Source: a virus. Taken from it: DNA of 64,000 nucleotides. Position numbers and translations under genes: made by a program. The stretch covers positions 1 to 64,000 of the IMG/VR virus record IMGVR_UViG_3300040801_004428; one strand, 5' to 3'. The notes beneath the pieces are model-generated. The model saw only the letters and a list, made by a program, of their open reading frames with translations, searched no databases and had not been told where the DNA came from. This document shows, in pieces, positions 1 through 64,000 of this stretch. Every line of letters starts with the position of its first letter. The first letter of the stretch is position 1.

Positions 1-90
1 AAGATTGAGAAGATTTACGGTCATTTGCGCAGGGAGGTTTAATTCCTCTGTGATGAATGTATCACATTGTGGTTTGTCTACTTCATACAT
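1..90 (-). CDS. hypothetical protein, first 30 codons only (gene runs off the window start)
   Basis: ATG at 90 (MYEVDKPQCDTF...), open to position 1. Leader GAAAAAAACAAACTAGGTACCACAAC is almost identical to the leader of the CDS starting at 23097. Confidence 0.4.
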   Translation of the reverse strand, partial: MYEVDKPQCDTFITEELNLPAQMTVNLLNL

Positions 91-100
91 GTTGTGGTAC

Positions 101-128
101 CTAGTTTGTTTTTTTCATGCCAACCAAT
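101..128 (-). promoter_or_regulatory. TGn-N6-TG-A7 upstream element (copy m)
   Basis: Minus strand reads TGG-TTGGCA-TG-AAAAAAA-CAAAC, then AGGTACC and the ATG at 90. It overlaps the last codons of the 101..718 CDS. Confidence 0.45.
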
Positions 129-718
129 ATAAGCGGCAATGAGGTGGCGTTCCCCTTGCCAGTTAGGGTCACAACTTGGTGTTGCATCAAATCGTTGAGG
201 GTGCGCCACTCTTGGTGAACAACTACTCCGTCTCCGTAAACAACGATGTAGGTTTCACCCTCCTTGGTGCGAGCCTTACAATCGTCCGTAATACCATGCG
301 CGGCTAACTCGTTGGAGTTTAGTCCTGCGACGAGGTAGCGATTCCCTTGTGGGTATATCTCAATGATGTGGTATTCCTCCGTGCGTGTTAGATCCTCCAG
401 TTGCTCTCCAGTCAAGTAGTACCAGTCTTTCTTAGGTTTAGCATTGGTGTAGTATTCTACCTTGTGGGGGTAGTACTCCGCTCTTGCGTATTTCCCATTA
501 TAGGATAGCTGAACACCTACGAAGCGATTCACACGGCTCCCATCCACATACAGTGTGTTGTGGTATGATTTTAGTTGATGCTTTTGCATGACTTCTATAG
601 GTCCAAAGTTATCATAGAATAGGTTTACAACATTGATTAAGTTATCCCCCCAGATGTAACCATAATGAAGGACTTCAGTGATGAAAGTCATATACTGCTC
701 TTTGGTTACCTTAAACAT
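101..718 (-). CDS. hypothetical protein, HQEW-motif paralogue family
   Basis: 205-aa ORF with GGAG about 8 nt before the ATG. Clearly similar by eye to the adjacent 733..1335 product (shared GETY.h.Y.DGV..HQEW ... LP..LVGMKKT). Confidence 0.75.
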   Translation of the reverse strand: MFKVTKEQYMTFITEVLHYGYIWGDNLINVVNLFYDNFGPIEVMQKHQLKSYHNTLYVDGSRVNRFVGVQLSYNGKYARAEYYPHKVEYYTNAKPKKDWYYLTGEQLEDLTRTEEYHIIEIYPQGNRYLVAGLNSNELAAHGITDDCKARTKEGETYIVVYGDGVVVHQEWRTLNDLMQHQVVTLTGKGNATSLPLILVGMKKTN

Positions 719-726
719 TTAGATTT

Positions 727-756
727 CTCCAACTAGGTTTTTTTCATGCCAACCAG
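727..756 (-). promoter_or_regulatory. TGn-N6-TG-A7 upstream element (copy k)
   Basis: Minus strand reads CTGG-TTGGCA-TG-AAAAAAA-CCTAG-TTGGAG...ATG(718). Confidence 0.5.
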
Positions 757-1335
757 TGTGAGTGGCAACGTGCATTTGAGTCCTTCACGGAAGGCCACAA
801 GCCGCCGGTTGTCTAAATCTTCTTGGGTGTACCACTCTTGGTGGATTGTAACCCCATCGTCGTAGATGATTGCGTAGGTTTCTCCTTCACACGTGTGGGC
901 TAAACTGCCTATGTTTGGTAGTATTTTATCGAGCTGCTCAGATACTAGGTAGCCCTTTTCGTATGGGATCTTTTGCATGGTGAAATAGCCCGGGCGTATT
1001 TGTAGCACCATTTCTAGTATGTCCTTATACTCAGGACCCACTTGATAGTAGGTGGAAACCACTGGCCGCTTGCTGATAAAGTATACCGGATCCCCGCATA
1101 GTTGGAACTCAATTTGTGCGCGGCTCCCATTGGCAGCAAATTGCGCGCCGATTATATCAAAATCGGGAGTTACAGCATAGAGGGTGCTTTCTTCGGGGTA
1201 TAAGTCCTCTTCGTTGATTATCACCCGGCTGTTGATATACTTCATTGCTTCGTGCAATGAGGAAATTTGATCATATCCTAGCTCCTCTCTAAGGAATGTA
1301 TTAAATTCATCCTGGTTAACTTGATGCATGTTCAT
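733..1335 (-). CDS. hypothetical protein, HQEW-motif paralogue family
   Basis: 200-aa ORF with GGAGG before the ATG. Paralogue of the 101..718 product. Confidence 0.75.
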   Translation of the reverse strand: MNMHQVNQDEFNTFLREELGYDQISSLHEAMKYINSRVIINEEDLYPEESTLYAVTPDFDIIGAQFAANGSRAQIEFQLCGDPVYFISKRPVVSTYYQVGPEYKDILEMVLQIRPGYFTMQKIPYEKGYLVSEQLDKILPNIGSLAHTCEGETYAIIYDDGVTIHQEWYTQEDLDNRRLVAFREGLKCTLPLTLVGMKKT

Positions 1336-1338
1336 AAT

Positions 1339-1367
1339 CCTCCGATTAGGTTTTTTTTCAAAAAAAG
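1339..1367 (-). promoter_or_regulatory. A-tract upstream element (copy l) inside a T8-C-A7 palindrome
   Basis: Minus strand reads TTTTTTTGAAAAAAAACCTAATCGGAGG...ATG(1335). It lies in the divergent intergenic region. Confidence 0.4.
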
Positions 1368-1393
1368 AAAAAAGTACTAATTGGGAAATTCAC

Positions 1394-1759
1394 ATGGATA
1401 TGGACTATTCCAAGCTCTCGGCCACCACACTAGTTGAGCTAATGGGTGCTTACCCAAAGCACGAACGTTTAGAGTTCATTAGTGGTATTTATGACCGCGA
1501 ATTGCTCGGCCGCGAGGCTGAACTTGCCGCCGCGCTTTGGGCTGAAACTAGTGTAAGCAGCCAATTGGCTGCGATTAGACCCTCTTATGCCCAATGGCAT
1601 GAGGTGGTCGATGAAATTGATTGGATGATTGTAAAGCCTCGATTCAATAGCAGCGATCATGCTGCAAGGTGCGCATACATGCTGGCTCTACTGCCTAGAA
1701 CACCTAGGCATCAACTGCTGCAATTAGCAGCAATTGACTACATCCGACAGGGGCTATAA
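1394..1759 (+). CDS. hypothetical protein
   Basis: The ORF-track start at 1328 overlaps the divergent gene start. The first ATG is at 1394 (MDMDYSKLSATT...), in frame with the tracked ORF. Confidence 0.6.
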   Translation: MDMDYSKLSATTLVELMGAYPKHERLEFISGIYDRELLGREAELAAALWAETSVSSQLAAIRPSYAQWHEVVDEIDWMIVKPRFNSSDHAARCAYMLALLPRTPRHQLLQLAAIDYIRQGL

Positions 1760-1769
1760 CGCCCTCCAC

Positions 1770-1797
1770 TGGTGTACAAGAAAAAACTCAAATGGAG
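1770..1797 (+). promoter_or_regulatory. TGn-N6-xG-A6 upstream element (copy q)
   Basis: TGG-TGTACA-AG-AAAAAA-CTCAAATGGAGAATGTTA-ATG(1805). The leader is nearly identical to that of the CDS starting at 4914. Confidence 0.5.
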
Positions 1798-1804
1798 AAT
1801 GTTA

Positions 1805-2161
1805 ATGAAATATTACTGCGTGTCAGATGAGATGAAATCGCATTTGGTGGATTATGATAACTACCAATATGTCTGGAAAGGATATATAGATAGAATAATC
1901 ATCAGTGAAGAAACAGCCCGTAGATTTGAAATCCCTGTAACCCCTGATGAGGAGGTCGTACAATACAATGACGGAACTGAGGTTATCGTATTCGACTTAA
2001 ACGAATATATGACCATTAGATTAGGCTTCTATTGTCCTGCTTTACACAAGGACTATGAAGACTTGGTGCTAATCAAGCGAGAGCCGAACGGCCAGTCGGT
2101 TGAGTTATACACAATCGAGCAAAGGCATTTGCCTTTAATTAGCCTAAATTTGCTTAGCTAA
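1805..2161 (+). CDS. hypothetical protein
   Basis: In-frame ATG at 1805 (MKYYCVSDEMK...) preceded by GGAG. The upstream part of the tracked ORF is the leader element. Confidence 0.65.
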   Translation: MKYYCVSDEMKSHLVDYDNYQYVWKGYIDRIIISEETARRFEIPVTPDEEVVQYNDGTEVIVFDLNEYMTIRLGFYCPALHKDYEDLVLIKREPNGQSVELYTIEQRHLPLISLNLLS

Positions 2162-2250
2162 AAGCAAAATAGCTAAGAGCTAGTAAGTAAATAACGAGAG
2201 GGTAGGTGTTATGAGCACTTACCCTCTTACCACTTTGTTATACGTGAAAA
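2161..2250 (+). repeat. inverted-repeat arm L (gene-end block + stem-loop + partial TATACGTGAAAA motif)
   Basis: AAAGCAAAATAGCTAAGAGCTA ... AGAGGGTAGGTGTTATGAGCACTTACCCTCT ... TATACGTGAAAA. Its reverse complement recurs at 3374..3465. Confidence 0.85.
2197..2227. terminator. 12-bp stem-loop between convergent genes (possible bidirectional terminator)
   Basis: AGAGGGTAGGTG / CACTTACCCTCT with one G-T pair and a 7-nt loop. The flanking U-tracts are only moderate. Confidence 0.45.
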
Positions 2251-3005
2251 CTTTCTCGTACAACATTGAGTTGGTGTCTCTCTCCAGTGACCAGGTCCAA
2301 TGTGGTTAAACCCACCCCATCGGGCATAAACACCGATTGATACATGCACGTGGCTATTTTCGCCAACGTGACGTTCTCCACAGATTGTAGGGGCGGAAAC
2401 GCGTACCAATCCTCCTCCGGTGTCGTGAGCACCAACGTTTGTTCTTGACTAAACGCCCAATTAAAGGCGTTGATGAACCCTGGCGACCCGTTCTTGATAA
2501 CGGCGTCTTTTATTGAGCAGTATTGCTCGTAAGTGACAATGGGGTCTTTTCTCCGATTTGTTACCATTGTAAACCATTCACTTTTGGTTTCTTTATAAGC
2601 GTGGATTCCCCACAAGTGGTGTATGGGTTGTACCTCTGCTAGCCTCAACCCGTAGCACCATGCGATGGTATCTACCCATTCCTCCTGAGTTAAAGGTTTG
2701 AGGATTCTAGGCAATCCTGCAGCTTTGTAAGCGATCTTTAAATGATCAGCATCCCACGATGATACGTCTTCATTGGGGCTAATCCACGCTTTCCAGAGGT
2801 AGTCTTGGCGTAGTTTGGGCTCTGATCTGCAATATTCGCATGCAATGGCCTTGAGGTATTCTAATGGGCTGTATGTGTTTGCAAGCATAAGCCTCCAGTA
2901 TTGATTGTTCTGCTGCATTGCGAGTAGGTCATGTACTGGCATTTGCTGTAGATGCTCTAGTGCCTCTTCGTAGCTCATCTTAGATAGGGTGTCTCTCAAA
3001 CTCAT
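2238..3005 (-). CDS. hypothetical protein
   Basis: 255-aa ORF. Its ATG lies immediately after the stop of the 3007..3348 CDS. Confidence 0.75.
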   Translation of the reverse strand: MSLRDTLSKMSYEEALEHLQQMPVHDLLAMQQNNQYWRLMLANTYSPLEYLKAIACEYCRSEPKLRQDYLWKAWISPNEDVSSWDADHLKIAYKAAGLPRILKPLTQEEWVDTIAWCYGLRLAEVQPIHHLWGIHAYKETKSEWFTMVTNRRKDPIVTYEQYCSIKDAVIKNGSPGFINAFNWAFSQEQTLVLTTPEEDWYAFPPLQSVENVTLAKIATCMYQSVFMPDGVGLTTLDLVTGERHQLNVVRESFHV

Positions 3006-3006
3006 T

Positions 3007-3348
3007 TTAGACTTCCTCCATGAAGAATTTTGTAACTGATGGTCCTGTTACTGTAACAGGCCCGCCGGTGAGTTCCAATACCACGCCTGTTTCCTCATTA
3101 TACTTTGTAATCCAGTTTTGGTGGTAGTAGCTACCAAATTCATCCTCTACTAGATAAGAGGTACCAGGAGAAGCTGGGCTTACTTTGCAAGATTCTAGTT
3201 GAACCCAGTCAATCGCCTCAGGATGTTGGTCAATGAGCGTTTCTGGAACCAGCATTATGCTAGTTGTATCTTCAGGTGTGTAGATCTTAAACCGGTTATG
3301 GTAATTGGCGTATTCGCCTTCCTTTAATACTACTAAATAGTAGTCCAC
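3007..3348 (-). CDS. hypothetical protein (distant HQEW-family-like segment SYLVEDEFGSYYHQNW)
   Basis: 113-aa ORF with a GTG start at 3348, preceded by AAGGAG. Confidence 0.7.
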   Translation of the reverse strand: MDYYLVVLKEGEYANYHNRFKIYTPEDTTSIMLVPETLIDQHPEAIDWVQLESCKVSPASPGTSYLVEDEFGSYYHQNWITKYNEETGVVLELTGGPVTVTGPSVTKFFMEEV

Positions 3349-3360
3349 TTCGATTGTCTC

Positions 3361-3392
3361 CTTAATTAGGTTTTTTTCACGTACAGCAATGC
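3361..3392 (-). promoter_or_regulatory. TGn-N6-TG-A7-CCTAA upstream element (copy a, archetype)
   Basis: Minus strand reads GCATTGC-TGTACG-TG-AAAAAAA-CCTAATTAAGGAG...GTG(3348). Confidence 0.55.
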
Positions 3393-3465
3393 GGCAAGAG
3401 GGTAAGTGCTCATAACACCTACCCTCTGCCTAGTCTATATTCTTAGCTCTTAGCTATTTTGCTTT
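3374..3465 (-). repeat. inverted-repeat arm R
   Basis: Reverse complement of the blocks at 2161..2250: the same 22-nt gene-end block (3444..3465), the same stem-loop (3397..3427) and the TACGTGAAAA motif. Confidence 0.85.
3397..3427 (-). terminator. stem-loop downstream of the 3450..3920 CDS
   Basis: Same 12-bp stem as 2197..2227. There is no clear U-tract, so terminator function is uncertain. Confidence 0.35.
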
Positions 3466-3920
3466 TTTATCACAAAGGAAGGATTCCACTCAGGATTCCA
3501 TCCATCTTGTACTTCCAGTTCTAATAGCTCTTCTTGAAGCCTCCTTGGAAGCTTAAAGAAATCCCCATTAACCCCGAGGTCAACCAACCTGCGAGTTTCT
3601 TCCCCAAATCTGTGTTTTACCTCCACCTCGTCGGTGGGCCCTAGTTGGTCTGTATCTTCAGGGTGGAGTAACTCATCATTGGGAAGAAATACAGACAGTT
3701 CTACAACTCCCTCTATGAGGGAAATTGTTATTGAAACAGTACTAGAGTACTTCAATCCTCTTATTAAGTTCTCTAAAACGTTTTCATACTCCCGGTCTGT
3801 ATGTTCCTCAAAGCAGATGGTTATATCAACACCTTCTTGCTCAACCTCGACCGATACTCCGGGCTTCAGAACCTCCGCTAGGAAGTCTCGCACAGGTCCA
3901 CAATACCTACATTTTAGCAT
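3450..3920 (-). CDS. hypothetical protein
   Basis: 156-aa ORF with AGAGG before the ATG. The last codons (..VIKKQNS) fall in the repeated block. Confidence 0.7.
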   Translation of the reverse strand: MLKCRYCGPVRDFLAEVLKPGVSVEVEQEGVDITICFEEHTDREYENVLENLIRGLKYSSTVSITISLIEGVVELSVFLPNDELLHPEDTDQLGPTDEVEVKHRFGEETRRLVDLGVNGDFFKLPRRLQEELLELEVQDGWNPEWNPSFVIKKQNS

Positions 3921-3925
3921 AATTA

Positions 3926-3963
3926 CCTCTAAGTTTTTTTTTTTCTTTCACACACGCCATTGC
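3926..3963 (-). promoter_or_regulatory. TGn-N6-TG-A-tract upstream element (copy g)
   Basis: Minus strand reads GCAATGG-CGTGTG-TG-AAAGAAAAAAAAAAA-CTTAGAGG...ATG(3920). Confidence 0.45.
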
Positions 3964-4471
3964 GGTTCAGTATTATCAACAACGTATCCGGGTCCAACAA
4001 TGCCTGTGGATTTTCCTCCATATAGCAAGCAACTATTAGGCGGTTTATATACTCCCTGGGTTGTTTCAACCCTTGCGGGGTGATAAAATCCGCCCAGTTG
4101 ATATACTTAGCTTCTACTCGCGCCATGTTGGCAGGAAGCGTATTGGTTATTAAATCCTCCTTGATGTATAAACTACGCGGAAATATACGATCAACGTATA
4201 AGTCCGCCCCGGGTTCGTAGTCCTGCATTGCCAGGTCCACCTTCTTCCCGGTGGTGTTAGTTGGTTGATGCCAGTCTGTGGCGTTTAGGTTCAAGTAAAC
4301 CAAAACACTTCTAGACGTGGGCACTTTGTATAGTACAATCCACCGGTTCTCAACCTTCGTGGCGTACAGGTAGTGATTTGGGCCATACCAATGTTTGTGG
4401 CCCGATTTGCCGATTTCTTCGGCTATCGCATTATACTCTCTTTTGAGGAAAAGATCGATGTAGTTACTCAT
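3929..4471 (-). CDS. hypothetical protein
   Basis: 180-aa ORF. The C-terminal ..CERKKKT is encoded by the downstream A-tract element. Confidence 0.7.
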   Translation of the reverse strand: MSNYIDLFLKREYNAIAEEIGKSGHKHWYGPNHYLYATKVENRWIVLYKVPTSRSVLVYLNLNATDWHQPTNTTGKKVDLAMQDYEPGADLYVDRIFPRSLYIKEDLITNTLPANMARVEAKYINWADFITPQGLKQPREYINRLIVACYMEENPQALLDPDTLLIILNRNGVCERKKKT

Positions 4472-4476
4472 TGCGT

Positions 4477-4914
4477 TTAATTACTCTTACTCTTCTTGTG
4501 GAATAGGTAAATCAGTGTGATTAACTCGCGCGCTTCTTTCTCACTAACGAATTCTATGTCTGCTATGGGACGATACGCTGTGGCTCTAATATAAGGCCAG
4601 ATTTCTTTAACCAAGGCTGGAACTTGCTTGATTGTTCTAAATATGTCCAGTAAGCCATCCGCCGAGGGATAGTTTGCGATTTCTGCAATCCTCGATGGGA
4701 GTTCGTTCTCATCCCATTTGTTGTTCAACAGCGCAGTGCGCGCTTCATCATATTTTCCTGCCTTGAAGAGAAGCAATATATACTCCTCAATCAATTCAGC
4801 CTCTCGGTAGTGTTCTTCTAATTCGGAAAGAGGCACGTCCGCCTTTACTAGCAACTCTAGCAGCTCTACTGCTTCTTCCGAGTCAAGTTGATCTAGCTTC
4901 AGTTCAATCTTCAT
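4477..4914 (-). CDS. hypothetical helical protein
   Basis: Start moved to the ATG at 4914 (MKIELKLDQLD...), preceded by GGAG. The upstream part of the tracked ORF covers the leader and promoter region. Confidence 0.65.
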   Translation of the reverse strand: MKIELKLDQLDSEEAVELLELLVKADVPLSELEEHYREAELIEEYILLLFKAGKYDEARTALLNNKWDENELPSRIAEIANYPSADGLLDIFRTIKQVPALVKEIWPYIRATAYRPIADIEFVSEKEARELITLIYLFHKKSKSN

Positions 4915-4920
4915 TAACAT

Positions 4921-4946
4921 TCTCCATTGAGTTTTTTTCTTTGTGG
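4921..4946 (-). promoter_or_regulatory. A7 leader element (copy r)
   Basis: Minus strand reads CCACAAAGAAAAAAACTCAATGGAGAATGTTA-ATG(4914), a near copy of 1770..1804. Confidence 0.45.
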
Positions 4947-4975
4947 TAATAATACCCATAGAGTTAGAAAAACCG
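4927..4975 (+). promoter_or_regulatory. sigma-70-type promoter with shared leader
   Basis: TTGAGT ... TGTGGTAATAAT followed by ACCCATAGAGTTAGAAAAACCG-ATG. The leader is the same as at 15754..15777. Confidence 0.55.
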
Positions 4976-5983
4976 ATGAACGTTAACGCTACATCTGTAG
5001 AAATACATGGGAGTTTAATCTTCCCCTCGAATGGGTTCCTCCAGTCGCTTACCGCCGCGGCGGGATTAACCAGCACGCATAGTATCTATCTCCCCACTTC
5101 TCTGCCCGGTACTAAGCAAATGGTCACGTTGGACCAACTTGGCCAACTTGCAACCGAAGCTATACCCACAAGCGGTGCTTCGGGCACGGTGGAGTCTGTC
5201 AACATCTCTGCACCAGCAATGTTTGACGTCACCGGGGGTCCAATTACAACTACTGGTACAATAGACCTAGCGCTGGTTTCACAAGCAACGAAGACATTTT
5301 TCGCCGCGCCTGATAACGCCTCGGGTGTACCCACCTTTAGGCAGATCACCCAAGCGGATTTATCCCACCTTCCGTTAGACTTCCACGCGCAAAATACCGA
5401 CACACATACAAACGCCCTAGCATTTACCATCGCAGATGGAACACCCACTCAAACGGTTAAGTTCCAAACCGGCGCGTCTAACACTCTAACCTTAGAAGAC
5501 GGATCGGGCGCGCGGGCTAATCTAGCCGTGGCGAATTTAGACATCTCCGGTGAAGTCACCGGAACAATATTTGAAGTCTCAGTAGAGGAAATCAAACTTG
5601 ACGACAACACAATTGAACTCAATTCTAACTACACGGGTTCGACACCTACAGAAAACGCGGGCATTGAGGTCCAACGCGGAACGCTTAGCAATGCACAATT
5701 TCTATGGAATGAAACAGACGACCGCTGGGAAATCGGCACAGTCGCGGCAAGACACTACATCGGCCGAGTCGCAGAATTCGCCGTCATTAACGCAGACCTC
5801 ACCGCAGGCATTTTGGACCTCGTACACGGTTTCAACGACGCGAGAGTCTCAATCCAAGCGTATGACTCTGCCGACAAACCCTATCACATTGGTTTTTCAA
5901 TTATTGACGCGAATACTGTGCGGGCGGACTTCTCCGACCTCGCACCGTTAACTGGTACATGGCACGTAAAAATTAGGGAGTAA
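4976..5983 (+). CDS. tail-fibre-like protein
   Basis: ATG at 4976. Ser/Thr/Gly-rich beta-type sequence (..VTGGPITTTGTIDLALVSQATKTFFAAPDNASGVPTFRQIT..). Adjacent to a second fibre-like gene and to baseplate genes. Confidence 0.55.
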   Translation: MNVNATSVEIHGSLIFPSNGFLQSLTAAAGLTSTHSIYLPTSLPGTKQMVTLDQLGQLATEAIPTSGASGTVESVNISAPAMFDVTGGPITTTGTIDLALVSQATKTFFAAPDNASGVPTFRQITQADLSHLPLDFHAQNTDTHTNALAFTIADGTPTQTVKFQTGASNTLTLEDGSGARANLAVANLDISGEVTGTIFEVSVEEIKLDDNTIELNSNYTGSTPTENAGIEVQRGTLSNAQFLWNETDDRWEIGTVAARHYIGRVAEFAVINADLTAGILDLVHGFNDARVSIQAYDSADKPYHIGFSIIDANTVRADFSDLAPLTGTWHVKIRE

Positions 5984-5988
5984 CCCAA

Positions 5989-6861
5989 ATGACTGTAAAC
6001 ACAACAAGCTTATTGATCGACGGCACGTTGAAGATTGTCACCGACGGAGGAGGGGTAGTTACATTTGAAGTACCTACCGCTACTGTTGGTAATGATTACG
6101 GTATTCAATTTTTCTATCCGGATTTCACAAAAGCTGGTAATGTGGTCCAATCCACCGCGGATGGGTTTGCGCTAACTGATCAGCCCGTAATTGCGTTGAG
6201 TGATGATGCGGCGGAAAAAACGATCAATGGGCCGATTAACATCCATGCTAATGAACTAGTAAATCCGGAGACCTACATTGCTCAATTCTCCCATGGGGAG
6301 AGCCAAAACCCAGTCGATGCTACAGATGATAAGCTGCACATTAAAGCAGACGGTATCGGTTTTAGAATCGATTACACAAATTCACTCAAACTTTCTGGCT
6401 ACGGCGCGGCTGGCAAACCAACCTGGGCACCAGATGGCAGCGAGTTTGTAACCGACTCGGTGTTTCCCCTCTCAATTGCTAACGGCGGGACTGGCGAAAC
6501 AACTAAGGCAGAAACCCAAAAGGCGCTAAACATATCTTATGTTAAAACTGCCAATGTTTCCTCAAACACCGCTTTGGTTGCCGACGACTCTGGCACAACC
6601 TACAGAGCGGGTACCGCATCTAACAACGTGTTTTTTACCCTCCCCCTATTTTCCACCGTCGATGATGGCTTCACCGCAACGTTTGTAAAAGGCGCCGTTG
6701 CCAATCTAATGATTGTGCGCGCAAATCCATCAGATTCAGGCATCTTTATCGATGGACAAACATCCCATTCCTTCAGCCAAATCTACGACGCCATTACAGT
6801 TGTAAAACTCGGCGGCCGGTGGTTTATTACCAGCCGCGTTGATGGAACCTTATTTGATTAG
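5989..6861 (+). CDS. tail-fibre-like protein
   Basis: GGGAG before the ATG. Carries the ..SIANGGTGETTKAETQKALNI.. motif common in phage fibre proteins. Confidence 0.55.
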   Translation: MTVNTTSLLIDGTLKIVTDGGGVVTFEVPTATVGNDYGIQFFYPDFTKAGNVVQSTADGFALTDQPVIALSDDAAEKTINGPINIHANELVNPETYIAQFSHGESQNPVDATDDKLHIKADGIGFRIDYTNSLKLSGYGAAGKPTWAPDGSEFVTDSVFPLSIANGGTGETTKAETQKALNISYVKTANVSSNTALVADDSGTTYRAGTASNNVFFTLPLFSTVDDGFTATFVKGAVANLMIVRANPSDSGIFIDGQTSHSFSQIYDAITVVKLGGRWFITSRVDGTLFD

Positions 6862-8750
6862 TAGTCCACATAGTGGCGGGCCAAGACCCTCTCACTATTA
6901 GTGAAGAATAATAACTCGGCTCTATTGAGATCATTTGTATCATTAGGGCCGCTTTTTACTACCTTCAAGATGAAGGATCGCCAGTTGTCGTTCAACGGCA
7001 GCCAGGTGATATTCGATGCAACGGGTGCAATACCGTTAGGTACTTCAACTGGGAGGAAGGTTCGGGTCTCCGCAACTCTCACAGTTGAGATTTCTCCCTC
7101 AACGCTGTAGTTCATATTCACAATTGTGGCACTATTACAAGGCGCTCCATCACATCGTGCTATTGTTCTAATCCTCACCCACGCAGCATTTGCTACATTC
7201 GGCGCGCCAGTGTTACCAATAATGAATTTTTGCTGCGATCTGTTATTAGTACCCGCAGAGCCGAACCCACCCACGATTTCATCAACAAAACCGGAGTTAT
7301 CAAACTCTACAACTTCCTCATTTACGGCGCCATCTTCATCACCGATGGTAATACGCCGGAAGTCAATCCCCAACTGCATGTGGTCTTCCACAAACCCGCG
7401 CTTGGCGTAATGGGAAGATTCAGAATCCATACATCTCGGATCGCGTGGTACTTTGACCGGATCCTGCGTGGGGGAGTGATTAACTGCTTGGTATTCACCC
7501 GTGTTGCCTACGCATCTTAGGAAACCACCCCTACTAGAGCCATCACACCGCGGGTCTTGAAAATTAATAACTTCATTCCCATCACCTCGGTCATAATACC
7601 CATGACCTCCCTCACACCGTTTGAAGGTTCCTCTCCGGTCGAAGCACTTAACACCCGCGTCTAGTCTATACGCGCAGCGGCAGTTGTTGTCATACTCTGT
7701 GTAGAAGATTTCCCCTGGATTTTTTGACGCATATACACCAAACAATTGTGGAATCATACACTTCTGCAGATTCGTATTCCAGTTAAATGGGGCCACACAA
7801 GCTTCGGGCGAGTCAATCATGGGGTGTGGACCACCACAACCGATGAATGAACCCGGCGCGGGGTCACAATTACCATCGGGCATTTCCTCAAAAAACCAGG
7901 AGCCCTCATTTTCGACATAAACTAATACGATGTATGAATACGGTGTGTTGAAGATCCAGTCTTTTGACTCCTGATTGATGGAGTGAACGGGGGTTGCAAT
8001 CTCCCCAATGACTTGCTTCTTCGCTCCAATGACGGCCGGAAATACGTTCAACGCCCCGCCAACGTCTAACATCGCAACGCGGTCTCCATCCCGTGGGTTT
8101 TCGGGCAATAGGATGGTTAAACTCCCGCCGGAGGTATCTACCGGTACTCTGTCCCACGAATTTGCTTCATAATCCCCAGTGGCGACATTAGTGTTGACTA
8201 ACTGAAGTGGCGTGTCATTATGCGCACCGGCATAAACATGCGGGCGTAAATCTTCAATGGTAGTTAAGTCCCCCGATGCTGAAACAGCTGCAAGAGGGGT
8301 GTGTGGAACCACTCTACTTGGGAGGATGTCGTCTACATTGATCGCTCCCAAGTCATCAACATACACATAGGAGACTTGCCCATCGGTGCACTGCACAGGT
8401 TGGTCCACCCAACAGCGTTTGACTGAATTTGTGTCGATGATACACCCCGCGGCCACATCCACCGTGTGGAAGGGTGGCGTATGAGCGTAGCCACTTGGCT
8501 TGTCGGTAACCTCCCCTCCCCAAGGAGAGACAATATTCCCCTCCCCATTGAGGAATTTCTTATTCTCTCCACTGAAGCCCACTAGGTCTTTTTTAATATG
8601 CACGGAGGGAACAAACAACTGGCCATTTGGCAAGTCCATTTGTTCAAAACCGTCGGGGTAATCAGCTCTTGAGACGAACTGCGGATCTTGCCAGCCATTG
8701 GCGTGTTCTGGACCGACCGGGGTACCGTGCGCGAATTGTGTTTTTGCCAT
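6858..8750 (-). CDS. Cys-rich baseplate/tail structural protein
   Basis: 630-aa ORF whose ATG shares a base with the stop of the baseplate-J-like gene (TAATG). More than 20 Cys are clustered in the central third. The functional call is positional only. Confidence 0.5.
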   Translation of the reverse strand: MAKTQFAHGTPVGPEHANGWQDPQFVSRADYPDGFEQMDLPNGQLFVPSVHIKKDLVGFSGENKKFLNGEGNIVSPWGGEVTDKPSGYAHTPPFHTVDVAAGCIIDTNSVKRCWVDQPVQCTDGQVSYVYVDDLGAINVDDILPSRVVPHTPLAAVSASGDLTTIEDLRPHVYAGAHNDTPLQLVNTNVATGDYEANSWDRVPVDTSGGSLTILLPENPRDGDRVAMLDVGGALNVFPAVIGAKKQVIGEIATPVHSINQESKDWIFNTPYSYIVLVYVENEGSWFFEEMPDGNCDPAPGSFIGCGGPHPMIDSPEACVAPFNWNTNLQKCMIPQLFGVYASKNPGEIFYTEYDNNCRCAYRLDAGVKCFDRRGTFKRCEGGHGYYDRGDGNEVINFQDPRCDGSSRGGFLRCVGNTGEYQAVNHSPTQDPVKVPRDPRCMDSESSHYAKRGFVEDHMQLGIDFRRITIGDEDGAVNEEVVEFDNSGFVDEIVGGFGSAGTNNRSQQKFIIGNTGAPNVANAAWVRIRTIARCDGAPCNSATIVNMNYSVEGEISTVRVAETRTFLPVEVPNGIAPVASNITWLPLNDNWRSFILKVVKSGPNDTNDLNRAELLFFTNSERVLARHYVDY

Positions 8751-10279
8751 TATTGGTTACCTTCTGAACAAATGGGATCGTTTTGGATGATGTTTGTCGT
8801 GCCGTCAAAGTTAGCACGAAATGCTGTTGTTCCTTTACAAGCTAGTAAATCTCCTGCTCTTATTTTATCAGATGGTGTGGATGGAGCCACATTAACTGAG
8901 CGGAGCTTCCATGCGGAGTAAGGATACGCGGGTTGGATTTCACTATCTGTTAAGTAGCGGATAGTATTACCATCCATTGTTTCTTGGAGCACTAATCCGC
9001 GAGAGTTGAGCGCTCTGAGTGGGAGGGATTTTCTTACTTCGGAGGTTAAACCATCGTTTAGGGCCAATATGGAGGTTGAAAAAACGTACGAGGAAACTTG
9101 CGCGTAGCGTCTCAAATATGCGAAGAAATCATTATAGGAGATTGTCGCATTAATGCTTGCCCTATACAAGTAGTCGTTTGCCGCGCGGAGTAGTGTTTGT
9201 CGGATGATGTCAGGCTGGGTGAGATTGTCCACCATGATGGTGAGGTCTACATACTCAGCGCGTGCATTTTCGATATGAATTTCAGAGTTAATCCAAATTG
9301 TTCGATTCGCTGCCTCTCGGACTTTTTCCAAAATCCCTTCTTCAAAAGCCGTATTACGCTCCGATCGCAGGAAGACAAACAAATGCTGGGAGTTTTGCGC
9401 ATTGTGGGTGTCTAAATCCGCTAGGCGGTCAACCAATCGGGATACAAAATTACTATCGTATTCAATGCCCGCGCGGTTTTGATAATCGAGGAGTTTGTCG
9501 AGTAAGTTTTCAACCTGCCCGTTGTAGGGTAGGTCAATTTGCTCCGGAACCAGGCGGTTTACCTCATCGCGGTAAACATACCCCGCGCGAAATGTCCTCG
9601 TTGGGGTTGAACTCTGCGGAACAACTACAACCTGCGTGTTGTCGCCCAACATGTGGCGAAACCAATCAGACCAGTCAACCACTGAGACAGGGTTTCTCCT
9701 CCTTAAGGAGTTAAATGCCCGACCTTTGGTATCTTGCCAGGACTCGCCATTCCGCCCGCCGTATGCAGAAACAGGATTAGTGACAATCAAATTAGGAATC
9801 GATCTCAACAAACGGGTGACGGTCCGCGCGGGTACGTTGCCCACAGTGCCTGGAGTCTCACAAACTGCTACAACTGACACTGTTGACTGGCCCGGTAAAT
9901 AGTCAATCACCTCAGAAGTTTTGAAAATAACTCCGGATTGGGTAGACACGCGTAGGCCTTTATCAATAATGAGGGATTTTTCTGTCTCTGTGCGCGTGAA
10001 TACGAGGCCAACCACCGCGGGCGCACTGGCAATTTGCATAAAACCGAGCGTGCGCAGCCAATTTGCGGTCCAAGCCTCCGGCGCTTTGTTCAACTCATTT
10101 AGAAGTTGTGCCAAGGAGTAGGCTGTACCTTCGGCGATAATAGCCGGCACGGAGCCAGGACTAATATCGGTGAGTCTACCCCCAGAGGACATAAGCATTT
10201 TGCGCTTACTATACTCCGCGAGTTGAAGCTCATTGCGCGGATCTAGGTTAACTGGTAATATAGGTTGGTATAATGGCAT
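8750..10279 (-). CDS. baseplate J-like (P2 gpJ / T4 gp6 family) protein
   Basis: 509 aa. Contains ..VVAVCETPGTVGNVPARTVTRLL.SIPNL.VTNPVSAYGGRNGES.., which matches the gpJ-family signature (A..G..gN ... N...GG.d.Es). Confidence 0.65.
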   Translation of the reverse strand: MPLYQPILPVNLDPRNELQLAEYSKRKMLMSSGGRLTDISPGSVPAIIAEGTAYSLAQLLNELNKAPEAWTANWLRTLGFMQIASAPAVVGLVFTRTETEKSLIIDKGLRVSTQSGVIFKTSEVIDYLPGQSTVSVVAVCETPGTVGNVPARTVTRLLRSIPNLIVTNPVSAYGGRNGESWQDTKGRAFNSLRRRNPVSVVDWSDWFRHMLGDNTQVVVVPQSSTPTRTFRAGYVYRDEVNRLVPEQIDLPYNGQVENLLDKLLDYQNRAGIEYDSNFVSRLVDRLADLDTHNAQNSQHLFVFLRSERNTAFEEGILEKVREAANRTIWINSEIHIENARAEYVDLTIMVDNLTQPDIIRQTLLRAANDYLYRASINATISYNDFFAYLRRYAQVSSYVFSTSILALNDGLTSEVRKSLPLRALNSRGLVLQETMDGNTIRYLTDSEIQPAYPYSAWKLRSVNVAPSTPSDKIRAGDLLACKGTTAFRANFDGTTNIIQNDPICSEGNQ

Positions 10280-10311
10280 AAGAAAAAAACCTAACTGGGA
10301 GGTATTACCAC
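10266..10311 (+). promoter_or_regulatory. extended -10 promoter plus A7-CCTAACT leader (copy o)
   Basis: TGGTATAAT-GGCAT-AAGAAAAAAACCTAACTGGGAGGTATTACCAC-ATG. Positions 10280 onward are a near copy of 57705..57735. Confidence 0.55.
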
Positions 10312-10389
10312 ATGGTAGACTTCATTCTAGTGGATGTAGCAATCCTGGCGATTGTTATATCCCTAATGTACGTAACGGAGGGGAAATGA
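10312..10389 (+). CDS. 25-aa hydrophobic peptide
   Basis: MVDFILVDVAILAIVISLMYVTEGK. GGGAGG lies upstream, and the stop overlaps the next ATG (ATGA). Too short for the ORF track. Confidence 0.4.
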   Translation: MVDFILVDVAILAIVISLMYVTEGK

Positions 10390-10523
10390 ACTTACTACTA
10401 GTTGCTGCATTTGTTGTGGCAATTTATTCAATGGTGGAAGCTCCTCTTTGGGTGCTTCTCACAACCACGGCTGTTACGATGATGTTTATACTATGGAGCG
10501 TGTATGCCAATGAGAAGTCTTAG
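10386..10523 (+). CDS. 45-aa membrane peptide
   Basis: MNLLLVAAFVVAIYSMVEAPLWVLLTTTAVTMMFILWSVYANEKS has two hydrophobic segments. GGAGGGG precedes the ATG. Confidence 0.5.
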   Translation: MNLLLVAAFVVAIYSMVEAPLWVLLTTTAVTMMFILWSVYANEKS

Positions 10524-10770
10524 ATACTGGGTCACAATTGCAATCTTGAGCTTAATGCTCTTGATCTTGCTGCCCCTGTTTCCATTCACCGGCGCGGTGG
10601 CAAAAGTCGCGCTGGGGAGGGAAACCCCGGCGGGATTTGAATCGGCGTTGGATTATTGCCTCGAGGTAATACACCACGAGCCTTCAAATGAAGCCGCGAA
10701 GTCTTTCTGCGGCCCCGACGTATGGGATATAAAGTTCGTCGTAACCCCTAGACATCACAAAACATGGTAG
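10504..10770 (+). CDS. membrane-anchored small protein
   Basis: 88 aa with an N-terminal hydrophobic segment (YWVTIAILSLMLLILLPLFPF). Confidence 0.55.
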   Translation: MPMRSLRYWVTIAILSLMLLILLPLFPFTGAVAKVALGRETPAGFESALDYCLEVIHHEPSNEAAKSFCGPDVWDIKFVVTPRHHKTW

Positions 10771-10928
10771 ATTTGGAAGAATTGGCCAAGCACCTGTACC
10801 AGGCCGATGGGAACAAACTTCCCACAACGTATGAGTTGACATTCTATGGCCATCCAAATCCCCGCATTGGGCGGTATTGGCACATAGCCTACGCAGCGGC
10901 TCAATATATTACCAAAGGAGGTAACTAA
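10764..10928 (+). CDS. hypothetical 54-aa protein
   Basis: The ATG at 10764 overlaps the previous stop. Reads MVDLEELAKHLYQADGNKL...QYITKGGN. Not in the ORF track because it is under 60 aa. Confidence 0.45.
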   Translation: MVDLEELAKHLYQADGNKLPTTYELTFYGHPNPRIGRYWHIAYAAAQYITKGGN

Positions 10929-10932
10929 ACTA

Positions 10933-11376
10933 ATGGCCTTTACGCTTCCCTTAGGGGGCTACTTCAAAGAGCCTACAACATTCACGGAAGTACACACGCG
11001 CTTTGTAGAGTTCCCCGAGAGTCCCTTAATAAACTCTGTGGTACTCTGGAGCGGGGTATACTTCCGCTGGAGTGGCACAGAATGGCAGACCACTCTACCC
11101 ATAGTTGTACATGAATCTGCCGGTTCTGACGGTGGGGTGTTATCCAACCTTGAGAGTATCACCTACATGTTTGACAACAACGCACTAGCAAACGGGCAGT
11201 TTATTGCAATCCATAGTAAAGGCGTTGAAGCTAATTCAATCGAACTTTATAATAACAACAACGAACAAGTTCTCGCCGGCATACAGTCGACAATAAACTC
11301 GATCGTTGTCGATGTTGGTGGGTTTGTGCCAATTCAAGGCTCTTGGCGGTTGGAGGTAATCTTCCCTATAGTTTAA
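10933..11376 (+). CDS. hypothetical protein (fibre-tip-like C-terminus)
   Basis: 147 aa with AAGGAGG before the ATG. The C-terminus ..GGFVPIQGSWRLEVI resembles ..LAPLTGTWHVKIRE of the 4976..5983 product. Confidence 0.6.
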   Translation: MAFTLPLGGYFKEPTTFTEVHTRFVEFPESPLINSVVLWSGVYFRWSGTEWQTTLPIVVHESAGSDGGVLSNLESITYMFDNNALANGQFIAIHSKGVEANSIELYNNNNEQVLAGIQSTINSIVVDVGGFVPIQGSWRLEVIFPIV

Positions 11377-12448
11377 CTAAATCCCAGTCAATATTAGCGA
11401 TGGTGGTATAACTATCGCTGTTTTTGCCTGCAAAGAAGTCATTATGCGTGGAATTTTGCAACATGCTGATGAATTCAGCCAAATCGGTGGATACCCCCGT
11501 TACGAAGTAATTCCCATAAAGGTTGTGCCCTTGCAGCATTTCATTCGCCCGGCGGTAGATGAAGTCAATTGCTTCTGCCTTGCTAATGATGCCATCCAAC
11601 GCTTTGGTGCCGCCAAACACGGAGTCAATAAACGAAATTTCACATTTCACCAAATGATGAAGTGCTTCTCGGAGGGTCTTTTCCTCTTCGCTGGTCCACG
11701 AATACCCACGCTCGCGGCGGATGATTTTACTCAATTCGATACCGCCTTGTGCGTGGAGCGACTCGTCTTGGAGGCTCCACCCAATTACCTTTTTAATCGG
11801 TCGGATTAGGTTCTTCCTATAGGTGAATGCCAACAAGAGGAGAAAGCTAGAATAGAGGCTGATTCCCTCAACGAAGGAGAATAATGCAATTTGGAGCAAA
11901 TCTCCATCTTGGATTGAATTCCAGATGTTGTCAAACCTTTGTCGAGCTACCTCATCTTGGAGGAATTCGTCATGCGTATCCATATCAAGCACATCTTCCA
12001 TTTGGTTGTAAGCACTCGCGTGGACTGTTTCCACGTAGGAGTTTAATGCCGCGAGTTGAATTACCTCCGGGCGGGGGTAATGCTCACCTACTTTTTTCCA
12101 ATGGTCGAGGACTAGCAACTCCGTGATCGTGAAGCCCTTTAGGATTTTCTTAATAAAGTTTTGCTCCTCCTCGGTGAGTTTGGTCTCCCAGTCGGTGACA
12201 AACTCTGAGAAGTTTACTTCATCCTCGGTCCATAAAGACCGGCGACCAATTAAGTACAGTTCCCGAAGCTCGGGGTACTCAATCGGGCGGAGCTTGAACA
12301 CAGTTTGCTCAATAGGAAGCTTTCCGGCAGCTGGCGCATGGTCTTCTCCTATATGCTTGTCGGTTGTATTTGTCGATTTCATACCTGTCGAATTTCCTCC
12401 TTGTAGGTTTCGCATCAAGGTTTTTAAGTAAGAATTTAATCTTATCAT
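11366..12448 (-). CDS. nrdB: ribonucleotide reductase class I beta (R2) subunit
   Basis: Ferritin-like di-iron motifs are present: ..VHASAYNQM.., ..FSFVEGISLYSSF.. and ..QDESLHAQGG.. (E..H pairs). Confidence 0.85.
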   Translation of the reverse strand: MIRLNSYLKTLMRNLQGGNSTGMKSTNTTDKHIGEDHAPAAGKLPIEQTVFKLRPIEYPELRELYLIGRRSLWTEDEVNFSEFVTDWETKLTEEEQNFIKKILKGFTITELLVLDHWKKVGEHYPRPEVIQLAALNSYVETVHASAYNQMEDVLDMDTHDEFLQDEVARQRFDNIWNSIQDGDLLQIALFSFVEGISLYSSFLLLLAFTYRKNLIRPIKKVIGWSLQDESLHAQGGIELSKIIRRERGYSWTSEEEKTLREALHHLVKCEISFIDSVFGGTKALDGIISKAEAIDFIYRRANEMLQGHNLYGNYFVTGVSTDLAEFISMLQNSTHNDFFAGKNSDSYTTIANIDWDLVKL

Positions 12449-12894
12449 GTTTTGCTGCCATTATTCATGTGCTCTTCTTCTTTTTTGAGGTAAATATCCA
12501 TAGCGTGTAGCATGTCCTTAACAGTGGTCATGTCCTGTTCTAAAAGCCATGGAAGAACAGAGTAGGACTTTTTTCCAAAAGCATAGGCTACTTGGAGAAA
12601 ATCAAACCAAGGCATAATGTCACCCACAATTAGGTCTAATACCTTGGTTAGTACTTCCTTATACTCTTCAAACTCCAGTTGCTCATGGAGCTCGTGGAGA
12701 TTATTACCCCTCGACTCAATGAGCAATTTAGACATAAGCTTCATTGATTTACGCACAGTGAAGTGCTCATCATTAATCAGACGCTCCACTTCGCGCAACT
12801 CAGAACCTTTGATGTCCCTAAAATAGAAGGAGTACCCGGAGTCTGTAAAAACCCCGAGTATGTTCTCATCCTCTATGACTTTATACGTCAGCAT
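12445..12894 (-). CDS. hypothetical protein
   Basis: 149-aa ORF overlapping both neighbours by a few nt (ATGA at 12445..12448). Confidence 0.65.
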   Translation of the reverse strand: MLTYKVIEDENILGVFTDSGYSFYFRDIKGSELREVERLINDEHFTVRKSMKLMSKLLIESRGNNLHELHEQLEFEEYKEVLTKVLDLIVGDIMPWFDFLQVAYAFGKKSYSVLPWLLEQDMTTVKDMLHAMDIYLKKEEEHMNNGSKT

Positions 12895-13450
12895 CTTCTG
12901 GTGCGTTGGGCATTAACTTCATCTGAGCAAACATCATATTGTTTGCATCCACCGCTTCGAATTCCTTAAACTGTTCGAAGGAGACCTCCTCACGGGTGAG
13001 AATCAACAGCATTCGGTATCCCGTCAATGTGGACTTATAACTCGTCATTTTTTTACCCTCTCTCACGTCAGCGGAGAGTTCCTCAATTTCCGCCATTTCA
13101 ATCGCGTTTGGACGATACATAGTGACGGTTTTACCCGACGTGAGTAGTACTTCCATATTCCGGCCTGCGGGTTTTACAGCCTCTTGATTGAGTTCATTGA
13201 TTTTATTTTCAAACTCGGTGAGAAACTTCTGGACGGTTTCATACTCCATTTGTCCAATCATCTCCTCGGTGAGATTGCGCTGGTTGTATGCGCCCAACGC
13301 GGCGTATTTACCCTTCAGGAAGCTCTTCGGATATTTGTCCATCAGCTTCGCGATGTTCATCAAATCTTTCACCTTGAAACTCTTGGGTAAGAAATCCGTC
13401 GGTGTCGAAGATGAAGTAGTCTTGTTCGTCGTAGTTGGTTTCACTGCCAT
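12881..13450 (-). CDS. hypothetical protein
   Basis: 189-aa ORF with GAGGAAA 7 nt before the ATG. Confidence 0.7.
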   Translation of the reverse strand: MAVKPTTTNKTTSSSTPTDFLPKSFKVKDLMNIAKLMDKYPKSFLKGKYAALGAYNQRNLTEEMIGQMEYETVQKFLTEFENKINELNQEAVKPAGRNMEVLLTSGKTVTMYRPNAIEMAEIEELSADVREGKKMTSYKSTLTGYRMLLILTREEVSFEQFKEFEAVDANNMMFAQMKLMPNAPEDADV

Positions 13451-13459
13451 TGTTAATTT

Positions 13460-13485
13460 CCTCGTTGACTTTTAGTACGTAGTTG
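13460..13485 (-). promoter_or_regulatory. degenerate TACGT-A-tract element (copy u)
   Basis: Minus strand reads CAACTACGTACTAAAAGTCAACGAGG...ATG(13450). A weak match to the consensus. Confidence 0.25.
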
Positions 13486-13593
13486 TAGAATTCGGGCCCA
13501 GTAGCCCAGATATACAGTTCCACAAGATGTGGGAAGAATGGGTTCAAATCGCAAGGAGTCCAATCGAGTTTGAACTTCTCTTGGAAGTAACAC

Positions 13594-14031
13594 TTATTCG
13601 GGATCTTCTTCCCAAGGGTCAGGAATATCCTCCGCTCGATACTCTGTAGGCGGTTCAATCCCTCTTTGTCGCATAAACTCCTCAACTTTCTCTGCCAAGC
13701 TGGCATTGTCAGCTTTCTTATCCATGAGTTCAGATTCATTGTCTGGATATTCTCCTTTGTTGATTTTTGACATTACTTCGACAACCCTAGAAGGAGCGAC
13801 AAAACCTTCTTCGATGTACACGGGGTTTTGTTTTTCAATGTAGATTAAAGCCGGGAATGCGCTAATTGAATAGCGTTTTTTCACCTCTTGGGATTTTGTC
13901 AACATTACGCGGATTCCCATTGCGTTAAGCAACGGTACCGTTTGAGAATGCATGCGTTTGCACCACGGGCATCCTTCAGTCATTACTACTACAACTGAGA
14001 ATTTTTTAGTCACGTCGGTTAGTTGGTCCAT
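13594..14031 (-). CDS. thioredoxin-fold protein (CPWC active site)
   Basis: ..FSVVVVMTEGCPWCKRM... ..AFPALIYIE.. has the Trx-like layout. The start is uncertain (ATG at 14031 chosen; 14058 also possible). It carries an acidic C-terminal extension. Confidence 0.7.
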   Translation of the reverse strand: MDQLTDVTKKFSVVVVMTEGCPWCKRMHSQTVPLLNAMGIRVMLTKSQEVKKRYSISAFPALIYIEKQNPVYIEEGFVAPSRVVEVMSKINKGEYPDNESELMDKKADNASLAEKVEEFMRQRGIEPPTEYRAEDIPDPWEEDPE

Positions 14032-14044
14032 ATTTCTTGCTGAT

Positions 14045-14707
14045 CTAGTTGGTTCCATTATACAACATCTCGAAGTCATACTGAGTGAAGACCATATTTT
14101 TTAATTGGTCTCTCACTTCTTGTTCTTGCTTACGGGCACGATTACACTGGCGGAGGTTTTTACCACCCTCGCAGATGGTCCTATCGTTGGTGTAACTAAT
14201 CAAGAAGTTTAGATCTCTATCGGAAAGATCTGTTCCAATGGTTGGCACCCCTGAAGGAGTATAATCACTCTGAACTTCATGCGTGTCGTCAAACAAAGGC
14301 CCGGGTTCCATAACCCCTACTTTTAACGTCTCCTCGAGTTTATCCATGGTAATACTTAACATCTCACAGACCTTCTCCTTCGGTACGTTTTTACTCGTCT
14401 GTTCGATAATCTTATAATAGAGGGTTTGCTCTGCTCGGGGAATTCTAATCGCGCGAGTTTTATCACGATAAAAATGCCCAATGTAAGCTACCACCCTCTG
14501 CCAGGCATAAGTAGACAGTTTCATCCCCTTATTGGGGTTATAATCATGCACCGCCACACAAGCAGCATACCAAGCCACTTGGGTTATATCATCCAAAGTG
14601 GCAGCATTCCCCGAATGCTTTTTAGCATACGCGCGCCTGGCAAGGGTCTCTACAACCCATTTTAACTTTAGCACATCTTTTTGTTGTTTTCTGGTAAGTT
14701 TTCTCAT
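14045..14707 (-). CDS. sigma-70 family RNA polymerase sigma factor
   Basis: Regions 2-3 are recognisable: ..LDDITQVAWYAACVAVHDYNPNKGMKLSTYAWQRVVAYIGHFYRDKTRAIRIPRAEQ.. . The C-terminal region is divergent. Start taken at the ATG at 14707, with AAGAGG upstream. Confidence 0.8.
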   Translation of the reverse strand: MRKLTRKQQKDVLKLKWVVETLARRAYAKKHSGNAATLDDITQVAWYAACVAVHDYNPNKGMKLSTYAWQRVVAYIGHFYRDKTRAIRIPRAEQTLYYKIIEQTSKNVPKEKVCEMLSITMDKLEETLKVGVMEPGPLFDDTHEVQSDYTPSGVPTIGTDLSDRDLNFLISYTNDRTICEGGKNLRQCNRARKQEQEVRDQLKNMVFTQYDFEMLYNGTN

Positions 14708-15518
14708 GACCTCTTTTGTTTGTAAAAATCCTAATACAGGCCTAACCTTAAAGGAATTCAATCTAAATACAATATCCCGCCAAAAGGCGATCAACCAATG
14801 CGTCCAGCTTCAACTTGAAGTGTCTACCTCCACCGAGCAGGGACAATCCGCCCAGCGGGCCACCGGAGATCCGGCAATAATCGAAGGAAGGTGGAAAGAC
14901 ATCGATGGTGTAGTAAACGATGTGTATAAATCAGAGCCAGAAAGCAGGCAAAAGATTCATTACAAACCATTTGATGACCGTCACGCCCATGATAGGATTG
15001 TTGAATCCTTCACAGAGCGGTTGGATTATGTATTCCAACGAGCGGCTGAACTTGACGGGGATGATAAAACTCGCGCAATGGAGATGATCTTTAGGGATAT
15101 TACCTCCGTCGTTAGAGCTCTTTACGGAGACATCTTCGACCTCCAAGAAAGGCTAGGCGAAGCCATGGTGAGATTAGATGCGTTGGAAGATTGGAACGGC
15201 GCGGCGTATAATGATGGGTTTGACCTACCCGGGCATGATATACCCCACCATGATCAGTATGACCCACATCCGCCGTATCCTCACTTCCATGGGCGTCATT
15301 TGATTCTAGATAGAGAACAGGATCTCCGCTATCATCAGGGTAGAATGACTTTGTATGATCCATTATACCAGAAATCCCCGGGAATGAAGCGCTACTTGGC
15401 AGCACAACAACAGGCGGGAGTTTCCAAGCCTGAGAATTCTCCCCATAGGGAAGAAAAAGGCTATAGATTTGACCAATCTAAGCTTAAGGGGGACGGCTCT
15501 TCACGTACACCAGTGTAG
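14706..15518 (+). CDS. hypothetical His/Pro/Tyr-rich protein (start uncertain)
   Basis: Long ORF. Its ATG at 14706 shares the tetranucleotide CATG with the divergent sigma start, and no good SD is present. The true start may be an internal GTG. Confidence 0.45.
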   Translation: MTSFVCKNPNTGLTLKEFNLNTISRQKAINQCVQLQLEVSTSTEQGQSAQRATGDPAIIEGRWKDIDGVVNDVYKSEPESRQKIHYKPFDDRHAHDRIVESFTERLDYVFQRAAELDGDDKTRAMEMIFRDITSVVRALYGDIFDLQERLGEAMVRLDALEDWNGAAYNDGFDLPGHDIPHHDQYDPHPPYPHFHGRHLILDREQDLRYHQGRMTLYDPLYQKSPGMKRYLAAQQQAGVSKPENSPHREEKGYRFDQSKLKGDGSSRTPV

Positions 15519-15521
15519 CAA

Positions 15522-15547
15522 AGAGGACAGGTTTTACCCTGCCCTCT
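15522..15547. terminator. stem-loop between convergent genes
   Basis: AGAGGACAGG-TTTTAC-CCTGCCCTCT (one mismatch). No clear U-tract. Confidence 0.35.
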
Positions 15548-15554
15548 GGTCTTC

Positions 15555-15704
15555 CTAGCTGTTGCTAGACGACATCTTCAGCGCAATGCTGAACAACACC
15601 ACGCCGGCCGTTAGGCCCACGGTGGCGGCAACTGTAGGGTCAATGGGCTTGTCTGTATCACCCATTGCAGCTGAGGCGGTTGGATTCTTCTTGAGATTCT
15701 TCAT
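15555..15704 (-). CDS. 49-aa membrane protein
   Basis: MKNLKKNPTASAAMGDTDKPIDPTVAATVGLTAGVVLFSIALKMSSSNS, with GAGGGAA upstream. Below the ORF-track length cut-off. Confidence 0.45.
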   Translation of the reverse strand: MKNLKKNPTASAAMGDTDKPIDPTVAATVGLTAGVVLFSIALKMSSSNS

Positions 15705-15721
15705 AATGTTCCCTCATTAGG

Positions 15722-15777
15722 TCTTAAGTTCTTTTTCTTTTTTATGGTATAATATACCTATAGAGTTAGAAAAACCG
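15722..15777 (+). promoter_or_regulatory. extended -10 sigma-70-type promoter with shared leader
   Basis: TGGTATAAT (15745..15753), then ATACCTATAGAGTTAGAAAAACCG-ATG. Confidence 0.6.
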
Positions 15778-16443
15778 ATGATCAATCTCACCAAAGAAGC
15801 GATCTTCATCGGGGACTTACACGGTAACTTAGACGCGCTGGAGCAAATCCTAACAAGATATGAATCCCACCATAAAGTTTTTCTCGGTGATTTTTTCAAC
15901 GACAAAGCTGAACTTTGCACCGTGCCCGAAGTAGACAAAATTGTAGAAACAATCCACAACCTGCCCGATACCACCATTGTACACAGCAACCACAATCAAT
16001 TGGTGATTCAAGCCTTAGAGGCTAGAAAACCGCTGGATGTAAATGTGCGCGGGTGGAATATCACCCAGCAGTATATCAACACCTTAGGATTTTCACGCCA
16101 GGAGAGGCTAAAACACTGGTTGAGTTCACACCCCGTGTGGGAGGAATTCCGCACTGTTAATGGCCTAACAATTGCCGCAGCTCACGCGTATCCAAACACC
16201 GCGGCGGAAAAATACCGCAAGGGGAAGTACCTCACCGAGGAGCAAAAGTCCTGCGTGGGGATCAAAACCCCTCATAGGTGGTGGTCTAATAGGAATCTCA
16301 AAGGTGTGTTGTTAAACTGGGACGCCGCAGTTATCGGCCACTATGCACACATTTCTATTAAAGAACGGTTGGTTATTGCCGACCTGGGTGGTTATCAAAT
16401 CCCTGTGTGGGACCCACAAATGGGAAAAATCAAAGTGTTTTGA
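15778..16443 (+). CDS. calcineurin-like metallophosphoesterase (Ser/Thr phosphatase-like)
   Basis: Motifs IGDLHGN, FLGDFFND and HSNHN match the GDxHG / GDxxDR / GNHE pattern. Confidence 0.75.
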   Translation: MINLTKEAIFIGDLHGNLDALEQILTRYESHHKVFLGDFFNDKAELCTVPEVDKIVETIHNLPDTTIVHSNHNQLVIQALEARKPLDVNVRGWNITQQYINTLGFSRQERLKHWLSSHPVWEEFRTVNGLTIAAAHAYPNTAAEKYRKGKYLTEEQKSCVGIKTPHRWWSNRNLKGVLLNWDAAVIGHYAHISIKERLVIADLGGYQIPVWDPQMGKIKVF

Positions 16444-17074
16444 GTTCACGTTTGCCATTGGCAAATGCGACCCAGCGTACATACGCTTGGACAATTAGTG
16501 CTTCATGGTAAGCATCATCCAATGCATTATGTTTTGTACCTTCAAACTTAGGCAAAAGCTTAATCTCCTCTCTGGGGAGTGAACTTTTCGCTGTTCGAAC
16601 ACACCGGTTGCCCCAATACTTGGGAAGGCCAATCCCACCCAAGCCGGGTATAGCCTGTTTGCAGGCATACTCAACGCGGTCAATTAGCACCCGGTCAAAG
16701 CTGGGATCGTTTGCCCACATAGTTGTGTTGTATATACCAATCCCTGAGGTTATCTTTGAAAACCACGAGGTTAATTGGACCATCAAAGTCATCAAATCCC
16801 TGGAAGGTAGACCCTCAACCCAGGAGGTTAGATTCATTTGATCGTACCATTTCGCGGTGTCCGCATCCATTGGGTTTTGTGTTAATGCGTGGACCTTTCC
16901 TTCAAAGTAGAAGGCCATGTCTTTGCGTATGCGCAATTCAGACAGCATTCCCATTCTATCATACACCGCAAAGATTGGCACAATCCCGATTGAGTAAATC
17001 GGGCAGTCGTATGACCGGGTCCCGCCTGTTTCACAGTCAATTACGAAGCCGCAGTCACCAAGAAGCTCTTTCAT
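16430..17074 (-). CDS. DEDDh 3'-5' exonuclease (DnaQ/RNase T-like)
   Basis: Exo I VIDCETGG, Exo II WANDPSFD, Exo III HNALDDAYH. Confidence 0.7.
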   Translation of the reverse strand: MKELLGDCGFVIDCETGGTRSYDCPIYSIGIVPIFAVYDRMGMLSELRIRKDMAFYFEGKVHALTQNPMDADTAKWYDQMNLTSWVEGLPSRDLMTLMVQLTSWFSKITSGIGIYNTTMWANDPSFDRVLIDRVEYACKQAIPGLGGIGLPKYWGNRCVRTAKSSLPREEIKLLPKFEGTKHNALDDAYHEALIVQAYVRWVAFANGKRELKTL

Positions 17075-17874
17075 GGGTTATATCCACTAAGGTTTTTTTC
17101 TTCACGTATAGCATCGGCAACCAAGTTTAGTTTGCGCAAATCGCGAGATGCCGAACGTCGGTCTTGTGCCAACACACCCCATTCTTGCGCCGCGCGGGTG
17201 AGGTAGTACGTTAGTTTGCAATACACCTCCGCGTCGTTAGCCAATCCGGGTTGGACCGCTTGGTCGGCGTGCTCTTCCGCGACTTCCAAGTAGGTTTGGT
17301 ATTTTCGACTTTCTTTGTAGTCTTCGCCGAAGATTGCCTCGTACATCCGCTCCTCTAGAGAGTTGGATTTACTAAGGTTGTGAAGCCGCACGGTGTCGTC
17401 ATTCACCTGGGTGACTAATCGCTCGCGGAGCTTATTCCACTGGGCGGATAGTTCCACTTCGTGAGTTTTACGATGCGCAATTGGGACGTCTAGTTTATTC
17501 GCTAACGTGCTCAGTGCGTTTGAGCAATACACCTGAAAGGTTGTGAACCCCACACGCGTGCTACCACCGCCGCGGTAGTCAAGCATGGTTAGGTAAGCCC
17601 CAATGGTTGCATTTTGAAAGCTTTCGATTACTTTCGCGTTTACGTATGCTACTGCACCGTTGTTGTAGTGAGCGATTTCTGGCTTTTCGATAAACCCCTC
17701 TAAGTGGAGAGGTTCAAAATACTTGAGCATCTCCTGATCGTTGAGAAACGAGTACGTGGGGGAAACAATAGATAGGATTTTCCCCTCATCGTTGTAGATG
17801 GCATCCTTAGGGATGGATAGCTCAGTTCCATCTTCTAATAGAATTTGACTAATCCGTCCACGTGATACTTTCAT
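17071..17874 (-). CDS. DUF932-like protein
   Basis: ..GGGSTRVGFTTFQVYCSNAL.. resembles the DUF932 ..R.vCsNg. core. Recognised by eye only. Confidence 0.4.
   Translation of the reverse strand: MKVSRGRISQILLEDGTELSIPKDAIYNDEGKILSIVSPTYSFLNDQEMLKYFEPLHLEGFIEKPEIAHYNNGAVAYVNAKVIESFQNATIGAYLTMLDYRGGGSTRVGFTTFQVYCSNALSTLANKLDVPIAHRKTHEVELSAQWNKLRERLVTQVNDDTVRLHNLSKSNSLEERMYEAIFGEDYKESRKYQTYLEVAEEHADQAVQPGLANDAEVYCKLTYYLTRAAQEWGVLAQDRRSASRDLRKLNLVADAIREEKNLSGYNP
17084..17115 (-). promoter_or_regulatory. TGn-N6-TG-A-tract upstream element (copy d)
   Basis: Minus strand reads GATGC-TATACG-TG-AAGAAAAAAA-CCTTAGTGG...ATG(17074). It lies inside the end of the upstream CDS. Confidence 0.5.
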
Positions 17875-17879
17875 ACAGT

Positions 17880-17918
17880 CTCCTTAAGACTTAGTTTTTT
17901 TTTCATGTATGACATTGC
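17880..17918 (-). promoter_or_regulatory. TGn-N6-TG-A9 upstream element (copy e)
   Basis: Minus strand reads GCAATGT-CATACA-TG-AAAAAAAAA-CTAAGTCTTAAGGAGAC...ATG(17874). The leader is identical to copy h. Confidence 0.55.
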
Positions 17919-17920
17919 AT

Positions 17921-17949
17921 ATAAAAAGAGGGGAGTGTTAATCCCCTCT
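17921..17949 (-). terminator. rho-independent terminator
   Basis: Minus strand reads AGAGGGGA-TTAACAC-TCCCCTCT followed by TTTTTAT, directly after the 17970..19238 CDS. Confidence 0.7.
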
Positions 17950-17969
17950 GTGTTTATACTAACTCAACG

Positions 17970-19238
17970 CTACAGCGATTGTAGGCTGACCTGTTTGTAA
18001 TTAAGGCCCATAATTTGACTTCCTGTCAGTTGTTGGTTACCTTTAGCGTTACGTTGAAGGCTTGAAATTTCCAAAGTTGCATACTTATCAATGTATGCGT
18101 TCTCTTGATACGTGCGCGCATTACGTGCAGGAATCTGAGCAACGTGGAATTCATCATCTTCATCTGTAAACGCAGCAATTACTGACGGATATTTGCCTGA
18201 CGTTTCTCGGTATAGACCTAAAATTGTTAGAGTCTCTCCGTATTCGTCTAACTCTCCTAGGACTTCGATCAACTTAGGGGCAAATCGTCCCTTGTGAGAC
18301 ACACTAATACATTGTGGGCCGTGCTCGGAAGCCTCATGATCGTGGAGAGTGTACTCGAACGTGTGGTTCTTATACATTTTGGTTCCATCTTTTGATGCGG
18401 TTTCCTCGAACCCTTTATAAGTGATCTCTAAATCCGTCTTCGTGTTATTTGCAGCATCGGCAATGGCATGAATGACTGTACTCGGTGCAAAGAAGCTAAT
18501 CTTAGCTCCTGTACTGTCTACCGCCTCAATAATCGAGTATGGATTCCCCTTCTTGGAGATTCCAGTCTTTAGGGTTACTTCCGTAAAGGTGTCACCCACG
18601 GCCATGTCGTCGATCTCAATTGTTTTACTCGAAGATCGCATGGCCAGAACGTCAGGAAATCCTTCCAAAGGTAGGAGGAGATCATGAAGTTGGCGAGTTT
18701 CCGCTAGTACTGGAATCTCCGCTGCTTTGACAGACACATCATCTTTGTAGACCTCCGGCTTCCACTTAAGTGAACCGTCGAAGGAGTATGTCACCGCGCG
18801 AGATTTGTCCGGATGGCGGAAGGTGATATTCGCCTGTGGTCGGACTAAGTTCTTGCTGGGAACTTCGTAGTCCGTGAGGGTGATTCTAATCGTCGTGCCT
18901 TTGATTGTGAAGAAGTCATATTCTTCGTTATATTCTAACGGCAGAGTGTGTTCTCCCCACATCATGGCAAATTCACCGTCGGAGTCTAACCCAAGTTGGA
19001 GCGTGACTACTCGTTTTGGCACAGGTTGGGTGCCTTCCATATCGAGTTGTAATGCTGCGTACTTGTTATCCAGCGGCAGGCCGAGAATTTTGTTCGGCAT
19101 TTCAAAATCGCTGGGGTTATCTTCATCCCGATCGCCGGGAATGTTGATTTGCAAATAGCGAGGTACTTCAGTTGGTTCCATCTGGGTTGCGAGAGAAATC
19201 CCATAACCAAAGATTTGTTGAGTTAGAGCTTCAGACAT
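17970..19238 (-). CDS. hypothetical protein, possible OB-fold ssDNA-binding protein
   Basis: 422-aa monocistronic unit between its own TGGTAAAAT promoter and a strong terminator. Two OB-like segments (..TFTEVTLKTGISKKGNPYSIIEAVDSTGAKISFFA.., ..TLTILGLYRETSGKYPSVIAAFTDEDDEF..). The functional call is speculative. Confidence 0.3.
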   Translation of the reverse strand: MSEALTQQIFGYGISLATQMEPTEVPRYLQINIPGDRDEDNPSDFEMPNKILGLPLDNKYAALQLDMEGTQPVPKRVVTLQLGLDSDGEFAMMWGEHTLPLEYNEEYDFFTIKGTTIRITLTDYEVPSKNLVRPQANITFRHPDKSRAVTYSFDGSLKWKPEVYKDDVSVKAAEIPVLAETRQLHDLLLPLEGFPDVLAMRSSSKTIEIDDMAVGDTFTEVTLKTGISKKGNPYSIIEAVDSTGAKISFFAPSTVIHAIADAANNTKTDLEITYKGFEETASKDGTKMYKNHTFEYTLHDHEASEHGPQCISVSHKGRFAPKLIEVLGELDEYGETLTILGLYRETSGKYPSVIAAFTDEDDEFHVAQIPARNARTYQENAYIDKYATLEISSLQRNAKGNQQLTGSQIMGLNYKQVSLQSL

Positions 19239-19293
19239 ATGTTACGGCCTCCAAAGGCTATTTTGTATTTTTTCTTACATCTATATTTTACCA
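19239..19293 (-). promoter_or_regulatory. extended -10 promoter plus A-tract leader
   Basis: Minus strand reads TGGTAAAAT-ATAGATGT-AAGAAAAAATAC...GGAGG...ATG(19238). Confidence 0.55.
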
Positions 19294-19310
19294 CTAAGTG
19301 TACTTAGAAT

Positions 19311-19369
19311 AAAATTAGGGGTATTTTTCAAACTTTTTCTATTCTCCGAGTCCTACCCCCGGCTAGGAG
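19311..19369 (+). repeat. 58-bp direct repeat, copy 1 (diverged)
   Basis: AAAATTAGGGGTATTTTTCAAACTTTTTCTATTCTCCGAGTCCTACCCCCGGCTAGGAG. Confidence 0.8.
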
Positions 19370-19389
19370 AACAACAATATATGAAAAAT

Positions 19390-19449
19390 AAAATTAGTAG
19401 TATTTTTTGAACTTTTTTCTATTCCCCGAGTCCTACCCCGGACTGGGAG
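19390..19449 (+). repeat. 58-bp direct repeat, copy 2
   Basis: AAAATTAGTAGTATTTTTTGAACTTTTTTCTATTCCCCGAGTCCTACCCCGGACTGGGAG. Confidence 0.85.
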
Positions 19450-19452
19450 TAT

Positions 19453-19486
19453 GCAAAAAAGAAAAAATAGACCTATGCTAGGTCTA
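19453..19486 (-). terminator. rho-independent terminator
   Basis: Minus strand has a perfect 8-bp stem, TAGACCTA-GCA-TAGGTCTA, followed by TTTTTTCTTTTTT, just after the 19499..19774 CDS. Confidence 0.75.
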
Positions 19487-19498
19487 CCTCTACAAGGG

Positions 19499-19774
19499 TT
19501 ATGCTAACTTTTTGCGCGTAGTGGAAAGACCTACGGCCACTGGTGCACGTGAAAGACTTTCTTGTATACCAGTGAGAGGGTCAGGAACTTCCTCTCCCTT
19601 ATGAAACCATTTGAAAACTCCGGAGTTCCAATTATAAACTCCGATCGTTGATGTCAACTGTCCAGGCTCACGGACAGTTAGAATGGACCCATTAATGTCT
19701 ATAATGAGTCCCTTATCTTCCGCCTTCTGCTTGTATGCAGAAATTAGAAGCATTAAATCCTCTTGGCTATGCAT
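19499..19774 (-). CDS. hypothetical protein
   Basis: 91-aa ORF. The ATG directly follows repeat copy 3, with no obvious SD. Confidence 0.55.
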   Translation of the reverse strand: MHSQEDLMLLISAYKQKAEDKGLIIDINGSILTVREPGQLTSTIGVYNWNSGVFKWFHKGEEVPDPLTGIQESLSRAPVAVGLSTTRKKLA

Positions 19775-19777
19775 AAT

Positions 19778-19835
19778 AAATTAGTAGTAATTTTTGAACT
19801 TTTTTCTATTCCCCGAGTCCTACCCCGGACTGGGA
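19778..19835 (+). repeat. 58-bp direct repeat, copy 3
   Basis: Differs from copy 2 at only a couple of positions: AAATTAGTAGTAATTTTTGAACTTTTTTCTATTCCCCGAGTCCTACCCCGGACTGGGA. Confidence 0.85.
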
Positions 19836-19862
19836 TTTTTCAAAGATCACGTACACCTGTGG
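19835..19862 (-). promoter_or_regulatory. TGTACGTGA-type element (copy t)
   Basis: Minus strand reads CCACAGG-TGTACG-TG-ATCTTTGAAAAAT immediately upstream of repeat copy 3. Resembles copy c (TGTACGTGATTGAAAAAAA). Confidence 0.4.
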
Positions 19863-20210
19863 CTAAATCTGCTCTTGCACCTCATATATTGTGGCCGTTG
19901 TTGACATGGCAGAGCAATTTGCTCGTGCGATTAGTGCCAACACGTCTGACGTACCGTTGTTTCGAGCCGCCGTTAACGAAGTATAGAATAAACTAAACTC
20001 GCGCCGGCGGCCGTTTTGACACGTTGCTTCCATTACAGCTTCGTATCCGACCGTAATGTAGAGTTGTTTGCTCTGGTAGTCCAAGATCTCAAACCGCCGG
20101 GTTCCGCGACACCCAGATCCCTCGCACTCATATCGTGCCTCTGCGGAAGGGGTGGTGATTGACACCGCGGTGAGAATAAGGATTGTATAGACAAGTATTT
20201 GTTTGATCAT
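19863..20210 (-). CDS. small secreted protein (signal peptide)
   Basis: The ATG at 20210 overlaps the upstream stop (ATGA). N-terminus MIKQILVYTILILTAVSITTPSAEA. The mature part has 4 Cys. Confidence 0.6.
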   Translation of the reverse strand: MIKQILVYTILILTAVSITTPSAEARYECEGSGCRGTRRFEILDYQSKQLYITVGYEAVMEATCQNGRRREFSLFYTSLTAARNNGTSDVLALIARANCSAMSTTATIYEVQEQI

Positions 20211-20449
20211 GATTCTATGATTGGTGTTACTGTAATAGGAGCATCTTCCCACATCAGACAGTTGTTTCTAACCCCTGTTGAAAACAACTCCAAGTGCATC
20301 GCACTCGAGTGAACGAAGTCATAAACTGCTTGGTACTGCCCAGAGGGTACTATTACCTCCATTTGAACCGTACACGGTTCGGCGTATCCGTCCAAACTTT
20401 GGCCCGGGGCCGAAACAATAAACGCTACAACTGATGCCAGTAAATCCAT
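20207..20449 (-). CDS. small protein with hydrophobic N-terminus
   Basis: 80 aa, MDLLASVVAFIVSAPGQ.., with AGAGG before the ATG. Follows tRNA-Met. Confidence 0.55.
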   Translation of the reverse strand: MDLLASVVAFIVSAPGQSLDGYAEPCTVQMEVIVPSGQYQAVYDFVHSSAMHLELFSTGVRNNCLMWEDAPITVTPIIES

Positions 20450-20478
20450 ATCTACCTCTTAGTGTGTTTTTTTCCCAA

Positions 20479-20551
20479 TGCGAGTTACAGGAGTTGAACC
20501 TGTCTGAGCCCAATTATGAGTTGGGTGCCTTATCCGCTCGGCCAAACTCGC
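20479..20551 (-). tRNA. tRNA-Met (anticodon CAT; an Ile-lysidine type cannot be excluded)
   Basis: Folded by hand into a 73-nt cloverleaf: acceptor GCGAGTT/AACTCGC, anticodon stem CCCAA/TTGGG, loop CTCATAA, T-arm ACAGG-TTCAACT-CCTGT. No encoded CCA. Confidence 0.85.
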
Positions 20552-20574
20552 GTGGTTCATGTTCACCAAAGAGA

Positions 20575-21009
20575 CTAACTTATGTTGTTCATAAACTCCT
20601 CCGCTGCCTTTTCGGAGGAAAACACAAACGGGGAAAACTGATTCCCAGCTACGTGGACGTAGCATTGACCATCTAACTTATCAATGAAGATCTTTCGACC
20701 GTCGTGGTCGAACCGGCCAGTTTCTGCCGGAAACCAGCTTAGACAAAATAGGTTTGCCGCCGGGTAGGAGTTTGCAACCTCCTTTGTTAGCATTCCTAGG
20801 TCGGTTCTATCGTTGCTGATTATCCAGTCTAGGACTTCCTCCTTGGTCGTAAACTCCTCCTTTAATAGTTTCCTATCAATTCGGATATTGCCAATATCTT
20901 CTGTATTGGCTGGATACGTAGCATTAGAGGTAACTACGTACCTCTTACCTAGGTGCATTTCGACCTTATCTTCTACAAATTCCCACCACGCCTCAAATAT
21001 TAATCTCAT
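20575..21009 (-). CDS. hypothetical protein
   Basis: ATG at 21009 (MRLIFEAWWEF..), preceded by GAGG. The tracked TTG start lies inside the leader. Confidence 0.65.
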   Translation of the reverse strand: MRLIFEAWWEFVEDKVEMHLGKRYVVTSNATYPANTEDIGNIRIDRKLLKEEFTTKEEVLDWIISNDRTDLGMLTKEVANSYPAANLFCLSWFPAETGRFDHDGRKIFIDKLDGQCYVHVAGNQFSPFVFSSEKAAEEFMNNIS

Positions 21010-21038
21010 TTTACACCTCAATTAGGTTTTTTCTCCAA

Positions 21039-21111
21039 CGCCCCGTGTAGGATTCGAACCTACGACCCACGGTTTAGAAGACCGTTGCTCTATCCGCTGA
21101 GCTAACGAGGC
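21039..21111 (-). tRNA. tRNA-Arg (anticodon TCT)
   Basis: Hand-folded 73-nt cloverleaf: acceptor GCCTCGT/ACGGGGC (one G-T pair), D-stem GCTC/GAGC, anticodon stem ACGGT/ACCGT, loop CTTCTAA, T-arm GTAGG-TTCGAAT-CCTAC. Confidence 0.9.
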
Positions 21112-21121
21112 AGATGTGTTT

Positions 21122-21130
21122 ATTATACCA
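21122..21130 (-). promoter_or_regulatory. extended -10 box upstream of tRNA-Arg
   Basis: Minus strand has TGGTATAAT, 10 nt before tRNA position 1. Confidence 0.6.
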
Positions 21131-21149
21131 TTTCATGTACTACAGAGGG

Positions 21150-21491
21150 TTAGTACGCCGGGTTGGTGTATGTAGCCCTATAAGTTCCTGGCACCAATCG
21201 GTGCGTTTCCGCGTATCGAATCCCATAGGTGTATGAATCACATAGTAAATCGCCATGTGTTGAGACTAGAAACGACACCTCTAGATGGGCCACATCTAGC
21301 GAATGCACTACACCAGATGAATCGTAAAACGGACCAGTTGCATTTACGTAACCTACGCCTTCTACATAGACTCTTCTCACAATGCAATTGGTGTAATTGA
21401 CAAAAGCATAGTATCCCGCATATGCCTCTGCGGCGGGGCCCAATACTACTGCGGCGATAGTTGCGATGGCTGATGTTAATAGTTTCATCAT
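21150..21491 (-). CDS. small secreted protein (signal peptide)
   Basis: 113 aa, MMKLLTSAIATIAAVVLGPAAEAYA.. . Confidence 0.65.
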   Translation of the reverse strand: MMKLLTSAIATIAAVVLGPAAEAYAGYYAFVNYTNCIVRRVYVEGVGYVNATGPFYDSSGVVHSLDVAHLEVSFLVSTHGDLLCDSYTYGIRYAETHRLVPGTYRATYTNPAY

Positions 21492-21502
21492 CTTGGTTCC
21501 TC

Positions 21503-21844
21503 TTAGAGTTGTACTCGTGTTCCGGTGGCTTCTGCGCCAGTTCTATAGTCGTAAATTGCAATATAGCCAATGCAATTCTGCATTTGGTATGCCGTTACCG
21601 TTTCAGCTAAGCCTCTCCTAGCGTCATTGTAAGTGTAGAAAACCCGGCTAAACTCATCAGCATTGATGGTGTTATATTCCACCTGTTCTCTTCTTGATCC
21701 GTCAAAAGGATCCGTTACGATGTAAATGATCGGGCATTGAATCCACCCATCGGTGTAAAACCGCTGAGCCATTGCCGGGAGGGTAGATATTACCCAGGTG
21801 GATGCAACCACCACAGCTCCGCCAATCACGTGTTTCCACTTCAT
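21503..21844 (-). CDS. small secreted protein (signal peptide)
   Basis: 113 aa, MKWKHVIGGAVVVASTWVISTLPAMA.. . Confidence 0.65.
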   Translation of the reverse strand: MKWKHVIGGAVVVASTWVISTLPAMAQRFYTDGWIQCPIIYIVTDPFDGSRREQVEYNTINADEFSRVFYTYNDARRGLAETVTAYQMQNCIGYIAIYDYRTGAEATGTRVQL

Positions 21845-21850
21845 ATCTTG

Positions 21851-21881
21851 CTCCTAAGCTTTTTTTCTCGTACGACATTGA
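21851..21881 (-). promoter_or_regulatory. TGn-N6-xG-A7 upstream element (copy f)
   Basis: Minus strand reads TCAATGT-CGTACG-AG-AAAAAAA-GCTTAGGAG...ATG(21844). Confidence 0.5.
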
Positions 21882-21884
21882 TCA

Positions 21885-22127
21885 TCACTCAATGGTTAAT
21901 CGCACATTGCGACAATCAGACAAAATAAGATTGCCAATTGTATGGCCATTCTGCAAACTTATTTTGTAATGATCTTGGAGAAATTCAAAGTCTCGCAGAT
22001 TCTGACGAACTGGGACTTGCCCGAGTTGAATATCTCTCACTGTTTGGTATTGTGAGCGGTTGGTCTCTACATCATAGACATTGCAATGTGCAGAGTCCAA
22101 CACAATGGTAGCTAACACAGTTAGCAT
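21885..22127 (-). CDS. small protein with hydrophobic N-terminus
   Basis: 80 aa, MLTVLATIVLDSAHC.. . Confidence 0.5.
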   Translation of the reverse strand: MLTVLATIVLDSAHCNVYDVETNRSQYQTVRDIQLGQVPVRQNLRDFEFLQDHYKISLQNGHTIGNLILSDCRNVRLTIE

Positions 22128-22789
22128 TTGATCGCCTCCATGGGAAAGTACGCATTGCGTAGTATGATCCGCGTATCATCCTTAGGATAAAAGGTTTCCC
22201 ACTCGGAGATTACCTCCCTCCCTAGGTTGAAATCCGGATTTACATACAATATCAAACTCTTCTGAATCGGCAAATTGATCTTCTCATACTCTGGCTGCAA
22301 TTCAATTGTCCGTTCCATATGCTTAAGTTGATAATAAGCACTCATGGAATGTTCCAATGCTCCAGTATTATGCGGATTAATCAACAACTTACATTCAACC
22401 AAATGCAAGCGATTATCCGACACATAGAGTAAATCAGGCACCTTAGGCTTACTCCTAAACCCTTGAATTTTCCACCTCATGGGAATTCTAATCATGTTTA
22501 GGTTGTACACCTTGTCGTAGATTTCAACCAGATGGGAGTTTAACATCGTCTCACGCGCGCCGATTTCAATACCCGGCGTTACGATGTTGAACCTCTCTAG
22601 GAGGGCTTGCCTCTTTACTGTCCAATGAGCCGCGGGGTTCATTGGATTCCTATACATCAAGTACTCAATTTCGGGGTCTTGATGTAGCTTCTTCTTCGGA
22701 GGATTGAGCCAATTATACTCGCGTCTACTCAGTCCACGTCGTGGTAACCTAGGGTAGACATAACTCGTGACTGTGGAATTGCCAGCCAT
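22121..22789 (-). CDS. putative PD-(D/E)xK nuclease
   Basis: ..PDLLYVSDNRLHLVECKL.. fits D-x(n)-E-x-K. Strong AAGGAG before the ATG. Confidence 0.4.
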   Translation of the reverse strand: MAGNSTVTSYVYPRLPRRGLSRREYNWLNPPKKKLHQDPEIEYLMYRNPMNPAAHWTVKRQALLERFNIVTPGIEIGARETMLNSHLVEIYDKVYNLNMIRIPMRWKIQGFRSKPKVPDLLYVSDNRLHLVECKLLINPHNTGALEHSMSAYYQLKHMERTIELQPEYEKINLPIQKSLILYVNPDFNLGREVISEWETFYPKDDTRIILRNAYFPMEAIKC

Positions 22790-23097
22790 TTTGAAGCTCC
22801 TTCTGTTAATCTAAGCACGGATTTTTTGTACATGGCGAGGAGTTCCTCCGTCAGGTCAGCAGCCTCTTCGGGTGTTAGCCGCTCCGCTGTTTTGTTATAA
22901 AGCTTATCCATGTAAGCCTTGTCTAGAGCGGCGCCCATGGTTGACAGGTCTCTCCCATTTTCCTGCAACCCAGTTTCTGGACTACATTCCATGAGAACCA
23001 ACCCATCGAGAGCTTCAATCGCTTGGCGTAGACCTTCAGCTACTTTGGTAGGACCCATTTCAATCGCTTCTTTGATAAATTTGTCTCTATCATACAT
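22729..23097 (-). CDS. hypothetical protein
   Basis: ATG at 23097 (MYDRDKFIKEAIE..). Its leader matches that of the CDS at 90. The 3' end overlaps the next gene by about 60 nt. Confidence 0.55.
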   Translation of the reverse strand: MYDRDKFIKEAIEMGPTKVAEGLRQAIEALDGLVLMECSPETGLQENGRDLSTMGAALDKAYMDKLYNKTAERLTPEEAADLTEELLAMYKKSVLRLTEGASKWLAIPQSRVMSTLGYHDVD

Positions 23098-23800
23098 AGT
23101 GTGGTACCTCGTTTGTTTTTTCAAACTCAATTAGGAGTTTTTCCACATAGGTGTCGAATCTCCTCTTGTCGTAGTATGCAGCAAGTGAGTGCTCAAACGC
23201 ACCGTTGGTCTCATTTTCAATTGCCTCCAACATTTTTTGCGCAACTTGGCGGATTTCAACCTGCGCGTGGGGAGAATTCCGCAAATTGCAAAAATGCATA
23301 AATGAGCGGAAATTAAACGAAACATCTAGAGTTATCATGGAATTATAACCTAGGTAGTACCGGCACGCTTCTTTAGCACGCTTACGGCCTAACTCCAACT
23401 CTGTGTTGTTAATACACTTGTGGTACTGTTCAACTCCCATTACGCCCGCGGTGGCTAGGACCATCTCCTCGTAGCCTTCAAAATCTGCAGGGGTGTAGAT
23501 GTAGTTGTCCTTGATTTCTTTGTACCGCGCGGATTCGCCATTAACCGAGACGCCAATCCTATGTTTTAGTAGATGTATATGGGTAGCCTGATCCACCTTG
23601 ATTAAGAATTGCAAGTATGATTTCTCAAACGGGGTGTGATGCCCATGTAGCATCAACATCCTCAAAAATGCTGGAATCCGCGCGCGTTTTTTCTCCGTTA
23701 GTTCTCGCGACGTGGATGTCCAACCACTACACGCGTGGGATTCATCCCCACCGGCATAGCGGATTAATTCAACATCCTGTGATCTTTTCTCGTACATCAT
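23090..23800 (-). CDS. thyX: FAD-dependent thymidylate synthase ThyX
   Basis: ThyX signature ..LLKHRIGVSVNGESARY.. (RHR..S....S.R type). Start taken at the ATG that overlaps the helicase stop (ATGA). Confidence 0.85.
   Translation of the reverse strand: MMYEKRSQDVELIRYAGGDESHACSGWTSTSRELTEKKRARIPAFLRMLMLHGHHTPFEKSYLQFLIKVDQATHIHLLKHRIGVSVNGESARYKEIKDNYIYTPADFEGYEEMVLATAGVMGVEQYHKCINNTELELGRKRAKEACRYYLGYNSMITLDVSFNFRSFMHFCNLRNSPHAQVEIRQVAQKMLEAIENETNGAFEHSLAAYYDKRRFDTYVEKLLIEFEKTNEVPHYV
23103..23150 (-). promoter_or_regulatory. A-tract leader element (copy n)
   Basis: Minus strand reads ..GGAAAAACTCCTAATTGAGTTTGAAAAAACAAACGAGGTACC.., inside the 3' end of thyX. Confidence 0.4.
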
Positions 23801-25413
23801 AGTGAGTATTCCTTGCTCAAAATTGCTTGGACCGCAGGTGTAAGGTCTTGACTCCTCAATTGAGGTTTCAACCCCATGAATCGCTGCGCATGTGGAGAGT
23901 TCCACCCATCGTGTGATTTACTGCTCGGTCCTAGGTCCATTTTACCATGGAAGTCAGCACACTGCGTACGCATTGCCTCGACGAATTTCTGCCTCGACAT
24001 GCATGTGGCCCCCGGATTGTTGTCCACCAACCATGCGCGGTACGTCTCGTATACTGTACGTACAGTGGGATTTTGATACGGATCGTTGGGGTCATACAAC
24101 TTGTCGGGGATAACATCCCAGAGGGAGTCAACAAACAGGGCGATGTTACTCGATTGGCCTGTAACCTCGAGTGCGAATGCATTAAAGGTTAGAGTGTCCT
24201 TTGCGTCTCGGAACACCCCGGAGGCTTCCTCCACTGAAGAGAATTGACTCAACAGGTAGCCAATAATCTGAGGAGTTTCTTCCTCAAGTTTGGTTCCCAT
24301 ATTAAAGTCTTTCTTCCCAGTGATGGGTGGTACCACGATGACTAAGGCCCTCCGGTTGAGTCCCGAATCAGTGGGTGGTAACACCGCAGTGTTTGAAGCC
24401 ATGATGATCATTGCCCTACAGCGGAATGAATACGGCGTGCGGGCATACGCCACCCGGCCGGTTATTTCATCCGCTGTCGCCATTTTGAGCAGAATGCCGC
24501 CATGTTTCGACACGACGAGGGGTTCTCTCTCATCGGGGAATACCACCAGTGAGGATGATCTAATCGGGTAGATTGAACTCGCGTCTGTTAGCTCCTTAAT
24601 TGTCAGGGTGCTGGTTCTGGTCTGCCCCGCAATGCTATTTAGACAATCAATGTATGTTGATTTCCCCGTTCCTCCTTGTGAGGAGTATAGATGCAAAATT
24701 GATGTCTGCTGCGATCTATGACGCCCTGACATTGATATCAGCGCCGCTGCGAGGAGTACTCGCTTGACTTCGGGCTTACCTCCGGAGAGGTTATCAATCA
24801 TTTGGAGGAAGTTAACTGGCGGGTTTTCCTCACTAGGTGGGACATAATCATGCTTGATTTTGGAAATCAGGTGCCAGTCCTTCTCGTGGGGGACTAGCTC
24901 CTTTGTGGAGAATACATACACTCCGTTATTGAACGGAATGTAACCTTTACTAAGGTCGTATTTCTCCCTGATTGATTTCTCCGGGTTGGGGTAGAACTTC
25001 CTAGCTCCGTTGTAACAGGCGATCTTAGTCACAAGGTGTTCTAATTGGCGGGAAGTTAGTGACTGTAGGTCGTCGAACGACTGGCCTTGTAACTGAGCGT
25101 GTAGGATACTTGCTTTTATTTTGAATTCATCGTATGGAACGTCTTCCCAAGTTCCATAAGCAGCATCAGAATCATCACCGGCATCAGAAGGATCCCTAAA
25201 GTTATAAACAGTAAACTCTTTCCCGTCTCTAGGAAAGCATCCAGCCTGGGCGATTGTGACTGCGGTTCTCGTGATAGGGGAGAATTGTTCCCCGTCTGCC
25301 GGTTTGAGTTCTCCGAGTTGAGAGGGATTAAGCTCAATTCCTCCTCCTCCTTCTCCTCGATTTCGGTAGTCTCCTGTAATGTTGGCAAGAATATCTGATA
25401 GTCCAGACTCCAT
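23797..25413 (-). CDS. SF3 (D5/P4-type) replicative helicase
   Basis: Walker A SSQGGTGKST, Walker B LVVFPDERE, motif C IIMASNTA. GAGGA lies 7 nt before the ATG. Confidence 0.75.
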   Translation of the reverse strand: MESGLSDILANITGDYRNRGEGGGGIELNPSQLGELKPADGEQFSPITRTAVTIAQAGCFPRDGKEFTVYNFRDPSDAGDDSDAAYGTWEDVPYDEFKIKASILHAQLQGQSFDDLQSLTSRQLEHLVTKIACYNGARKFYPNPEKSIREKYDLSKGYIPFNNGVYVFSTKELVPHEKDWHLISKIKHDYVPPSEENPPVNFLQMIDNLSGGKPEVKRVLLAAALISMSGRHRSQQTSILHLYSSQGGTGKSTYIDCLNSIAGQTRTSTLTIKELTDASSIYPIRSSSLVVFPDEREPLVVSKHGGILLKMATADEITGRVAYARTPYSFRCRAMIIMASNTAVLPPTDSGLNRRALVIVVPPITGKKDFNMGTKLEEETPQIIGYLLSQFSSVEEASGVFRDAKDTLTFNAFALEVTGQSSNIALFVDSLWDVIPDKLYDPNDPYQNPTVRTVYETYRAWLVDNNPGATCMSRQKFVEAMRTQCADFHGKMDLGPSSKSHDGWNSPHAQRFMGLKPQLRSQDLTPAVQAILSKEYSL

Positions 25414-25652
25414 AGGTAGTCCTCAGTAAGGGTTAGTGAGCTAATTTGACCTTCTTGTTCCATGACAACTAATGTGGTCGGCATTTCGTTGTTTGGGAGA
25501 TTTGTTTGTAGGATATGCTCAACGTATGGGCCTTTTGTAAAGCCCGTTGGTTGGAGCATAATTGCCGCGTCGTCGATTAGAATAAATTCCATAGGTACGT
25601 CTTTCATTAGATACACGTATACCACTGGAATTGCAATTTGTTCTTCAATCAT
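25116..25652 (-). CDS. hypothetical protein; 3' 300 nt overlaps the helicase gene out of frame
   Basis: The ATG at 25652 overlaps the stop of the ThyA-like gene (ATGA). The first ~80 codons fill the 25414..25652 gap. The rest is an alternative frame of the helicase N-terminus (acidic run plus a hydrophobic segment). Confidence 0.4.
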   Translation of the reverse strand: MIEEQIAIPVVYVYLMKDVPMEFILIDDAAIMLQPTGFTKGPYVEHILQTNLPNNEMPTTLVVMEQEGQISSLTLTEDYLWSLDYQIFLPTLQETTEIEEKEEEELSLIPLNSENSNRQTGNNSPLSREPQSQSPRLDAFLETGKSLLFITLGILLMPVMILMLLMELGKTFHTMNSK

Positions 25653-26491
25653 GTTATGGGTTTGAACCTCTCTTTTGGTAGGTCTAGTTTGTAATAGTTC
25701 CCCACGTTGAAGTGCCTCGGCTTGAGCGCGAGCATATCTTCAAAGCTTTGCAATGGGGGAATTACCACATTCTCGTGGGATGGGTATTCGAGTGTTGGAA
25801 ACTCCTTAGATTGTATTACCTTGTGTGCGTACTTCGAATGCGGTTGGTACACATGTGAATTGGAAACAGTCCAGTGTAGCTTCCAAGGTTTTACTTCTAA
25901 CAATTTAGAAAACATTTGAAGCAATGCCCAATAGCGGATTACATCACCCGGGAATCCCACGATCAAGTCTTGCGACCTACCGACTACGTGCAACTCCAAC
26001 CAATTGCTCTTAGTCGCGTGGAATATCAACGTCGGGTGGCAAGGCGGGACGCGGTCGATACCCAAATCCGATGGGCCCGGCTGATTGGTGGGATCAAACA
26101 GTTGGATGACTGCCCGTCGGGTGAGTATATTCTCTTTGAGTAGTACATAAGTATTGTAGAGCTGATCTACCTGTCCAGCGAAGTTTCGAAAGCTCGCTCC
26201 GTAGGTGTTTGGCAACGACCCGTCGCGATTAGCCCAAGTTTGCCACAAATACGAGGCTTTACCCAACTTATTTACATTCGTATTCCCATTGAGGTCCCAC
26301 ATCAATTCTTGCAAATAATGTTTGACCGGATGGCGACGGTCCGTCAAATATGGGGCCGGTTCCCCATACTCCCAAACAGTAACGGTTGGTTGAAACGTAG
26401 CTTTTGTAGAAGCACCTCTGGAGAAGATAGTCGTGCCTGTAAGGAGAGCCCTAGTAAGCATCTCCTTATATATTTCCATTATTGGTTGCAT
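25649..26491 (-). CDS. ThyA-fold pyrimidine C5 (hydroxy)methylase, predicted dCMP-specific
   Basis: ThyA landmarks ELMWDLNGNTN, RRAVIQLFDP, PPCH (catalytic Cys), GRSQDLIVGFPGD and SNSHVY. Asp replaces the Asn177 equivalent. Confidence 0.7.
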   Translation of the reverse strand: MQPIMEIYKEMLTRALLTGTTIFSRGASTKATFQPTVTVWEYGEPAPYLTDRRHPVKHYLQELMWDLNGNTNVNKLGKASYLWQTWANRDGSLPNTYGASFRNFAGQVDQLYNTYVLLKENILTRRAVIQLFDPTNQPGPSDLGIDRVPPCHPTLIFHATKSNWLELHVVGRSQDLIVGFPGDVIRYWALLQMFSKLLEVKPWKLHWTVSNSHVYQPHSKYAHKVIQSKEFPTLEYPSHENVVIPPLQSFEDMLALKPRHFNVGNYYKLDLPKERFKPIT

Positions 26492-26495
26492 ATTT

Positions 26496-26525
26496 CCTCC
26501 TTAGTTTTTTTCAATCACGTACAGC
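26496..26525 (-). promoter_or_regulatory. TGTACGTGA-A7 upstream element (copy c)
   Basis: Minus strand reads GC-TGTACG-TG-ATTGAAAAAAA-CTAAGGAGG...ATG(26491). Confidence 0.5.
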
Positions 26526-29291
26526 TTAGTAGGAGAACAACTCCTCCGGTTGTAGGGACTCAGATACAATTTGTCCCTCCCAACTAGGGGTTTTAATACT
26601 CCCTCCTTCTTTTGCAAATCGATCCATGATTTCAATAGATTCTGGAAATGCCAGCACGGTTGGTATTTCAAACACCAACCCTAGCGCTTCGATTAACATC
26701 GCCCATGAGAGTAAGTGCGCGACTGCTGCATTTTGAGCGACTTTATACGCATCAGATTTTGCCACCAACCAACCGTATTCATCATGGTAGGGGATCAAGA
26801 ACTTTGCGTCGAGACCCATATGGTTGTTGAAATAATCTGTGAGGGTAATCATTGTGTGCATAAAATCCGCACCGGATCCTTGAATAAAGGCGTTAAATCG
26901 CGATGTTAGTTCTGCATTTGGGCGAGGCAAGTATCTCGTCTGAATTGGCAGGGGTAGTCTAACCCCCAGCAATGGAGTTGCGGGCGTTGGATCTTCCATC
27001 AGGGATAGAACCCCATTAAAGAATTCAGTATGAGTTCCTGACTGCTCCTCGTAGTAGCTAGAACGCAGCTTCTTAGTCCCCCTCATGTATTGTAAGGTCT
27101 CTACAGCGGCAGATTTTGCAAGAGCTTGGTCTGGAATGTGTGCTGCCATTTCTTTCCAGATGGTTTTCGTGGCGGCGGTAACCCCACAGAAGTAGTTTAA
27201 CGCATAGTTGAGCTGCTTCCCGCTGTCACGAGAGTAGTTTGGTAGACCAATCAACGCTCCCAACTTCCGAGCGGTGTTACTATGCGCGTCGGTTTTGTCA
27301 TGTTTGTTACCTGCAAATTGCATGTAGCCAAACGGCGTTATGCCTAGCACTGGAATTGTTGCAAACTTTGAGGCAATTAGCGCAGCAATGAATGCCTCCT
27401 GTGCTGTTACGTCAAAACATACGATTCTCTGCTCTTCGGGTGGAGCAATAAGCATGAGTCGAACTTCATTCCCGATCTTCTTGTCATTTGGGCCCGGAGA
27501 TGGGACCGTTGATAAGACAGGTGATCCAGCCCGGCCTGTGATTGTTTGGTGCGGGACATGGTCGGTTACAATCTTTCCGTTGTAGATGATAGTTCCGTCA
27601 ATCCGGCCGCGCATCGAAGTCCAATAACAGACTTTAATTGCCAGGTCTAGTAGCTCCTGACCTTGTGCAATTTGAGACTTGATAGCCCCGGTCTCGAAGA
27701 ACTCAACGTAGGATTGGTTCAACACTCCTCCTACATTAGCACCAAGGTTCTTCATATGAGGGATTTTAATAACCTCACCTGTGTCATCAACAATGTGGTA
27801 CTTAACCTCCGAGTTGTATAACACCGGATAGTCTTTATACGTCAATCGGGCTAACACATGCGCGAGTTGTGTCTTCGCACCGTAGGCGTCTTTCTTATCT
27901 GCGGTGATATACCAACGGGGTTTACCATAAAGTTCGGGATACTGCGGTACTTTGTATGTCCGCTTGGCGATGATTGGTTTGCCCGTGCGTGGGCTTGGTT
28001 CTTTCTCCCACTTGCCGGGAGTTGCCGCGCACCGGATTTCGTAATTCTTCAGTTTGGTGTTCATTGACCAATCGAGTTGCGACAACCAAGGGTCTGATTC
28101 AGGATCAACGTCCCCACTGAGAAATGCTTTGTACACATTCTTTGCCTCGGCTTTGATGATTTCTTCGAATTGGTGGTTTGCTTCGTGGTAGAGTTTCTCA
28201 CATTTGTGATACCACTCAATGATGTTATCGTCCGCTTTGACTGAGTTGAACGATACTGCTAACATCCCATAGAGGGAGATCATATTGTCTTGCCCAATCT
28301 GCTCGAAGTACTTCATAAGCAAGATTTGGGTGAGTGGGATTAGATCCGCCGCGTCTTGTAGCGAGTATTTGATAATCTCCGCAAAGTGGTCTAACATCTC
28401 ATTGATGTTGCACTTCACGAAATATTCTCGCGTATCTTTAGCATCCTTAGTTCGATTGACCCTATCCGCCAGATGATGCTCTAACAATGAGATTAAGTCC
28501 CCCCGGCAGCCATGCTTAGGCTTGTTGGGGGATTTCATTTGGTTGGAGGTCATTCCCGAAACTTTCTGGTGAAGGGAGAAGGTATCAATGACGAGAATGT
28601 CACACTTGTCTTGGTAGAATTCCTCAGTGCGGATGACGTCAAATCTTGCGTTGTGGGCGATTAGGATCTTGACATGTGGTCCGATGGGTAGTAGTTTAGG
28701 CTGGTAGGGTTCATCAGGTTGGAACCATACCTCATGGAGGTGGATGTACAACTCACCGGTGGCAGTTGCGGCGGTTCCGATAATCGGTGTGTTTGCCATT
28801 GGAAATTCGGATCCCAAGACGTAGGTTTCAGTATCGTAGAAGAGTACTGATTCGGTGGGGTACTCCACTCGGATTGGAGAGCCTAATTTGTCAAGTTTGT
28901 ACCAACCTTCTCCGTCAAACTCATCGATGGAGTATGAGCCCTTGATTTTGTACTTCGGAGTTGGAGGTATCAACGTCGAGAGTAGGCGAATTCGTTTGAG
29001 GTTATCTTCTCCGATTAGTTTACGCGCGGCGGTGTTGGCCCGCTCGCGGAGAGTACTCCCTTGGGGGAGACCTTTAATGATGGTGTCAACCTTATCGATT
29101 AGACTATCAGAAAAAGGTTCTCCAGGCTCGGGTAGTACATCAGTACCAATTTGCTCATTCCATCGTTGCTTAGCATTAGCCACCATCGTCTTAGTAAATT
29201 CAGACATGGCGGGTGGCTCGTACTCGGGTGCAATAGCACGCAGCACTTTGGGGTCTACTGCTGGGTAGCCCATCAATGTTTTATTACTCAT
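26526..29291 (-). CDS. family A DNA polymerase with 3'-5' exonuclease domain
   Basis: Exo motifs FYDTETY and HNARFDV. Pol motif A FDVTAQEAFIAA, motif B RDSGKQLNYALNYFCG, motif C PYHDEYGW. Confidence 0.85.
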   Translation of the reverse strand: MSNKTLMGYPAVDPKVLRAIAPEYEPPAMSEFTKTMVANAKQRWNEQIGTDVLPEPGEPFSDSLIDKVDTIIKGLPQGSTLRERANTAARKLIGEDNLKRIRLLSTLIPPTPKYKIKGSYSIDEFDGEGWYKLDKLGSPIRVEYPTESVLFYDTETYVLGSEFPMANTPIIGTAATATGELYIHLHEVWFQPDEPYQPKLLPIGPHVKILIAHNARFDVIRTEEFYQDKCDILVIDTFSLHQKVSGMTSNQMKSPNKPKHGCRGDLISLLEHHLADRVNRTKDAKDTREYFVKCNINEMLDHFAEIIKYSLQDAADLIPLTQILLMKYFEQIGQDNMISLYGMLAVSFNSVKADDNIIEWYHKCEKLYHEANHQFEEIIKAEAKNVYKAFLSGDVDPESDPWLSQLDWSMNTKLKNYEIRCAATPGKWEKEPSPRTGKPIIAKRTYKVPQYPELYGKPRWYITADKKDAYGAKTQLAHVLARLTYKDYPVLYNSEVKYHIVDDTGEVIKIPHMKNLGANVGGVLNQSYVEFFETGAIKSQIAQGQELLDLAIKVCYWTSMRGRIDGTIIYNGKIVTDHVPHQTITGRAGSPVLSTVPSPGPNDKKIGNEVRLMLIAPPEEQRIVCFDVTAQEAFIAALIASKFATIPVLGITPFGYMQFAGNKHDKTDAHSNTARKLGALIGLPNYSRDSGKQLNYALNYFCGVTAATKTIWKEMAAHIPDQALAKSAAVETLQYMRGTKKLRSSYYEEQSGTHTEFFNGVLSLMEDPTPATPLLGVRLPLPIQTRYLPRPNAELTSRFNAFIQGSGADFMHTMITLTDYFNNHMGLDAKFLIPYHDEYGWLVAKSDAYKVAQNAAVAHLLSWAMLIEALGLVFEIPTVLAFPESIEIMDRFAKEGGSIKTPSWEGQIVSESLQPEELFSY

Positions 29292-29296
29292 CTTTA

Positions 29297-29332
29297 CCTC
29301 TTAGGTCTTTTTTCTATTATACCCTTTCACGC
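29297..29332 (-). promoter_or_regulatory. -10 box plus A-tract leader upstream of the polymerase gene
   Basis: Minus strand reads GCGTGAAAGGGTATAAT-AGAAAAAAGACCTAAGAGG...ATG(29291). Confidence 0.5.
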
Positions 29333-29345
29333 TCGCCAAAGCAAA

Positions 29346-29771
29346 TTACCACCTAAATGTGCGAAAGTTGGAATGGCGAAGCAAGGGTTTCCAGTCCTGC
29401 GCAACATAGTGGTCATATACCACTTGTAAGAAGCGGTAGAACTGACACTCCGAAACTTGCCGGCGGTTTAGCTCCTCTTGTTTGATTAAATCCTTGCAGA
29501 TCCAGTTCTCCAAGGAGACAATCTTCCCTTCGAAGGAGACTCCCATGAATGCCATAGTGGTGTGTTCTTTAACCTCATTGGCGAGAGTCACGGTGGCTAG
29601 GTCCACCTCAAGTTTGAAATTACCTTGGAAGATTATTTTCACCTTTAGTGAAGACTTAGCTTTTGGTTCAAAACTAATGTAGTTCAACCCTTTGAATACT
29701 TCCTCATAAGAAGGATGAGCATTCAATATGTTAGTTGTCTCCTCGACAATTACCCTCTGATCTAGTTTCAT
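29346..29771 (-). CDS. hypothetical protein
   Basis: 141-aa ORF with AGAGG before the ATG. Confidence 0.7.
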   Translation of the reverse strand: MKLDQRVIVEETTNILNAHPSYEEVFKGLNYISFEPKAKSSLKVKIIFQGNFKLEVDLATVTLANEVKEHTTMAFMGVSFEGKIVSLENWICKDLIKQEELNRRQVSECQFYRFLQVVYDHYVAQDWKPLLRHSNFRTFRW

Positions 29772-29776
29772 AAGTA

Positions 29777-29807
29777 CCTCTTAAGTTTTTTTCACGTATA
29801 ACATTGC
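29777..29807 (-). promoter_or_regulatory. TGn-N6-TG-A7 upstream element (copy b)
   Basis: Minus strand reads GCAATGT-TATACG-TG-AAAAAAA-CTTAAGAGG...ATG(29771). Confidence 0.55.
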
Positions 29808-29863
29808 GGCTGGAGTCTGCCTCCTCCGATTTGACCTCAATAGCCTCCTGTCGAATATTATCG

Positions 29864-30400
29864 TTAATAATCTTCAGTAGGCTGAGAGCCGTGCCGGTCA
29901 GCTTCTGGCTGTTGGCTACCAGGTAGTTGGTAGCTTGGGTCATTAATTGCATTCTTTACAATGTCCTCCACGAAGTGTTTGCAATTGTAGCGCACAAGAT
30001 GGTATCGCTTGTGTTTACCACTAACCATCTGGAGCGATTTGTACGTCATGTATTCCAGAATCTTCTGGTTTATCTCAGTGTTCCAAGCTAAACCTGGTAC
30101 TGGCAATACAGTATTTGGATCCCAGGGTTCGTAAGCTGGATGACAGAAGTAGTATCCAGCTGATAATTCGGGATCTTGTAGTTCAGGTCCTGTATAAAGT
30201 CCTAACAACAACGGCCCCGAACTTGTTCCGTGAATTAACACGAAGTAGTGCGGGACCGGTATGTAATAACCATCTGCTGTTTGGATTAGCCCTAATTTGT
30301 ACCACACTAGTGGTGTTTCATCAGGGCTTATCTTTGACTGACTTTCAGGACCCTTAGTGAGGATTTTTAACAAATCTTCATTCAGGATCTTTGGGATCAT
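29864..30400 (-). CDS. H-box/NC thiol hydrolase (LRAT/H-rev107-like, NlpC/P60 superfamily; PPPDE-like is the alternative)
   Basis: ..PHYFVLIHG.. (H-box) and ..YHLVRYNCKHFVEDIV.. (NC motif; compare NCEHFV). The ATG shares a base with the stop of the RHH gene. Confidence 0.5.
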   Translation of the reverse strand: MIPKILNEDLLKILTKGPESQSKISPDETPLVWYKLGLIQTADGYYIPVPHYFVLIHGTSSGPLLLGLYTGPELQDPELSAGYYFCHPAYEPWDPNTVLPVPGLAWNTEINQKILEYMTYKSLQMVSGKHKRYHLVRYNCKHFVEDIVKNAINDPSYQLPGSQQPEADRHGSQPTEDY

Positions 30401-30726
30401 TATTCTGCGGCAACCGCCTCCTTAACAGGTGCAACTGGCTCGAATTGTTGATCTACCGCGAATTGGTACAACTGCGTGGTAACATTATTCATCGGAAGAG
30501 AAAGATTCTGCGCAATGTCTTTAATCGCAGCTTTTACGTCCGTTGAAATTGTAACCGAGGTAGATTCCTCACCCAGTTCAGCCTCGGGGCTAACCGGTGC
30601 GCTGTTTTGTAGTGCATAGTTGAGCATCTGATCGAGATATTCTCGACGACTCATACTTGCTGCGTTTGCTTCAGCGTTGATTGTTTCGCGGTCTACTTTG
30701 ATTTGTACAGAAGCAGTATTAGCCAT
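30400..30726 (-). CDS. ribbon-helix-helix DNA-binding protein (two RHH-like units)
   Basis: ATG at 30726 (MANTASVQIKVDRETINAEANAASMSRREYLDQML..), with a second unit ..VTISTDVKAAIKDIAQNLSL.. . AAGGAG lies upstream. Confidence 0.45.
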   Translation of the reverse strand: MANTASVQIKVDRETINAEANAASMSRREYLDQMLNYALQNSAPVSPEAELGEESTSVTISTDVKAAIKDIAQNLSLPMNNVTTQLYQFAVDQQFEPVAPVKEAVAAE

Positions 30727-30735
30727 TATTTGTGT

Positions 30736-30770
30736 CTCCTTAAGACTTAGTTTTTTTCTTTGGTCGACCC
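30736..30770 (-). promoter_or_regulatory. A7 leader element (copy h)
   Basis: Minus strand reads GGTCGACCAAAGAAAAAAACTAAGTCTTAAGGAGAC. The leader is identical to copy e. Confidence 0.45.
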
Positions 30771-30850
30771 CCTTTGGGATATCTCCATTATATAAGTATA
30801 CGCACTCGGTTTGGGTAATATTATATGAATTACAGGAAAAATTTTTTCTC

Positions 30851-31738
30851 ATGGATTATCGCCAAAAAGCAATTGATCTCATCACAACACGCTGGCAACG
30901 AGAGAATCTCATCAACCATGAGAATGAGATTGATGGCATTCTACGCTCAATTGTGGGACAACCTCCTCGGCCTGCTAACCGCAAACCGTTTGAAGGCCTG
31001 TATGGAATTCGTCCCATGGCAGAATACTACCGCCTGGCTTGGGGAACCATTAAAGCAAATTTGCCCCAAATCTCAGACGAAATTTTAGACTCACTCCTCC
31101 GTGTGTTGGTCAACCAACCGCCAAGGCCAGAAGGCGATGAACCATACATAGGCCTGTTTGGAAAACGACCGCCGGAGGAGGTACAACCTCTCCAGGTTAA
31201 GATCGATAAGAATGTACTACTCCAAGTGCCATATTACTCCCAACGGGATAATAAAAACCAACCATGGAGAGAGTGTTGTAGTAGCTCGGCCGCAATGGTA
31301 GCTGAAGCGCTAAAACCGGGATGTATTAACGGCTCTGATGATTTGTACGTATCAAAGTATGTAAACAAATATGGCGACACTACTAGCCATAGAGTGCATA
31401 CTCTCGCCCTCAAGGAGTTAGGTATTGACTCTCATTGGATCTACAATGGGGATTTTAGAGACATTGATGAGCAATTAGAAAAAGGTTATCCGGTAATGTT
31501 TGCGTACCTCCACCGAGGGTCGGACTCCCACCCCGTTGGTGGCCATTGCGCTGTGATCATCGGAAAGGAAAAAGACGGGTATAAGATCAACGACCCATGG
31601 GGTTCTTACGCGCCGGATTTCTACGACCCATACTGGGGCGCGGGGATTTACTACCCCAAATCGTTTTTCAAATCCCGGTGGTTGGTAAATCAACGTAAGT
31701 CAGGCTGGATGAGAGTAATAGACAATGTTAAAGTGTAA
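30851..31738 (+). CDS. peptidase C39-like (C39_2) cysteine peptidase, candidate endolysin
   Basis: ATG at 30851. ..VPYYSQRDNKNQPWRECCSSSAAM.. (Cys), ..GGHCAVIIG.. (His), ..INDPWG.. (Asp). The N-terminus holds two copies of a 26-aa QPPRP...GL(Y/F)G.RP repeat. Confidence 0.55.
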   Translation: MDYRQKAIDLITTRWQRENLINHENEIDGILRSIVGQPPRPANRKPFEGLYGIRPMAEYYRLAWGTIKANLPQISDEILDSLLRVLVNQPPRPEGDEPYIGLFGKRPPEEVQPLQVKIDKNVLLQVPYYSQRDNKNQPWRECCSSSAAMVAEALKPGCINGSDDLYVSKYVNKYGDTTSHRVHTLALKELGIDSHWIYNGDFRDIDEQLEKGYPVMFAYLHRGSDSHPVGGHCAVIIGKEKDGYKINDPWGSYAPDFYDPYWGAGIYYPKSFFKSRWLVNQRKSGWMRVIDNVKV

Positions 31739-32504
31739 AGGCAATACTAAGCTATGCAAAAAGAAATGCATCCCCCAATGGCAGGAATGTATCGAACCGG
31801 CTGAAAAACCAGCCCCATTAGAAGAACCCGATACATCTTCCTACGACCGATTGTTGGATGACTTCCGATTTTCTTTAGACCTCCGCAGGGATGTACTAAA
31901 ACGCGCGTTTAATACTCCCCTTGAGTCTTCTAAAATCGCAATGCAAAAGATCGAAGAGGGTAACACCTTCATTAGGAGACAAATCTCCCATAATGAGGTA
32001 AACTTCCGCCCTACTTTGAATGAATATGCCATATCGAGAATCAACCGAGCAATTGTAGAATCTTCAAACTCCGCCTGGCAAGCAGTGGAAAAGGCTGCAA
32101 ATATGCTTACCCACTCCCTTGTAGCCCTCCTATGGCAGGAGACAACCCACGAGAAAGTCTACTACCAACAAGTTGTAGCTTCCCTAAATAGACCTGCAGG
32201 CGGGGTTGGTAATACTCTATCAGAGATATGGAACAATGATCTTGACCTTTCTACGTTGAAGGAAACATACGTGAGGTATGTAAAAATAGGCAGAGAAAAC
32301 ATGCTTAGAGATCAAGAAAGCGAATCAGGCTCACCAACTAGGAATGCCATTCACTTTTTTGAAGACTTCAAAGGAGCTGTAACCTTCAGCCTTTCAGAAG
32401 CCTTAATTGGCACGGGGGTTGAATGGAAAGAACCATTTAGCAAAACGTTCCATCTATTCGCAACAATCTACGGAGAGCCAACTAACAGCAATGTCACAAA
32501 TTAA
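31725..32504 (+). CDS. hypothetical protein with N-terminal C-x6-C-x3-C-x6-C motif
   Basis: 259 aa, MLKCKGNTKLCKKKCIPQWQEC.. . Confidence 0.65.
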   Translation: MLKCKGNTKLCKKKCIPQWQECIEPAEKPAPLEEPDTSSYDRLLDDFRFSLDLRRDVLKRAFNTPLESSKIAMQKIEEGNTFIRRQISHNEVNFRPTLNEYAISRINRAIVESSNSAWQAVEKAANMLTHSLVALLWQETTHEKVYYQQVVASLNRPAGGVGNTLSEIWNNDLDLSTLKETYVRYVKIGRENMLRDQESESGSPTRNAIHFFEDFKGAVTFSLSEALIGTGVEWKEPFSKTFHLFATIYGEPTNSNVTN

Positions 32505-34185
32505 ATGCGGACCGGGCAACAAAGCATGCGGTAAGCGCTGCATTCCACAAAAGCATAAATGCGCACTCCGCGGTGAAAAAGACGCCGAGGAGATGAAGCC
32601 CGATAAGGCTAAAAAACAAGAAGATCCTAGAAAACAAAAGAAGGAAAAAGCCGCTCCTGAAGAAAAACCCGAGAAGAAAAAAGGCTCTAAGCTTAAAACC
32701 GCCGCTATTGTAGGCGCGTCTGTGCTTGGTGCTGCCGGTGTTGCGTTTGTCGCGGCGGGTGTTGCTACAGGGAAGGTTAAACTCCCTGGGCAGGATCAAG
32801 CAGTGTCGGCGTTTCAAACAACTAAGGGAGTTGTCACAGACCCTGAACAGCGCAAGGCTGCCATACAACAAGGTCGTCAGCAACTTTCCACGATGACTCA
32901 AACGGTTTCGGAACAAGCCTCCGCGCAGTACGGAAAGGTTTCTGAAGGGTTTAAAGGTATCCAAAAGGCTATACAAAACCCGGGTCAGACCATCAACGCA
33001 ACTTTTTCAAACTCCACGTTGGAAAACATGGGCCAGACTATAGCCCTCGGGTCTAAGTCCGCTTTAGAGGGAGTTTCTTCTTCTGTGAAAGGCTCCGCGA
33101 CTATTATGGCAGCGGCGGGTAAAGACTTATTCGAAAAAGCCGGCGCGGATATGAAAGCAGTGTCAGAAGCCACTACAAATAGCATTCGCGGCGCTGGGGA
33201 TGACATGAAGCAGTATTGGGCAACTATGAAAGATGCCTCACCTTCAGAAATGAAGGCTGCTACTCTAGACCTCGCCGGTAAATACATGGAAGGCGGTCGC
33301 GAAGGTGCAAAAGCTTTCATGCAAGGAGCCGGCGCAAGTGCTAAAGGTGCTGGAGAGACGCTAGGCGCGGCAGGCTCTCTAATCAAAGGTGAAATGGCAG
33401 CCGGAGCTCAAAAGGTCGGAGAATCCGCAGCTTTCATGAAAGAAGGCCTATCATCCTACGCCCCTGAACTCAAAGACCAAGTAGTTGGCGCAGCCCAAGG
33501 TGCTAAAGACATGGCAGGCAATGCAGTCCAAGGTGCCAAAAACATGGCGGGCAATGCTGTCCAAGGCGCACAAAACGCCGCGGGTAGTGCCGTCCAAGGG
33601 GTTAAAGACGCCGCCGGTGCAACAGTCTCCGAAGCGCAACGCGTTGGAGGAGAACTCGGCGCATTTGCAAAAGACGTCGGTGCGGCGGGGCAAGCTATAG
33701 GTGATGCGACCAATCAGGCTGCGCGTCAAGCTGGCGCTGCAGTGACACGAGCCGGCACAGATGTGGCTAGCAGAACTGGTGCGTCGTTTGAAAACGCGGC
33801 GGGGAATATTGCCAGCAGTGCGGAGCAAAACATGCAGGCGGTAGACATTGCCAGAGAAGAGTTGGGGAATAATATCCGCGGTGCTTTGGATGCTCCTGAT
33901 GCTGCAGCTTCTGAAAAGTTGGTCAGCCAAGCGAATGACCTCTACGGTAATGCGCAAGCTGAGGCTGGAAAAAACATCGTGAATACAGCCACCGAGAATG
34001 CCAAAGCATTTATGGGTGATTTCAAAGGTGCCGTTGAGGATAACATGACGGAGATGGTGCAAAAACTAACGGGCGCTGGTCAAACTTGGCAAACGGCCGT
34101 GGCATCCGCTTTTGGATCCCTAAATTCAATGCACGGCGACGGAGCTAGTGGCATTGGTGGGGAAATTGATGATCCTTGGGATTAA
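32491..34185 (+). CDS. membrane-anchored Ala/Gly-rich repeat protein with N-terminal C-x6-C-x3-C-x6-C motif
   Basis: ATG at 32491 (MSQIKCGPGNKACGKRCIPQKHKC..), a Lys/Glu-rich linker, a hydrophobic segment AAIVGASVLGAAGVAFVAAGVATG, then 11-residue amphipathic repeats. Confidence 0.65.
   Translation: MSQIKCGPGNKACGKRCIPQKHKCALRGEKDAEEMKPDKAKKQEDPRKQKKEKAAPEEKPEKKKGSKLKTAAIVGASVLGAAGVAFVAAGVATGKVKLPGQDQAVSAFQTTKGVVTDPEQRKAAIQQGRQQLSTMTQTVSEQASAQYGKVSEGFKGIQKAIQNPGQTINATFSNSTLENMGQTIALGSKSALEGVSSSVKGSATIMAAAGKDLFEKAGADMKAVSEATTNSIRGAGDDMKQYWATMKDASPSEMKAATLDLAGKYMEGGREGAKAFMQGAGASAKGAGETLGAAGSLIKGEMAAGAQKVGESAAFMKEGLSSYAPELKDQVVGAAQGAKDMAGNAVQGAKNMAGNAVQGAQNAAGSAVQGVKDAAGATVSEAQRVGGELGAFAKDVGAAGQAIGDATNQAARQAGAAVTRAGTDVASRTGASFENAAGNIASSAEQNMQAVDIAREELGNNIRGALDAPDAAASEKLVSQANDLYGNAQAEAGKNIVNTATENAKAFMGDFKGAVEDNMTEMVQKLTGAGQTWQTAVASAFGSLNSMHGDGASGIGGEIDDPWD
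33490..33621 (+). repeat. four tandem 33-nt (11-codon) repeats within the CDS
   Basis: Encodes AAQGAKDMAGN / AVQGAKNMAGN / AVQGAQNAAGS / AVQGVKDAAGA. Confidence 0.8.
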
Positions 34186-35937
34186 TCACGTACAACATAG
34201 TGGCTCAAAGAACAGACCAGGATCTCCGGTTTCTTTATACCGGCTCTTGATCTGTTTTGCCATGCGAGCAGCTGAGTTTGGATTATCTTTAGTTGCTCGG
34301 CTGGGATGGCCGAGGTCAATTAGATGTTGTTTCAGCTGCTTGTCGTTAAACAAGCCGAGTTTACCAACCTCAATTAGTTGCTTAAAACTTGCGGCTATAT
34401 CGGACCCTTTGTAGTTGCGCCGCCAGTAGTTATACCACAGGGAGGTAATTCCCGCCTCTGCGGCTTGCTCTTTGTGAGGATCCGTCTGCCGTTTCTTAGT
34501 TTGAGCTTTCTTAGCCGGTGGGGTGTAATCATCCACTGGGAGGATTTCAACCGAGTTGATGGTTAGAGCCTGAAGTTCGGATCTATAATAGTTGCGCGTG
34601 TCATTGTAGCGATCATTCCATAGGTCGTGTTCTCCCCGGGTGGTTTCAATATCCCGTTCGACTTTGCCCTTATCGGATTTTGTAATCCGTTTGATTGATT
34701 GCTTCATAAGCCAGGGCAAATGTTCTGGATATGGCACAATTTTGGCCAGTTCCTCTTCGGGTAGGTCTGTAACCTGGGTCGAATGCTCTCGCGCGTATTT
34801 CAACAACAGAAGTTGGTGCAATTTAATTTGTGTGTCCGCGCGGCGGTTGTATGCAAATTTGCGCAAATAATCGAGGGTAGTTTCCACATAGTAGGTTAGG
34901 TAGTCTCCCTCATTTGTGAATTCAATTGGGCGTGAGGTCTTTGGATCATAGTATTTGAACTTTTCAACGGTGGTTTTGCGCAAGCCCGCGGTATAGAGTA
35001 AGGGTAAGACATCCTTTTCAGTTCTTCCCCGCTTAAGTTGAATCTTAATATGGATTCCAATCTTACCTGATGACAGGTCTTGAACGGATTTGATAGGCAC
35101 ATTGGTGGCCTTCTTCAACTTCTTGACCTTATCGGCCAAGTTTGTGCAGAATTTTGCAGCTGACACATTGGGCGGCAGCGATCGGATGTTGATTACAGAC
35201 CCGTTGGTGTTCCACTCACCGGTGACCACATACGACAATTCGTCTTTCTGCGCAATGCGCCCACCCGTCGGTGGAGTTGGTACCATGCGGTCGGCCGTCC
35301 GACCACGGAGAATTTCCAAAATTTGGTCTTTCAACTGCTGTGGTGTGCGCGCCATAGTTGTATGACTATAGCCAACCGCAATGCCGGTCATGTTCCACAG
35401 TAGGGATAGGGGTAACAGACTGGGTAGATACGTCGGTTCGTAACCTTGCCCGTCGTAGGTTGGCACCATTTGGAGTAATTCCTTATCGATGTAAGGTTTC
35501 ACCATTTGGAACAACAAGTCTGATCCACGGACCTCGGTGTATCGTTCTGCGGCTGGTGGATCCTCACTGATGAGTGCTACGTACTCGCTTCCTTCGGGCG
35601 CTGTGTACATCCACGGGCCATTACCATGCCCGGTGATCATTGGCGCGTGGGAGTTTGACCGATCTGCGAGGTAGCACACTGATCCGTATGAGCCACTATG
35701 TGGGTGGATAGCCATCACCTGGCCTACCAACTTTGCGGATTTCATCAACTTATTGATGTTCTGCGACAAGATTGTCCACAAAATGCGTCGGTAGACTTCC
35801 GATAGTCCGTCGTCCGATGATGGCAAGGCTCTCGACATGACAGAAATCGCATACTCAAAGTATGAATCCTGCATTTCTTTGATTAAAGGTGTGGTTACGA
35901 TCTCACTCGCCTTTCCTATCGTCTGGCGGTTCGTCAT
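34186..35937 (-). CDS. type II topoisomerase A-subunit homologue (GyrA/ParC/T4 gp52-like)
   Basis: ..EYAISVMSRALPSSDDGLSEVYRRILW.. , ..AIHPHSGSYG.. , ..AAERYTEVR.. (active-site Tyr context). Confidence 0.75.
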   Translation of the reverse strand: MTNRQTIGKASEIVTTPLIKEMQDSYFEYAISVMSRALPSSDDGLSEVYRRILWTILSQNINKLMKSAKLVGQVMAIHPHSGSYGSVCYLADRSNSHAPMITGHGNGPWMYTAPEGSEYVALISEDPPAAERYTEVRGSDLLFQMVKPYIDKELLQMVPTYDGQGYEPTYLPSLLPLSLLWNMTGIAVGYSHTTMARTPQQLKDQILEILRGRTADRMVPTPPTGGRIAQKDELSYVVTGEWNTNGSVINIRSLPPNVSAAKFCTNLADKVKKLKKATNVPIKSVQDLSSGKIGIHIKIQLKRGRTEKDVLPLLYTAGLRKTTVEKFKYYDPKTSRPIEFTNEGDYLTYYVETTLDYLRKFAYNRRADTQIKLHQLLLLKYAREHSTQVTDLPEEELAKIVPYPEHLPWLMKQSIKRITKSDKGKVERDIETTRGEHDLWNDRYNDTRNYYRSELQALTINSVEILPVDDYTPPAKKAQTKKRQTDPHKEQAAEAGITSLWYNYWRRNYKGSDIAASFKQLIEVGKLGLFNDKQLKQHLIDLGHPSRATKDNPNSAARMAKQIKSRYKETGDPGLFFEPLCCT

Positions 35938-36355
35938 AGTTTCCTTCCTCCATTAGTATTTTTTCTAACGTTTCGTGGATAAACGCCACGTCGGATTTAT
36001 TCAACCCTGGAGGTGTAAAAGCAACCGTGGCTTTCCAAGCAAGTTTTTTCTTATTAAGAAGGTCGCTCGCGTGGAGGAAGTAGGCCGCTTGTGAGGGCGC
36101 CCACTCAGGGTGTGAGATAATCAACTTGAATCCATCATACAAGGAGTCGTAATGCTCTTCGACCAGCTGATTAGCTTCTGTCACCCTATCAGTGATGTCG
36201 GCCCCAAAGGTGCTGAAAAAATAATGGAGGAGAGTTACTAGGAATTTTACATACTCCGTTCGACCAGACCGCACGAAGGCTTCTAACTCTATGTGAGTAT
36301 TCAAACCATGCAATCTGGACGCCCAGGTTTTATATCTATGAGATTGGTCTAACAT
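35903..36355 (-). CDS. hypothetical protein
   Basis: Start taken at the ATG at 36355, overlapping the upstream stop. Confidence 0.55.
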   Translation of the reverse strand: MLDQSHRYKTWASRLHGLNTHIELEAFVRSGRTEYVKFLVTLLHYFFSTFGADITDRVTEANQLVEEHYDSLYDGFKLIISHPEWAPSQAAYFLHASDLLNKKKLAWKATVAFTPPGLNKSDVAFIHETLEKILMEEGNYDEPPDDRKGE

Positions 36356-36603
36356 GGTAGTACATCCACAATGAGGGTTGGGTACACGCCCGTGTGACAT
36401 CCGCCGGATTTTGGATTATTTAGGATCTTAATCGGCTTGCCAAATCTACCTGGTAGGTTTCTATCCAAATAGAGGTTGCGCGGAATGGGGTATAACATAT
36501 CCGCAGTGGCAATTCCAACAGGTAGAGCTCCCTCCCTGAGGTAGCAAACTCCAACTGCTCCGGGCAATGTTTTTAGTAACGAAAGTGTTCGGGTATTAAT
36601 CAT
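36349..36603 (-). CDS. hypothetical protein
   Basis: Start taken at the ATG at 36603 (ATGATTAA overlap with the upstream stop). Confidence 0.5.
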   Translation of the reverse strand: MINTRTLSLLKTLPGAVGVCYLREGALPVGIATADMLYPIPRNLYLDRNLPGRFGKPIKILNNPKSGGCHTGVYPTLIVDVLPC

Positions 36604-37210
36604 TTTGGTAGTAATCTTCAATTGGATTGGACAACTCTAGGGCTATCACCCTCACTGTGTTGGGGTTTGCATTGCCGTAGCCACGCACATACCCAACAAG
36701 CAGTGAACCGGCAGTGATTGGGCAGTAAGTACTGCTTCCATTGCCGGTTGTGCATTGATGGAGAGCGAGGTCCAAGTAGACGTTAATAAACTCAGAGGTT
36801 ATTGATGAACTTCTTCGGCCTTCTCCTGGTATGATTCTACCATAAACTAGGGAAGAACTAATAGAGGGGTTCTTAGAAAGGTCGAATAACCACACCTGGA
36901 TGTCATCCCTAGGAAAGTTGTACTCTGAAATTATATCGCTAATCTCTTCTTCATCTATCGTAATCTCTAGCCTCAACGCGCGCAGTTGTTCTTGTCTACT
37001 TTCGGCTTTAGTTACAATGAATTCAAAATTCTGAACGAAGGTAAATATAAGCGCAGCAAAAATTGCCACCACGCTATACATAGCCGCCTTGGACCAGGAC
37101 AGACTACTTAGGAGTCTATAAATTAGGGCAGCAATTGTCTCCGGCTGCTCTTCGGCTTGTGTAGGTCTTCGCAGCTGGTCGTTAAGTTGCTTGTGGGGAT
37201 TCTGATCCAT
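36596..37210 (-). CDS. membrane protein
   Basis: 204 aa with a hydrophobic segment (AAMYSVVAIFAALIFTFV). Confidence 0.6.
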   Translation of the reverse strand: MDQNPHKQLNDQLRRPTQAEEQPETIAALIYRLLSSLSWSKAAMYSVVAIFAALIFTFVQNFEFIVTKAESRQEQLRALRLEITIDEEEISDIISEYNFPRDDIQVWLFDLSKNPSISSSLVYGRIIPGEGRRSSSITSEFINVYLDLALHQCTTGNGSSTYCPITAGSLLVGYVRGYGNANPNTVRVIALELSNPIEDYYQND

Positions 37211-37538
37211 ACAGCAGTTCTGAGTTATCTAAGAGGTCATCAAGCTGCTCGGGGGTAAACGCAGCGCTGCTTTGGGGAGGAGCAGGTAGTATTACCTCTT
37301 CGGTTTTAGCGGGCTTGCTGTATTTCAACTCTAGGAGGTTTATTTCATATTCGAGGATTGCCAATGCGCGATCATACACATCGGGGTACGTCTCTTTTAG
37401 GGAGTTTAACCACGGCGCGGAGTATGTTTCTTTGCAGAAGTCTTCAAATGTGTCTAGTTCCACATAGGTTTTTTTCAAATGCCGTTCGTTTGAAAAAATT
37501 TTGTGCAGTCTGCGAAAGGTGGGTAGGGATCTCTTCAT
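37182..37538 (-). CDS. hypothetical protein
   Basis: 118-aa ORF, first gene of the leftward unit that starts at the divergent promoter pair. Confidence 0.6.
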   Translation of the reverse strand: MKRSLPTFRRLHKIFSNERHLKKTYVELDTFEDFCKETYSAPWLNSLKETYPDVYDRALAILEYEINLLELKYSKPAKTEEVILPAPPQSSAAFTPEQLDDLLDNSELLYGSESPQAT

Positions 37539-37554
37539 GGTTAAGTGTCTATTA

Positions 37555-37574
37555 TGCTATAATGATTATATCAG
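37555..37574. promoter_or_regulatory. back-to-back divergent extended -10 boxes
   Basis: Plus strand TGCTATAAT (37555..37563) and minus strand TGATATAAT (37574..37566). The two hexamers are 1 bp apart. Confidence 0.55.
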
Positions 37575-37599
37575 AAAAAAGTGATTAGAGGAAACTTGT

Positions 37600-38421
37600 G
37601 TGAGTAACAAAGACTTGCGTGTAAAGAGAGATCAGTTGAAAATCCTCCGAGATGAGAATTTCCAATTCGGATCTTACTACCTATTACCCAGTGGAGACCC
37701 TGGGCAATACATTGCCATTGAGGGTCTTAGTCCCTCGCGGGCAAGTCGGGTTTTAGATGAGTTTGACCCGCATTGGTACCATCTTTCAATCGTCAACAAA
37801 CTAAAAGACTCATTTATGGAAGCGTATCCGCAAATTGGACCTGAGTTTGTTGAAGATCTAGCTCCAGAAATTGCCCAGAGGTTGAACAAAGTCGCCCAAG
37901 ATAAGGGCAAGCGAGTGCATGAAGCTCTAGAAGAGCCGGAGCAAATGTACATGTTGGATGAAATGGAGACCTTAGTCTACCAGCAGATTCTAAAAGCACT
38001 GAATAAGCTAAACATTGAAGAGTTCATCTACCCAGAACTGTTTATGTTCGGGCATCTAAACACCCAAGATGGGAAGAACAAGATCCCAATCATCTGCTTT
38101 GCTGACTTGGTCACAAAAGATTTGGATGGCAACTGGCGACTAATTGACTTCAAAACCAAGATGAAGTACAATTGTGCAAAACCATCAAAGGAAAACTACC
38201 TCATTCAGGCGTTATTCAACGCTGTTTGTTTTAAGAACCTGTTTGGAGTTTCACTACCGAAGGGTATGGACTTCATTGTAGGAACTCCAGAAAAGTACTG
38301 GATCTTCAACTTCACAATTGAAGAACTGCAAGAATTTGCAACAAAATCAGGAGTAATTCGCAAAATTGAAGAACAATTTACGCCAGAATATGCAGATGCA
38401 GTATCAAATCTGCTTGGATAG
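37600..38421 (+). CDS. PD-(D/E)xK (RecB-like) nuclease
   Basis: GTG start after AGAGGAAA. ..CFADLVTKDLDGNWRLIDFKTK.. followed by ..YLIQALFNAV.. (D ... D/E-x-K ... Q pattern). Confidence 0.55.
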   Translation: MSNKDLRVKRDQLKILRDENFQFGSYYLLPSGDPGQYIAIEGLSPSRASRVLDEFDPHWYHLSIVNKLKDSFMEAYPQIGPEFVEDLAPEIAQRLNKVAQDKGKRVHEALEEPEQMYMLDEMETLVYQQILKALNKLNIEEFIYPELFMFGHLNTQDGKNKIPIICFADLVTKDLDGNWRLIDFKTKMKYNCAKPSKENYLIQALFNAVCFKNLFGVSLPKGMDFIVGTPEKYWIFNFTIEELQEFATKSGVIRKIEEQFTPEYADAVSNLLG

Positions 38422-39370
38422 TATTGCGTACAAATCCAAGCCAAGCTCAAAGACGGATGTGATAACCAACTCCGGTTATGTAACATCCCAAATTGCCCAA
38501 CTATCCGCAAGGATAACGAACAAAACAGTTTCCATTGGCCAACATGAACTCGAACTAGCAATTGCGCAAGGTAAGACATTTACCCTCGGCCAGTTTGGAG
38601 TTTGCCCAACGGCGAAGAGACCGCGTAGGGTGATTGACCTCTTGGAGGTTTTATCAATCATTACGGTGGACTTCGATAATGGCAAACACGAGTTGAGGGA
38701 AATCATTGATTCGGGACTATTTGGCACGGTGTATACCACTTTTAGTAGTACGGCTCTCGAGCCTAAATACAGAGCGATTGGATACCTCCGAGAGCCTATA
38801 TACAACACCGAATCAGCAATCAGACTGTGCAAAGCCGCCTATGCGCAATTCCCCCACGCAGATGCAATCTGCGCTGATGTGACTAGGCTCAACTTTGGTG
38901 GGAGGGAAATCCTCCACTCTGATTCGACCAAAATAGAACCAGAAACAGTCATGGATTTAGTTTCCTCCCAACCGCAGGTTAAATGGAAGTCGGGCAAAGT
39001 GCCAGATATCGACTTTCCGGATTTAACCGACGCCCAACAGCAAAGACTGATTAAGTCAGTCCCACCAAGGGCGCGAAACTACACGGTGGCTGCCTTGCAT
39101 GGGATTGTAAACGAAGTGGTACAATATGACCATAAGATGAAATCCCGATATCAAACTGTCTGGTATGCAGCAATGCAAATTGGTAAACTCACCATCATTG
39201 CGCCAAACATAGCAAGGAAGCTCATCACAGCGGCGATTGAACAAAACCCAGTGTTCGCCGACTGGGACAAAGACCCCGAGTGGGTCATCGACATGGGCTA
39301 TGCCTACGGTCGGAAAGTAATAGACGCAGAACTTATGGAGGATTTGGGAATTGATCTACAGAATGATTGA
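38366..39370 (+). CDS. possible archaeo-eukaryotic-type primase (VirE_N/Prim-Pol-like); start uncertain
   Basis: ..LSIITVDFDNGKHEL.. (DxD-like) and ..TTFSST..PKYRAIGYL.. . TTG at 38366 or ATG at 38390. A weak call made by eye. Confidence 0.3.
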   Translation: MKNNLRQNMQMQYQICLDSIAYKSKPSSKTDVITNSGYVTSQIAQLSARITNKTVSIGQHELELAIAQGKTFTLGQFGVCPTAKRPRRVIDLLEVLSIITVDFDNGKHELREIIDSGLFGTVYTTFSSTALEPKYRAIGYLREPIYNTESAIRLCKAAYAQFPHADAICADVTRLNFGGREILHSDSTKIEPETVMDLVSSQPQVKWKSGKVPDIDFPDLTDAQQQRLIKSVPPRARNYTVAALHGIVNEVVQYDHKMKSRYQTVWYAAMQIGKLTIIAPNIARKLITAAIEQNPVFADWDKDPEWVIDMGYAYGRKVIDAELMEDLGIDLQND

Positions 39371-39863
39371 ACTAGGTGGATGGTGGTCTGATCGGTTGAC
39401 GGATGCCAATGGAGTAATTTGGAAAGCGTTATTAGGTATCAAAGTGGAACAACCAACATCGGAGGTATTTACCCCCACAATGTACGACACTATTAGTGAA
39501 TACCAATCACTGCACAATGACGGTGTCAGACTACAAGACACAGACTACCACCCGAAAGAAATCCAAGAAGCGATTTTCTTCATCATGGAAGAACTCCACG
39601 AAGCAGCACAAGAACTGCCCGATAATCGCAAACCATGGAAAGATGCCTTAGAAGGCTGGTCCGACTGGTTTGAAACCAACGAACAAGCATTCATGGAAGA
39701 AATGATCGACGTGATGTTTATGATCTATAGACTATTCCTAATGATGGGTTGGACCCCTGAACAGGTCAACCAAGCATTTGAGAACAAGCTCAATAAGAAC
39801 ATGAAACGACCCGATCACCGCTTTGTTGCACGTGAATTAGGGGGTAATACTCTTAAACAATAG
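39351..39863 (+). CDS. mazG: MazG-like all-alpha NTP pyrophosphohydrolase
   Basis: ..FFIMEELHEAAQEL.. (E-E-x-x-E) and ..FMEEMIDVMFM.. (E-x-x-D), then ..KLNKNMKR.. . TTG start with GGAGGA 8 nt upstream (alternative ATG at 39363). Confidence 0.65.
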   Translation: MIYRMIELGGWWSDRLTDANGVIWKALLGIKVEQPTSEVFTPTMYDTISEYQSLHNDGVRLQDTDYHPKEIQEAIFFIMEELHEAAQELPDNRKPWKDALEGWSDWFETNEQAFMEEMIDVMFMIYRLFLMMGWTPEQVNQAFENKLNKNMKRPDHRFVARELGGNTLKQ

Positions 39864-39877
39864 AGACTTTTTGAAAT

Positions 39878-40357
39878 ATGAGAGTGTCACTAAACATAGG
39901 TCTCCTAGACCTTGAGTTTATCTATGATGCTATATGTAAATCCACAGGTGTAGAGGAATTCATTGATAAGCTCCTTGAGTTAGTATCTGACCCAAACGAA
40001 ACTTCAACAATGGATACTTTCGCCTGGCGTGGTTTTTTTCGCCAGTTGAGGGCAATCCCTTTAACAGATTATCAACGGCGAATGGTGTACTCCAAACTTC
40101 TTGTGGAAGTATCCCTGCCTGCTGAAATAATGTGGCCTCTTATAATTGAATACCCTTCACTGTTGACAGACGCTCTTACGGGGATTAACGAACGTGCGTT
40201 GAGGGAATACGGCAAATTGGATCGCAAATCTTATGATTTGCTACTCCATGGGATTCTGGACCTCACGAGGTCATACATCAATAAGAAAAAAAGACCTGAT
40301 GTGGCAAACTACATTAGGACGATAAAAACGTATTTGGAGGCAAAACATGCAGAGTAA
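39878..40357 (+). CDS. hypothetical helical protein
   Basis: 159-aa ORF. Confidence 0.65.
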   Translation: MRVSLNIGLLDLEFIYDAICKSTGVEEFIDKLLELVSDPNETSTMDTFAWRGFFRQLRAIPLTDYQRRMVYSKLLVEVSLPAEIMWPLIIEYPSLLTDALTGINERALREYGKLDRKSYDLLLHGILDLTRSYINKKKRPDVANYIRTIKTYLEAKHAE

Positions 40358-40964
40358 AATATTCTGTGTAATTGGACCAGATAGAGTTGGTAAGTCCACT
40401 CTAATTAATGAAATGGTCCACAATTTGGAGACTGAATATGGGGTGGCAAATCTACACTTCTCAGGGCCCTTGCGTGGAGACTTAACCCCTATTGATCAGT
40501 ATTTAGTCCCACTTCAGTCGTACTACCCCTATAACAACGTTGATTTCTTCATCCTCGACCGAGGACCGCAAGAAGTACTGTTTTATGAAAAGAGCAGGCG
40601 GGCTGCAAACATTCCGGGCTATTACTACCATGTGATGGAAGATGTGATGTTGAAGCTTGGCCAGCCGTTTGTTGTCCTAGTGGAGCAAAGCTGGGATGCT
40701 GTAAAACCAAGACACGAAGAAGAACTAGCTGGACCAAACCCAGGCGAGCCTTTTACGCTTGAAGAACGGAGAAGAGAGCATGAGTCATATTATGACTTTA
40801 TGTATCAGCTGCAAAAGCAGTCACGGATACATTGGATCACGGTGGACAAAGCTGCTTATGAGCAGAATCCAGAGTGGGAACTATCAAAAGATATAATCTA
40901 CACTTATGGATTTAACTACCGTAATGAAGATAGCATAAGCTATCTACCTCCCTCTCAACGTTAA
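40347..40964 (+). CDS. P-loop nucleotide kinase-like protein
   Basis: N-terminal Walker A (IGPDRVGKST), about 200 aa, with the size and layout of (d)NMP kinases. Substrate unknown. Confidence 0.45.
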   Translation: MQSKIFCVIGPDRVGKSTLINEMVHNLETEYGVANLHFSGPLRGDLTPIDQYLVPLQSYYPYNNVDFFILDRGPQEVLFYEKSRRAANIPGYYYHVMEDVMLKLGQPFVVLVEQSWDAVKPRHEEELAGPNPGEPFTLEERRREHESYYDFMYQLQKQSRIHWITVDKAAYEQNPEWELSKDIIYTYGFNYRNEDSISYLPPSQR

Positions 40965-40987
40965 ACCGCTATGGAATACATGAAACC

Positions 40988-41233
40988 ATGGTTGATACAA
41001 TCGTACGACAGTTTTACGGAAAACGTCCTATAGGTTTGGAAGAAATGTTCTTGCTTGATCTACACTACGTGTTGGATCATCCCCAATTGGAAGTTGAAGA
41101 CATTATTAGACTCGAACTAGCATGTTCCAAATGCACAGAGTCTATTCGAGATTTGGCCCTATCCATAATAAGAAAAAAATACTTGGATCTTATGTATGGC
41201 AGAGCATCTCTGCGGCGCTCAAGTTTCGCTTGA
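40988..41233 (+). CDS. hypothetical protein
   Basis: 81-aa ORF. Confidence 0.55.
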   Translation: MVDTIVRQFYGKRPIGLEEMFLLDLHYVLDHPQLEVEDIIRLELACSKCTESIRDLALSIIRKKYLDLMYGRASLRRSSFA

Positions 41234-41789
41234 AGGCGGCCGCTGGTACATAGAGTACCCTAATAGCAAAGATGAAGCGCAATCTTTATTAGAAGCAGCG
41301 TATAAAATCGCGCTGCATAAATACCTCGAAACCTCCCATTGGGGGGATAAGAGGCAAGTCATTGGTCTACAAGCCGCAATGGGCAGAATAGACCCACAGC
41401 TTAACCTCTTTTCTGCCACAGCAGCAATGTTGAGGCTAATCGAAGTATCGGCACTATACCGATATAAGATCAATAAACTTAGTTCAACCGAGGTAGAGGT
41501 TGAATTTAAGTCGTATAGAATCTCCCTTTGGGGACCCGCATGGACAGAGGTTCCCACCTACGTGTACGGTTTCCCCACGGAGGACTACCTCCAAGAGAGG
41601 GGATACCAATTTCTGGTCAGACCAGGAGTGTTTAGTCTGTCCAGAATTTTGCCAAAATCTAAATCGGTAAAAGTTTGGTGGAAGGTAGTCCCCGACCTGG
41701 GGACGGAGCTACGCGAGTTAAGCTTAGATCGAGATTTGCTTACCACTGGTGTACATGAGAAAAATCAGGGGATAACACTAACGTGGTAA
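41196..41789 (+). CDS. hypothetical protein
   Basis: 197-aa ORF overlapping the previous gene by 38 nt. Confidence 0.55.
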   Translation: MAEHLCGAQVSLEGGRWYIEYPNSKDEAQSLLEAAYKIALHKYLETSHWGDKRQVIGLQAAMGRIDPQLNLFSATAAMLRLIEVSALYRYKINKLSSTEVEVEFKSYRISLWGPAWTEVPTYVYGFPTEDYLQERGYQFLVRPGVFSLSRILPKSKSVKVWWKVVPDLGTELRELSLDRDLLTTGVHEKNQGITLTW

Positions 41790-41814
41790 TATAACCCAGT
41801 GAAGGGTTTTTACA

Positions 41815-43659
41815 ATGGCAGATTTAGTGAAAGGGATCGACCTAGATGATATTTTTATCGTAGGTGAAGATCCAACCGATGATATTTTAACCCCCTTTGA
41901 AGAGTTAGAACCTTCTTCTGATCCCTACCGATCTTGGGGTTGGGCCGAGATAGACGACCTACCTTGGCCAATTGAAGAAGACCTGCTTGTGCAACTTGGC
42001 GGTGATTCGTCCGTTGCTTTAATGGTCTGGAAAAGGTTGATGGACGACCAGGCCGTCAGCTCCACCTATACAAAAGTACTGCAGAATATTATCTCCCGTG
42101 AGTTAGTAGTCGAGCCGTCGATTGAAGAAGGATCAGAGCCAACGCCCGAAGCATTGGAAGTTGCGGCGTTTATTAAAAAAGAACTTAAGAAGAATAAATT
42201 TGATGCACTCACCTCCACATTGTTAGAAGCCTACATTGTGGGCATCTGCAATGTGCAACTCGACTGGAGACCAGACCCAACAACCGGAGAGTTGAAATGG
42301 GAAGGGCATGAATACATATTTCCAAGACGAATTGTGTACTCTAAAAAAGGCGAGGGCAGAATTTTAACCAAAGAAGATCCTGTCCGCGGAGCACCTTTGA
42401 GTGAATTTCCGCGGCGGATTATTACTTTTAAGTATTATCACGTGCCGACCGATCACCCCTATGGGAGAGGCCTAGGTGTGGAGCTATACCACCCCGTGCT
42501 TTTTCTCCGCCGGAGTTTTGAATCCTGGAATGTGGCAGGTGACCGACACGCCACACCGCTCGGCGTTGCTACTGTAACCCCTGATGCAACTAAGACTGAA
42601 AAAAGGCTGTTGATGAAGCAGCTGATGAATTTATCACGCCAGAAAGGGGTAGTCCTCCCTCAAGGATGGACCATCCAATTTGCACAAGGTAAGGTAGACT
42701 CCCAATTCTACGCCCAGCAAGTTAATATGTACCAAATGATTATTAACAAACTGATTGCGGGAGAAACAACCACGGGGGAACAGACCACCAGCGCGGGATC
42801 ATACTCACGCGATCGTGTTTCCATGGATCTACTAACCCAAAGAAGTAAAATGCTTTCGGATTTACTCTCCGAGACATTAAACAACACATTAATTCGCTGG
42901 ATGGTGGATCTAAAATTCGGGCCAGAGGTACCCTCCCCGCATGTGTATAGATCCTTCCCTGAACAGACAGCCTCCATTGATGTCCAATCTATGACTACCT
43001 TGGTTGCTGCTGGGTTTGAAATTGATCCAGAATGGGTTGCAGAAACCTACAATGTTAAAATCAAAGCCGCAGAGGATCCCGCCGCTGGAGGTGGTGGTGA
43101 GGCTCCACCTGATATTGGTGATGATATTGGCGAAGGTGGTGAGGTTGAAGAAGAAGAAGCACCTCCTGAAGAGGAAGAAGCCTTACCAGATGGAGACGCA
43201 ACCGGCGAAGCAGAAGACTTTTTTGGGGAACTTAACCAAGGGCCCGAAGAAGATGAAGAAGACCCCGAAGGGGAAGGAGCTACAGATGGTGAAGATCAAC
43301 CGCAGATGGAAGACTTTTTTACGGAGGTTGACCCTGCGCAAGCTACAGAAGGAAATGACCAGGCTGCTGAGGAAGAAAAAGGAGAAGAACTAACCACTGA
43401 AGAATTAATGGAAAGTCCAGAACTTAGCGGGATGGAGGTTGAAGAAACACCTCCACCCGTTGAGCCTGAGGCTGAGCCTGAGCCTGAGCCTGTCACTCCC
43501 GTTGAAGCTGAAGATATTATGCAAGCACCACCAGAAGAGGTGGACCCTGATAGTGCGGAACAGATTATGCAAACCCCACCGGAGGAGGAAGAAACAGAAA
43601 ATCTAGATTCCTTCATGGAGTTTGCAGAACTGCCGTATTCGAAAAACTTATTTAGATAA
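41815..43659 (+). CDS. portal protein (DUF935/Mu gp29-like) with acidic low-complexity C-terminal tail
   Basis: 614 aa. ..HPYGRGLGVELYHPVLFLRRSFESWNVAGDRHATPLGVATV.. resembles the portal core motif (gl...l.w.y.fk....W..f.e.fG.P). The C-terminal ~190 aa are Glu/Asp/Pro-rich. Confidence 0.55.
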   Translation: MADLVKGIDLDDIFIVGEDPTDDILTPFEELEPSSDPYRSWGWAEIDDLPWPIEEDLLVQLGGDSSVALMVWKRLMDDQAVSSTYTKVLQNIISRELVVEPSIEEGSEPTPEALEVAAFIKKELKKNKFDALTSTLLEAYIVGICNVQLDWRPDPTTGELKWEGHEYIFPRRIVYSKKGEGRILTKEDPVRGAPLSEFPRRIITFKYYHVPTDHPYGRGLGVELYHPVLFLRRSFESWNVAGDRHATPLGVATVTPDATKTEKRLLMKQLMNLSRQKGVVLPQGWTIQFAQGKVDSQFYAQQVNMYQMIINKLIAGETTTGEQTTSAGSYSRDRVSMDLLTQRSKMLSDLLSETLNNTLIRWMVDLKFGPEVPSPHVYRSFPEQTASIDVQSMTTLVAAGFEIDPEWVAETYNVKIKAAEDPAAGGGGEAPPDIGDDIGEGGEVEEEEAPPEEEEALPDGDATGEAEDFFGELNQGPEEDEEDPEGEGATDGEDQPQMEDFFTEVDPAQATEGNDQAAEEEKGEELTTEELMESPELSGMEVEETPPPVEPEAEPEPEPVTPVEAEDIMQAPPEEVDPDSAEQIMQTPPEEEETENLDSFMEFAELPYSKNLFR

Positions 43660-43662
43660 ATC

Positions 43663-46600
43663 ATGCTAGGACAAAACCGCGCCAGCGATCACAATAGCAA
43701 TATAGAATCAGCCGAGGCTCAGTCTTCAAATGATGCAAGACTAGCCTTCTGGCAACGATTAAACGAACAAATTGGGCGAGTAAACACCGGCTTAGAGATT
43801 TCCTCTGAGCTTATGAAGGAGAACTACGGCTCCGCGGCAACCCAAGTTGGTGCGTTGCTAACCCCCATGCAGTTTCTCAACTCAAAGTTGCTAGAAGTTA
43901 ATAGTAACTACAAAGCATTGGGAGTTACTGTCGAAGATGTTGCCGCATCGACGCAGTTTCATGCCGCACAGCTTACTTCCATTTTTGATCGGGCCAGAGG
44001 GTTTATACTATCCTTCCCTAATATGCTCAAGCAGGGCTTATACCGCGGGATGGATATGGAATCAACCGCAATCTCCGGCGCGGCAGGTATCGTCAGATCT
44101 GAGTTCACCAACTCAATTGACGAAGGTAAGATGATTATCTCCCAGGTGAAAGACATCGTACGTAGGGAATCAGCCCCTCTGCCTGGTGACACGCAAACTC
44201 ACATGCTGGTGGCTGAAAACACCGTGGATGATTCCTTCCGCTTGGCCAAACTAGCCGGCGTGGAGATGGAGGAAGCAAAAGACTTCGCCGCTTGGACTGC
44301 TGGTCAAATTGGTGCCATTGGTGGTGTGCAGGGCGCGAATAGTTCTGACACATTGAGATTTGCCAACGCATTGATGTCCGGTACTCTGTCGGCTAAGTCT
44401 CAGCTTAATATCGTCGAACGAAATCCAGCACTAAAATCCGCCATCACCGACACATTGAAAGAATACGGCGCGACACAATTCTACCAAATTTCCAAAGACA
44501 AGCAGATGGAAGCTATGCGCACCTTGTTGGAAAAAGCATTTCCCAAGGATCAGCTTGAGGCTTCTGCTAATACTTTAGACGGTGCGATGCAAGGCATGCA
44601 AACGGGTCTAAAATCGCTGCAAGACATGACCCGCGTGCTTGAGAAAAAGTACGATATCGAAATCTCAGTGTATTCTGAGATGAGAGAATTAGCGATGCGA
44701 GTTTTGCTACCCGCCTCGGCTGTATTGGAAAAATTCTCAGCTCCGGATTTTGAATACGACCCAATGAAGTTGCTTCAAAAAGGCCTGTCGCAACTTTATC
44801 CCTTACTCGGCGGGACTGCCAAAGATGACAGTGATTTAGTCGACATGTCAGCTAAGGAGGCCATGGGTTCATTAGGCGGATTTGATACCCTCCAGTGGTT
44901 TAATGCAAAAATGAACCGGGGTGATGAATTCTCCGAAGTGTTTGAAGATCCCGAACAAGCATTGCGTATATTCAAATCAACGCTTAATTCGTTCCAAATG
45001 GGCTGGGACGAAGCTATGTCAAGATTCACCGGGTGGTTAAAATTCACGGAGATTATACCCACCAGAAGTATTGCTAACCTCGCGGGTGAGATTCTCGCCT
45101 CGATTGTCAACTCCGTTGCGCGAGCTAAATCAAGCTTGATTCCCGTGATTAGGGACTTCATGGTTGAGTTATTCGCCTCTGTTAAGGAGAATCTCGACAT
45201 AGCTTCCATATTTAGCTTTCTGCGGGAGTTTCATTCCATCACTCAGCTATTCGACCGGTTGAAAGGAAACATAGCTAATATTCAAAAACTGCCTAGTTTG
45301 TTCTCCGGAATGGGCAAGGCACTAATCACATTGACGGGATTAATCAGCTCAGCAAGTTTTGCCTTCGGGATATTGATCCCCCTCTTGAAGTCTAAACCCC
45401 TAGCAAATAATATGCTCGGGAATGTAGCGGCTGCTCCGTTGGGCCTCGTTGCTGGGATTCAAAAAGGCTTTGGCGGAAACTACCAAGGCACGTTAAACGC
45501 CGCTAATGCAGTCCGCGGTGGTATTGGTGGCGCCCAGAACTATCTTGTCAATGAACATGACAGAATGAATGCAATGTCCGGGCAAATTGCTGGGCTTAAT
45601 CCGCTAAGTTGGTTGTTCCCTAATAAAGGGAAGGATTACAAAAATCCATTATCTCCCGGACAGGCGAGAATCCAACAAGGTTTGGCCTCCAGCGCGGGTG
45701 CTATGGGCAAGATGGCGATGATCCTCCCGGCTTTGTCAGCCATACCGGGCATTTCCGATATTCCTGTGTTGAACCAAATTGCTTCTCCCATGGGAGGAGT
45801 TGGTGCAGCTTTGCTTGGAGGCGGGTTGCAGTTGGGAAGCATGAGTGTGGGACTAGCCGCGCAGGCGGGCGGTGGAGCGGAGAAGTTAACTTCCATGTTG
45901 GGGAAGAAAAATCCACTGTTTGAGCGTCTTTCTAAGTCTCTCGGTAAGTTTGGTGAAGCTATTACGGGGATTCTTACATCTCCGGGTAAACTCATGGCTA
46001 TTGGTAAAGCCTTGACTATGTTTATGATGTGGTTCACTGTCTTTGCGGGATTCATATTTGCGATTTATAAACAATCGCCGGAGTTACAATCCGCAGTGAA
46101 GAGATTCATTAATGGTATTATGGATCTGTTTACATACCTTGATGATAGACTGCGCGTGTTTTTCAAACCTTTGGAGAGGATATTCCGCGCGGTGGGTAAA
46201 GTCCTGGCTTGGATTCTCAACAAAGTGTCAGATCTCCTCGGATTTGCAAAAGTTGATAGAGTTGACACCACTGAAGTGCAAGACCGCCTGTTGAGGGGAC
46301 AATCTCGCGCGCAGCAAGAACGCATTGATGATGCAAACGCCGCGGCGGATTCCTCCTATATGGGGTCTGCGCCTGCGCTGATTTACACAGCGGCGAATGG
46401 CTTTGTGGGTAATTTAGTCTCCGCGGCAAAGCGAGAGTCTCAGAATATGCCCACGGGATCAAATTTGGTCCTGGCTAACAGCTCGGAGACAATTCGCACG
46501 GCTGAGCAAGAAGAAGCTTTGCGACTGAAGATGGGTTACAGAGGGCAGTCTATTAACATAGAAACTATAAATATCAACGTGCATGGGATTCAATCCGAGG

Positions 46601-46680
46601 AAGGTCCACTCGGTGTGGGGAATGAAATTGCGCGGGTATTACTCACCCGGTTGAGAGAAGCATCAGAGGATCCTAGATAG
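43663..46680 (+). CDS. large virion-associated protein (tape-measure-like or ejection protein) with Gly-rich and transmembrane segments
   Basis: 1005 aa, helical N-terminal half, hydrophobic segments (LITLTGLISSASFAFGILIPLL, ALTMFMMWFTVFAGFIFAIY), Gly/Ala-rich stretches. Lies directly after the portal gene. Confidence 0.4.
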   Translation: MLGQNRASDHNSNIESAEAQSSNDARLAFWQRLNEQIGRVNTGLEISSELMKENYGSAATQVGALLTPMQFLNSKLLEVNSNYKALGVTVEDVAASTQFHAAQLTSIFDRARGFILSFPNMLKQGLYRGMDMESTAISGAAGIVRSEFTNSIDEGKMIISQVKDIVRRESAPLPGDTQTHMLVAENTVDDSFRLAKLAGVEMEEAKDFAAWTAGQIGAIGGVQGANSSDTLRFANALMSGTLSAKSQLNIVERNPALKSAITDTLKEYGATQFYQISKDKQMEAMRTLLEKAFPKDQLEASANTLDGAMQGMQTGLKSLQDMTRVLEKKYDIEISVYSEMRELAMRVLLPASAVLEKFSAPDFEYDPMKLLQKGLSQLYPLLGGTAKDDSDLVDMSAKEAMGSLGGFDTLQWFNAKMNRGDEFSEVFEDPEQALRIFKSTLNSFQMGWDEAMSRFTGWLKFTEIIPTRSIANLAGEILASIVNSVARAKSSLIPVIRDFMVELFASVKENLDIASIFSFLREFHSITQLFDRLKGNIANIQKLPSLFSGMGKALITLTGLISSASFAFGILIPLLKSKPLANNMLGNVAAAPLGLVAGIQKGFGGNYQGTLNAANAVRGGIGGAQNYLVNEHDRMNAMSGQIAGLNPLSWLFPNKGKDYKNPLSPGQARIQQGLASSAGAMGKMAMILPALSAIPGISDIPVLNQIASPMGGVGAALLGGGLQLGSMSVGLAAQAGGGAEKLTSMLGKKNPLFERLSKSLGKFGEAITGILTSPGKLMAIGKALTMFMMWFTVFAGFIFAIYKQSPELQSAVKRFINGIMDLFTYLDDRLRVFFKPLERIFRAVGKVLAWILNKVSDLLGFAKVDRVDTTEVQDRLLRGQSRAQQERIDDANAAADSSYMGSAPALIYTAANGFVGNLVSAAKRESQNMPTGSNLVLANSSETIRTAEQEEALRLKMGYRGQSINIETININVHGIQSEEGPLGVGNEIARVLLTRLREASEDPR

Positions 46681-47203
46681 GTTCATGTGTACCTCTGAGA
46701 ATAATTTCCTCGTACTTTTCCATCGGCCAGTTGTATTGGCACAGATGGTATGGAATATGGTAGTAATCAAAAGATGCAGCTATTCTACTATGTATGTGTT
46801 TTGCTTGCTCTCTATTTTGTGATCTTCCTATTTGCTGATAGAAGCAATGCTCTTCTCTCTCCACAACAAAGCATAGGTTGTTAAACCTATGGAATAGCTC
46901 CATAATGTAGTCCTCTTCAGCATTTGAGTATTCATTGTAGAATAGTGAACTAAACAGGACTGAATCCGTAATAGCTAAGTCTACTCCATGTCTTTCTAAT
47001 CTTTTTAGTTTGTTATATTGCTTCCCCGTCACAAAAGGAGTGCTAGAAATACCCCGATGTTCATTCCAAGTCAATGACTTGGCCGCCTCCTCTACATACT
47101 CCACCACTATTTCCGGGTGATGGCGCTTCATATACCCGGCAAGTTCAAGAGCTATTGTGGATTTACCAATCCCTGGTCCGCCAACTAAATTAGCTACTAT
47201 CAT
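46673..47203 (-). CDS. P-loop NTPase (kinase-like)
   Basis: ATG at 47203. Walker A NLVGGPGIGKST at the N-terminus. About 176 aa. Confidence 0.5.
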   Translation of the reverse strand: MIVANLVGGPGIGKSTIALELAGYMKRHHPEIVVEYVEEAAKSLTWNEHRGISSTPFVTGKQYNKLKRLERHGVDLAITDSVLFSSLFYNEYSNAEEDYIMELFHRFNNLCFVVEREEHCFYQQIGRSQNREQAKHIHSRIAASFDYYHIPYHLCQYNWPMEKYEEIILRGTHEPI

Positions 47204-47212
47204 AATTAAGAT

Positions 47213-47243
47213 CTCCAATTAGATTTTTTCATGCATGCCATTG
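47213..47243 (-). promoter_or_regulatory. TGn-N6-TG-A6 upstream element (copy s)
   Basis: Minus strand reads CAATGG-CATGCA-TG-AAAAAA-TCTAATTGGAG...ATG(47203). Confidence 0.45.
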
Positions 47244-47866
47244 ACCCGAATCCCAAACGAAGCGTAGAAGTCCACAATGTCTTCTACGTTTTCGGCCAAG
47301 AGGGACGTTGCGCGGATTACCGCGCCGGCGTATTCCAGTCCCGCAGCGGCCACGGCTGGGACGTAGCCTTGGACTTCGTATCTGCTCATTGGTCCGATGG
47401 TGTTGTCCAATTTGCAGGGCCATTCGTTTGCCCTGCAGTTTTCAACCAGCATTTGAGCCTCGTCACCTCGGGCGAGTACGTGAGTGTACTCCACCTTGAT
47501 CCAATCCAATGTGGGGAACAGTGGCTTCATCGAGGCCCCACCTATAAGTTCGATTAGCACTCTATCATCGATCCTCCATGCACGTAGCATAGAGGAGTCT
47601 TTATTTACCCAGATAAACTCCATTATCGAAGAGGATTTGGCAAAACCGTACCAGTCCTCCTCGTTGGATTTGCCGTCTGGCCTGATCAGCTCCGTATCTG
47701 GCCAGTGATAATCCTCCTCTCCGTACCGGCGGATGTAAGAGGCTTGATGGCCCTCGGGATACTTAGGGGCCGGCAACCACACTAGATCATCGGTTGGTTC
47801 TGCACCCTTTGTGTAAAGGTGCGAAAACTCGCACAGTTGGGCCCACAGGCATGATGAAACTAACAT
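47219..47866 (-). CDS. hypothetical protein, C.W..LC.FS paralogue family
   Basis: ATG at 47866 (MLVSSCLWAQLCEFS..). Shares the N-terminal Cys motif, W..V.Y, EWP and GY.PA landmarks with the 47908..48501 product. Confidence 0.65.
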   Translation of the reverse strand: MLVSSCLWAQLCEFSHLYTKGAEPTDDLVWLPAPKYPEGHQASYIRRYGEEDYHWPDTELIRPDGKSNEEDWYGFAKSSSIMEFIWVNKDSSMLRAWRIDDRVLIELIGGASMKPLFPTLDWIKVEYTHVLARGDEAQMLVENCRANEWPCKLDNTIGPMSRYEVQGYVPAVAAAGLEYAGAVIRATSLLAENVEDIVDFYASFGIRVNGMHEKI

Positions 47867-47871
47867 AGCTT

Positions 47872-47899
47872 CTCCAATTTGGTTTTTTTCATGCCCACC
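47872..47899 (-). promoter_or_regulatory. N6-TG-A7 upstream element (copy i)
   Basis: Minus strand reads GGTGGGCA-TG-AAAAAAA-CCAAATTGGAG...ATG(47866). Confidence 0.45.
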
Positions 47900-47907
47900 T
47901 TTGGGTG

Positions 47908-48501
47908 TTAGTAAAGAAGCTTTCTTACTATCTCCCACACTTTACTAGCCCGCGCCCTGATTATTTCATCTTCAATGTCTTCTTCAGGTATAAACGCCGC
48001 GGGTATATAGCCAGTAAGTTCGATGTTTCCCCCATTGCAGGAAACATTCGCGTTAAGTGGCCATTCAAGAGCGGGTATTCCCTCAAGCACTGTTTTAGCA
48101 AGGTCGTCGTGGAGGGTAGTCTTTACGTAGTCTACTTGAGTCCAGGCTATGTTATCATCAAAGTATTGTATATACTCATGATTGCCCGAACTTTCTAGAT
48201 AGTGGCGACCTTTTGCGTATTTCCAGGTCTTTAGTACTGACCCGGAGGTGGACTCCCACATACATTCGCAAGTTTCTTCGAATTCAAAGATCTCACTGTT
48301 GAAATCTAGCTTTCCTGTGTGCATGGCAATTGCCATATCCGCAGACATGAGCTTTCCCTTATAAAGAATCTGTCTTTTCCCCGGTGTGAGGTTTGACCTC
48401 ATGTAGAGGTGTTCCTCACTAGAGGGGGTAAAACCCTTGCCTACTACTTTCGCAGAAAATTTGCACAACTCTTTCCACGAACATTCTGAAACTTTTATCA
48501 T
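47908..48501 (-). CDS. hypothetical protein, C.W..LC.FS paralogue family
   Basis: 197 aa, MIKVSECSWKELCKFS.. . Confidence 0.65.
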   Translation of the reverse strand: MIKVSECSWKELCKFSAKVVGKGFTPSSEEHLYMRSNLTPGKRQILYKGKLMSADMAIAMHTGKLDFNSEIFEFEETCECMWESTSGSVLKTWKYAKGRHYLESSGNHEYIQYFDDNIAWTQVDYVKTTLHDDLAKTVLEGIPALEWPLNANVSCNGGNIELTGYIPAAFIPEEDIEDEIIRARASKVWEIVRKLLY

Positions 48502-48507
48502 AGGTTT

Positions 48508-48536
48508 CTCCTACGGCTTTTTTTCATGCACGCCAG
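48508..48536 (-). promoter_or_regulatory. TGn-N6-TG-A7 upstream element (copy j)
   Basis: Minus strand reads CTGG-CGTGCA-TG-AAAAAAA-GCCGTAGGAG...ATG(48501). Confidence 0.5.
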
Positions 48537-48868
48537 TGTAGCCAGGTTAGGCTGATGACCCGACTAGCGGGTCTAGTCGCCACAGCCTGTATTCTGGCCA
48601 CCTTCACCTGATCGCTATATAGGTAATTCCTCTTGGCGTTCAGGCCAAAGAAAGTTGCCATATGAGGCGCAATTGCCTCCGTAAAACTTTGCCTCGTTTG
48701 AAGGCGTAAAGTTTTGCACCCATTACGCAGGATAATCTGCGCGGCGGGGCGTGAGCTCTCAGAGAGCTCGTCTAGTGCCATCACTTCAATTGAAGTGCCC
48801 CACGGGGTACTCCCACATTCGAGTATGCTTTCAGCCACTTGGCGAAGGATTTCTTGCGAAATATACAT
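48524..48868 (-). CDS. hypothetical protein
   Basis: 114-aa ORF. Confidence 0.6.
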   Translation of the reverse strand: MYISQEILRQVAESILECGSTPWGTSIEVMALDELSESSRPAAQIILRNGCKTLRLQTRQSFTEAIAPHMATFFGLNAKRNYLYSDQVKVARIQAVATRPASRVISLTWLHWRA

Positions 48869-48897
48869 ACACTTACCTAAAGATTACTTTTTCTTTT

Positions 48898-50805
48898 TTA
48901 CCCATCACAGGCCGAGCAATCTCCGGTAATTTCTCCCCCTGTGAGTTGATCATACCCACCTATAAACACGCCATTTTTCCAAATCTGCGGGAACGTCACC
49001 CCACTTTTTACTCTATCCACTGAGTCATCTCGATCCCCACTAGTGAAGGGCAAATTCCGCTCCTCCAACCACGCGAGTGCTTTCTCACACCACGGGCAGC
49101 CCCGTTTTGTGATTACATGATAATTCACCGACTCCTCCCTGTAGGATCTGATTTTTTGTTTTGTTGCCGCATCGCTGTAGACGTAATACAAAGTTGGCAG
49201 GCCTAGTCTCCAAGCTTGCATATGGACATCATGAATAACCTGCGGGTGAGTATTCTCATCCATGAATAGGTTAATCGACTGAGTTTGTTCCAAATAAGGT
49301 TGCCGATCCGCGGCGAGGGTTACAATCACCATTTGGTCTAACTCCCTTGCGGTACGAAACACTTCGCGATCCAATGTCGACATCCAGGTTAACCCCTGAA
49401 CAGAGCCATTATGTTGTAGGACTTGCTCCCATGCGGAGCCTACCTCAACATCGGAGAGTTTATACGAATTACGCCAGCACTCTTCGAGGTACTTATTCTT
49501 CCGTTTGAATACACCCTTTGCGCCGTCACTAACGTAGTAGTTAGTCGCAATGGGGGTTACACCCGCTGAGACTGCTCCACAAATGGCGGAATTAGACACA
49601 GTGGGAGCAATTGCCGTGGTTTGTATATTCCTCCGACTAGTACTCTTGCACCATACAGGCACGCCTAATATTGAACCTAGTTTATAGCTCGCCAACCGGG
49701 TTTTTTCACCAATGAATTGGAAGATCTCTTTGTTATAAGCCCTCGCAACTGGAGAAGAAAACGCAACTCCTCTACGCATGAAGAACCCATGCAGGCCAAA
49801 AGCTCCCAACCCGAGAGGTCTACCCTTAATGGCATAAGTACGCGCTCTTTGCATTTCAGGCTCATTGGCGGTTTTGTCAATAAATTCCTGCATTACTGCA
49901 TCGAGAAAATAAACCCCCAACTCAGGCAGGGTAAGCCCTGACTCACCAACCCAATTTCTCCAATCATCATATAGTTCTAAATTAACAGATGCTAAGCAGC
50001 AAACCATCGAACGTTCATCAGTCGCAGCGGAGCTAATCTCTGTGCATATATTAGTCCCCGTGATGTACATCCCCTCATTTACTAAAGCCTCAGCGCGAGT
50101 CCTATTATGATTGTCAATAAAATGCAAGTATGGTACACCTGTCTCAATTCTCGTTTGCAGGATTTCAAACCACAAATCTGCGGCTTCCTTATCGTGGGGA
50201 ATCTTCTCCATGAAGGAATCACTAACATGGAGGCCAATATTCTGATAAATGTGCCTCCGATGATCGCCCACCGCGTGGTTTTTACTCCTCAATAGGTCGC
50301 GCACATCCGGGTGGTCAATATCCAAAAACATTGAAAACGCGCCGCGGCGTGTACCACCCTGAGAAACTTCATCCGCTGTGCGGTCATAAACCGTCATGAA
50401 TGAAACAGGCCCCGAGGCAATACCCCCACCGGCAATTTCAGACCCCCGAGCGCGCGCATTAAAGCCAATACCAACCCCACCGCCGCGTTGTGCCATTTTT
50501 GCAACTTCCGGCAAGTGGCCAAAAATCGAAGAAATGGTATCATCCGTATGCACAACAAAGCAAGAGATTGGCAGCGCCGCTGTGCCGCTGTTGAAATTTG
50601 CCGCGACAGGTGTTGCAGCACCCAACCAGGAGTTGAAAAAAGCCGTGCGGAGATCCTCTTCTAAGTGGGGGACTTTTCCATTGTAGTAGGTGACGGTGCC
50701 TTGGATTAGCCTCTCTAGGAGGTCTTCAGGCTCTTCGCCAGGTTGTAAGTAGCCGGATTTTAGAATTCGTCTGGATTCGTCGGTTAGATTAAGCTGTGCG
50801 TTCAT
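48898..50805 (-). CDS. nrdA: ribonucleotide reductase class I alpha subunit with C-terminal glutaredoxin-like domain
   Basis: Catalytic ..TNICTEIS.. (N-x-C-x-E), ..ISCFVV.., ..MVCCLASVNL.., and the radical-transfer ..PTLYYVY.. . These are followed by ..VITKRGCPWCEKALAWL...FPQIWKNGVFIGGYDQL.. and a terminal ..CSACDG. No ATP-cone. Confidence 0.85.
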   Translation of the reverse strand: MNAQLNLTDESRRILKSGYLQPGEEPEDLLERLIQGTVTYYNGKVPHLEEDLRTAFFNSWLGAATPVAANFNSGTAALPISCFVVHTDDTISSIFGHLPEVAKMAQRGGGVGIGFNARARGSEIAGGGIASGPVSFMTVYDRTADEVSQGGTRRGAFSMFLDIDHPDVRDLLRSKNHAVGDHRRHIYQNIGLHVSDSFMEKIPHDKEAADLWFEILQTRIETGVPYLHFIDNHNRTRAEALVNEGMYITGTNICTEISSAATDERSMVCCLASVNLELYDDWRNWVGESGLTLPELGVYFLDAVMQEFIDKTANEPEMQRARTYAIKGRPLGLGAFGLHGFFMRRGVAFSSPVARAYNKEIFQFIGEKTRLASYKLGSILGVPVWCKSTSRRNIQTTAIAPTVSNSAICGAVSAGVTPIATNYYVSDGAKGVFKRKNKYLEECWRNSYKLSDVEVGSAWEQVLQHNGSVQGLTWMSTLDREVFRTARELDQMVIVTLAADRQPYLEQTQSINLFMDENTHPQVIHDVHMQAWRLGLPTLYYVYSDAATKQKIRSYREESVNYHVITKRGCPWCEKALAWLEERNLPFTSGDRDDSVDRVKSGVTFPQIWKNGVFIGGYDQLTGGEITGDCSACDG

Positions 50806-52000
50806 AGGATAATTGTAGGGTTAGATACTTAACGGAGGGGATATTTCCAGTCACAGTTGCGCGGGCGTAGATTGCTCCATAGTTTGTAACAATAGGGTCG
50901 AGTATTGCCTGGATGGGGAATACTTCTACAATGGACTCTGCAGGATCGGAGATAATCACAGAATGGAGGGGACCATCTGCGGTGAAAATCTCCACGGTGA
51001 GGTAGTTACTCCCGTCGAAGAACGTCGTGGTTAGGTTGGGATCTTCGACGTCATACATCACGTGGAAGCTTACAATATTGTATTTGTACTCACTAGAGAG
51101 GGCTAACATGGCGGTGTCGGCTCCATCAGGGGTTATATCCCTAACAATGTCTCTAATCCCCGAACGGTAGTTCGAATCTGAGTACCAATAAACTTCTTTG
51201 GATTTCAACCACGGGGAGGTAACATCCGCCACGAGTGGAGGTACAATGTCGTCTACTACTGGCGCGTCGACAAACGTCGAGGTGTCTAAATCCCCAATGT
51301 CCGCCTGCACAATAGTAAGTCCGACATCCGAGGGAACAAACCCTCCTGTTGGTATGTGTCCCCCAGCGCCGGAAAGTGCCGCGTGGGAGGTAACATCTTC
51401 GCCCGTAACGGGCAACCAGGACGGTGCACCTGATTTGTCCAAATACTTGAGTTGATATGGACTGGTGGTTGAATCAAACCAGAGGTAGCCCTCAGGTAGG
51501 TCAGCGGTTCCTGGTGCGATGTTACCAATCTCGGCTTCGCCTTGGAGATAGATGGTTCCACCGGCAACTCGCCGGAAGGTTAGGTCCTCTATCTCTACTA
51601 TTGTACCACCGGAGGTACTTAAATCTAAGGAGGCGATAGAATCTGTGTCATCCACATAGTAGAGAATATTACCCACTTGTACTAACTCACCGGGGATCAT
51701 TGACACCGGCGCAACATCACGTGAGTGTAGGATAGCATTAACCGATCCATCAATTGTGAATCCAGCCAACGGCGCGGAATTTTGCCCAAGGAGGCTTCCT
51801 CCATCGAGGATAGTTAGCGCATTTTGGGAAATCCCCACTGTGGAGTGAACCCCATCGCCGGAACCCAACACCTTGGAGGTTACTTCCAAAATGCCAACGT
51901 TGCCTGGCGGAGATGCGGTAGCCGGAAAAGCGAACAGAACTGACCCGTAGGAGTCCTGTGGCGTGTAGCCGGCCATATTATGTTCGGGAACTAAAGTCAT
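50789..52000 (-). CDS. tail-fibre-like protein
   Basis: ATG at 52000 after GGAG (ATGA overlap with the upstream stop). Gly/Ser/Thr-rich beta-type sequence. The 3' end overlaps the RNR alpha start by 17 nt. Confidence 0.5.
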   Translation of the reverse strand: MTLVPEHNMAGYTPQDSYGSVLFAFPATASPPGNVGILEVTSKVLGSGDGVHSTVGISQNALTILDGGSLLGQNSAPLAGFTIDGSVNAILHSRDVAPVSMIPGELVQVGNILYYVDDTDSIASLDLSTSGGTIVEIEDLTFRRVAGGTIYLQGEAEIGNIAPGTADLPEGYLWFDSTTSPYQLKYLDKSGAPSWLPVTGEDVTSHAALSGAGGHIPTGGFVPSDVGLTIVQADIGDLDTSTFVDAPVVDDIVPPLVADVTSPWLKSKEVYWYSDSNYRSGIRDIVRDITPDGADTAMLALSSEYKYNIVSFHVMYDVEDPNLTTTFFDGSNYLTVEIFTADGPLHSVIISDPAESIVEVFPIQAILDPIVTNYGAIYARATVTGNIPSVKYLTLQLSYERTA

Positions 52001-52908
52001 AGTGTATCTCCTGGTTCGTAGCAATCCTTATAGGTGAGTAAAACCGACACGGTATTAGCCGCGGGCGGGGATCCGACCGGTTGGACGGCAATCCTAATTT
52101 GAGCGTAGTCAGTTCCGAGGTTTGTCAACAGGAGGTGGTCATTCCTTGAAGATTTAGACGGTAGAGCTGTGGTCCACGCTTGGGTGTTCAAATCATAGTT
52201 GGGGTCAATAATTGTAATTGAATCAAACTCGGTTAGTTCCACCCAGATGTTGTAATAATTCGTAGTGTTGAAAAACGACCCAGTTGCATACCCCGTGGCT
52301 TTTAGACCCGTAAGGAGGAGCTTATCCGTTGTGAATTCACCCACCGCGTCAGTCACCACATACTCAGTACTCAACGGGTTGAGAGAACTCACCGTTGTTT
52401 TGAGCACATAATCTCGTTCACTCATCCACACGGAGGTAGTTGCGTCCCAGATGTACCTCTCATGGTTTGGACCCACCCAGAGGAACCTCTGATTAGGGCC
52501 GAGAGTCCCACTTGGAGCTGCTGGAGCAGTGAGGCCATCCCCAGCGATGAAGTAATAAGGCGTGTATAGGTCTACATCCAATTCTAGCCACTCCGCACCG
52601 GTGGAAACAAACACGCGGTTTTCATCATTGGAGAGGTAGAGTACTCCTTTGTTGGTTGGTGTAGCTGCGGGTCTTAACGCTGTTGTGCCGTCCAACAACC
52701 GGTTGTATTGCGACTGTACGAAGGAGATCAGTGCGTTTGTTTCCTCAAATTTGGCATTGAGTTGGCGACGGGTGTATACAGACCCAATATTTGCTTTGAC
52801 GGAGAGTCCTCGCGCAACGTCTTCACAACTTGGGACACATTTTGCGCGATTGTCACCACAACAGGGTTTTAGAAACCCGTCTTCGAAATTCGGACTAGGT
52901 GGTTGCAT
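51997..52908 (-). CDS. tail-fibre-like protein with N-terminal CC-x6-C-x3-C motif
   Basis: 303 aa, ..KPCCGDNRAKCVPSCED.. then a coiled segment and a beta-rich C-terminus. Confidence 0.5.
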   Translation of the reverse strand: MQPPSPNFEDGFLKPCCGDNRAKCVPSCEDVARGLSVKANIGSVYTRRQLNAKFEETNALISFVQSQYNRLLDGTTALRPAATPTNKGVLYLSNDENRVFVSTGAEWLELDVDLYTPYYFIAGDGLTAPAAPSGTLGPNQRFLWVGPNHERYIWDATTSVWMSERDYVLKTTVSSLNPLSTEYVVTDAVGEFTTDKLLLTGLKATGYATGSFFNTTNYYNIWVELTEFDSITIIDPNYDLNTQAWTTALPSKSSRNDHLLLTNLGTDYAQIRIAVQPVGSPPAANTVSVLLTYKDCYEPGDTL

Positions 52909-53515
52909 TACGTTTGTTCCTCATCGGATGGTATAGGGTCTCACTTGGGTTGGTAAGACTAAGAGTTTTGTCCACAAATGCGCGAATATTCATCTCGCGG
53001 CAAAGATATGCGAGCATAAGATCCTGCGAATGGCGGTGCACGCCGAATTTTAGATACTCATCGTTAGGAGCGTGGGCTAGATCGCGCGCTGCGGGAACTG
53101 TAAAATTTAGGTATCCACCCATGGGGAGGTACAAACCCTCTCGGTCGTAGGTCCAATGAGCGAGGACAGACCTACTGAGGGTGTTAAAACTCGGAGGTAG
53201 TTTAGCATAACCGTTAATTCTAGTATCTGGGTCAATTTTCGTAATGACGGTTGGCCTATGTGTTAGAGCCTTCTTCAAGTAGTTTTGCGTCCAGGCGAAA
53301 CCCAACGTGGGTTGTTTCAACCTCATGGGGTTGTAATAAATTTTGAGGAATCGATCCTCGTTGTGGCACAACCGTGTGAGGTTCTTATCCCTATGATTGT
53401 CGTCTGAAATTGCGATAATCAAATCCTCGTTGCTTAGTGCGAGCAGGTTTAGTACATTAGTTACAGCTAAATCTGCATCTTGTTTTACAAAATTGATGAC
53501 CCAAACTCTTACCAT
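52895..53515 (-). CDS. possible GT-A-fold glycosyltransferase
   Basis: N-terminal beta-alpha-beta pattern ..VWVINFVKQDADLAVTNVLNLL...LIIAISDDNH.. (DxD-like). Start at ATG 53515 or GTG 53524. A weak call. Confidence 0.3.
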   Translation of the reverse strand: MVRVWVINFVKQDADLAVTNVLNLLALSNEDLIIAISDDNHRDKNLTRLCHNEDRFLKIYYNPMRLKQPTLGFAWTQNYLKKALTHRPTVITKIDPDTRINGYAKLPPSFNTLSRSVLAHWTYDREGLYLPMGGYLNFTVPAARDLAHAPNDEYLKFGVHRHSQDLMLAYLCREMNIRAFVDKTLSLTNPSETLYHPMRNKRNATT

Positions 53516-53991
53516 GTCATCCACACCTCGTTGTCGCTCACACTAGGGGCAAACTCTGCATTGAATAAATAACCCCCGGAGCCCGAGCCAGATACTTCAT
53601 AATGAACTTGGAATACATGATCGGGGAGTAAACTACCCCAAGCATAAGTATTCGCCCAAGAAAATCCCGACCAAAATTCCCACGCGGAGCCGTTCCACAC
53701 ATACATGAAGCTTTTCCCCGGAGTTGCGATATCTGGAAATGGTTCAGCTATTGGCATGTTGCGATAATAATAAACCCCGCTTGATCCGGTGGGAGTTGTG
53801 CCGGCGGTGAATGGGTCCACGGTGGAGTAAAACACTTCGGTGTCTCCACCCCCACCGCCACCTTCCGCTTGGGGGAAGATGCTCGCCGGCGCGCGATAAG
53901 TTACTCCTGATAAGGACATTGGGATCATGCCTCCCGAGGGGAGAGCGCTACCTCCGAAGAGAGGTAATTCGGTAATTCTTCTATCTGCCAT
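53509..53991 (-). CDS. tail-fibre/collar-like protein
   Basis: The N-terminus MADRRITELPLFGG.. is typical of fibre N-termini. Contains a Gly6 run. Confidence 0.45.
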   Translation of the reverse strand: MADRRITELPLFGGSALPSGGMIPMSLSGVTYRAPASIFPQAEGGGGGGDTEVFYSTVDPFTAGTTPTGSSGVYYYRNMPIAEPFPDIATPGKSFMYVWNGSAWEFWSGFSWANTYAWGSLLPDHVFQVHYEVSGSGSGGYLFNAEFAPSVSDNEVWMTW

Positions 53992-54812
53992 TATGCTGCT
54001 TGGTTTAAGGACAAAATTTTATTCAATCTAAAGGTGAAGGTGGTCCCATCGGTAATAAGCCCACCGTTGGGATTCTTCGCATATGCGAGTACATAACTAT
54101 CTTGGGCAACCATGAGCCCTAAAATAGGCAGGCCTGATTCAATCAAGAGATTGTCCCAAGTGAATAGGTCAACAGTTGGGACTAAAGAAACTTCCGCGTC
54201 TTCAACCACCAGGGTGACTTCCCCAATCGGTTTAGCCAAACCTTCTTCAACAAACCACTCCGAGCGGTCGGATGCAAGATGTGTTCCACCCGCGGGTTCG
54301 CCCGTAACTATGTACAGAGTAAGAGGATCAGTAGTAGGATTAAATCCCACCCCAGGACCGATAGTACCAGCAGAGAGGAAAGCCAAACTCGGTGAGTCGT
54401 TAAAGATAAATCGTGTAAATACTCCACTGTCCACGACAACGGTGTAATCAGCTCCATTGGGAACATAAGCATCAAATTGGTCAACAACTAGGATTTTATC
54501 ACCCGCGCAGATGGCGTACCCTACAATGGTTTCGCCACCCGTGTCAAGTGACGGGAATAGGAGGTCGAGCCCATTTGAGTCCACAATATCAAAGGTGTCA
54601 GTTATGTAGGAGATAACTTCACCAATAGGAGGGAGCGCAAGCGGTGCATATGTACCACCCGTGGGGGTTAACAAATCACCACGATTCTCAAGCTGCGCAA
54701 TTTGCAACCGATCGTAAGTCGCGGTGAGAAGTTCTACTTCGAGTAAATAGTTGCTCCAACTATCACCTTGGAGGATTAGAGCTTTTGAGTAGTTTGTTAA
54801 ACCTGTGGCCAT
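53991..54812 (-). CDS. tail/baseplate structural protein
   Basis: 273-aa ORF inside the structural operon. TAATG junction with the next gene. Confidence 0.45.
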   Translation of the reverse strand: MATGLTNYSKALILQGDSWSNYLLEVELLTATYDRLQIAQLENRGDLLTPTGGTYAPLALPPIGEVISYITDTFDIVDSNGLDLLFPSLDTGGETIVGYAICAGDKILVVDQFDAYVPNGADYTVVVDSGVFTRFIFNDSPSLAFLSAGTIGPGVGFNPTTDPLTLYIVTGEPAGGTHLASDRSEWFVEEGLAKPIGEVTLVVEDAEVSLVPTVDLFTWDNLLIESGLPILGLMVAQDSYVLAYAKNPNGGLITDGTTFTFRLNKILSLNQAA

Positions 54813-55777
54813 GTAATGCCCTCGTATATTGTGGATGGGATTTCGACAATTTGCCTATCTAATATTATATTACCATTGACCGTGTAGGTAATTTTCGCAT
54901 AGTTGTTGGGTAGCGCAAATCCGTCGTGATCCATGCCTTCGTAATTAATTGGAGAGCGCGCAACCGTGAAGGTGAATCCAGACTCGTTGGTCGTAGTACA
55001 CCAGATGATGCGATCCCCACCTTCGGTAATAAGAGTGTCATCATCATCTGTGAGAATAGCACACGATGATTGGCAACTATAAGTTGTGACTAACCCACAG
55101 GGGTTAAATCCCCCACAGTTTGAGGGATCCGCGCGGGTTATTGCCACAACGTCATCTTCAGGCCCAACACATGGACCCTGTGGAACAACATCCTTAAATC
55201 GTGGTCGAGCTCCCGGCGAATAGTACGTATCTACTACAACCCATGAGTTGCCACATATATCATCCATATACGAACTTGCGCAATTCATCGCCGCGCCAAA
55301 TGGGGTTGAAATATCTCCCCATTGGATTGTTAAATTCTCGTATGTGTCCTCCGAGCAGGAGGCTACTGGCGCGACGGATTGAAACGGTCCTTGGCACTTC
55401 TCCGACCAGCCTTGATTATAAAGGCCTTGAATACCTGTTTTGATCAACGCGGCGCCGAATCTATCCAAACAGCGGTATACCTCCCCACGGGTTGGCTTCT
55501 TCGGTGGGCAAACTCCACCCATTTCATCCGAATAGCGGAGATAATCAGCCCCTAGTTCAAACTTATTGATGCAACCTTCGCGCGTGTCAACTCGCAAACG
55601 GTATGTGCCATCAAGGAGTAGTTCCCACCCAAGAGAGACGCAATCCCCTGCATTAACAACCGGCAGTCCGGCTTGAAATGAGCCGGGATACCACCTATCA
55701 ACTCGCGGTCGGGCGTAGCAAGTCATCGAGCGTGTGGTACCCGAACAGGAGATTGAAGTAAGTCGTTTGTTATACAT
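54797..55777 (-). CDS. Cys-rich tail/baseplate structural protein
   Basis: 326 aa with about 18 Cys. Embedded in the structural operon. Confidence 0.45.
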   Translation of the reverse strand: MYNKRLTSISCSGTTRSMTCYARPRVDRWYPGSFQAGLPVVNAGDCVSLGWELLLDGTYRLRVDTREGCINKFELGADYLRYSDEMGGVCPPKKPTRGEVYRCLDRFGAALIKTGIQGLYNQGWSEKCQGPFQSVAPVASCSEDTYENLTIQWGDISTPFGAAMNCASSYMDDICGNSWVVVDTYYSPGARPRFKDVVPQGPCVGPEDDVVAITRADPSNCGGFNPCGLVTTYSCQSSCAILTDDDDTLITEGGDRIIWCTTTNESGFTFTVARSPINYEGMDHDGFALPNNYAKITYTVNGNIILDRQIVEIPSTIYEGITWPQV

Positions 55778-57704
55778 CTGACGTTAGCTCCAAAAATATG
55801 GTTTCTCTAATTGAGGGGTTACGCTCGCAGATTATTTCAACCCTAAAGGTGGTAGAACCCCTGATGGGAGTAAATTCCACAATGCCATTGCCAAGAATTT
55901 GTATATCAAACGTTTCAATCTCTGGATGGATGTTGATAACCCTTATTTTGGTATCCTCTACAGGTGCGCTAATACCTCCGAGAGCAAAAAGATCCAAACT
56001 AGTAGCTTCACTAAGGGTCTGCTGGATGACTTTATTAACGGCCACATAGTCTTGCGGATCCACCGTCTCATCGTAGCCAGATCCCGTTTCGTCCCATAAT
56101 CCATAGATTGGTTCTCCAATTGTGGATATTCCCGTCATGAAGTAAAAATACCCTGTTTTTATAGTCCTCGGGGAGCTATAAACATACACTGATTCCATGA
56201 CTCGGTTATATGCTTCTGAGTTCCTCTCATAATATGTGGGAATTCGCAGCTGAGGTCTAACATCAGGGGTTGACACCCTATCAATTCCCACCCTCAGTGG
56301 GGTTACATCCCCCACTTCGTCAGAAACCGCCGGGCGGGAGAACTTCCTCAAGCGCAGTGGCATGGTGAATTCACCCACATCGGGGGTTAGATGATCCGCG
56401 CGATGTCTCATCCCATTGAGGTTGAGCACATCAAAAAAGAAGTGCAAACACATGTAGGTGCCCTTCATGCGTTGGATTCCCTTCCAGCGGTCATAGCTAT
56501 GATAATAAGGAGCTCCCCAGTTTGAATTATACTGGTATCCGCCGTGGATGTAGGCATTGAAGGGGTATAAGTCTTTACGACCGGAGGTAAATCCGTTGTG
56601 GAGAATATGCCTTTTTTCAGTAATAGACAAGCTTACATAACTGCCGGTGAGATTATGCCAGTTTTTGTACAAAGGCGGGTCGCGGTCAGAATCAATGAAG
56701 CCGAAATGCTGCGCGAGCCAGTCTAAGACCATATGAGTTTTGGTCTTAAAATGTTCTAGTTCGATATATTCCGCGGAATTTAATCCGGGGATGGAGAGAT
56801 TCGATTCTGCGGCTAGCACTGTTTCGATGAAGTTCTCCCTCCGGCGAATACGCGCAGAGCAGGGGATAAACTGATAGCCCGCGCTCAATGGGTTTAGGTA
56901 ATCAGTGAAAAAATTGTCAATTGTTTCTTTGCCGACCTGGAGGGTTTCGTCTCCCGGTTCGGTCAAGTACTTCATGATGGGAGGTTCATAGGTTGTGTCA
57001 ACCTTACGCAGATCCTCAATATCAATGACTCTTCCCTCACGGGTTGTCATCCTATAAAGGGGAAACACCTTGGTTAGGTATTCCTCATCACAAGAGGCAG
57101 CCAACACACGTTCTTCACAAACTGGGAGAGTTTGCGTGTAGTCTCTAACCGCCCTTGCGGCGTAATCCTCATCACAGAAGAAAGTCGATATTCGGCTATT
57201 AACCCTATCGGGTAGCTCCCCACTGATTTGTAATACCCCTAAGTAGTCAACCCACACATGGAAGTTAGCATCACTTGGGAGTTCCACACTAAGGCCGGGG
57301 AAATTCACTTCATCGCCTTCTCTCCATTTGATGGTTGCTGATCGGAGGACTACCTTCTCCGAGACGTCCGTCCCCTCTTGGACGATATCCCCATTTGTGG
57401 TTAACATCACTCCGGAGCCCGCGCCCACGTAGGACCCCAGCGAATCGTATTCAACCCTCAACCAGGGGAATCTACTAATAAAGTAACCATCAACTTGGGT
57501 GATTTTATACTCTAAGATGATGCGTGCTTCGTCGTAATACTGCTCAACTTCTGGCCTCAACCAAATTGGGAGAGAATGATATGTGGGTCTGCCAACAAGT
57601 CCTGGTTCGCAGCATGTGTAGCGATGTACTAACGCGGACTTGCCACTCGGTCTGGAACCACGCCGGGGTGCCCATGGATCTGTTTGTAGTCGATTATTGA
57701 CCAT
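55770..57704 (-). CDS. large baseplate/tail structural protein
   Basis: 644-aa first gene of the leftward structural operon. The functional call is positional only. Confidence 0.4.
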   Translation of the reverse strand: MVNNRLQTDPWAPRRGSRPSGKSALVHRYTCCEPGLVGRPTYHSLPIWLRPEVEQYYDEARIILEYKITQVDGYFISRFPWLRVEYDSLGSYVGAGSGVMLTTNGDIVQEGTDVSEKVVLRSATIKWREGDEVNFPGLSVELPSDANFHVWVDYLGVLQISGELPDRVNSRISTFFCDEDYAARAVRDYTQTLPVCEERVLAASCDEEYLTKVFPLYRMTTREGRVIDIEDLRKVDTTYEPPIMKYLTEPGDETLQVGKETIDNFFTDYLNPLSAGYQFIPCSARIRRRENFIETVLAAESNLSIPGLNSAEYIELEHFKTKTHMVLDWLAQHFGFIDSDRDPPLYKNWHNLTGSYVSLSITEKRHILHNGFTSGRKDLYPFNAYIHGGYQYNSNWGAPYYHSYDRWKGIQRMKGTYMCLHFFFDVLNLNGMRHRADHLTPDVGEFTMPLRLRKFSRPAVSDEVGDVTPLRVGIDRVSTPDVRPQLRIPTYYERNSEAYNRVMESVYVYSSPRTIKTGYFYFMTGISTIGEPIYGLWDETGSGYDETVDPQDYVAVNKVIQQTLSEATSLDLFALGGISAPVEDTKIRVINIHPEIETFDIQILGNGIVEFTPIRGSTTFRVEIICERNPSIRETIFLELTSDV

Positions 57705-57735
57705 AAGAAAAAAACCTAACTAGGAGAGTATTACC
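57705..57735 (+). promoter_or_regulatory. A7-CCTAACT leader element (copy p)
   Basis: AAGAAAAAAACCTAACTAGGAGAGTATTACC-ATG(57736), a near copy of 10280..10311. Confidence 0.5.
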
Positions 57736-58197
57736 ATGGATCTCAACAAAGTCGTACGCGATAACAGCGCGCCAGTTGCTGCAAAGTTTATCTACGATTG
57801 TGTAATGGTAGCAAGCTTTGAGCTGAACTTAGCAAGAATGGCAGAGCTCCACCGGGAGGTGGCTAACGAACTGCTTATTCTGATCTTAGAGAACTACGAT
57901 GAATGTAAAGATCGGTTTCCCAACGCGGAAGCGTTAGTTCCAACCGAGCGGTTTGAAGGTATATCGTATAGAACCTTAATGCAGGAGTTCGACCCCGCAT
58001 ACGGGACTGCTCTCACGAATGAGGGACTGGCTATGGTGGTCAACCTCACAGAGATCGTCAGCCCCGGTCATCCAATCCTTCATGAAATTTTCCGCCTTTG
58101 GATAGGGAGACAAACAGAAATAAAGTATAACGAAACTGCACTTCGAAATACTCTGTTACGAATGTTGGCTGACTCTGGCGCACGAGAAAAAAGCTAG
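57736..58197 (+). CDS. hypothetical helical protein
   Basis: 153-aa ORF with AGGAG upstream. Confidence 0.65.
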   Translation: MDLNKVVRDNSAPVAAKFIYDCVMVASFELNLARMAELHREVANELLILILENYDECKDRFPNAEALVPTERFEGISYRTLMQEFDPAYGTALTNEGLAMVVNLTEIVSPGHPILHEIFRLWIGRQTEIKYNETALRNTLLRMLADSGAREKS

Positions 58198-58213
58198 TCT
58201 TAAGGAGACAACA

Positions 58214-58696
58214 ATGAAAGCAACAATTGACTTAGAACAACTGATTAACGAAGCACCGCCCGAGATTATGGCCTACGTTCTGGAGTCAATAGACCCGGTA
58301 GAGAATCAAAATGTATGCAGCTGGCTGCATGAGAACTTCTGCCGCAATGGGCAACTTGACACCTTTTATAAGGTCTCTGAAAGCCGGCGGAAGCTACTTC
58401 ATCAAATGTATGAAAATAGCCCCCGCTCAAGGTGGGTGTTAATCAACCTTATAGGGGGTGAAACCACCACTGTTAAAGCCATAGCTCTATTAGAGGAAGC
58501 TTGCAAATCTGGGCAAATTTCCCTCATAGCTTATGTCTTAACAGTGGCAGACTACCACAACTACATTAACGCGCGCAAGGTGATAGACGCCTTGCCTCGG
58601 GAGTTTGCATGGGCGACGAGCCCATCTGCGGGTGTTATAATCGACGTAGTACGGAAATACGCCGATGGCTTACATGAATTACACGGACGTACTTAA
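58214..58696 (+). CDS. hypothetical helical protein
   Basis: 160-aa ORF with AAGGAG upstream. Confidence 0.65.
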   Translation: MKATIDLEQLINEAPPEIMAYVLESIDPVENQNVCSWLHENFCRNGQLDTFYKVSESRRKLLHQMYENSPRSRWVLINLIGGETTTVKAIALLEEACKSGQISLIAYVLTVADYHNYINARKVIDALPREFAWATSPSAGVIIDVVRKYADGLHELHGRT

Positions 58697-59191
58697 TTGC
58701 GTTGAAGCTGCAGCCGCAGATTGGCCTTTGGACCAGTTGTCGACGGAGAATGTTAGGGTGATTCTAGACACGTCGTTACCATCCCTATTAGCTTCTGCAA
58801 ATCGGCAGCCAACCCACAAACAGCCTGTTAAAATAATAGGCTCTCCAATAGGGTTTTCTTCCTCACTACCGCGAGCACCACACGCAATTGGTTGCACTTC
58901 AATTTGGAGTTCCTCACATTGGTAGGCGAACCAAGCATCGAGGATTACCTGATGTTCGTTTACCTTATAAGGGGCCATTAACGTAATGTCTTGAATCTCC
59001 CGCGCGCCCATAGTTTTACGCTTTTTCTGCCGGGTGGGGTCGGCATACGGGACTGCCTGTGATTGGTCTTGGATGCCTGAAAAGCTAGTAAAGTAGATGT
59101 CGGTAAGATCAGGCATTTGACCTCCACCCATGGCGGAAATTCTAATTCGGAACTGTGATTGAGAGATGGGTCTCTCCATTGATTTTTTCAT
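58679..59191 (-). CDS. tail tube-like protein (T4 gp19 / TIGR02241-type pattern)
   Basis: ..FRIRISAMGGG....IYFTSFSGIQDQSQAVPYADP....KTMGAREIQDITLMAPY.. follows the pattern F.V.I ... F..vSGl ... eY ... k.pG ... itL. Ends ..ITLTFSVDNW.. . Confidence 0.5.
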   Translation of the reverse strand: MKKSMERPISQSQFRIRISAMGGGQMPDLTDIYFTSFSGIQDQSQAVPYADPTRQKKRKTMGAREIQDITLMAPYKVNEHQVILDAWFAYQCEELQIEVQPIACGARGSEEENPIGEPIILTGCLWVGCRFAEANRDGNDVSRITLTFSVDNWSKGQSAAAASTQLSTSV

Positions 59192-59214
59192 ATTTATTCC
59201 TAAATCCTGTATGG

Positions 59215-59240
59215 ATTATTACCACGCCAACTGGTATAAT
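59215..59240. promoter_or_regulatory. back-to-back divergent extended -10 boxes
   Basis: Minus strand TGGTAATAAT (59224..59215) and plus strand TGGTATAAT (59232..59240). The plus leader CTCCTATGTAGAGTTAGAG resembles the leaders at 4954 and 15754. Confidence 0.55.
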
Positions 59241-59266
59241 ACTCCTATGTAGAGTTAGAGTAAATT

Positions 59267-59596
59267 ATGGCCGATATATTTTTAGGGGACATTATACGAT
59301 CGTGGGCTCTCCGTTTGATAAGAGATTCCGCACCTGAGGATTTCAAAAACAACAACCGATTGGAGAGGGTAAAAACACTCATAGAAAACACCCGGTTGGA
59401 GAATCTCCGCGCAGTGTCTACCTTCCACAAGATGGAGCTCCACTATAGTGTGTTCTCCTTCATTATGGCATTAAACCGCGCGGAGCAGCTTACCAAACTG
59501 TGGGCGCAGTTTCCGTTGAATATGTCTGAATATCCAGACACCTTCTTATTTGGCACAAACAACATATTGTACATCTACATTAATGAGGATCAATAA
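59267..59596 (+). CDS. hypothetical protein
   Basis: 109-aa ORF. Confidence 0.6.
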   Translation: MADIFLGDIIRSWALRLIRDSAPEDFKNNNRLERVKTLIENTRLENLRAVSTFHKMELHYSVFSFIMALNRAEQLTKLWAQFPLNMSEYPDTFLFGTNNILYIYINEDQ

Positions 59597-60045
59597 TGAC
59601 CGATTTCAGCATACGGGCAGTGCTCGACTTGTCCTTTCAAAACTATGATGAGTTGCACCCCGAGGGGCGTGAATACACACAACAAGAACGCGAATTGATT
59701 ATCACAATGGCGATAGAGCAACCTTCTATTGTGACAATCACTCCTTTGAGTTCAGGCTTAAGGTCTTATGAATCCGGGGATTTTGGCGGACGGAAGAGGG
59801 CTTATCTCGAATATCACGTAACCAATGCGTTATCAATTCCCAAGTTGAGAATCTACCGCCGCTGGAAGACGTTCTTATTTGATCTCTCTGTTAATAAGGA
59901 CCTCGACGTATTTCACGAATACTGCAGATTGCAAGAATATGGTAGTAAAAAAGACCCGGCTGTATTTGCCGGATCTTACCTTTATGCATATCTGCCCCGC
60001 AATAAGGCCACTAAAAAACCCAGTGGATTTTCTACTGAACCTTAA
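59596..60045 (+). CDS. hypothetical protein
   Basis: 149-aa ORF with a TAATG junction to the previous gene. Confidence 0.6.
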   Translation: MTDFSIRAVLDLSFQNYDELHPEGREYTQQERELIITMAIEQPSIVTITPLSSGLRSYESGDFGGRKRAYLEYHVTNALSIPKLRIYRRWKTFLFDLSVNKDLDVFHEYCRLQEYGSKKDPAVFAGSYLYAYLPRNKATKKPSGFSTEP

Positions 60046-61048
60046 CTAGCAATGCCGAAGTAGGTCCAGTGACTTTTACTTTCCGCTCGGCGATGATTTG
60101 CGCATGATAGAAGCGCCGATCTTCGTCGAACTTTTCTTTAGTCATCACAGGGTATCCTTTCAACTGGAAAGTATACGCAAACGAAGGAGTTCCCATGTTG
60201 GCGGATACATCCGGCATTACACCAGAGGTTCTAGTGCCTTCCGGCGCATAAAACATCAAAATCGAATCAGGATCAAAGATGTACTTAAGCGTGTTATCAG
60301 TACCCAATGCTTGTTTATTAGCCACTTTTACATTGTCGCTAGAGAAGCCCATCTCCCGAAGGATTTGATCTCTACCCGGTTGGCCATAATTGTACGAGTT
60401 CGTACGCTCTGGGTCCATACCATAAGTTGCTAGTGAAATATTCACATTGGATCCAATAATCAGTCGATTAGGCTCAGAGCCGATTTGGTCCGCAATCCGC
60501 TGTTTCCAAGTCAAGCTTTGCTTAACTGGGAAGGACTTAGAACTAGACCAACGATCATCTCCCGCCAACACGTTGTTCGAAGTACCTGCGAGGAAAGTCG
60601 CCCAGGTGTTATTTAACACCGTTGCGTCCAACTCCCTCAATGCGGAACTAAACGTGCGAATTTCGTGCGCTCGCTGAAAGCGCTCCATCATATCTCCAAT
60701 GTACAATTCGCGTAAGGAAAATTTCGCCTCACCGGATTTAGCTTCCTGCTCAATTTCTTCCACAATACGATACGCCAGCGCATGTTGCTCCAACGTATAA
60801 GTACCGTGCGAGAATGAGCTTTCCACAAACGGTGCGGTGGTCATCGGAGCTCGCAGGGTATCAACCGCCGCGAATGCTTCTTTGCCAAATTTCAGGTAAC
60901 GACCTGATCTACGATCTACCGACACAACAGGTGCGACAAAATTGCCCAAGTATTCGCCCCGGTCGTGGTGACCTTGAGCGAGGCGGGTAAGCAGAGCGTC
61001 GTAACCTGCGGCCGAGTTGTGAGTTCCTGGTGCCCATGTAAGAGCCAT
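60032..61048 (-). CDS. major capsid protein (HK97-fold, lambda gpE-like size and context)
   Basis: 338 aa with GAGGA before the ATG. Lies downstream of scaffold/protease-like and small decoration-like genes. Not verified by search. Confidence 0.55.
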   Translation of the reverse strand: MALTWAPGTHNSAAGYDALLTRLAQGHHDRGEYLGNFVAPVVSVDRRSGRYLKFGKEAFAAVDTLRAPMTTAPFVESSFSHGTYTLEQHALAYRIVEEIEQEAKSGEAKFSLRELYIGDMMERFQRAHEIRTFSSALRELDATVLNNTWATFLAGTSNNVLAGDDRWSSSKSFPVKQSLTWKQRIADQIGSEPNRLIIGSNVNISLATYGMDPERTNSYNYGQPGRDQILREMGFSSDNVKVANKQALGTDNTLKYIFDPDSILMFYAPEGTRTSGVMPDVSANMGTPSFAYTFQLKGYPVMTKEKFDEDRRFYHAQIIAERKVKVTGPTSALLVKVQ

Positions 61049-61091
61049 GATTTATATCCTCAATCTTTCTGTTGTTTAGTATTACCCTGTC

Positions 61092-61658
61092 CTACGCAGC
61101 AACTACGCCGGAGAGGTCAAGTCTCACCGTGACGTAATAAGTTGCGACGGTTTCTTGCACGCCGTTGAACGGTAGCATGCCAATTAGGCCTTCTCCGTTA
61201 TTGCCGGGCGTTCCATTTTCGTCAGTCCAACCATAGGCGGCAGTCGCAATAGAGCGAGTGTAACCTACTACAGTCTGACCAGTAGTTGCAATTACAGCTT
61301 GGCCGTTTTCGTTAGTCGCAACTGGAAGATCAATGGCATTGAAGTCACCCTCTGCACCAGGAGCAATTTCCACACCCATTGCGCGGGCTTTATCGACAAC
61401 AGTTGCCGCTTGGCCTGCAATTACATCGTAGCGGTTAACACCCGCGACGCGAACTCCAGCGCTGCCTGGAAGGGCTACAACTAAGGCTTGAGAGTATGTC
61501 TGCAAGCCGGTGTTCATCCCCATGGGAGGAGTTCCACCATAAGGTCCGGGAGTGTCAACTCCGGTATAAGACACGAATCTGTTTGCTGGGAGAGCTTCAA
61601 ACGCTTCTCCGGTGACCGCGGAACAAATATCCTGGGCCAAAGTAGTCAAAGTTTTCAT
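61092..61658 (-). CDS. small capsid-associated (decoration/cement-like) protein
   Basis: ATG at 61658 after GGAG. 188 aa, Gly/Ala/Val/Thr-rich, between the scaffold-like and capsid genes. Confidence 0.4.
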   Translation of the reverse strand: MKTLTTLAQDICSAVTGEAFEALPANRFVSYTGVDTPGPYGGTPPMGMNTGLQTYSQALVVALPGSAGVRVAGVNRYDVIAGQAATVVDKARAMGVEIAPGAEGDFNAIDLPVATNENGQAVIATTGQTVVGYTRSIATAAYGWTDENGTPGNNGEGLIGMLPFNGVQETVATYYVTVRLDLSGVVAA

Positions 61659-61689
61659 AAGAAACTCCAAATTTTTGTTCTGGGGAGTA

Positions 61690-64000
61690 TTACCCCAAGG
61701 ATAAGCGGTTTCTCGCGGAAATTTTCGCCGACGCTTGTTCGTAAGCTTTTGCCATCGACAAGTTGGAGTTACTAGCCATGAGGTTTTCAATCTCAAAGAT
61801 TAGTAGCTGCGAGTCGGGGGTGAAACTCTCCGAGAATTGCAAAGAAGTGGTGTCAGCCGCGACGGCATTTACCGACTCCGAGAAGTCAGCCACTTCAATT
61901 TTTTCAGCAACGGCTCGTTCATTATGATGGAGGAGGCCCAAAATAACATCGACTGGATTGGCTTGTTTGCCAGACCCTTCGGAGAAGTTAATTGCGCCGG
62001 ACTTTGCACCTGTGTCGATTTCCACCAACATGGTGACTAGCTCCTCTTTGGAGATTTTCCCAGGGAGGATTTTAGTCTCTGAGAAGAGGAGCCCCACTTG
62101 GTTGTCGATCCATGCGCGGGATTGCTTCTCCTCAATTTCGGCTATCTGCCGTTGGAGCTCCTCATTGCGATCAATAATTGCTTGAGTGTTAGGATCAACA
62201 TTGCTTCCTTCAACCTCGTGAATGTCTTCAGGAATAGTTTCTGACTTTTCAGAGTATTCGACAGTTTTGGTGTCTTCTTCCCCGAGGACTTCGGGCGCGT
62301 CATTAGCCTGGTCTTGTGATACATAGAGCTCATCTAGGTTGGTTTCGCCAAAGTCGTACACCACGGAATTGACGTCAGAAAAGAAGGTTTCTGCTTCAAT
62401 TGTTGGGCGGTCGTCATCAGGTTCTTCGAAGTCCAAACTTGAGATTAGCCCGTCTGGGTTGCGTTCAACTACTGTGGTGGAATTCTTTGTCATGTCAAAT
62501 TCACTAAAGTCAAAAAAGCTTTCAGCTTCAAGGGCGGCGGGTTCGGAGAATTCTCTCGGCTGTTCTCTGTCTAAGTACTGAGCCAAGCGGAGGTAGATCG
62601 GCACGGAGAGGAAGCTCTGAGCCTTTCTTAACTCTTCGGGGGTTAAATCATTAGGGTCTTTGGTAAGCACGTCAGACAACATATTGGATAGTTGGTCTGC
62701 GTCCATACCTTCTAAGTCTTTGTCTAAACCCATAAGAACTTGCTGCAGGCGGTTTGTATCCCTACGGACAAACTGAACCTGTTGTTTGATCGAATCAGTT
62801 TGTTTGTTACTCATCCGATTCTGCGCAGCGAGGACTTCTCCAAGCTCTTGTTTGGTAACAAAATCTTTGTCTTCCTCCGGTGGGGTTTTTCCACTCCCTT
62901 CGGCGTAAACCTTATAGCCTGTTGTCAGCGCAAAGTCGAAAGAATTCGCAACAGCCGCAGCACTGCCGTCGATTTTCCCACTGAAGAGGATATCTCCCAC
63001 CGAGGTATTAATCGCTCGCGTTGCAGCACCACTGAAGATTTCTGCCGTGCGAGGGTTGATATTCGGCTCATCGGCTAATGCATAGTTGATGCCAGACTCA
63101 AGGCTGGTGGTCAACCCATCGTAGAGGGCTTTTGAAATGCGCGTTTTAGCGTCCGCTTGTTCTTCATCTAAGGTGATTTGACCCATGATGATACCCGACG
63201 CAACGTTGGCGGCTGCTTCGGTCATTGGACTCCCATCGCCTAGTTCTTCCGCGGCGATTTTAATCCCCACGGAGAGTGCGGCGGCGCCGATGCCTTTAGC
63301 AACGGACATGTATTTTGCGGATTGCACTCTGTCGGCCTTTTTATCCTCAAAGGCTTTTTCTTTCTCAGGGTCTTTTTTACAATATTCTTTGAATGGAATG
63401 CATTCACCATTACAAATTTTCATCCCATCTGGGCATGAGGCGTACCCGCGTTTTGAAATCTCGGGTTCTTTATTACCCGTGGGTTTTTCTTCCCCCGTGG
63501 CTTTGTCCACCGAGCATTCCCAATCCTGATCTATGCAGCGACCTCCGCAGCGTTTGTGTCCCGGTTTGCAATTAAACACCCGGCCAAATCGCTTTGCGGT
63601 GGAGAAATCATACGTTTCATGAGGAAGGATGATGCTGGCTTCGGAGAAATAGAATAGTTTAGAAAGGTCTACCTCCTCATCAAAGTGCGCAACCAGTTCT
63701 TCGTCCTCAATTTCGGAGTAATCCATCACAACTTCGAGAATCGGGTCGAGATCTTTCAACGCAGGAGGTTCTGCCCCTAGCGCGGCAATATGCCTCAAAG
63801 ACCATTTACCTGGCACTGGGTTTGCCACATAGTTGGGTGGATACAACGAAGCGGAGATATTCTCATAATATCCCCCATCAATTAGTGCTTGACCTGCCTT
63901 TGTTGCTTTAACAACAGAGTACAGGTTTCCTTTTTCGTAGAGTGTATCTTTTACCCACCCTAGAGAAGGCATATGACCGGCGGGTTTGTGGCCCAAAGTC
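61690..64000 (-). CDS. capsid scaffold/protease-like protein (GPO/DUF2213-like N-terminal domain), 5' end outside the window
   Basis: Open to the window edge. ..LYSVVKATKAGQALIDGGYYENISASLYPP...GKWSLRHIAALGAEPPALKDL.. resembles the GPO-type scaffold/protease pattern. It is followed by two C-x6-C-x3-C-x6-C motifs, a hydrophobic segment and a long acidic helical region. Confidence 0.45.
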   Translation of the reverse strand, partial: TLGHKPAGHMPSLGWVKDTLYEKGNLYSVVKATKAGQALIDGGYYENISASLYPPNYVANPVPGKWSLRHIAALGAEPPALKDLDPILEVVMDYSEIEDEELVAHFDEEVDLSKLFYFSEASIILPHETYDFSTAKRFGRVFNCKPGHKRCGGRCIDQDWECSVDKATGEEKPTGNKEPEISKRGYASCPDGMKICNGECIPFKEYCKKDPEKEKAFEDKKADRVQSAKYMSVAKGIGAAALSVGIKIAAEELGDGSPMTEAAANVASGIIMGQITLDEEQADAKTRISKALYDGLTTSLESGINYALADEPNINPRTAEIFSGAATRAINTSVGDILFSGKIDGSAAAVANSFDFALTTGYKVYAEGSGKTPPEEDKDFVTKQELGEVLAAQNRMSNKQTDSIKQQVQFVRRDTNRLQQVLMGLDKDLEGMDADQLSNMLSDVLTKDPNDLTPEELRKAQSFLSVPIYLRLAQYLDREQPREFSEPAALEAESFFDFSEFDMTKNSTTVVERNPDGLISSLDFEEPDDDRPTIEAETFFSDVNSVVYDFGETNLDELYVSQDQANDAPEVLGEEDTKTVEYSEKSETIPEDIHEVEGSNVDPNTQAIIDRNEELQRQIAEIEEKQSRAWIDNQVGLLFSETKILPGKISKEELVTMLVEIDTGAKSGAINFSEGSGKQANPVDVILGLLHHNERAVAEKIEVADFSESVNAVAADTTSLQFSESFTPDSQLLIFEIENLMASNSNLSMAKAYEQASAKISARNRLSLG

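What the first reader, a model, noticed from the sequence alone, without database searches (positions are those of the whole stretch)
31725..32580. A C-x6-C-x3-C-(I)-x5-C mini-motif recurs in at least four places in three to four putative virion or envelope proteins
The same spacing occurs in four places. It is at the extreme N-terminus of the 31725 product (C-KGNTKL-C-KKK-C-IPQWQE-C) and of the 32491 product (C-GPGNKA-C-GKR-C-IPQKHK-C). It occurs twice in the scaffold/protease-like protein: C-KPGHKR-C-GGR-C-IDQDWE-C (nt 63514..63570) and C-PDGMKI-C-NGE-C-IPFKEY-C (nt 63379..63435). A partial version (CC-GDNRAK-C-VPS-C) opens the fibre-like protein at 52825..63. In both the 32491 product and the scaffold-like protein, the motif is followed by a Lys/Glu-rich linker and then an Ala/Gly-rich hydrophobic segment, so they share an architecture. 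I do not recognise this motif as a named domain. It could be a zinc knuckle or a disulfide knot. Because it is shared with the scaffold-like protein, it may be a capsid-targeting or assembly tag for cargo proteins.
Basis: seen in the sequence. Interest (0 to 1): 0.65.

Follow-up and report, generated by a model that had tools for sequence, protein, structure and literature searches.

The report
Cysteine mini-domain heading phage virion proteins
The four-cysteine motif is real: it is an unnamed, widespread ~25-residue mini-domain that, usually with a greasy helix after it, sits at the front of proteins that tailed phages carry in their particles and probably deliver into the host.

Summary
C-x6-C-x3-C-I-x5-C occurs four times in real ORFs at the stated coordinates, against 0.035 expected by chance. 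The fifth "partial" copy in the fibre-like ORF is not a member.

The motif is a conserved module, consensus K-C-x-P-G-N-K-x-C-G-x-R-C-I-P-x4-C. A profile of the window copies finds 86 protein clusters among 1.84 billion, about two-thirds of them phage-type. There the motif lies within the first 45 residues in 54 of 67 proteins. An Ala/Gly-rich hydrophobic helix follows 58 of 86 copies, at a median of 14 residues.

Carriers are encoded next to portal, MuF, protease or tape-measure genes. They bear effector domains: ADP-ribosyltransferase, kinase, J-domain, zincin, lipase, exonuclease.

In the cultured cyanophage vB_AphaS-CL131 the motif occurs in exactly four genes. All four products were found in purified virions by published mass spectrometry.

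C1 and C3 are kept or lost together while C2 and C4 stay, which implies two pairs. The AlphaFold model is a β-hairpin. The only PDB look-alikes, all sub-threshold, are LDL-receptor class A modules. Cellular relatives are secreted. A two-disulfide knot is therefore more likely than a zinc site.

No Pfam, NCBIfam or PHROG family covers it, and no paper searched describes it. The capsid-targeting and membrane-anchoring roles are inferred, not shown.

The parts
31734..31790 (+). Motif copy 1 (CKGNTKLCKKKCIPQWQEC), residues 4-22 of the 259-aa product. It is followed by an acidic linker and no hydrophobic helix.
   Evidence: 32.5 bits; Cys conserved in P0002
31725..32504 (+). Carrier gene 1 (P0001, 259 aa). 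The body is predicted all-alpha and matches no family.
   Evidence: AlphaFold pLDDT 37, not usable
32506..32562 (+). Motif copy 2 (CGPGNKACGKRCIPQKHKC), residues 6-24 of the 564-aa product.
   Evidence: 45.6 bits; AlphaFold pLDDT 80-87 with beta-hairpin at residues 10-13/16-19
32491..34185 (+). Carrier gene 2 (P0003, 564 aa): motif, a 45-aa Lys/Glu linker, a TM-grade helix, then a long Ala/Gly/Gln-rich amphipathic repeat region (apolipoprotein-like).
   Evidence: (PF01442, below cut-off)
32698..32772 (+). Ala/Gly-rich hydrophobic helix of P0003 (TAAIVGASVLGAAGVAFVAAGVATG, aa 70-94).
   Evidence: best 19-aa Kyte-Doolittle window 2.13
63514..63570 (-). Motif copy 3 (CKPGHKRCGGRCIDQDWEC) in the prohead protease-scaffold polyprotein, directly after the protease domain.
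   Evidence: 45.4 bits; Cys, G, K, G, R, I, W and E invariant in P0057 and P0062
63379..63435 (-). Motif copy 4 (CPDGMKICNGECIPFKEYC), a second tandem copy that is absent from the two homologues.
   Evidence: (34.3 bits)
63250..63294 (-). Weakly hydrophobic Ala/Gly segment (GIGAAALSVGIKIAA) after a Lys/Glu linker in the protease-scaffold. It is conserved in the homologues.
   Evidence: KD 1.37 to 1.64
61690..64000 (-). Mu-like prohead protease-scaffold gene. It runs off the window end; the full product is P0005, 814 aa.
   Evidence: PF10123; phrog_976, 1.7e-22
30851..31738 (+). Peptidase_C39_2-like / 'endolysin' gene. It is the first gene of the three-gene + strand cassette, overlaps the start of carrier gene 1, and carries no motif.
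   Evidence: PF13529, 5.5e-8; phrog_10051, 7.6e-48; same synteny in L001

Best explanation
The four copies belong to an undescribed, mobile mini-domain of about 25 residues, consensus K-C-x-P-G-N-K-x-C-G-x-R-C-I-P-x4-C. It is characteristic of proteins carried in tailed-phage virions. It folds as a small beta-hairpin knot resembling the N-terminal lobe of an LDL-receptor class A module. Its four Cys act as two pairs, C1-C3 and C2-C4. These are most likely disulfides that form once the protein is outside the reducing cytoplasm, in the released virion or the periplasm.

Together with the Ala/Gly-rich, fusion-peptide-like hydrophobic helix that usually follows, it forms an N-terminal 'leader unit' placed in front of variable effector bodies. 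Proposed working: the basic knot plus helix keeps the cargo associated with the assembling particle. The window's protease-scaffold carries the same unit, so unit-to-unit or unit-to-acidic-scaffold contacts are plausible. After ejection the helix inserts into the host membrane and holds the effector there.

In this window the unit marks the middle fragment of the protease-scaffold polyprotein and two products of the peptidase cassette. I predict that these two are packaged ejection proteins.

Shown: the module is real and conserved, it is linked to the helix, it is N-terminal, relatives are virion-associated, and the Cys are paired. Inferred: the disulfide chemistry, the packaging role, membrane insertion, and virion location of the window's own two cassette proteins.
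For: The motif is not chance: 4 copies against 0.035 expected.

It is widespread:
- A degenerate DNA scan of IMG/VR gave more than 113 loci, of which about 45 are genuine.
- A stricter pattern gave 18 loci, all genuine.
- A profile of the window copies found 86 protein clusters at E<=1e-3 among 1.84e9.

Architecture:
- 58 of 86 copies have a hydrophobic 16-mer starting within 60 aa downstream, median 14 aa.
- The upstream control is 6 of 31.
- 54 of 67 proteins have the first copy within 45 residues of the N-terminus.

Genomic context:
- Order terminase, portal, large multi-motif protein, MuF-like protein in about 18 loci.
- Fusion to a Mu portal C-terminus.
- Genes beside a head-maturation protease.

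Effector bodies on carriers: ADP-ribosyltransferase, HipA-like and protein kinases, DnaJ, RNase_T, LRAT/NlpC-P60, anthrax-LF-like zincins, lipase/esterases.

Experimental anchor:
- In cyanophage CL131 the motif occurs only in ORF044, 045, 047 and 048.
- All four are among the 23 proteins found by LC-MS/MS in CsCl-purified virions; ORF048 had 175 PSMs and ORF045 had 123 (PMC6293099 Table S5).
- My hypergeometric P is 4.5e-4, but the four genes are adjacent and so not independent.
- PaV-LD has a divergent variant in 7 structural-module genes.

Cys pairing: of non-redundant cores, 103 have all four Cys, 32 keep only C2 and C4, and none is mixed.

Fold:
- AlphaFold pLDDT is 80-87 with a hairpin that places C2 and C3 on opposite strands.
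- All 11 PDB sequence matches to the profile are LDL-A modules, aligned C1 to C4.
- 5 of 8 Foldseek matches are LDL-A modules.
- In LDL-A, C1-C3 is a disulfide (established knowledge).

Cellular relatives carry signal peptides: acidobacterial BON-like proteins and Cys-rich repeat proteins.

The motif is invariant in distant protease-scaffold homologues.
Against: - No direct evidence shows that the window's P0001 or P0003 are in virions. Their genes lie between DNA polymerase and topoisomerase genes on the opposite strand, next to an endolysin-like peptidase. This also fits a lysis or membrane function.
- The phage versions are made in the reducing cytoplasm and are strongly basic (net +4 to +7). 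That favours metal or DNA binding over disulfides and argues against Sec-type export of the N-terminus.
- The LDL-A similarity is below significance: E 0.02 at best in PDB, 13.8-14.2 bits against a 24.1-bit cut-off in Pfam, Foldseek E>2.
- A rare variant, GQTYCIPQGATC, keeps C3 and C4 rather than C2 and C4.
- Repeated units inside one polypeptide are not needed for targeting alone.
- One third of copies, including P0001, lack the helix.
- The CL131 proteomics does not say whether the proteins are in the head or the tail, nor whether the leader is retained.
Confidence: 0.6

Rival explanations
1. Cys4 zinc (or other metal) knuckle. The four thiolates bind one Zn2+ in the cytoplasm, and the basic mini-domain binds the packaged DNA or an acidic scaffold region, as retroviral nucleocapsid knuckles or basic internal head proteins do. 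The 2-Cys versions would form shared sites between subunits.
For: The proteins are made in a reducing cytoplasm without signal peptides, many starting M-x2-4-C. The motif regions are strongly basic. Four Cys lie within 19 residues around a hairpin. The window scaffold has a long acidic region.
Against: There is no CxxC or CxxH knuckle. C1 and C3 are lost together while C2 and C4 stay invariant in 32 independent variants, which a single tetrahedral site does not predict. The closest cellular relatives are secreted proteins, where such clusters are disulfides. All PDB look-alikes are disulfide modules.
Confidence: 0.22
2. Inner-membrane anchor of intracellular (non-virion) phage proteins. For the window cassette this would be a lysis or envelope-remodelling module: an endolysin-like peptidase plus two accessory proteins, with the Cys motif as a juxtamembrane element. 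Virion detection in CL131 would then be a lineage-specific use.
For: The cassette lies outside the structural module and starts with a gene matching a PHROG annotated as endolysin. P0003 has one TM-grade helix and lipid-binding-type amphipathic repeats. J-domain and kinase carriers resemble membrane-tethered cytoplasmic proteins.
Against: Elsewhere the motif genes sit in head or tail modules, not next to lysis genes. PaV-LD's annotated endolysin is far from its motif genes. The same unit lies inside the window's protease-scaffold, which is a procapsid component by definition. P0001 has no membrane helix. P0003 at 564 aa is unlike known holins (own knowledge).
Confidence: 0.12
3. Processing signal. 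The motif (with or without the helix) marks the sites where polyproteins are cut by the prohead protease or by embedded zincins. It therefore appears at unit boundaries and at the N-termini of already separate units.
For: In multi-unit proteins each effector body is preceded by one unit. Zincin domains are common in these proteins, and autoprocessing has been proposed for polyvalent proteins (PMC5512222). In the window protease-scaffold the motif follows the protease domain.
Against: A 25-residue Cys-paired fold plus a helix is far more than known protease sites need. Many carriers have the motif at residues 1-5, where nothing could be cut off. The protease-scaffold has a separate, better candidate cleavage motif, seven repeated F-S-E sites.
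Confidence: 0.06

Closest known systems
LDL-receptor class A (LDL-A / complement-type) module, PF00057
   Same: The spacing and residues match its N-terminal lobe: C1-x6-C2-G-x(2-5)-C3-I-P-x2-W-x-C4. For example, LDLR LA2 reads [22 protein letters not shown]. A beta-hairpin is predicted. C1-C3 behave as a pair. LDL-A modules are the only PDB sequence matches to the profile and the majority of Foldseek matches.
   Different: The whole C-terminal lobe is missing: no C5 or C6 and no acidic Ca2+ cage (D-x-S-D-E). C2 and C4 must therefore pair with each other or do something else. Scores are below every threshold. The phage copies are basic, lack signal peptides and are followed by a hydrophobic helix. 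The likeness may be convergent.
T4-type capsid targeting sequences and injected internal proteins (IPI-III, Alt)
   Same: Both are short N-terminal elements on otherwise unrelated cargo that ends up in the particle and is injected. An Alt-like ADP-ribosyltransferase is among the carriers. Background is from PMC5512222 and my own knowledge.
   Different: The T4 sequence is a roughly 10-residue unstructured peptide without Cys, removed by gp21. Here there is a folded Cys-paired knot plus a helix, often repeated internally. Neither cleavage nor a targeting function has been shown.
Phage polyvalent proteins and MuF- or portal-fused effectors (Iyer, Burroughs, Anand, de Souza, Aravind 2017)
   Same: The genomic setting matches (portal, MuF, head module). 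The effector repertoire matches: ART, zincin, kinase, nuclease, ParB-like. Large multi-domain polypeptides occur, as does fusion to a Mu portal.
   Different: That survey does not describe this motif: 'cysteine', 'disulfide' and 'transmembrane' have no occurrence in its text. Many carriers here are small single-effector proteins. The window's own carriers have no recognisable effector domain.
Stig1-like / myxobacterial Cys-rich repeats (PF04885) and unnamed secreted C-x-x-G-x-K-x-C-G-x-x-C-I-P repeats
   Same: They share the core C-x2-G-x3-C-G-x2-C-[IV]-[PD]. The window profile picks them up as weaker hits. They are extracytoplasmic.
   Different: These are long tandem arrays with 8-15% Cys, extra Cys per repeat, signal peptides and no hydrophobic helix. 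The phage motif itself does not match PF04885.
Ejection / pilot proteins and tape-measure proteins with membrane-inserting segments (T7 gp14-16, P22 gp7/16/20, T5 Pb2)
   Same: These are virion-carried proteins with hydrophobic segments that enter the host envelope. In CL131 and PaV-LD the motif genes lie just upstream of the tape-measure gene.
   Different: No sequence similarity was found, and none of those proteins is known to have this Cys motif (own knowledge, not tested).

Membership tests
LDL-receptor class A module (PF00057) | Score at or above the Pfam gathering threshold | tested here: not met
   13.8-14.2 bits against a cut-off of 24.1, E 0.05-0.07. Best PDB profile match E 0.02.
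LDL-receptor class A module (PF00057) | Six Cys (C1-C3, C2-C5, C4-C6) and a C-terminal acidic Ca2+-binding cluster | tested here: not met
   There are only four Cys. The sequence after C4 is a variable basic or acidic linker with no D-x-S-D-E and no C5 or C6.
LDL-receptor class A module (PF00057) | N-lobe pattern C-x6-C-x3-5-C-I-P-x2-W-x-C with a beta-hairpin and a C1-C3 pair | tested here: met
   Alignment to LDLR LA2; hairpin in the AlphaFold model; C1 and C3 co-vary, 103 / 32 / 0.
Zinc knuckle / zinc ribbon | CxxC or CxxH knuckle pairs | tested here: not met
   The spacing is x6 / x3 / x6 in all copies, with no CxxC.
Zinc knuckle / zinc ribbon | Stoichiometric metal binding | not testable with these tools
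   This needs ICP-MS or spectroscopy on protein.
Stig1-like Cys-rich repeat (PF04885) | Match to the family model | tested here: not met
   The window motifs give no PF04885 hit. Only the myxobacterial look-alikes P0010 and P0017 match.
Capsid-targeting leader of packaged or injected proteins (T4 CTS-like, functional class) | N-terminal position on otherwise unrelated cargo | tested here: met
   54 of 67 phage-type proteins have the first copy within 45 residues, and the bodies are diverse.
Capsid-targeting leader of packaged or injected proteins (T4 CTS-like, functional class) | Carriers are present in purified virions | tested here: met
   This holds for relatives only. CL131 ORF044, 045, 047 and 048 are all in the LC-MS/MS virion list. 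It was not tested for the window's own proteins.
Capsid-targeting leader of packaged or injected proteins (T4 CTS-like, functional class) | The leader is necessary and sufficient for encapsidation | not testable with these tools
   This needs reporter-fusion and deletion experiments.
Polyvalent proteins (Iyer et al. 2017) | Two or more effector domains in one polypeptide, encoded with a portal-terminase packaging module | tested here: inconclusive
   Met by relatives: L027 with two zincins, L008 and L074, CL131 gp048 with three hydrolase domains. Not met by the window's P0001 and P0003, which have no recognisable effector domain.
Holin / lysis accessory protein | Small membrane protein (1-3 TM) encoded with the endolysin and needed for lysis | tested here: inconclusive
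   P0003 has one TM-grade helix and follows an endolysin-like gene, but it is 564 aa. P0001 has no TM helix. Function was not tested.

The most novel reading that the evidence does not exclude
The unit is a self-associating, redox-sensitive delivery leader. Copies embedded in the protease-scaffold recruit N-terminally tagged cargo into the procapsid, through knot-knot or helix-helix contacts or through binding to the acidic scaffold. Disulfides lock the knot once the virion is in oxidising water. On infection the fusion-peptide-like helix inserts into the host membrane, so that lipases, kinases, J-domains and ADP-ribosyltransferases act at the entry site. This would be a general, portable address tag for loading and delivering proteins by environmental phages, including cyanophages.
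Probability: 0.2. Interest if true: 0.85.

Novelty: new variant of a known kind. Interest (0 to 1): 0.62.

Why it matters
How tailed phages choose which proteins to load into the particle and deliver to the host is understood for only a few model phages, such as the T4 targeting peptide and MuF or portal fusions.

A short, recognisable and portable leader shared by unrelated uncultured phages, including cyanophages of bloom-forming genera, would have three uses:
- It gives a sequence handle for predicting the injected 'cargo' proteome directly from metagenomes.
- It flags dozens of unannotated effectors for study: lipases, kinases, J-domain proteins, ADP-ribosyltransferases, zincins.
- It offers a candidate tag for loading foreign proteins into phage particles.

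It also defines a new minimal Cys-paired fold related in pattern to half of an LDL-A module. That fold is shared between phage virion proteins and secreted bacterial proteins.

Tried and rejected
- **Whole-protein homology.** The 259-aa product has only one relative and the 564-aa product has none among 5.8e9 proteins, so function could not be read from homologues.
- **Word-indexed search with the motif alignment.** It found 5 candidates and one hit, so it was nearly useless.
- **Related-locus search with the protease-scaffold in IMG/VR.** Nothing was found.
- **tblastn of typical carriers against 50,697 cultured-phage records.** There was no match, or J-domain-only matches. Only a concatenate of eight motif variants found CL131, at E=2; that hit was then verified by HMM and regex.
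- **AlphaFold of the full 259-aa protein.** pLDDT was 37, so no fold search was run on it.
- **Fetching the rest of the window's contig, or long contigs for the protease homologues.** This failed, or gave only 4-9 kb contigs.
- **PaV-LD virion proteomics paper (PMC3255931).** It is not held.
- **Readings rejected.** Chance or low complexity. Membership of the fibre-protein 'partial copy'. True LDL-A, Stig1 or zinc-knuckle membership (see membership tests). Relatedness of the window phage to CL131: no shared proteins at E<1e-4. A motif general to Mu-like protease-scaffolds: the Nodularia phage 2AV2 homologue lacks it.

Full report
**1. Observation**

I translated the window in six frames and searched for C-x6-C-x3-C-x6-C, which gave five hits.
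- 31734-31790(+), residues 4-22 of a 259-aa product
- 32506-32562(+), residues 6-24 of a 564-aa product that starts at the ATG at 32491
- 63514-63570(-) and 63379-63435(-), in the ORF 61690-63996(-) that runs off the window

The fifth hit, 32709-32765(+), is an out-of-frame reading of Ala/Gly codons. Two hundred shuffles of the window gave a mean of 0.035 hits and a maximum of 1.

An HMM built later from 42 non-redundant copies scores the four at 45.6, 45.4, 34.3 and 32.5 bits. The next best window ORF scores 2.5 bits. The 'partial version' at 52825-63 in the fibre-like ORF is therefore not a copy.

The shared architecture is real:
- The 564-aa protein has a 45-residue Lys/Glu linker and then a TM-grade helix (aa 70-94; best 19-residue Kyte-Doolittle window 2.13).
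- The protease-scaffold has a Lys/Glu linker and a weaker hydrophobic segment (1.37).
- The 259-aa protein has no such helix.

**2. The window**

The window is part of a roughly 118-kb phage contig. Its recognisable genes are:
- A Mu-type head module: Portal_Mu (41815-43659), major head protein (60032-61048), and a Mu-like protease-scaffold (61690 to beyond 64000; full product P0005, 814 aa).
- Baseplate J, DNA polymerase, primase, topoisomerase II and ribonucleotide reductase.

The protease domain is weakly similar to those of Nodularia cyanophages.

The two small carrier genes form a three-gene + strand cassette with overlapping stops and starts. The cassette begins with a Peptidase_C39_2-like gene that matches a PHROG annotated as endolysin (30851-31738). 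It is wedged between minus-strand replication genes. The cassette, including both motifs, is conserved in one 3.4-kb metagenomic contig at 77% identity.

**3. The motif is a widespread module**

No Pfam, NCBIfam or PHROG model covers it. The only hits are sub-threshold: LDL-A at 13.8-14.2 bits against a 24.1 cut-off, and a myxobacterial Cys-rich family at 17 bits against 100.

Searches beyond the window gave the following:
- A degenerate DNA pattern for C-x2-G-x3-C-G-x2-C-I-x5-C in IMG/VR returned more than 113 loci. About 45 are clearly the same motif; the rest are Cys-rich junk.
- A tighter pattern (C-x-PG-x-K-x-CG-xx-CIP-x4-C, chance expectation well below 1) returned 18 viral loci, all genuine.
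- The same tighter pattern returned 26 loci in the genome collection.
- A 30-column profile of the four window copies plus two close hits found 86 protein clusters at E<=1e-3 among 1.84 billion representatives.

By Cys content and score these 86 fall into two groups:
- A phage type (67 proteins, Cys below 4.5%).
- Secreted Cys-rich repeat proteins with signal peptides. Some of these are Stig1-like.

**4. Anatomy of the phage type**

The consensus is K-C-x-P-G-N-K-x-C-G-x-R-C-I-P-x4-C.
- In 54 of 67 proteins the first copy starts within the first 45 residues, often at residues 1-5.
- Fifteen proteins have two or three copies.
- Of 86 copies, 58 are followed by a charge-free Ala/Gly-rich 16-mer starting within 60 residues (median 14). 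The upstream control is 6 of 31, and random windows of the same proteins give 32%.

Variants exist:
- A C-x5-C spacing.
- An abundant 2-Cys form, K-P-C-G-x-S-[HFYG]-I-P-x4-C.
- A rare form that keeps only C3 and C4.

In large proteins, each effector-like body is preceded by one such unit.

**5. What the carriers are**

Gene neighbourhoods place them in virion modules:
- About 18 loci have the order terminase, SPP1-type portal, 1000-1500-aa multi-unit protein, MuF-like minor head protein, and, a few genes further on, a small 165-aa carrier.
- One locus adds three small carriers after MuF.
- One locus fuses the unit to the C-terminus of a Mu portal.
- One locus has five carriers upstream of a head-maturation protease.

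The bodies attached to the unit include:
- ADP-ribosyltransferase (Alt-like), HipA-like and protein kinases, DnaJ
- RNase_T exonuclease, LRAT/NlpC-P60, anthrax-LF-like zincins
- lipase/esterase alpha/beta hydrolases

This is the setting and repertoire described for phage 'polyvalent' and MuF- or portal-fused injected effectors. That paper never mentions a Cys motif or a transmembrane element (PMC5512222). Two further literature searches found no description.

**6. Experimental anchor**

A concatenate of motif variants found one cultured phage, Aphanizomenon phage vB_AphaS-CL131. I scanned its whole 112,793-bp genome. The motif is in exactly four genes, and in each case a hydrophobic helix follows:
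- ORF044, ORF045 and ORF047, with one copy each.
- ORF048, with four 4-Cys copies and one 2-Cys copy, plus lipase-like domains.

These genes lie between the head/neck genes and the tape-measure gene.

The published LC-MS/MS of CsCl-purified CL131 virions lists 23 proteins out of 149 ORFs. All four carriers are among them (PMC6293099 Table S5):

| ORF | PSMs | Coverage |
|---|---|---|
| ORF048 | 175 | 54.6% |
| ORF045 | 123 | 56% |
| ORF047 | 24 | 38% |
| ORF044 | 9 | 46% |

By my own arithmetic the hypergeometric probability is 4.5e-4. The genes are adjacent, so they are not independent draws.

Other comparisons:
- CL131 shares no other protein with the window at E<1e-4, so the motif is a mobile module rather than a lineage marker.
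- Planktothrix phage PaV-LD has a divergent variant in seven genes, all in its structural cluster.
- In the window's own lineage, two 29-31%-identical protease-scaffold homologues keep the first motif invariant (four Cys plus G, K, G, R, I, W, E) and keep the hydrophobic segment. The second copy is a window-specific insertion.
- The more distant Nodularia phage protease-scaffold lacks the motif.

**7. Chemistry and fold**

I examined non-redundant cores of the form x-G-x2-x-[IV]-P-x4-C in low-Cys phage proteins:
- 103 have C1, C2 and C3.
- 32 have only C2, with C1 and C3 both absent and C3 replaced by H, G, F or Y.
- None has C1 without C3 or the reverse.

C4 is fixed by the pattern. The Cys therefore behave as two pairs, C1-C3 and C2-C4. 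The second pair is conserved without the first. Two disulfides predict this; a single Cys4 metal site does not.

Three further lines agree:
- AlphaFold, using a 72-sequence alignment, gives pLDDT 80-87 over the motif and a beta-hairpin (residues 10-13 and 16-19) with C2 and C3 on opposite strands.
- The profile, searched against all PDB sequences at E<=10, returns 11 sequences, every one an LDL-receptor class A module aligned C1 to C4 (best E 0.02). Five of eight Foldseek matches are also LDL-A modules, all at E>2. These matches are not significant one by one. They are consistent with each other, and in LDL-A C1-C3 is a disulfide (established knowledge).
- The strict motif in cellular genomes lies in proteins with signal peptides. 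These are acidobacterial BON-like proteins with the motif at the C-terminus, and myxobacterial or Chloroflexi Cys-rich repeat proteins. One phage-type copy lies in a Pseudanabaena assembly.

Against disulfides, the phage proteins are made in the cytoplasm and are strongly basic (net +4 to +7 for the N-terminal copies). I put a disulfide knot at about 55-60%, a metal site at about 25%, and something else for the remainder.

**8. Mechanism**

The following is shown:
- The module is a conserved, portable unit.
- It is linked to a downstream hydrophobic helix.
- Its position is predominantly N-terminal.
- It occurs in virion proteins and virion gene modules.
- Its Cys are paired.

The following is inferred. 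The unit is a leader for proteins that are loaded into the particle and delivered to the host envelope. The window's protease-scaffold carries the same unit, so the unit is inside the procapsid during assembly. Cargo could be held there by unit-unit contacts or by binding of the basic knot to the long acidic scaffold region.

The Ala/Gly-rich helices resemble viral fusion peptides (own knowledge). Many attached bodies act on membranes (lipases, an LRAT-type enzyme) or make sense when tethered (J-domain, kinase). That fits insertion into the host membrane after ejection.

On this model the window's P0001 and P0003 are ejection proteins, and the upstream peptidase may be a virion-associated wall hydrolase.

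The main rival for these two genes is a lysis or envelope module. It cannot be excluded, because the cassette lies outside the structural genes. The 259-aa body could not be modelled (pLDDT 37).

**9. Comparison and novelty**

In pattern the motif is half of an LDL-A module, but it fails that family's defining features: six Cys, the Ca2+ cage and the gathering score. It is neither a zinc knuckle by spacing nor Stig1 by model.

In function it is closest to capsid-targeting leaders and to the polyvalent or MuF effector systems. It differs from both in being a folded Cys-paired knot plus a helix that recurs inside polypeptides.

I rate it a new variant of a known kind. It is an undescribed domain family, marking a class of phage virion cargo that was otherwise unannotatable.

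Noticed in passing
window 61690-63996 (-), protease-scaffold; P0005 residues 163, 529, 543, 684, 717, 751, 767: The tripeptide F-S-E occurs 7 times in the protease-scaffold. That is 7 of the 10 occurrences in all window ORFs of at least 100 aa. It recurs 5-6 times, partly at aligned positions, in the homologues P0057 and P0062. It has the x-x-E look of T4 gp21-type cleavage sites (own knowledge). The first site lies about 25 residues upstream of motif 1, so cleavage there would leave the motif near a new N-terminus, as in free-standing carriers.
   Followed up: partly
window 33487-33618 (+), inside the 32491 product: There are near-perfect 11-residue repeats (GAKDMAGNAVQ / GAKNMAGNAVQ / GAQNAAGSAVQ ...) within a roughly 430-residue Ala/Gly/Gln-rich amphipathic region. 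The region gives a sub-threshold Apolipoprotein (PF01442) match, which suggests a lipid- or surface-binding helical repeat.
   Followed up: partly
window 30851-31738 (+): The C39_2-like 'endolysin' has an N-terminal duplication (…GQPPRPANRKPFEGLYGIRP… / …NQPPRPEGDEPYIGLFGKRP…) ahead of the papain-like domain. Its stop overlaps the start of the first motif gene, and the stop of that gene overlaps the start of the second, which suggests translational coupling of all three.
   Followed up: no
window 32709-32765 (+): A fifth exact match to the Cys spacing (CRRVCAWCCRCCVCRGGCC) is an artefact. It is the +1-frame reading of the GCN/GGN-rich codons of the hydrophobic helix.
   Followed up: yes
L115-L140 (genome contigs); e.g. 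L116, L132, L138: Acidobacteria (Pyrinomonadaceae, Chloracidobacterium) encode a family of roughly 130-160-aa secreted proteins: signal peptide, a BON-like domain with two Cys, then the same motif in an acidic version (GCGPGTKPCGxICIPxxExC) at the very C-terminus. This cellular use of the mini-domain is unannotated.
   Followed up: partly
L141 5211-10646 (CL131 ORF048); L008, L074 (IMG/VR): Virion protein ORF048 of cyanophage CL131 carries three lipase/esterase-type alpha/beta-hydrolase domains (GHSAGG), each behind its own motif-plus-helix unit. Unrelated marine viral contigs have a similar C-terminal hydrolase on their multi-unit proteins. Virion-borne lipases in cyanophages appear not to have been discussed.
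   Followed up: partly
P0006, P0007, P0012, P0035; L136 (Pseudanabaena sp. 'Roaring Creek' contig): A group of phage-type proteins combines one or two motif-plus-helix units with a DnaJ J-domain. This architecture recalls membrane-tethered J-proteins. One close relative sits in a Pseudanabaena genome assembly, which points to cyanobacterial hosts.
   Followed up: partly
L145/L146 (Planktothrix phage PaV-LD): ORF061R, 065R, 078R-081R, 085R: Seven structural-cluster genes of PaV-LD share a divergent N-proximal version of the motif (KPQCVKPTAYNCGKACINIKNNC). It is followed by a Lys/Pro-rich linker rather than a helix. Two of these genes are each followed by a gene annotated as 'minor head protein'.
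   Followed up: partly
window 43663-46680 (+): The 1005-aa ORF immediately after the Mu-type portal, where MuF sits in Mu, matches no Pfam family and only one PHROG weakly (tail protein, E 9e-4). It contains one F-S-E site. It may be a diverged MuF-effector fusion.
   Followed up: no
window 48898-50805 (-): The ribonucleotide reductase large subunit has a C-terminal stretch that matches a thioredoxin-domain PHROG (residues 560-621, E 1.2e-5), so it is possibly a fused redoxin.
   Followed up: no
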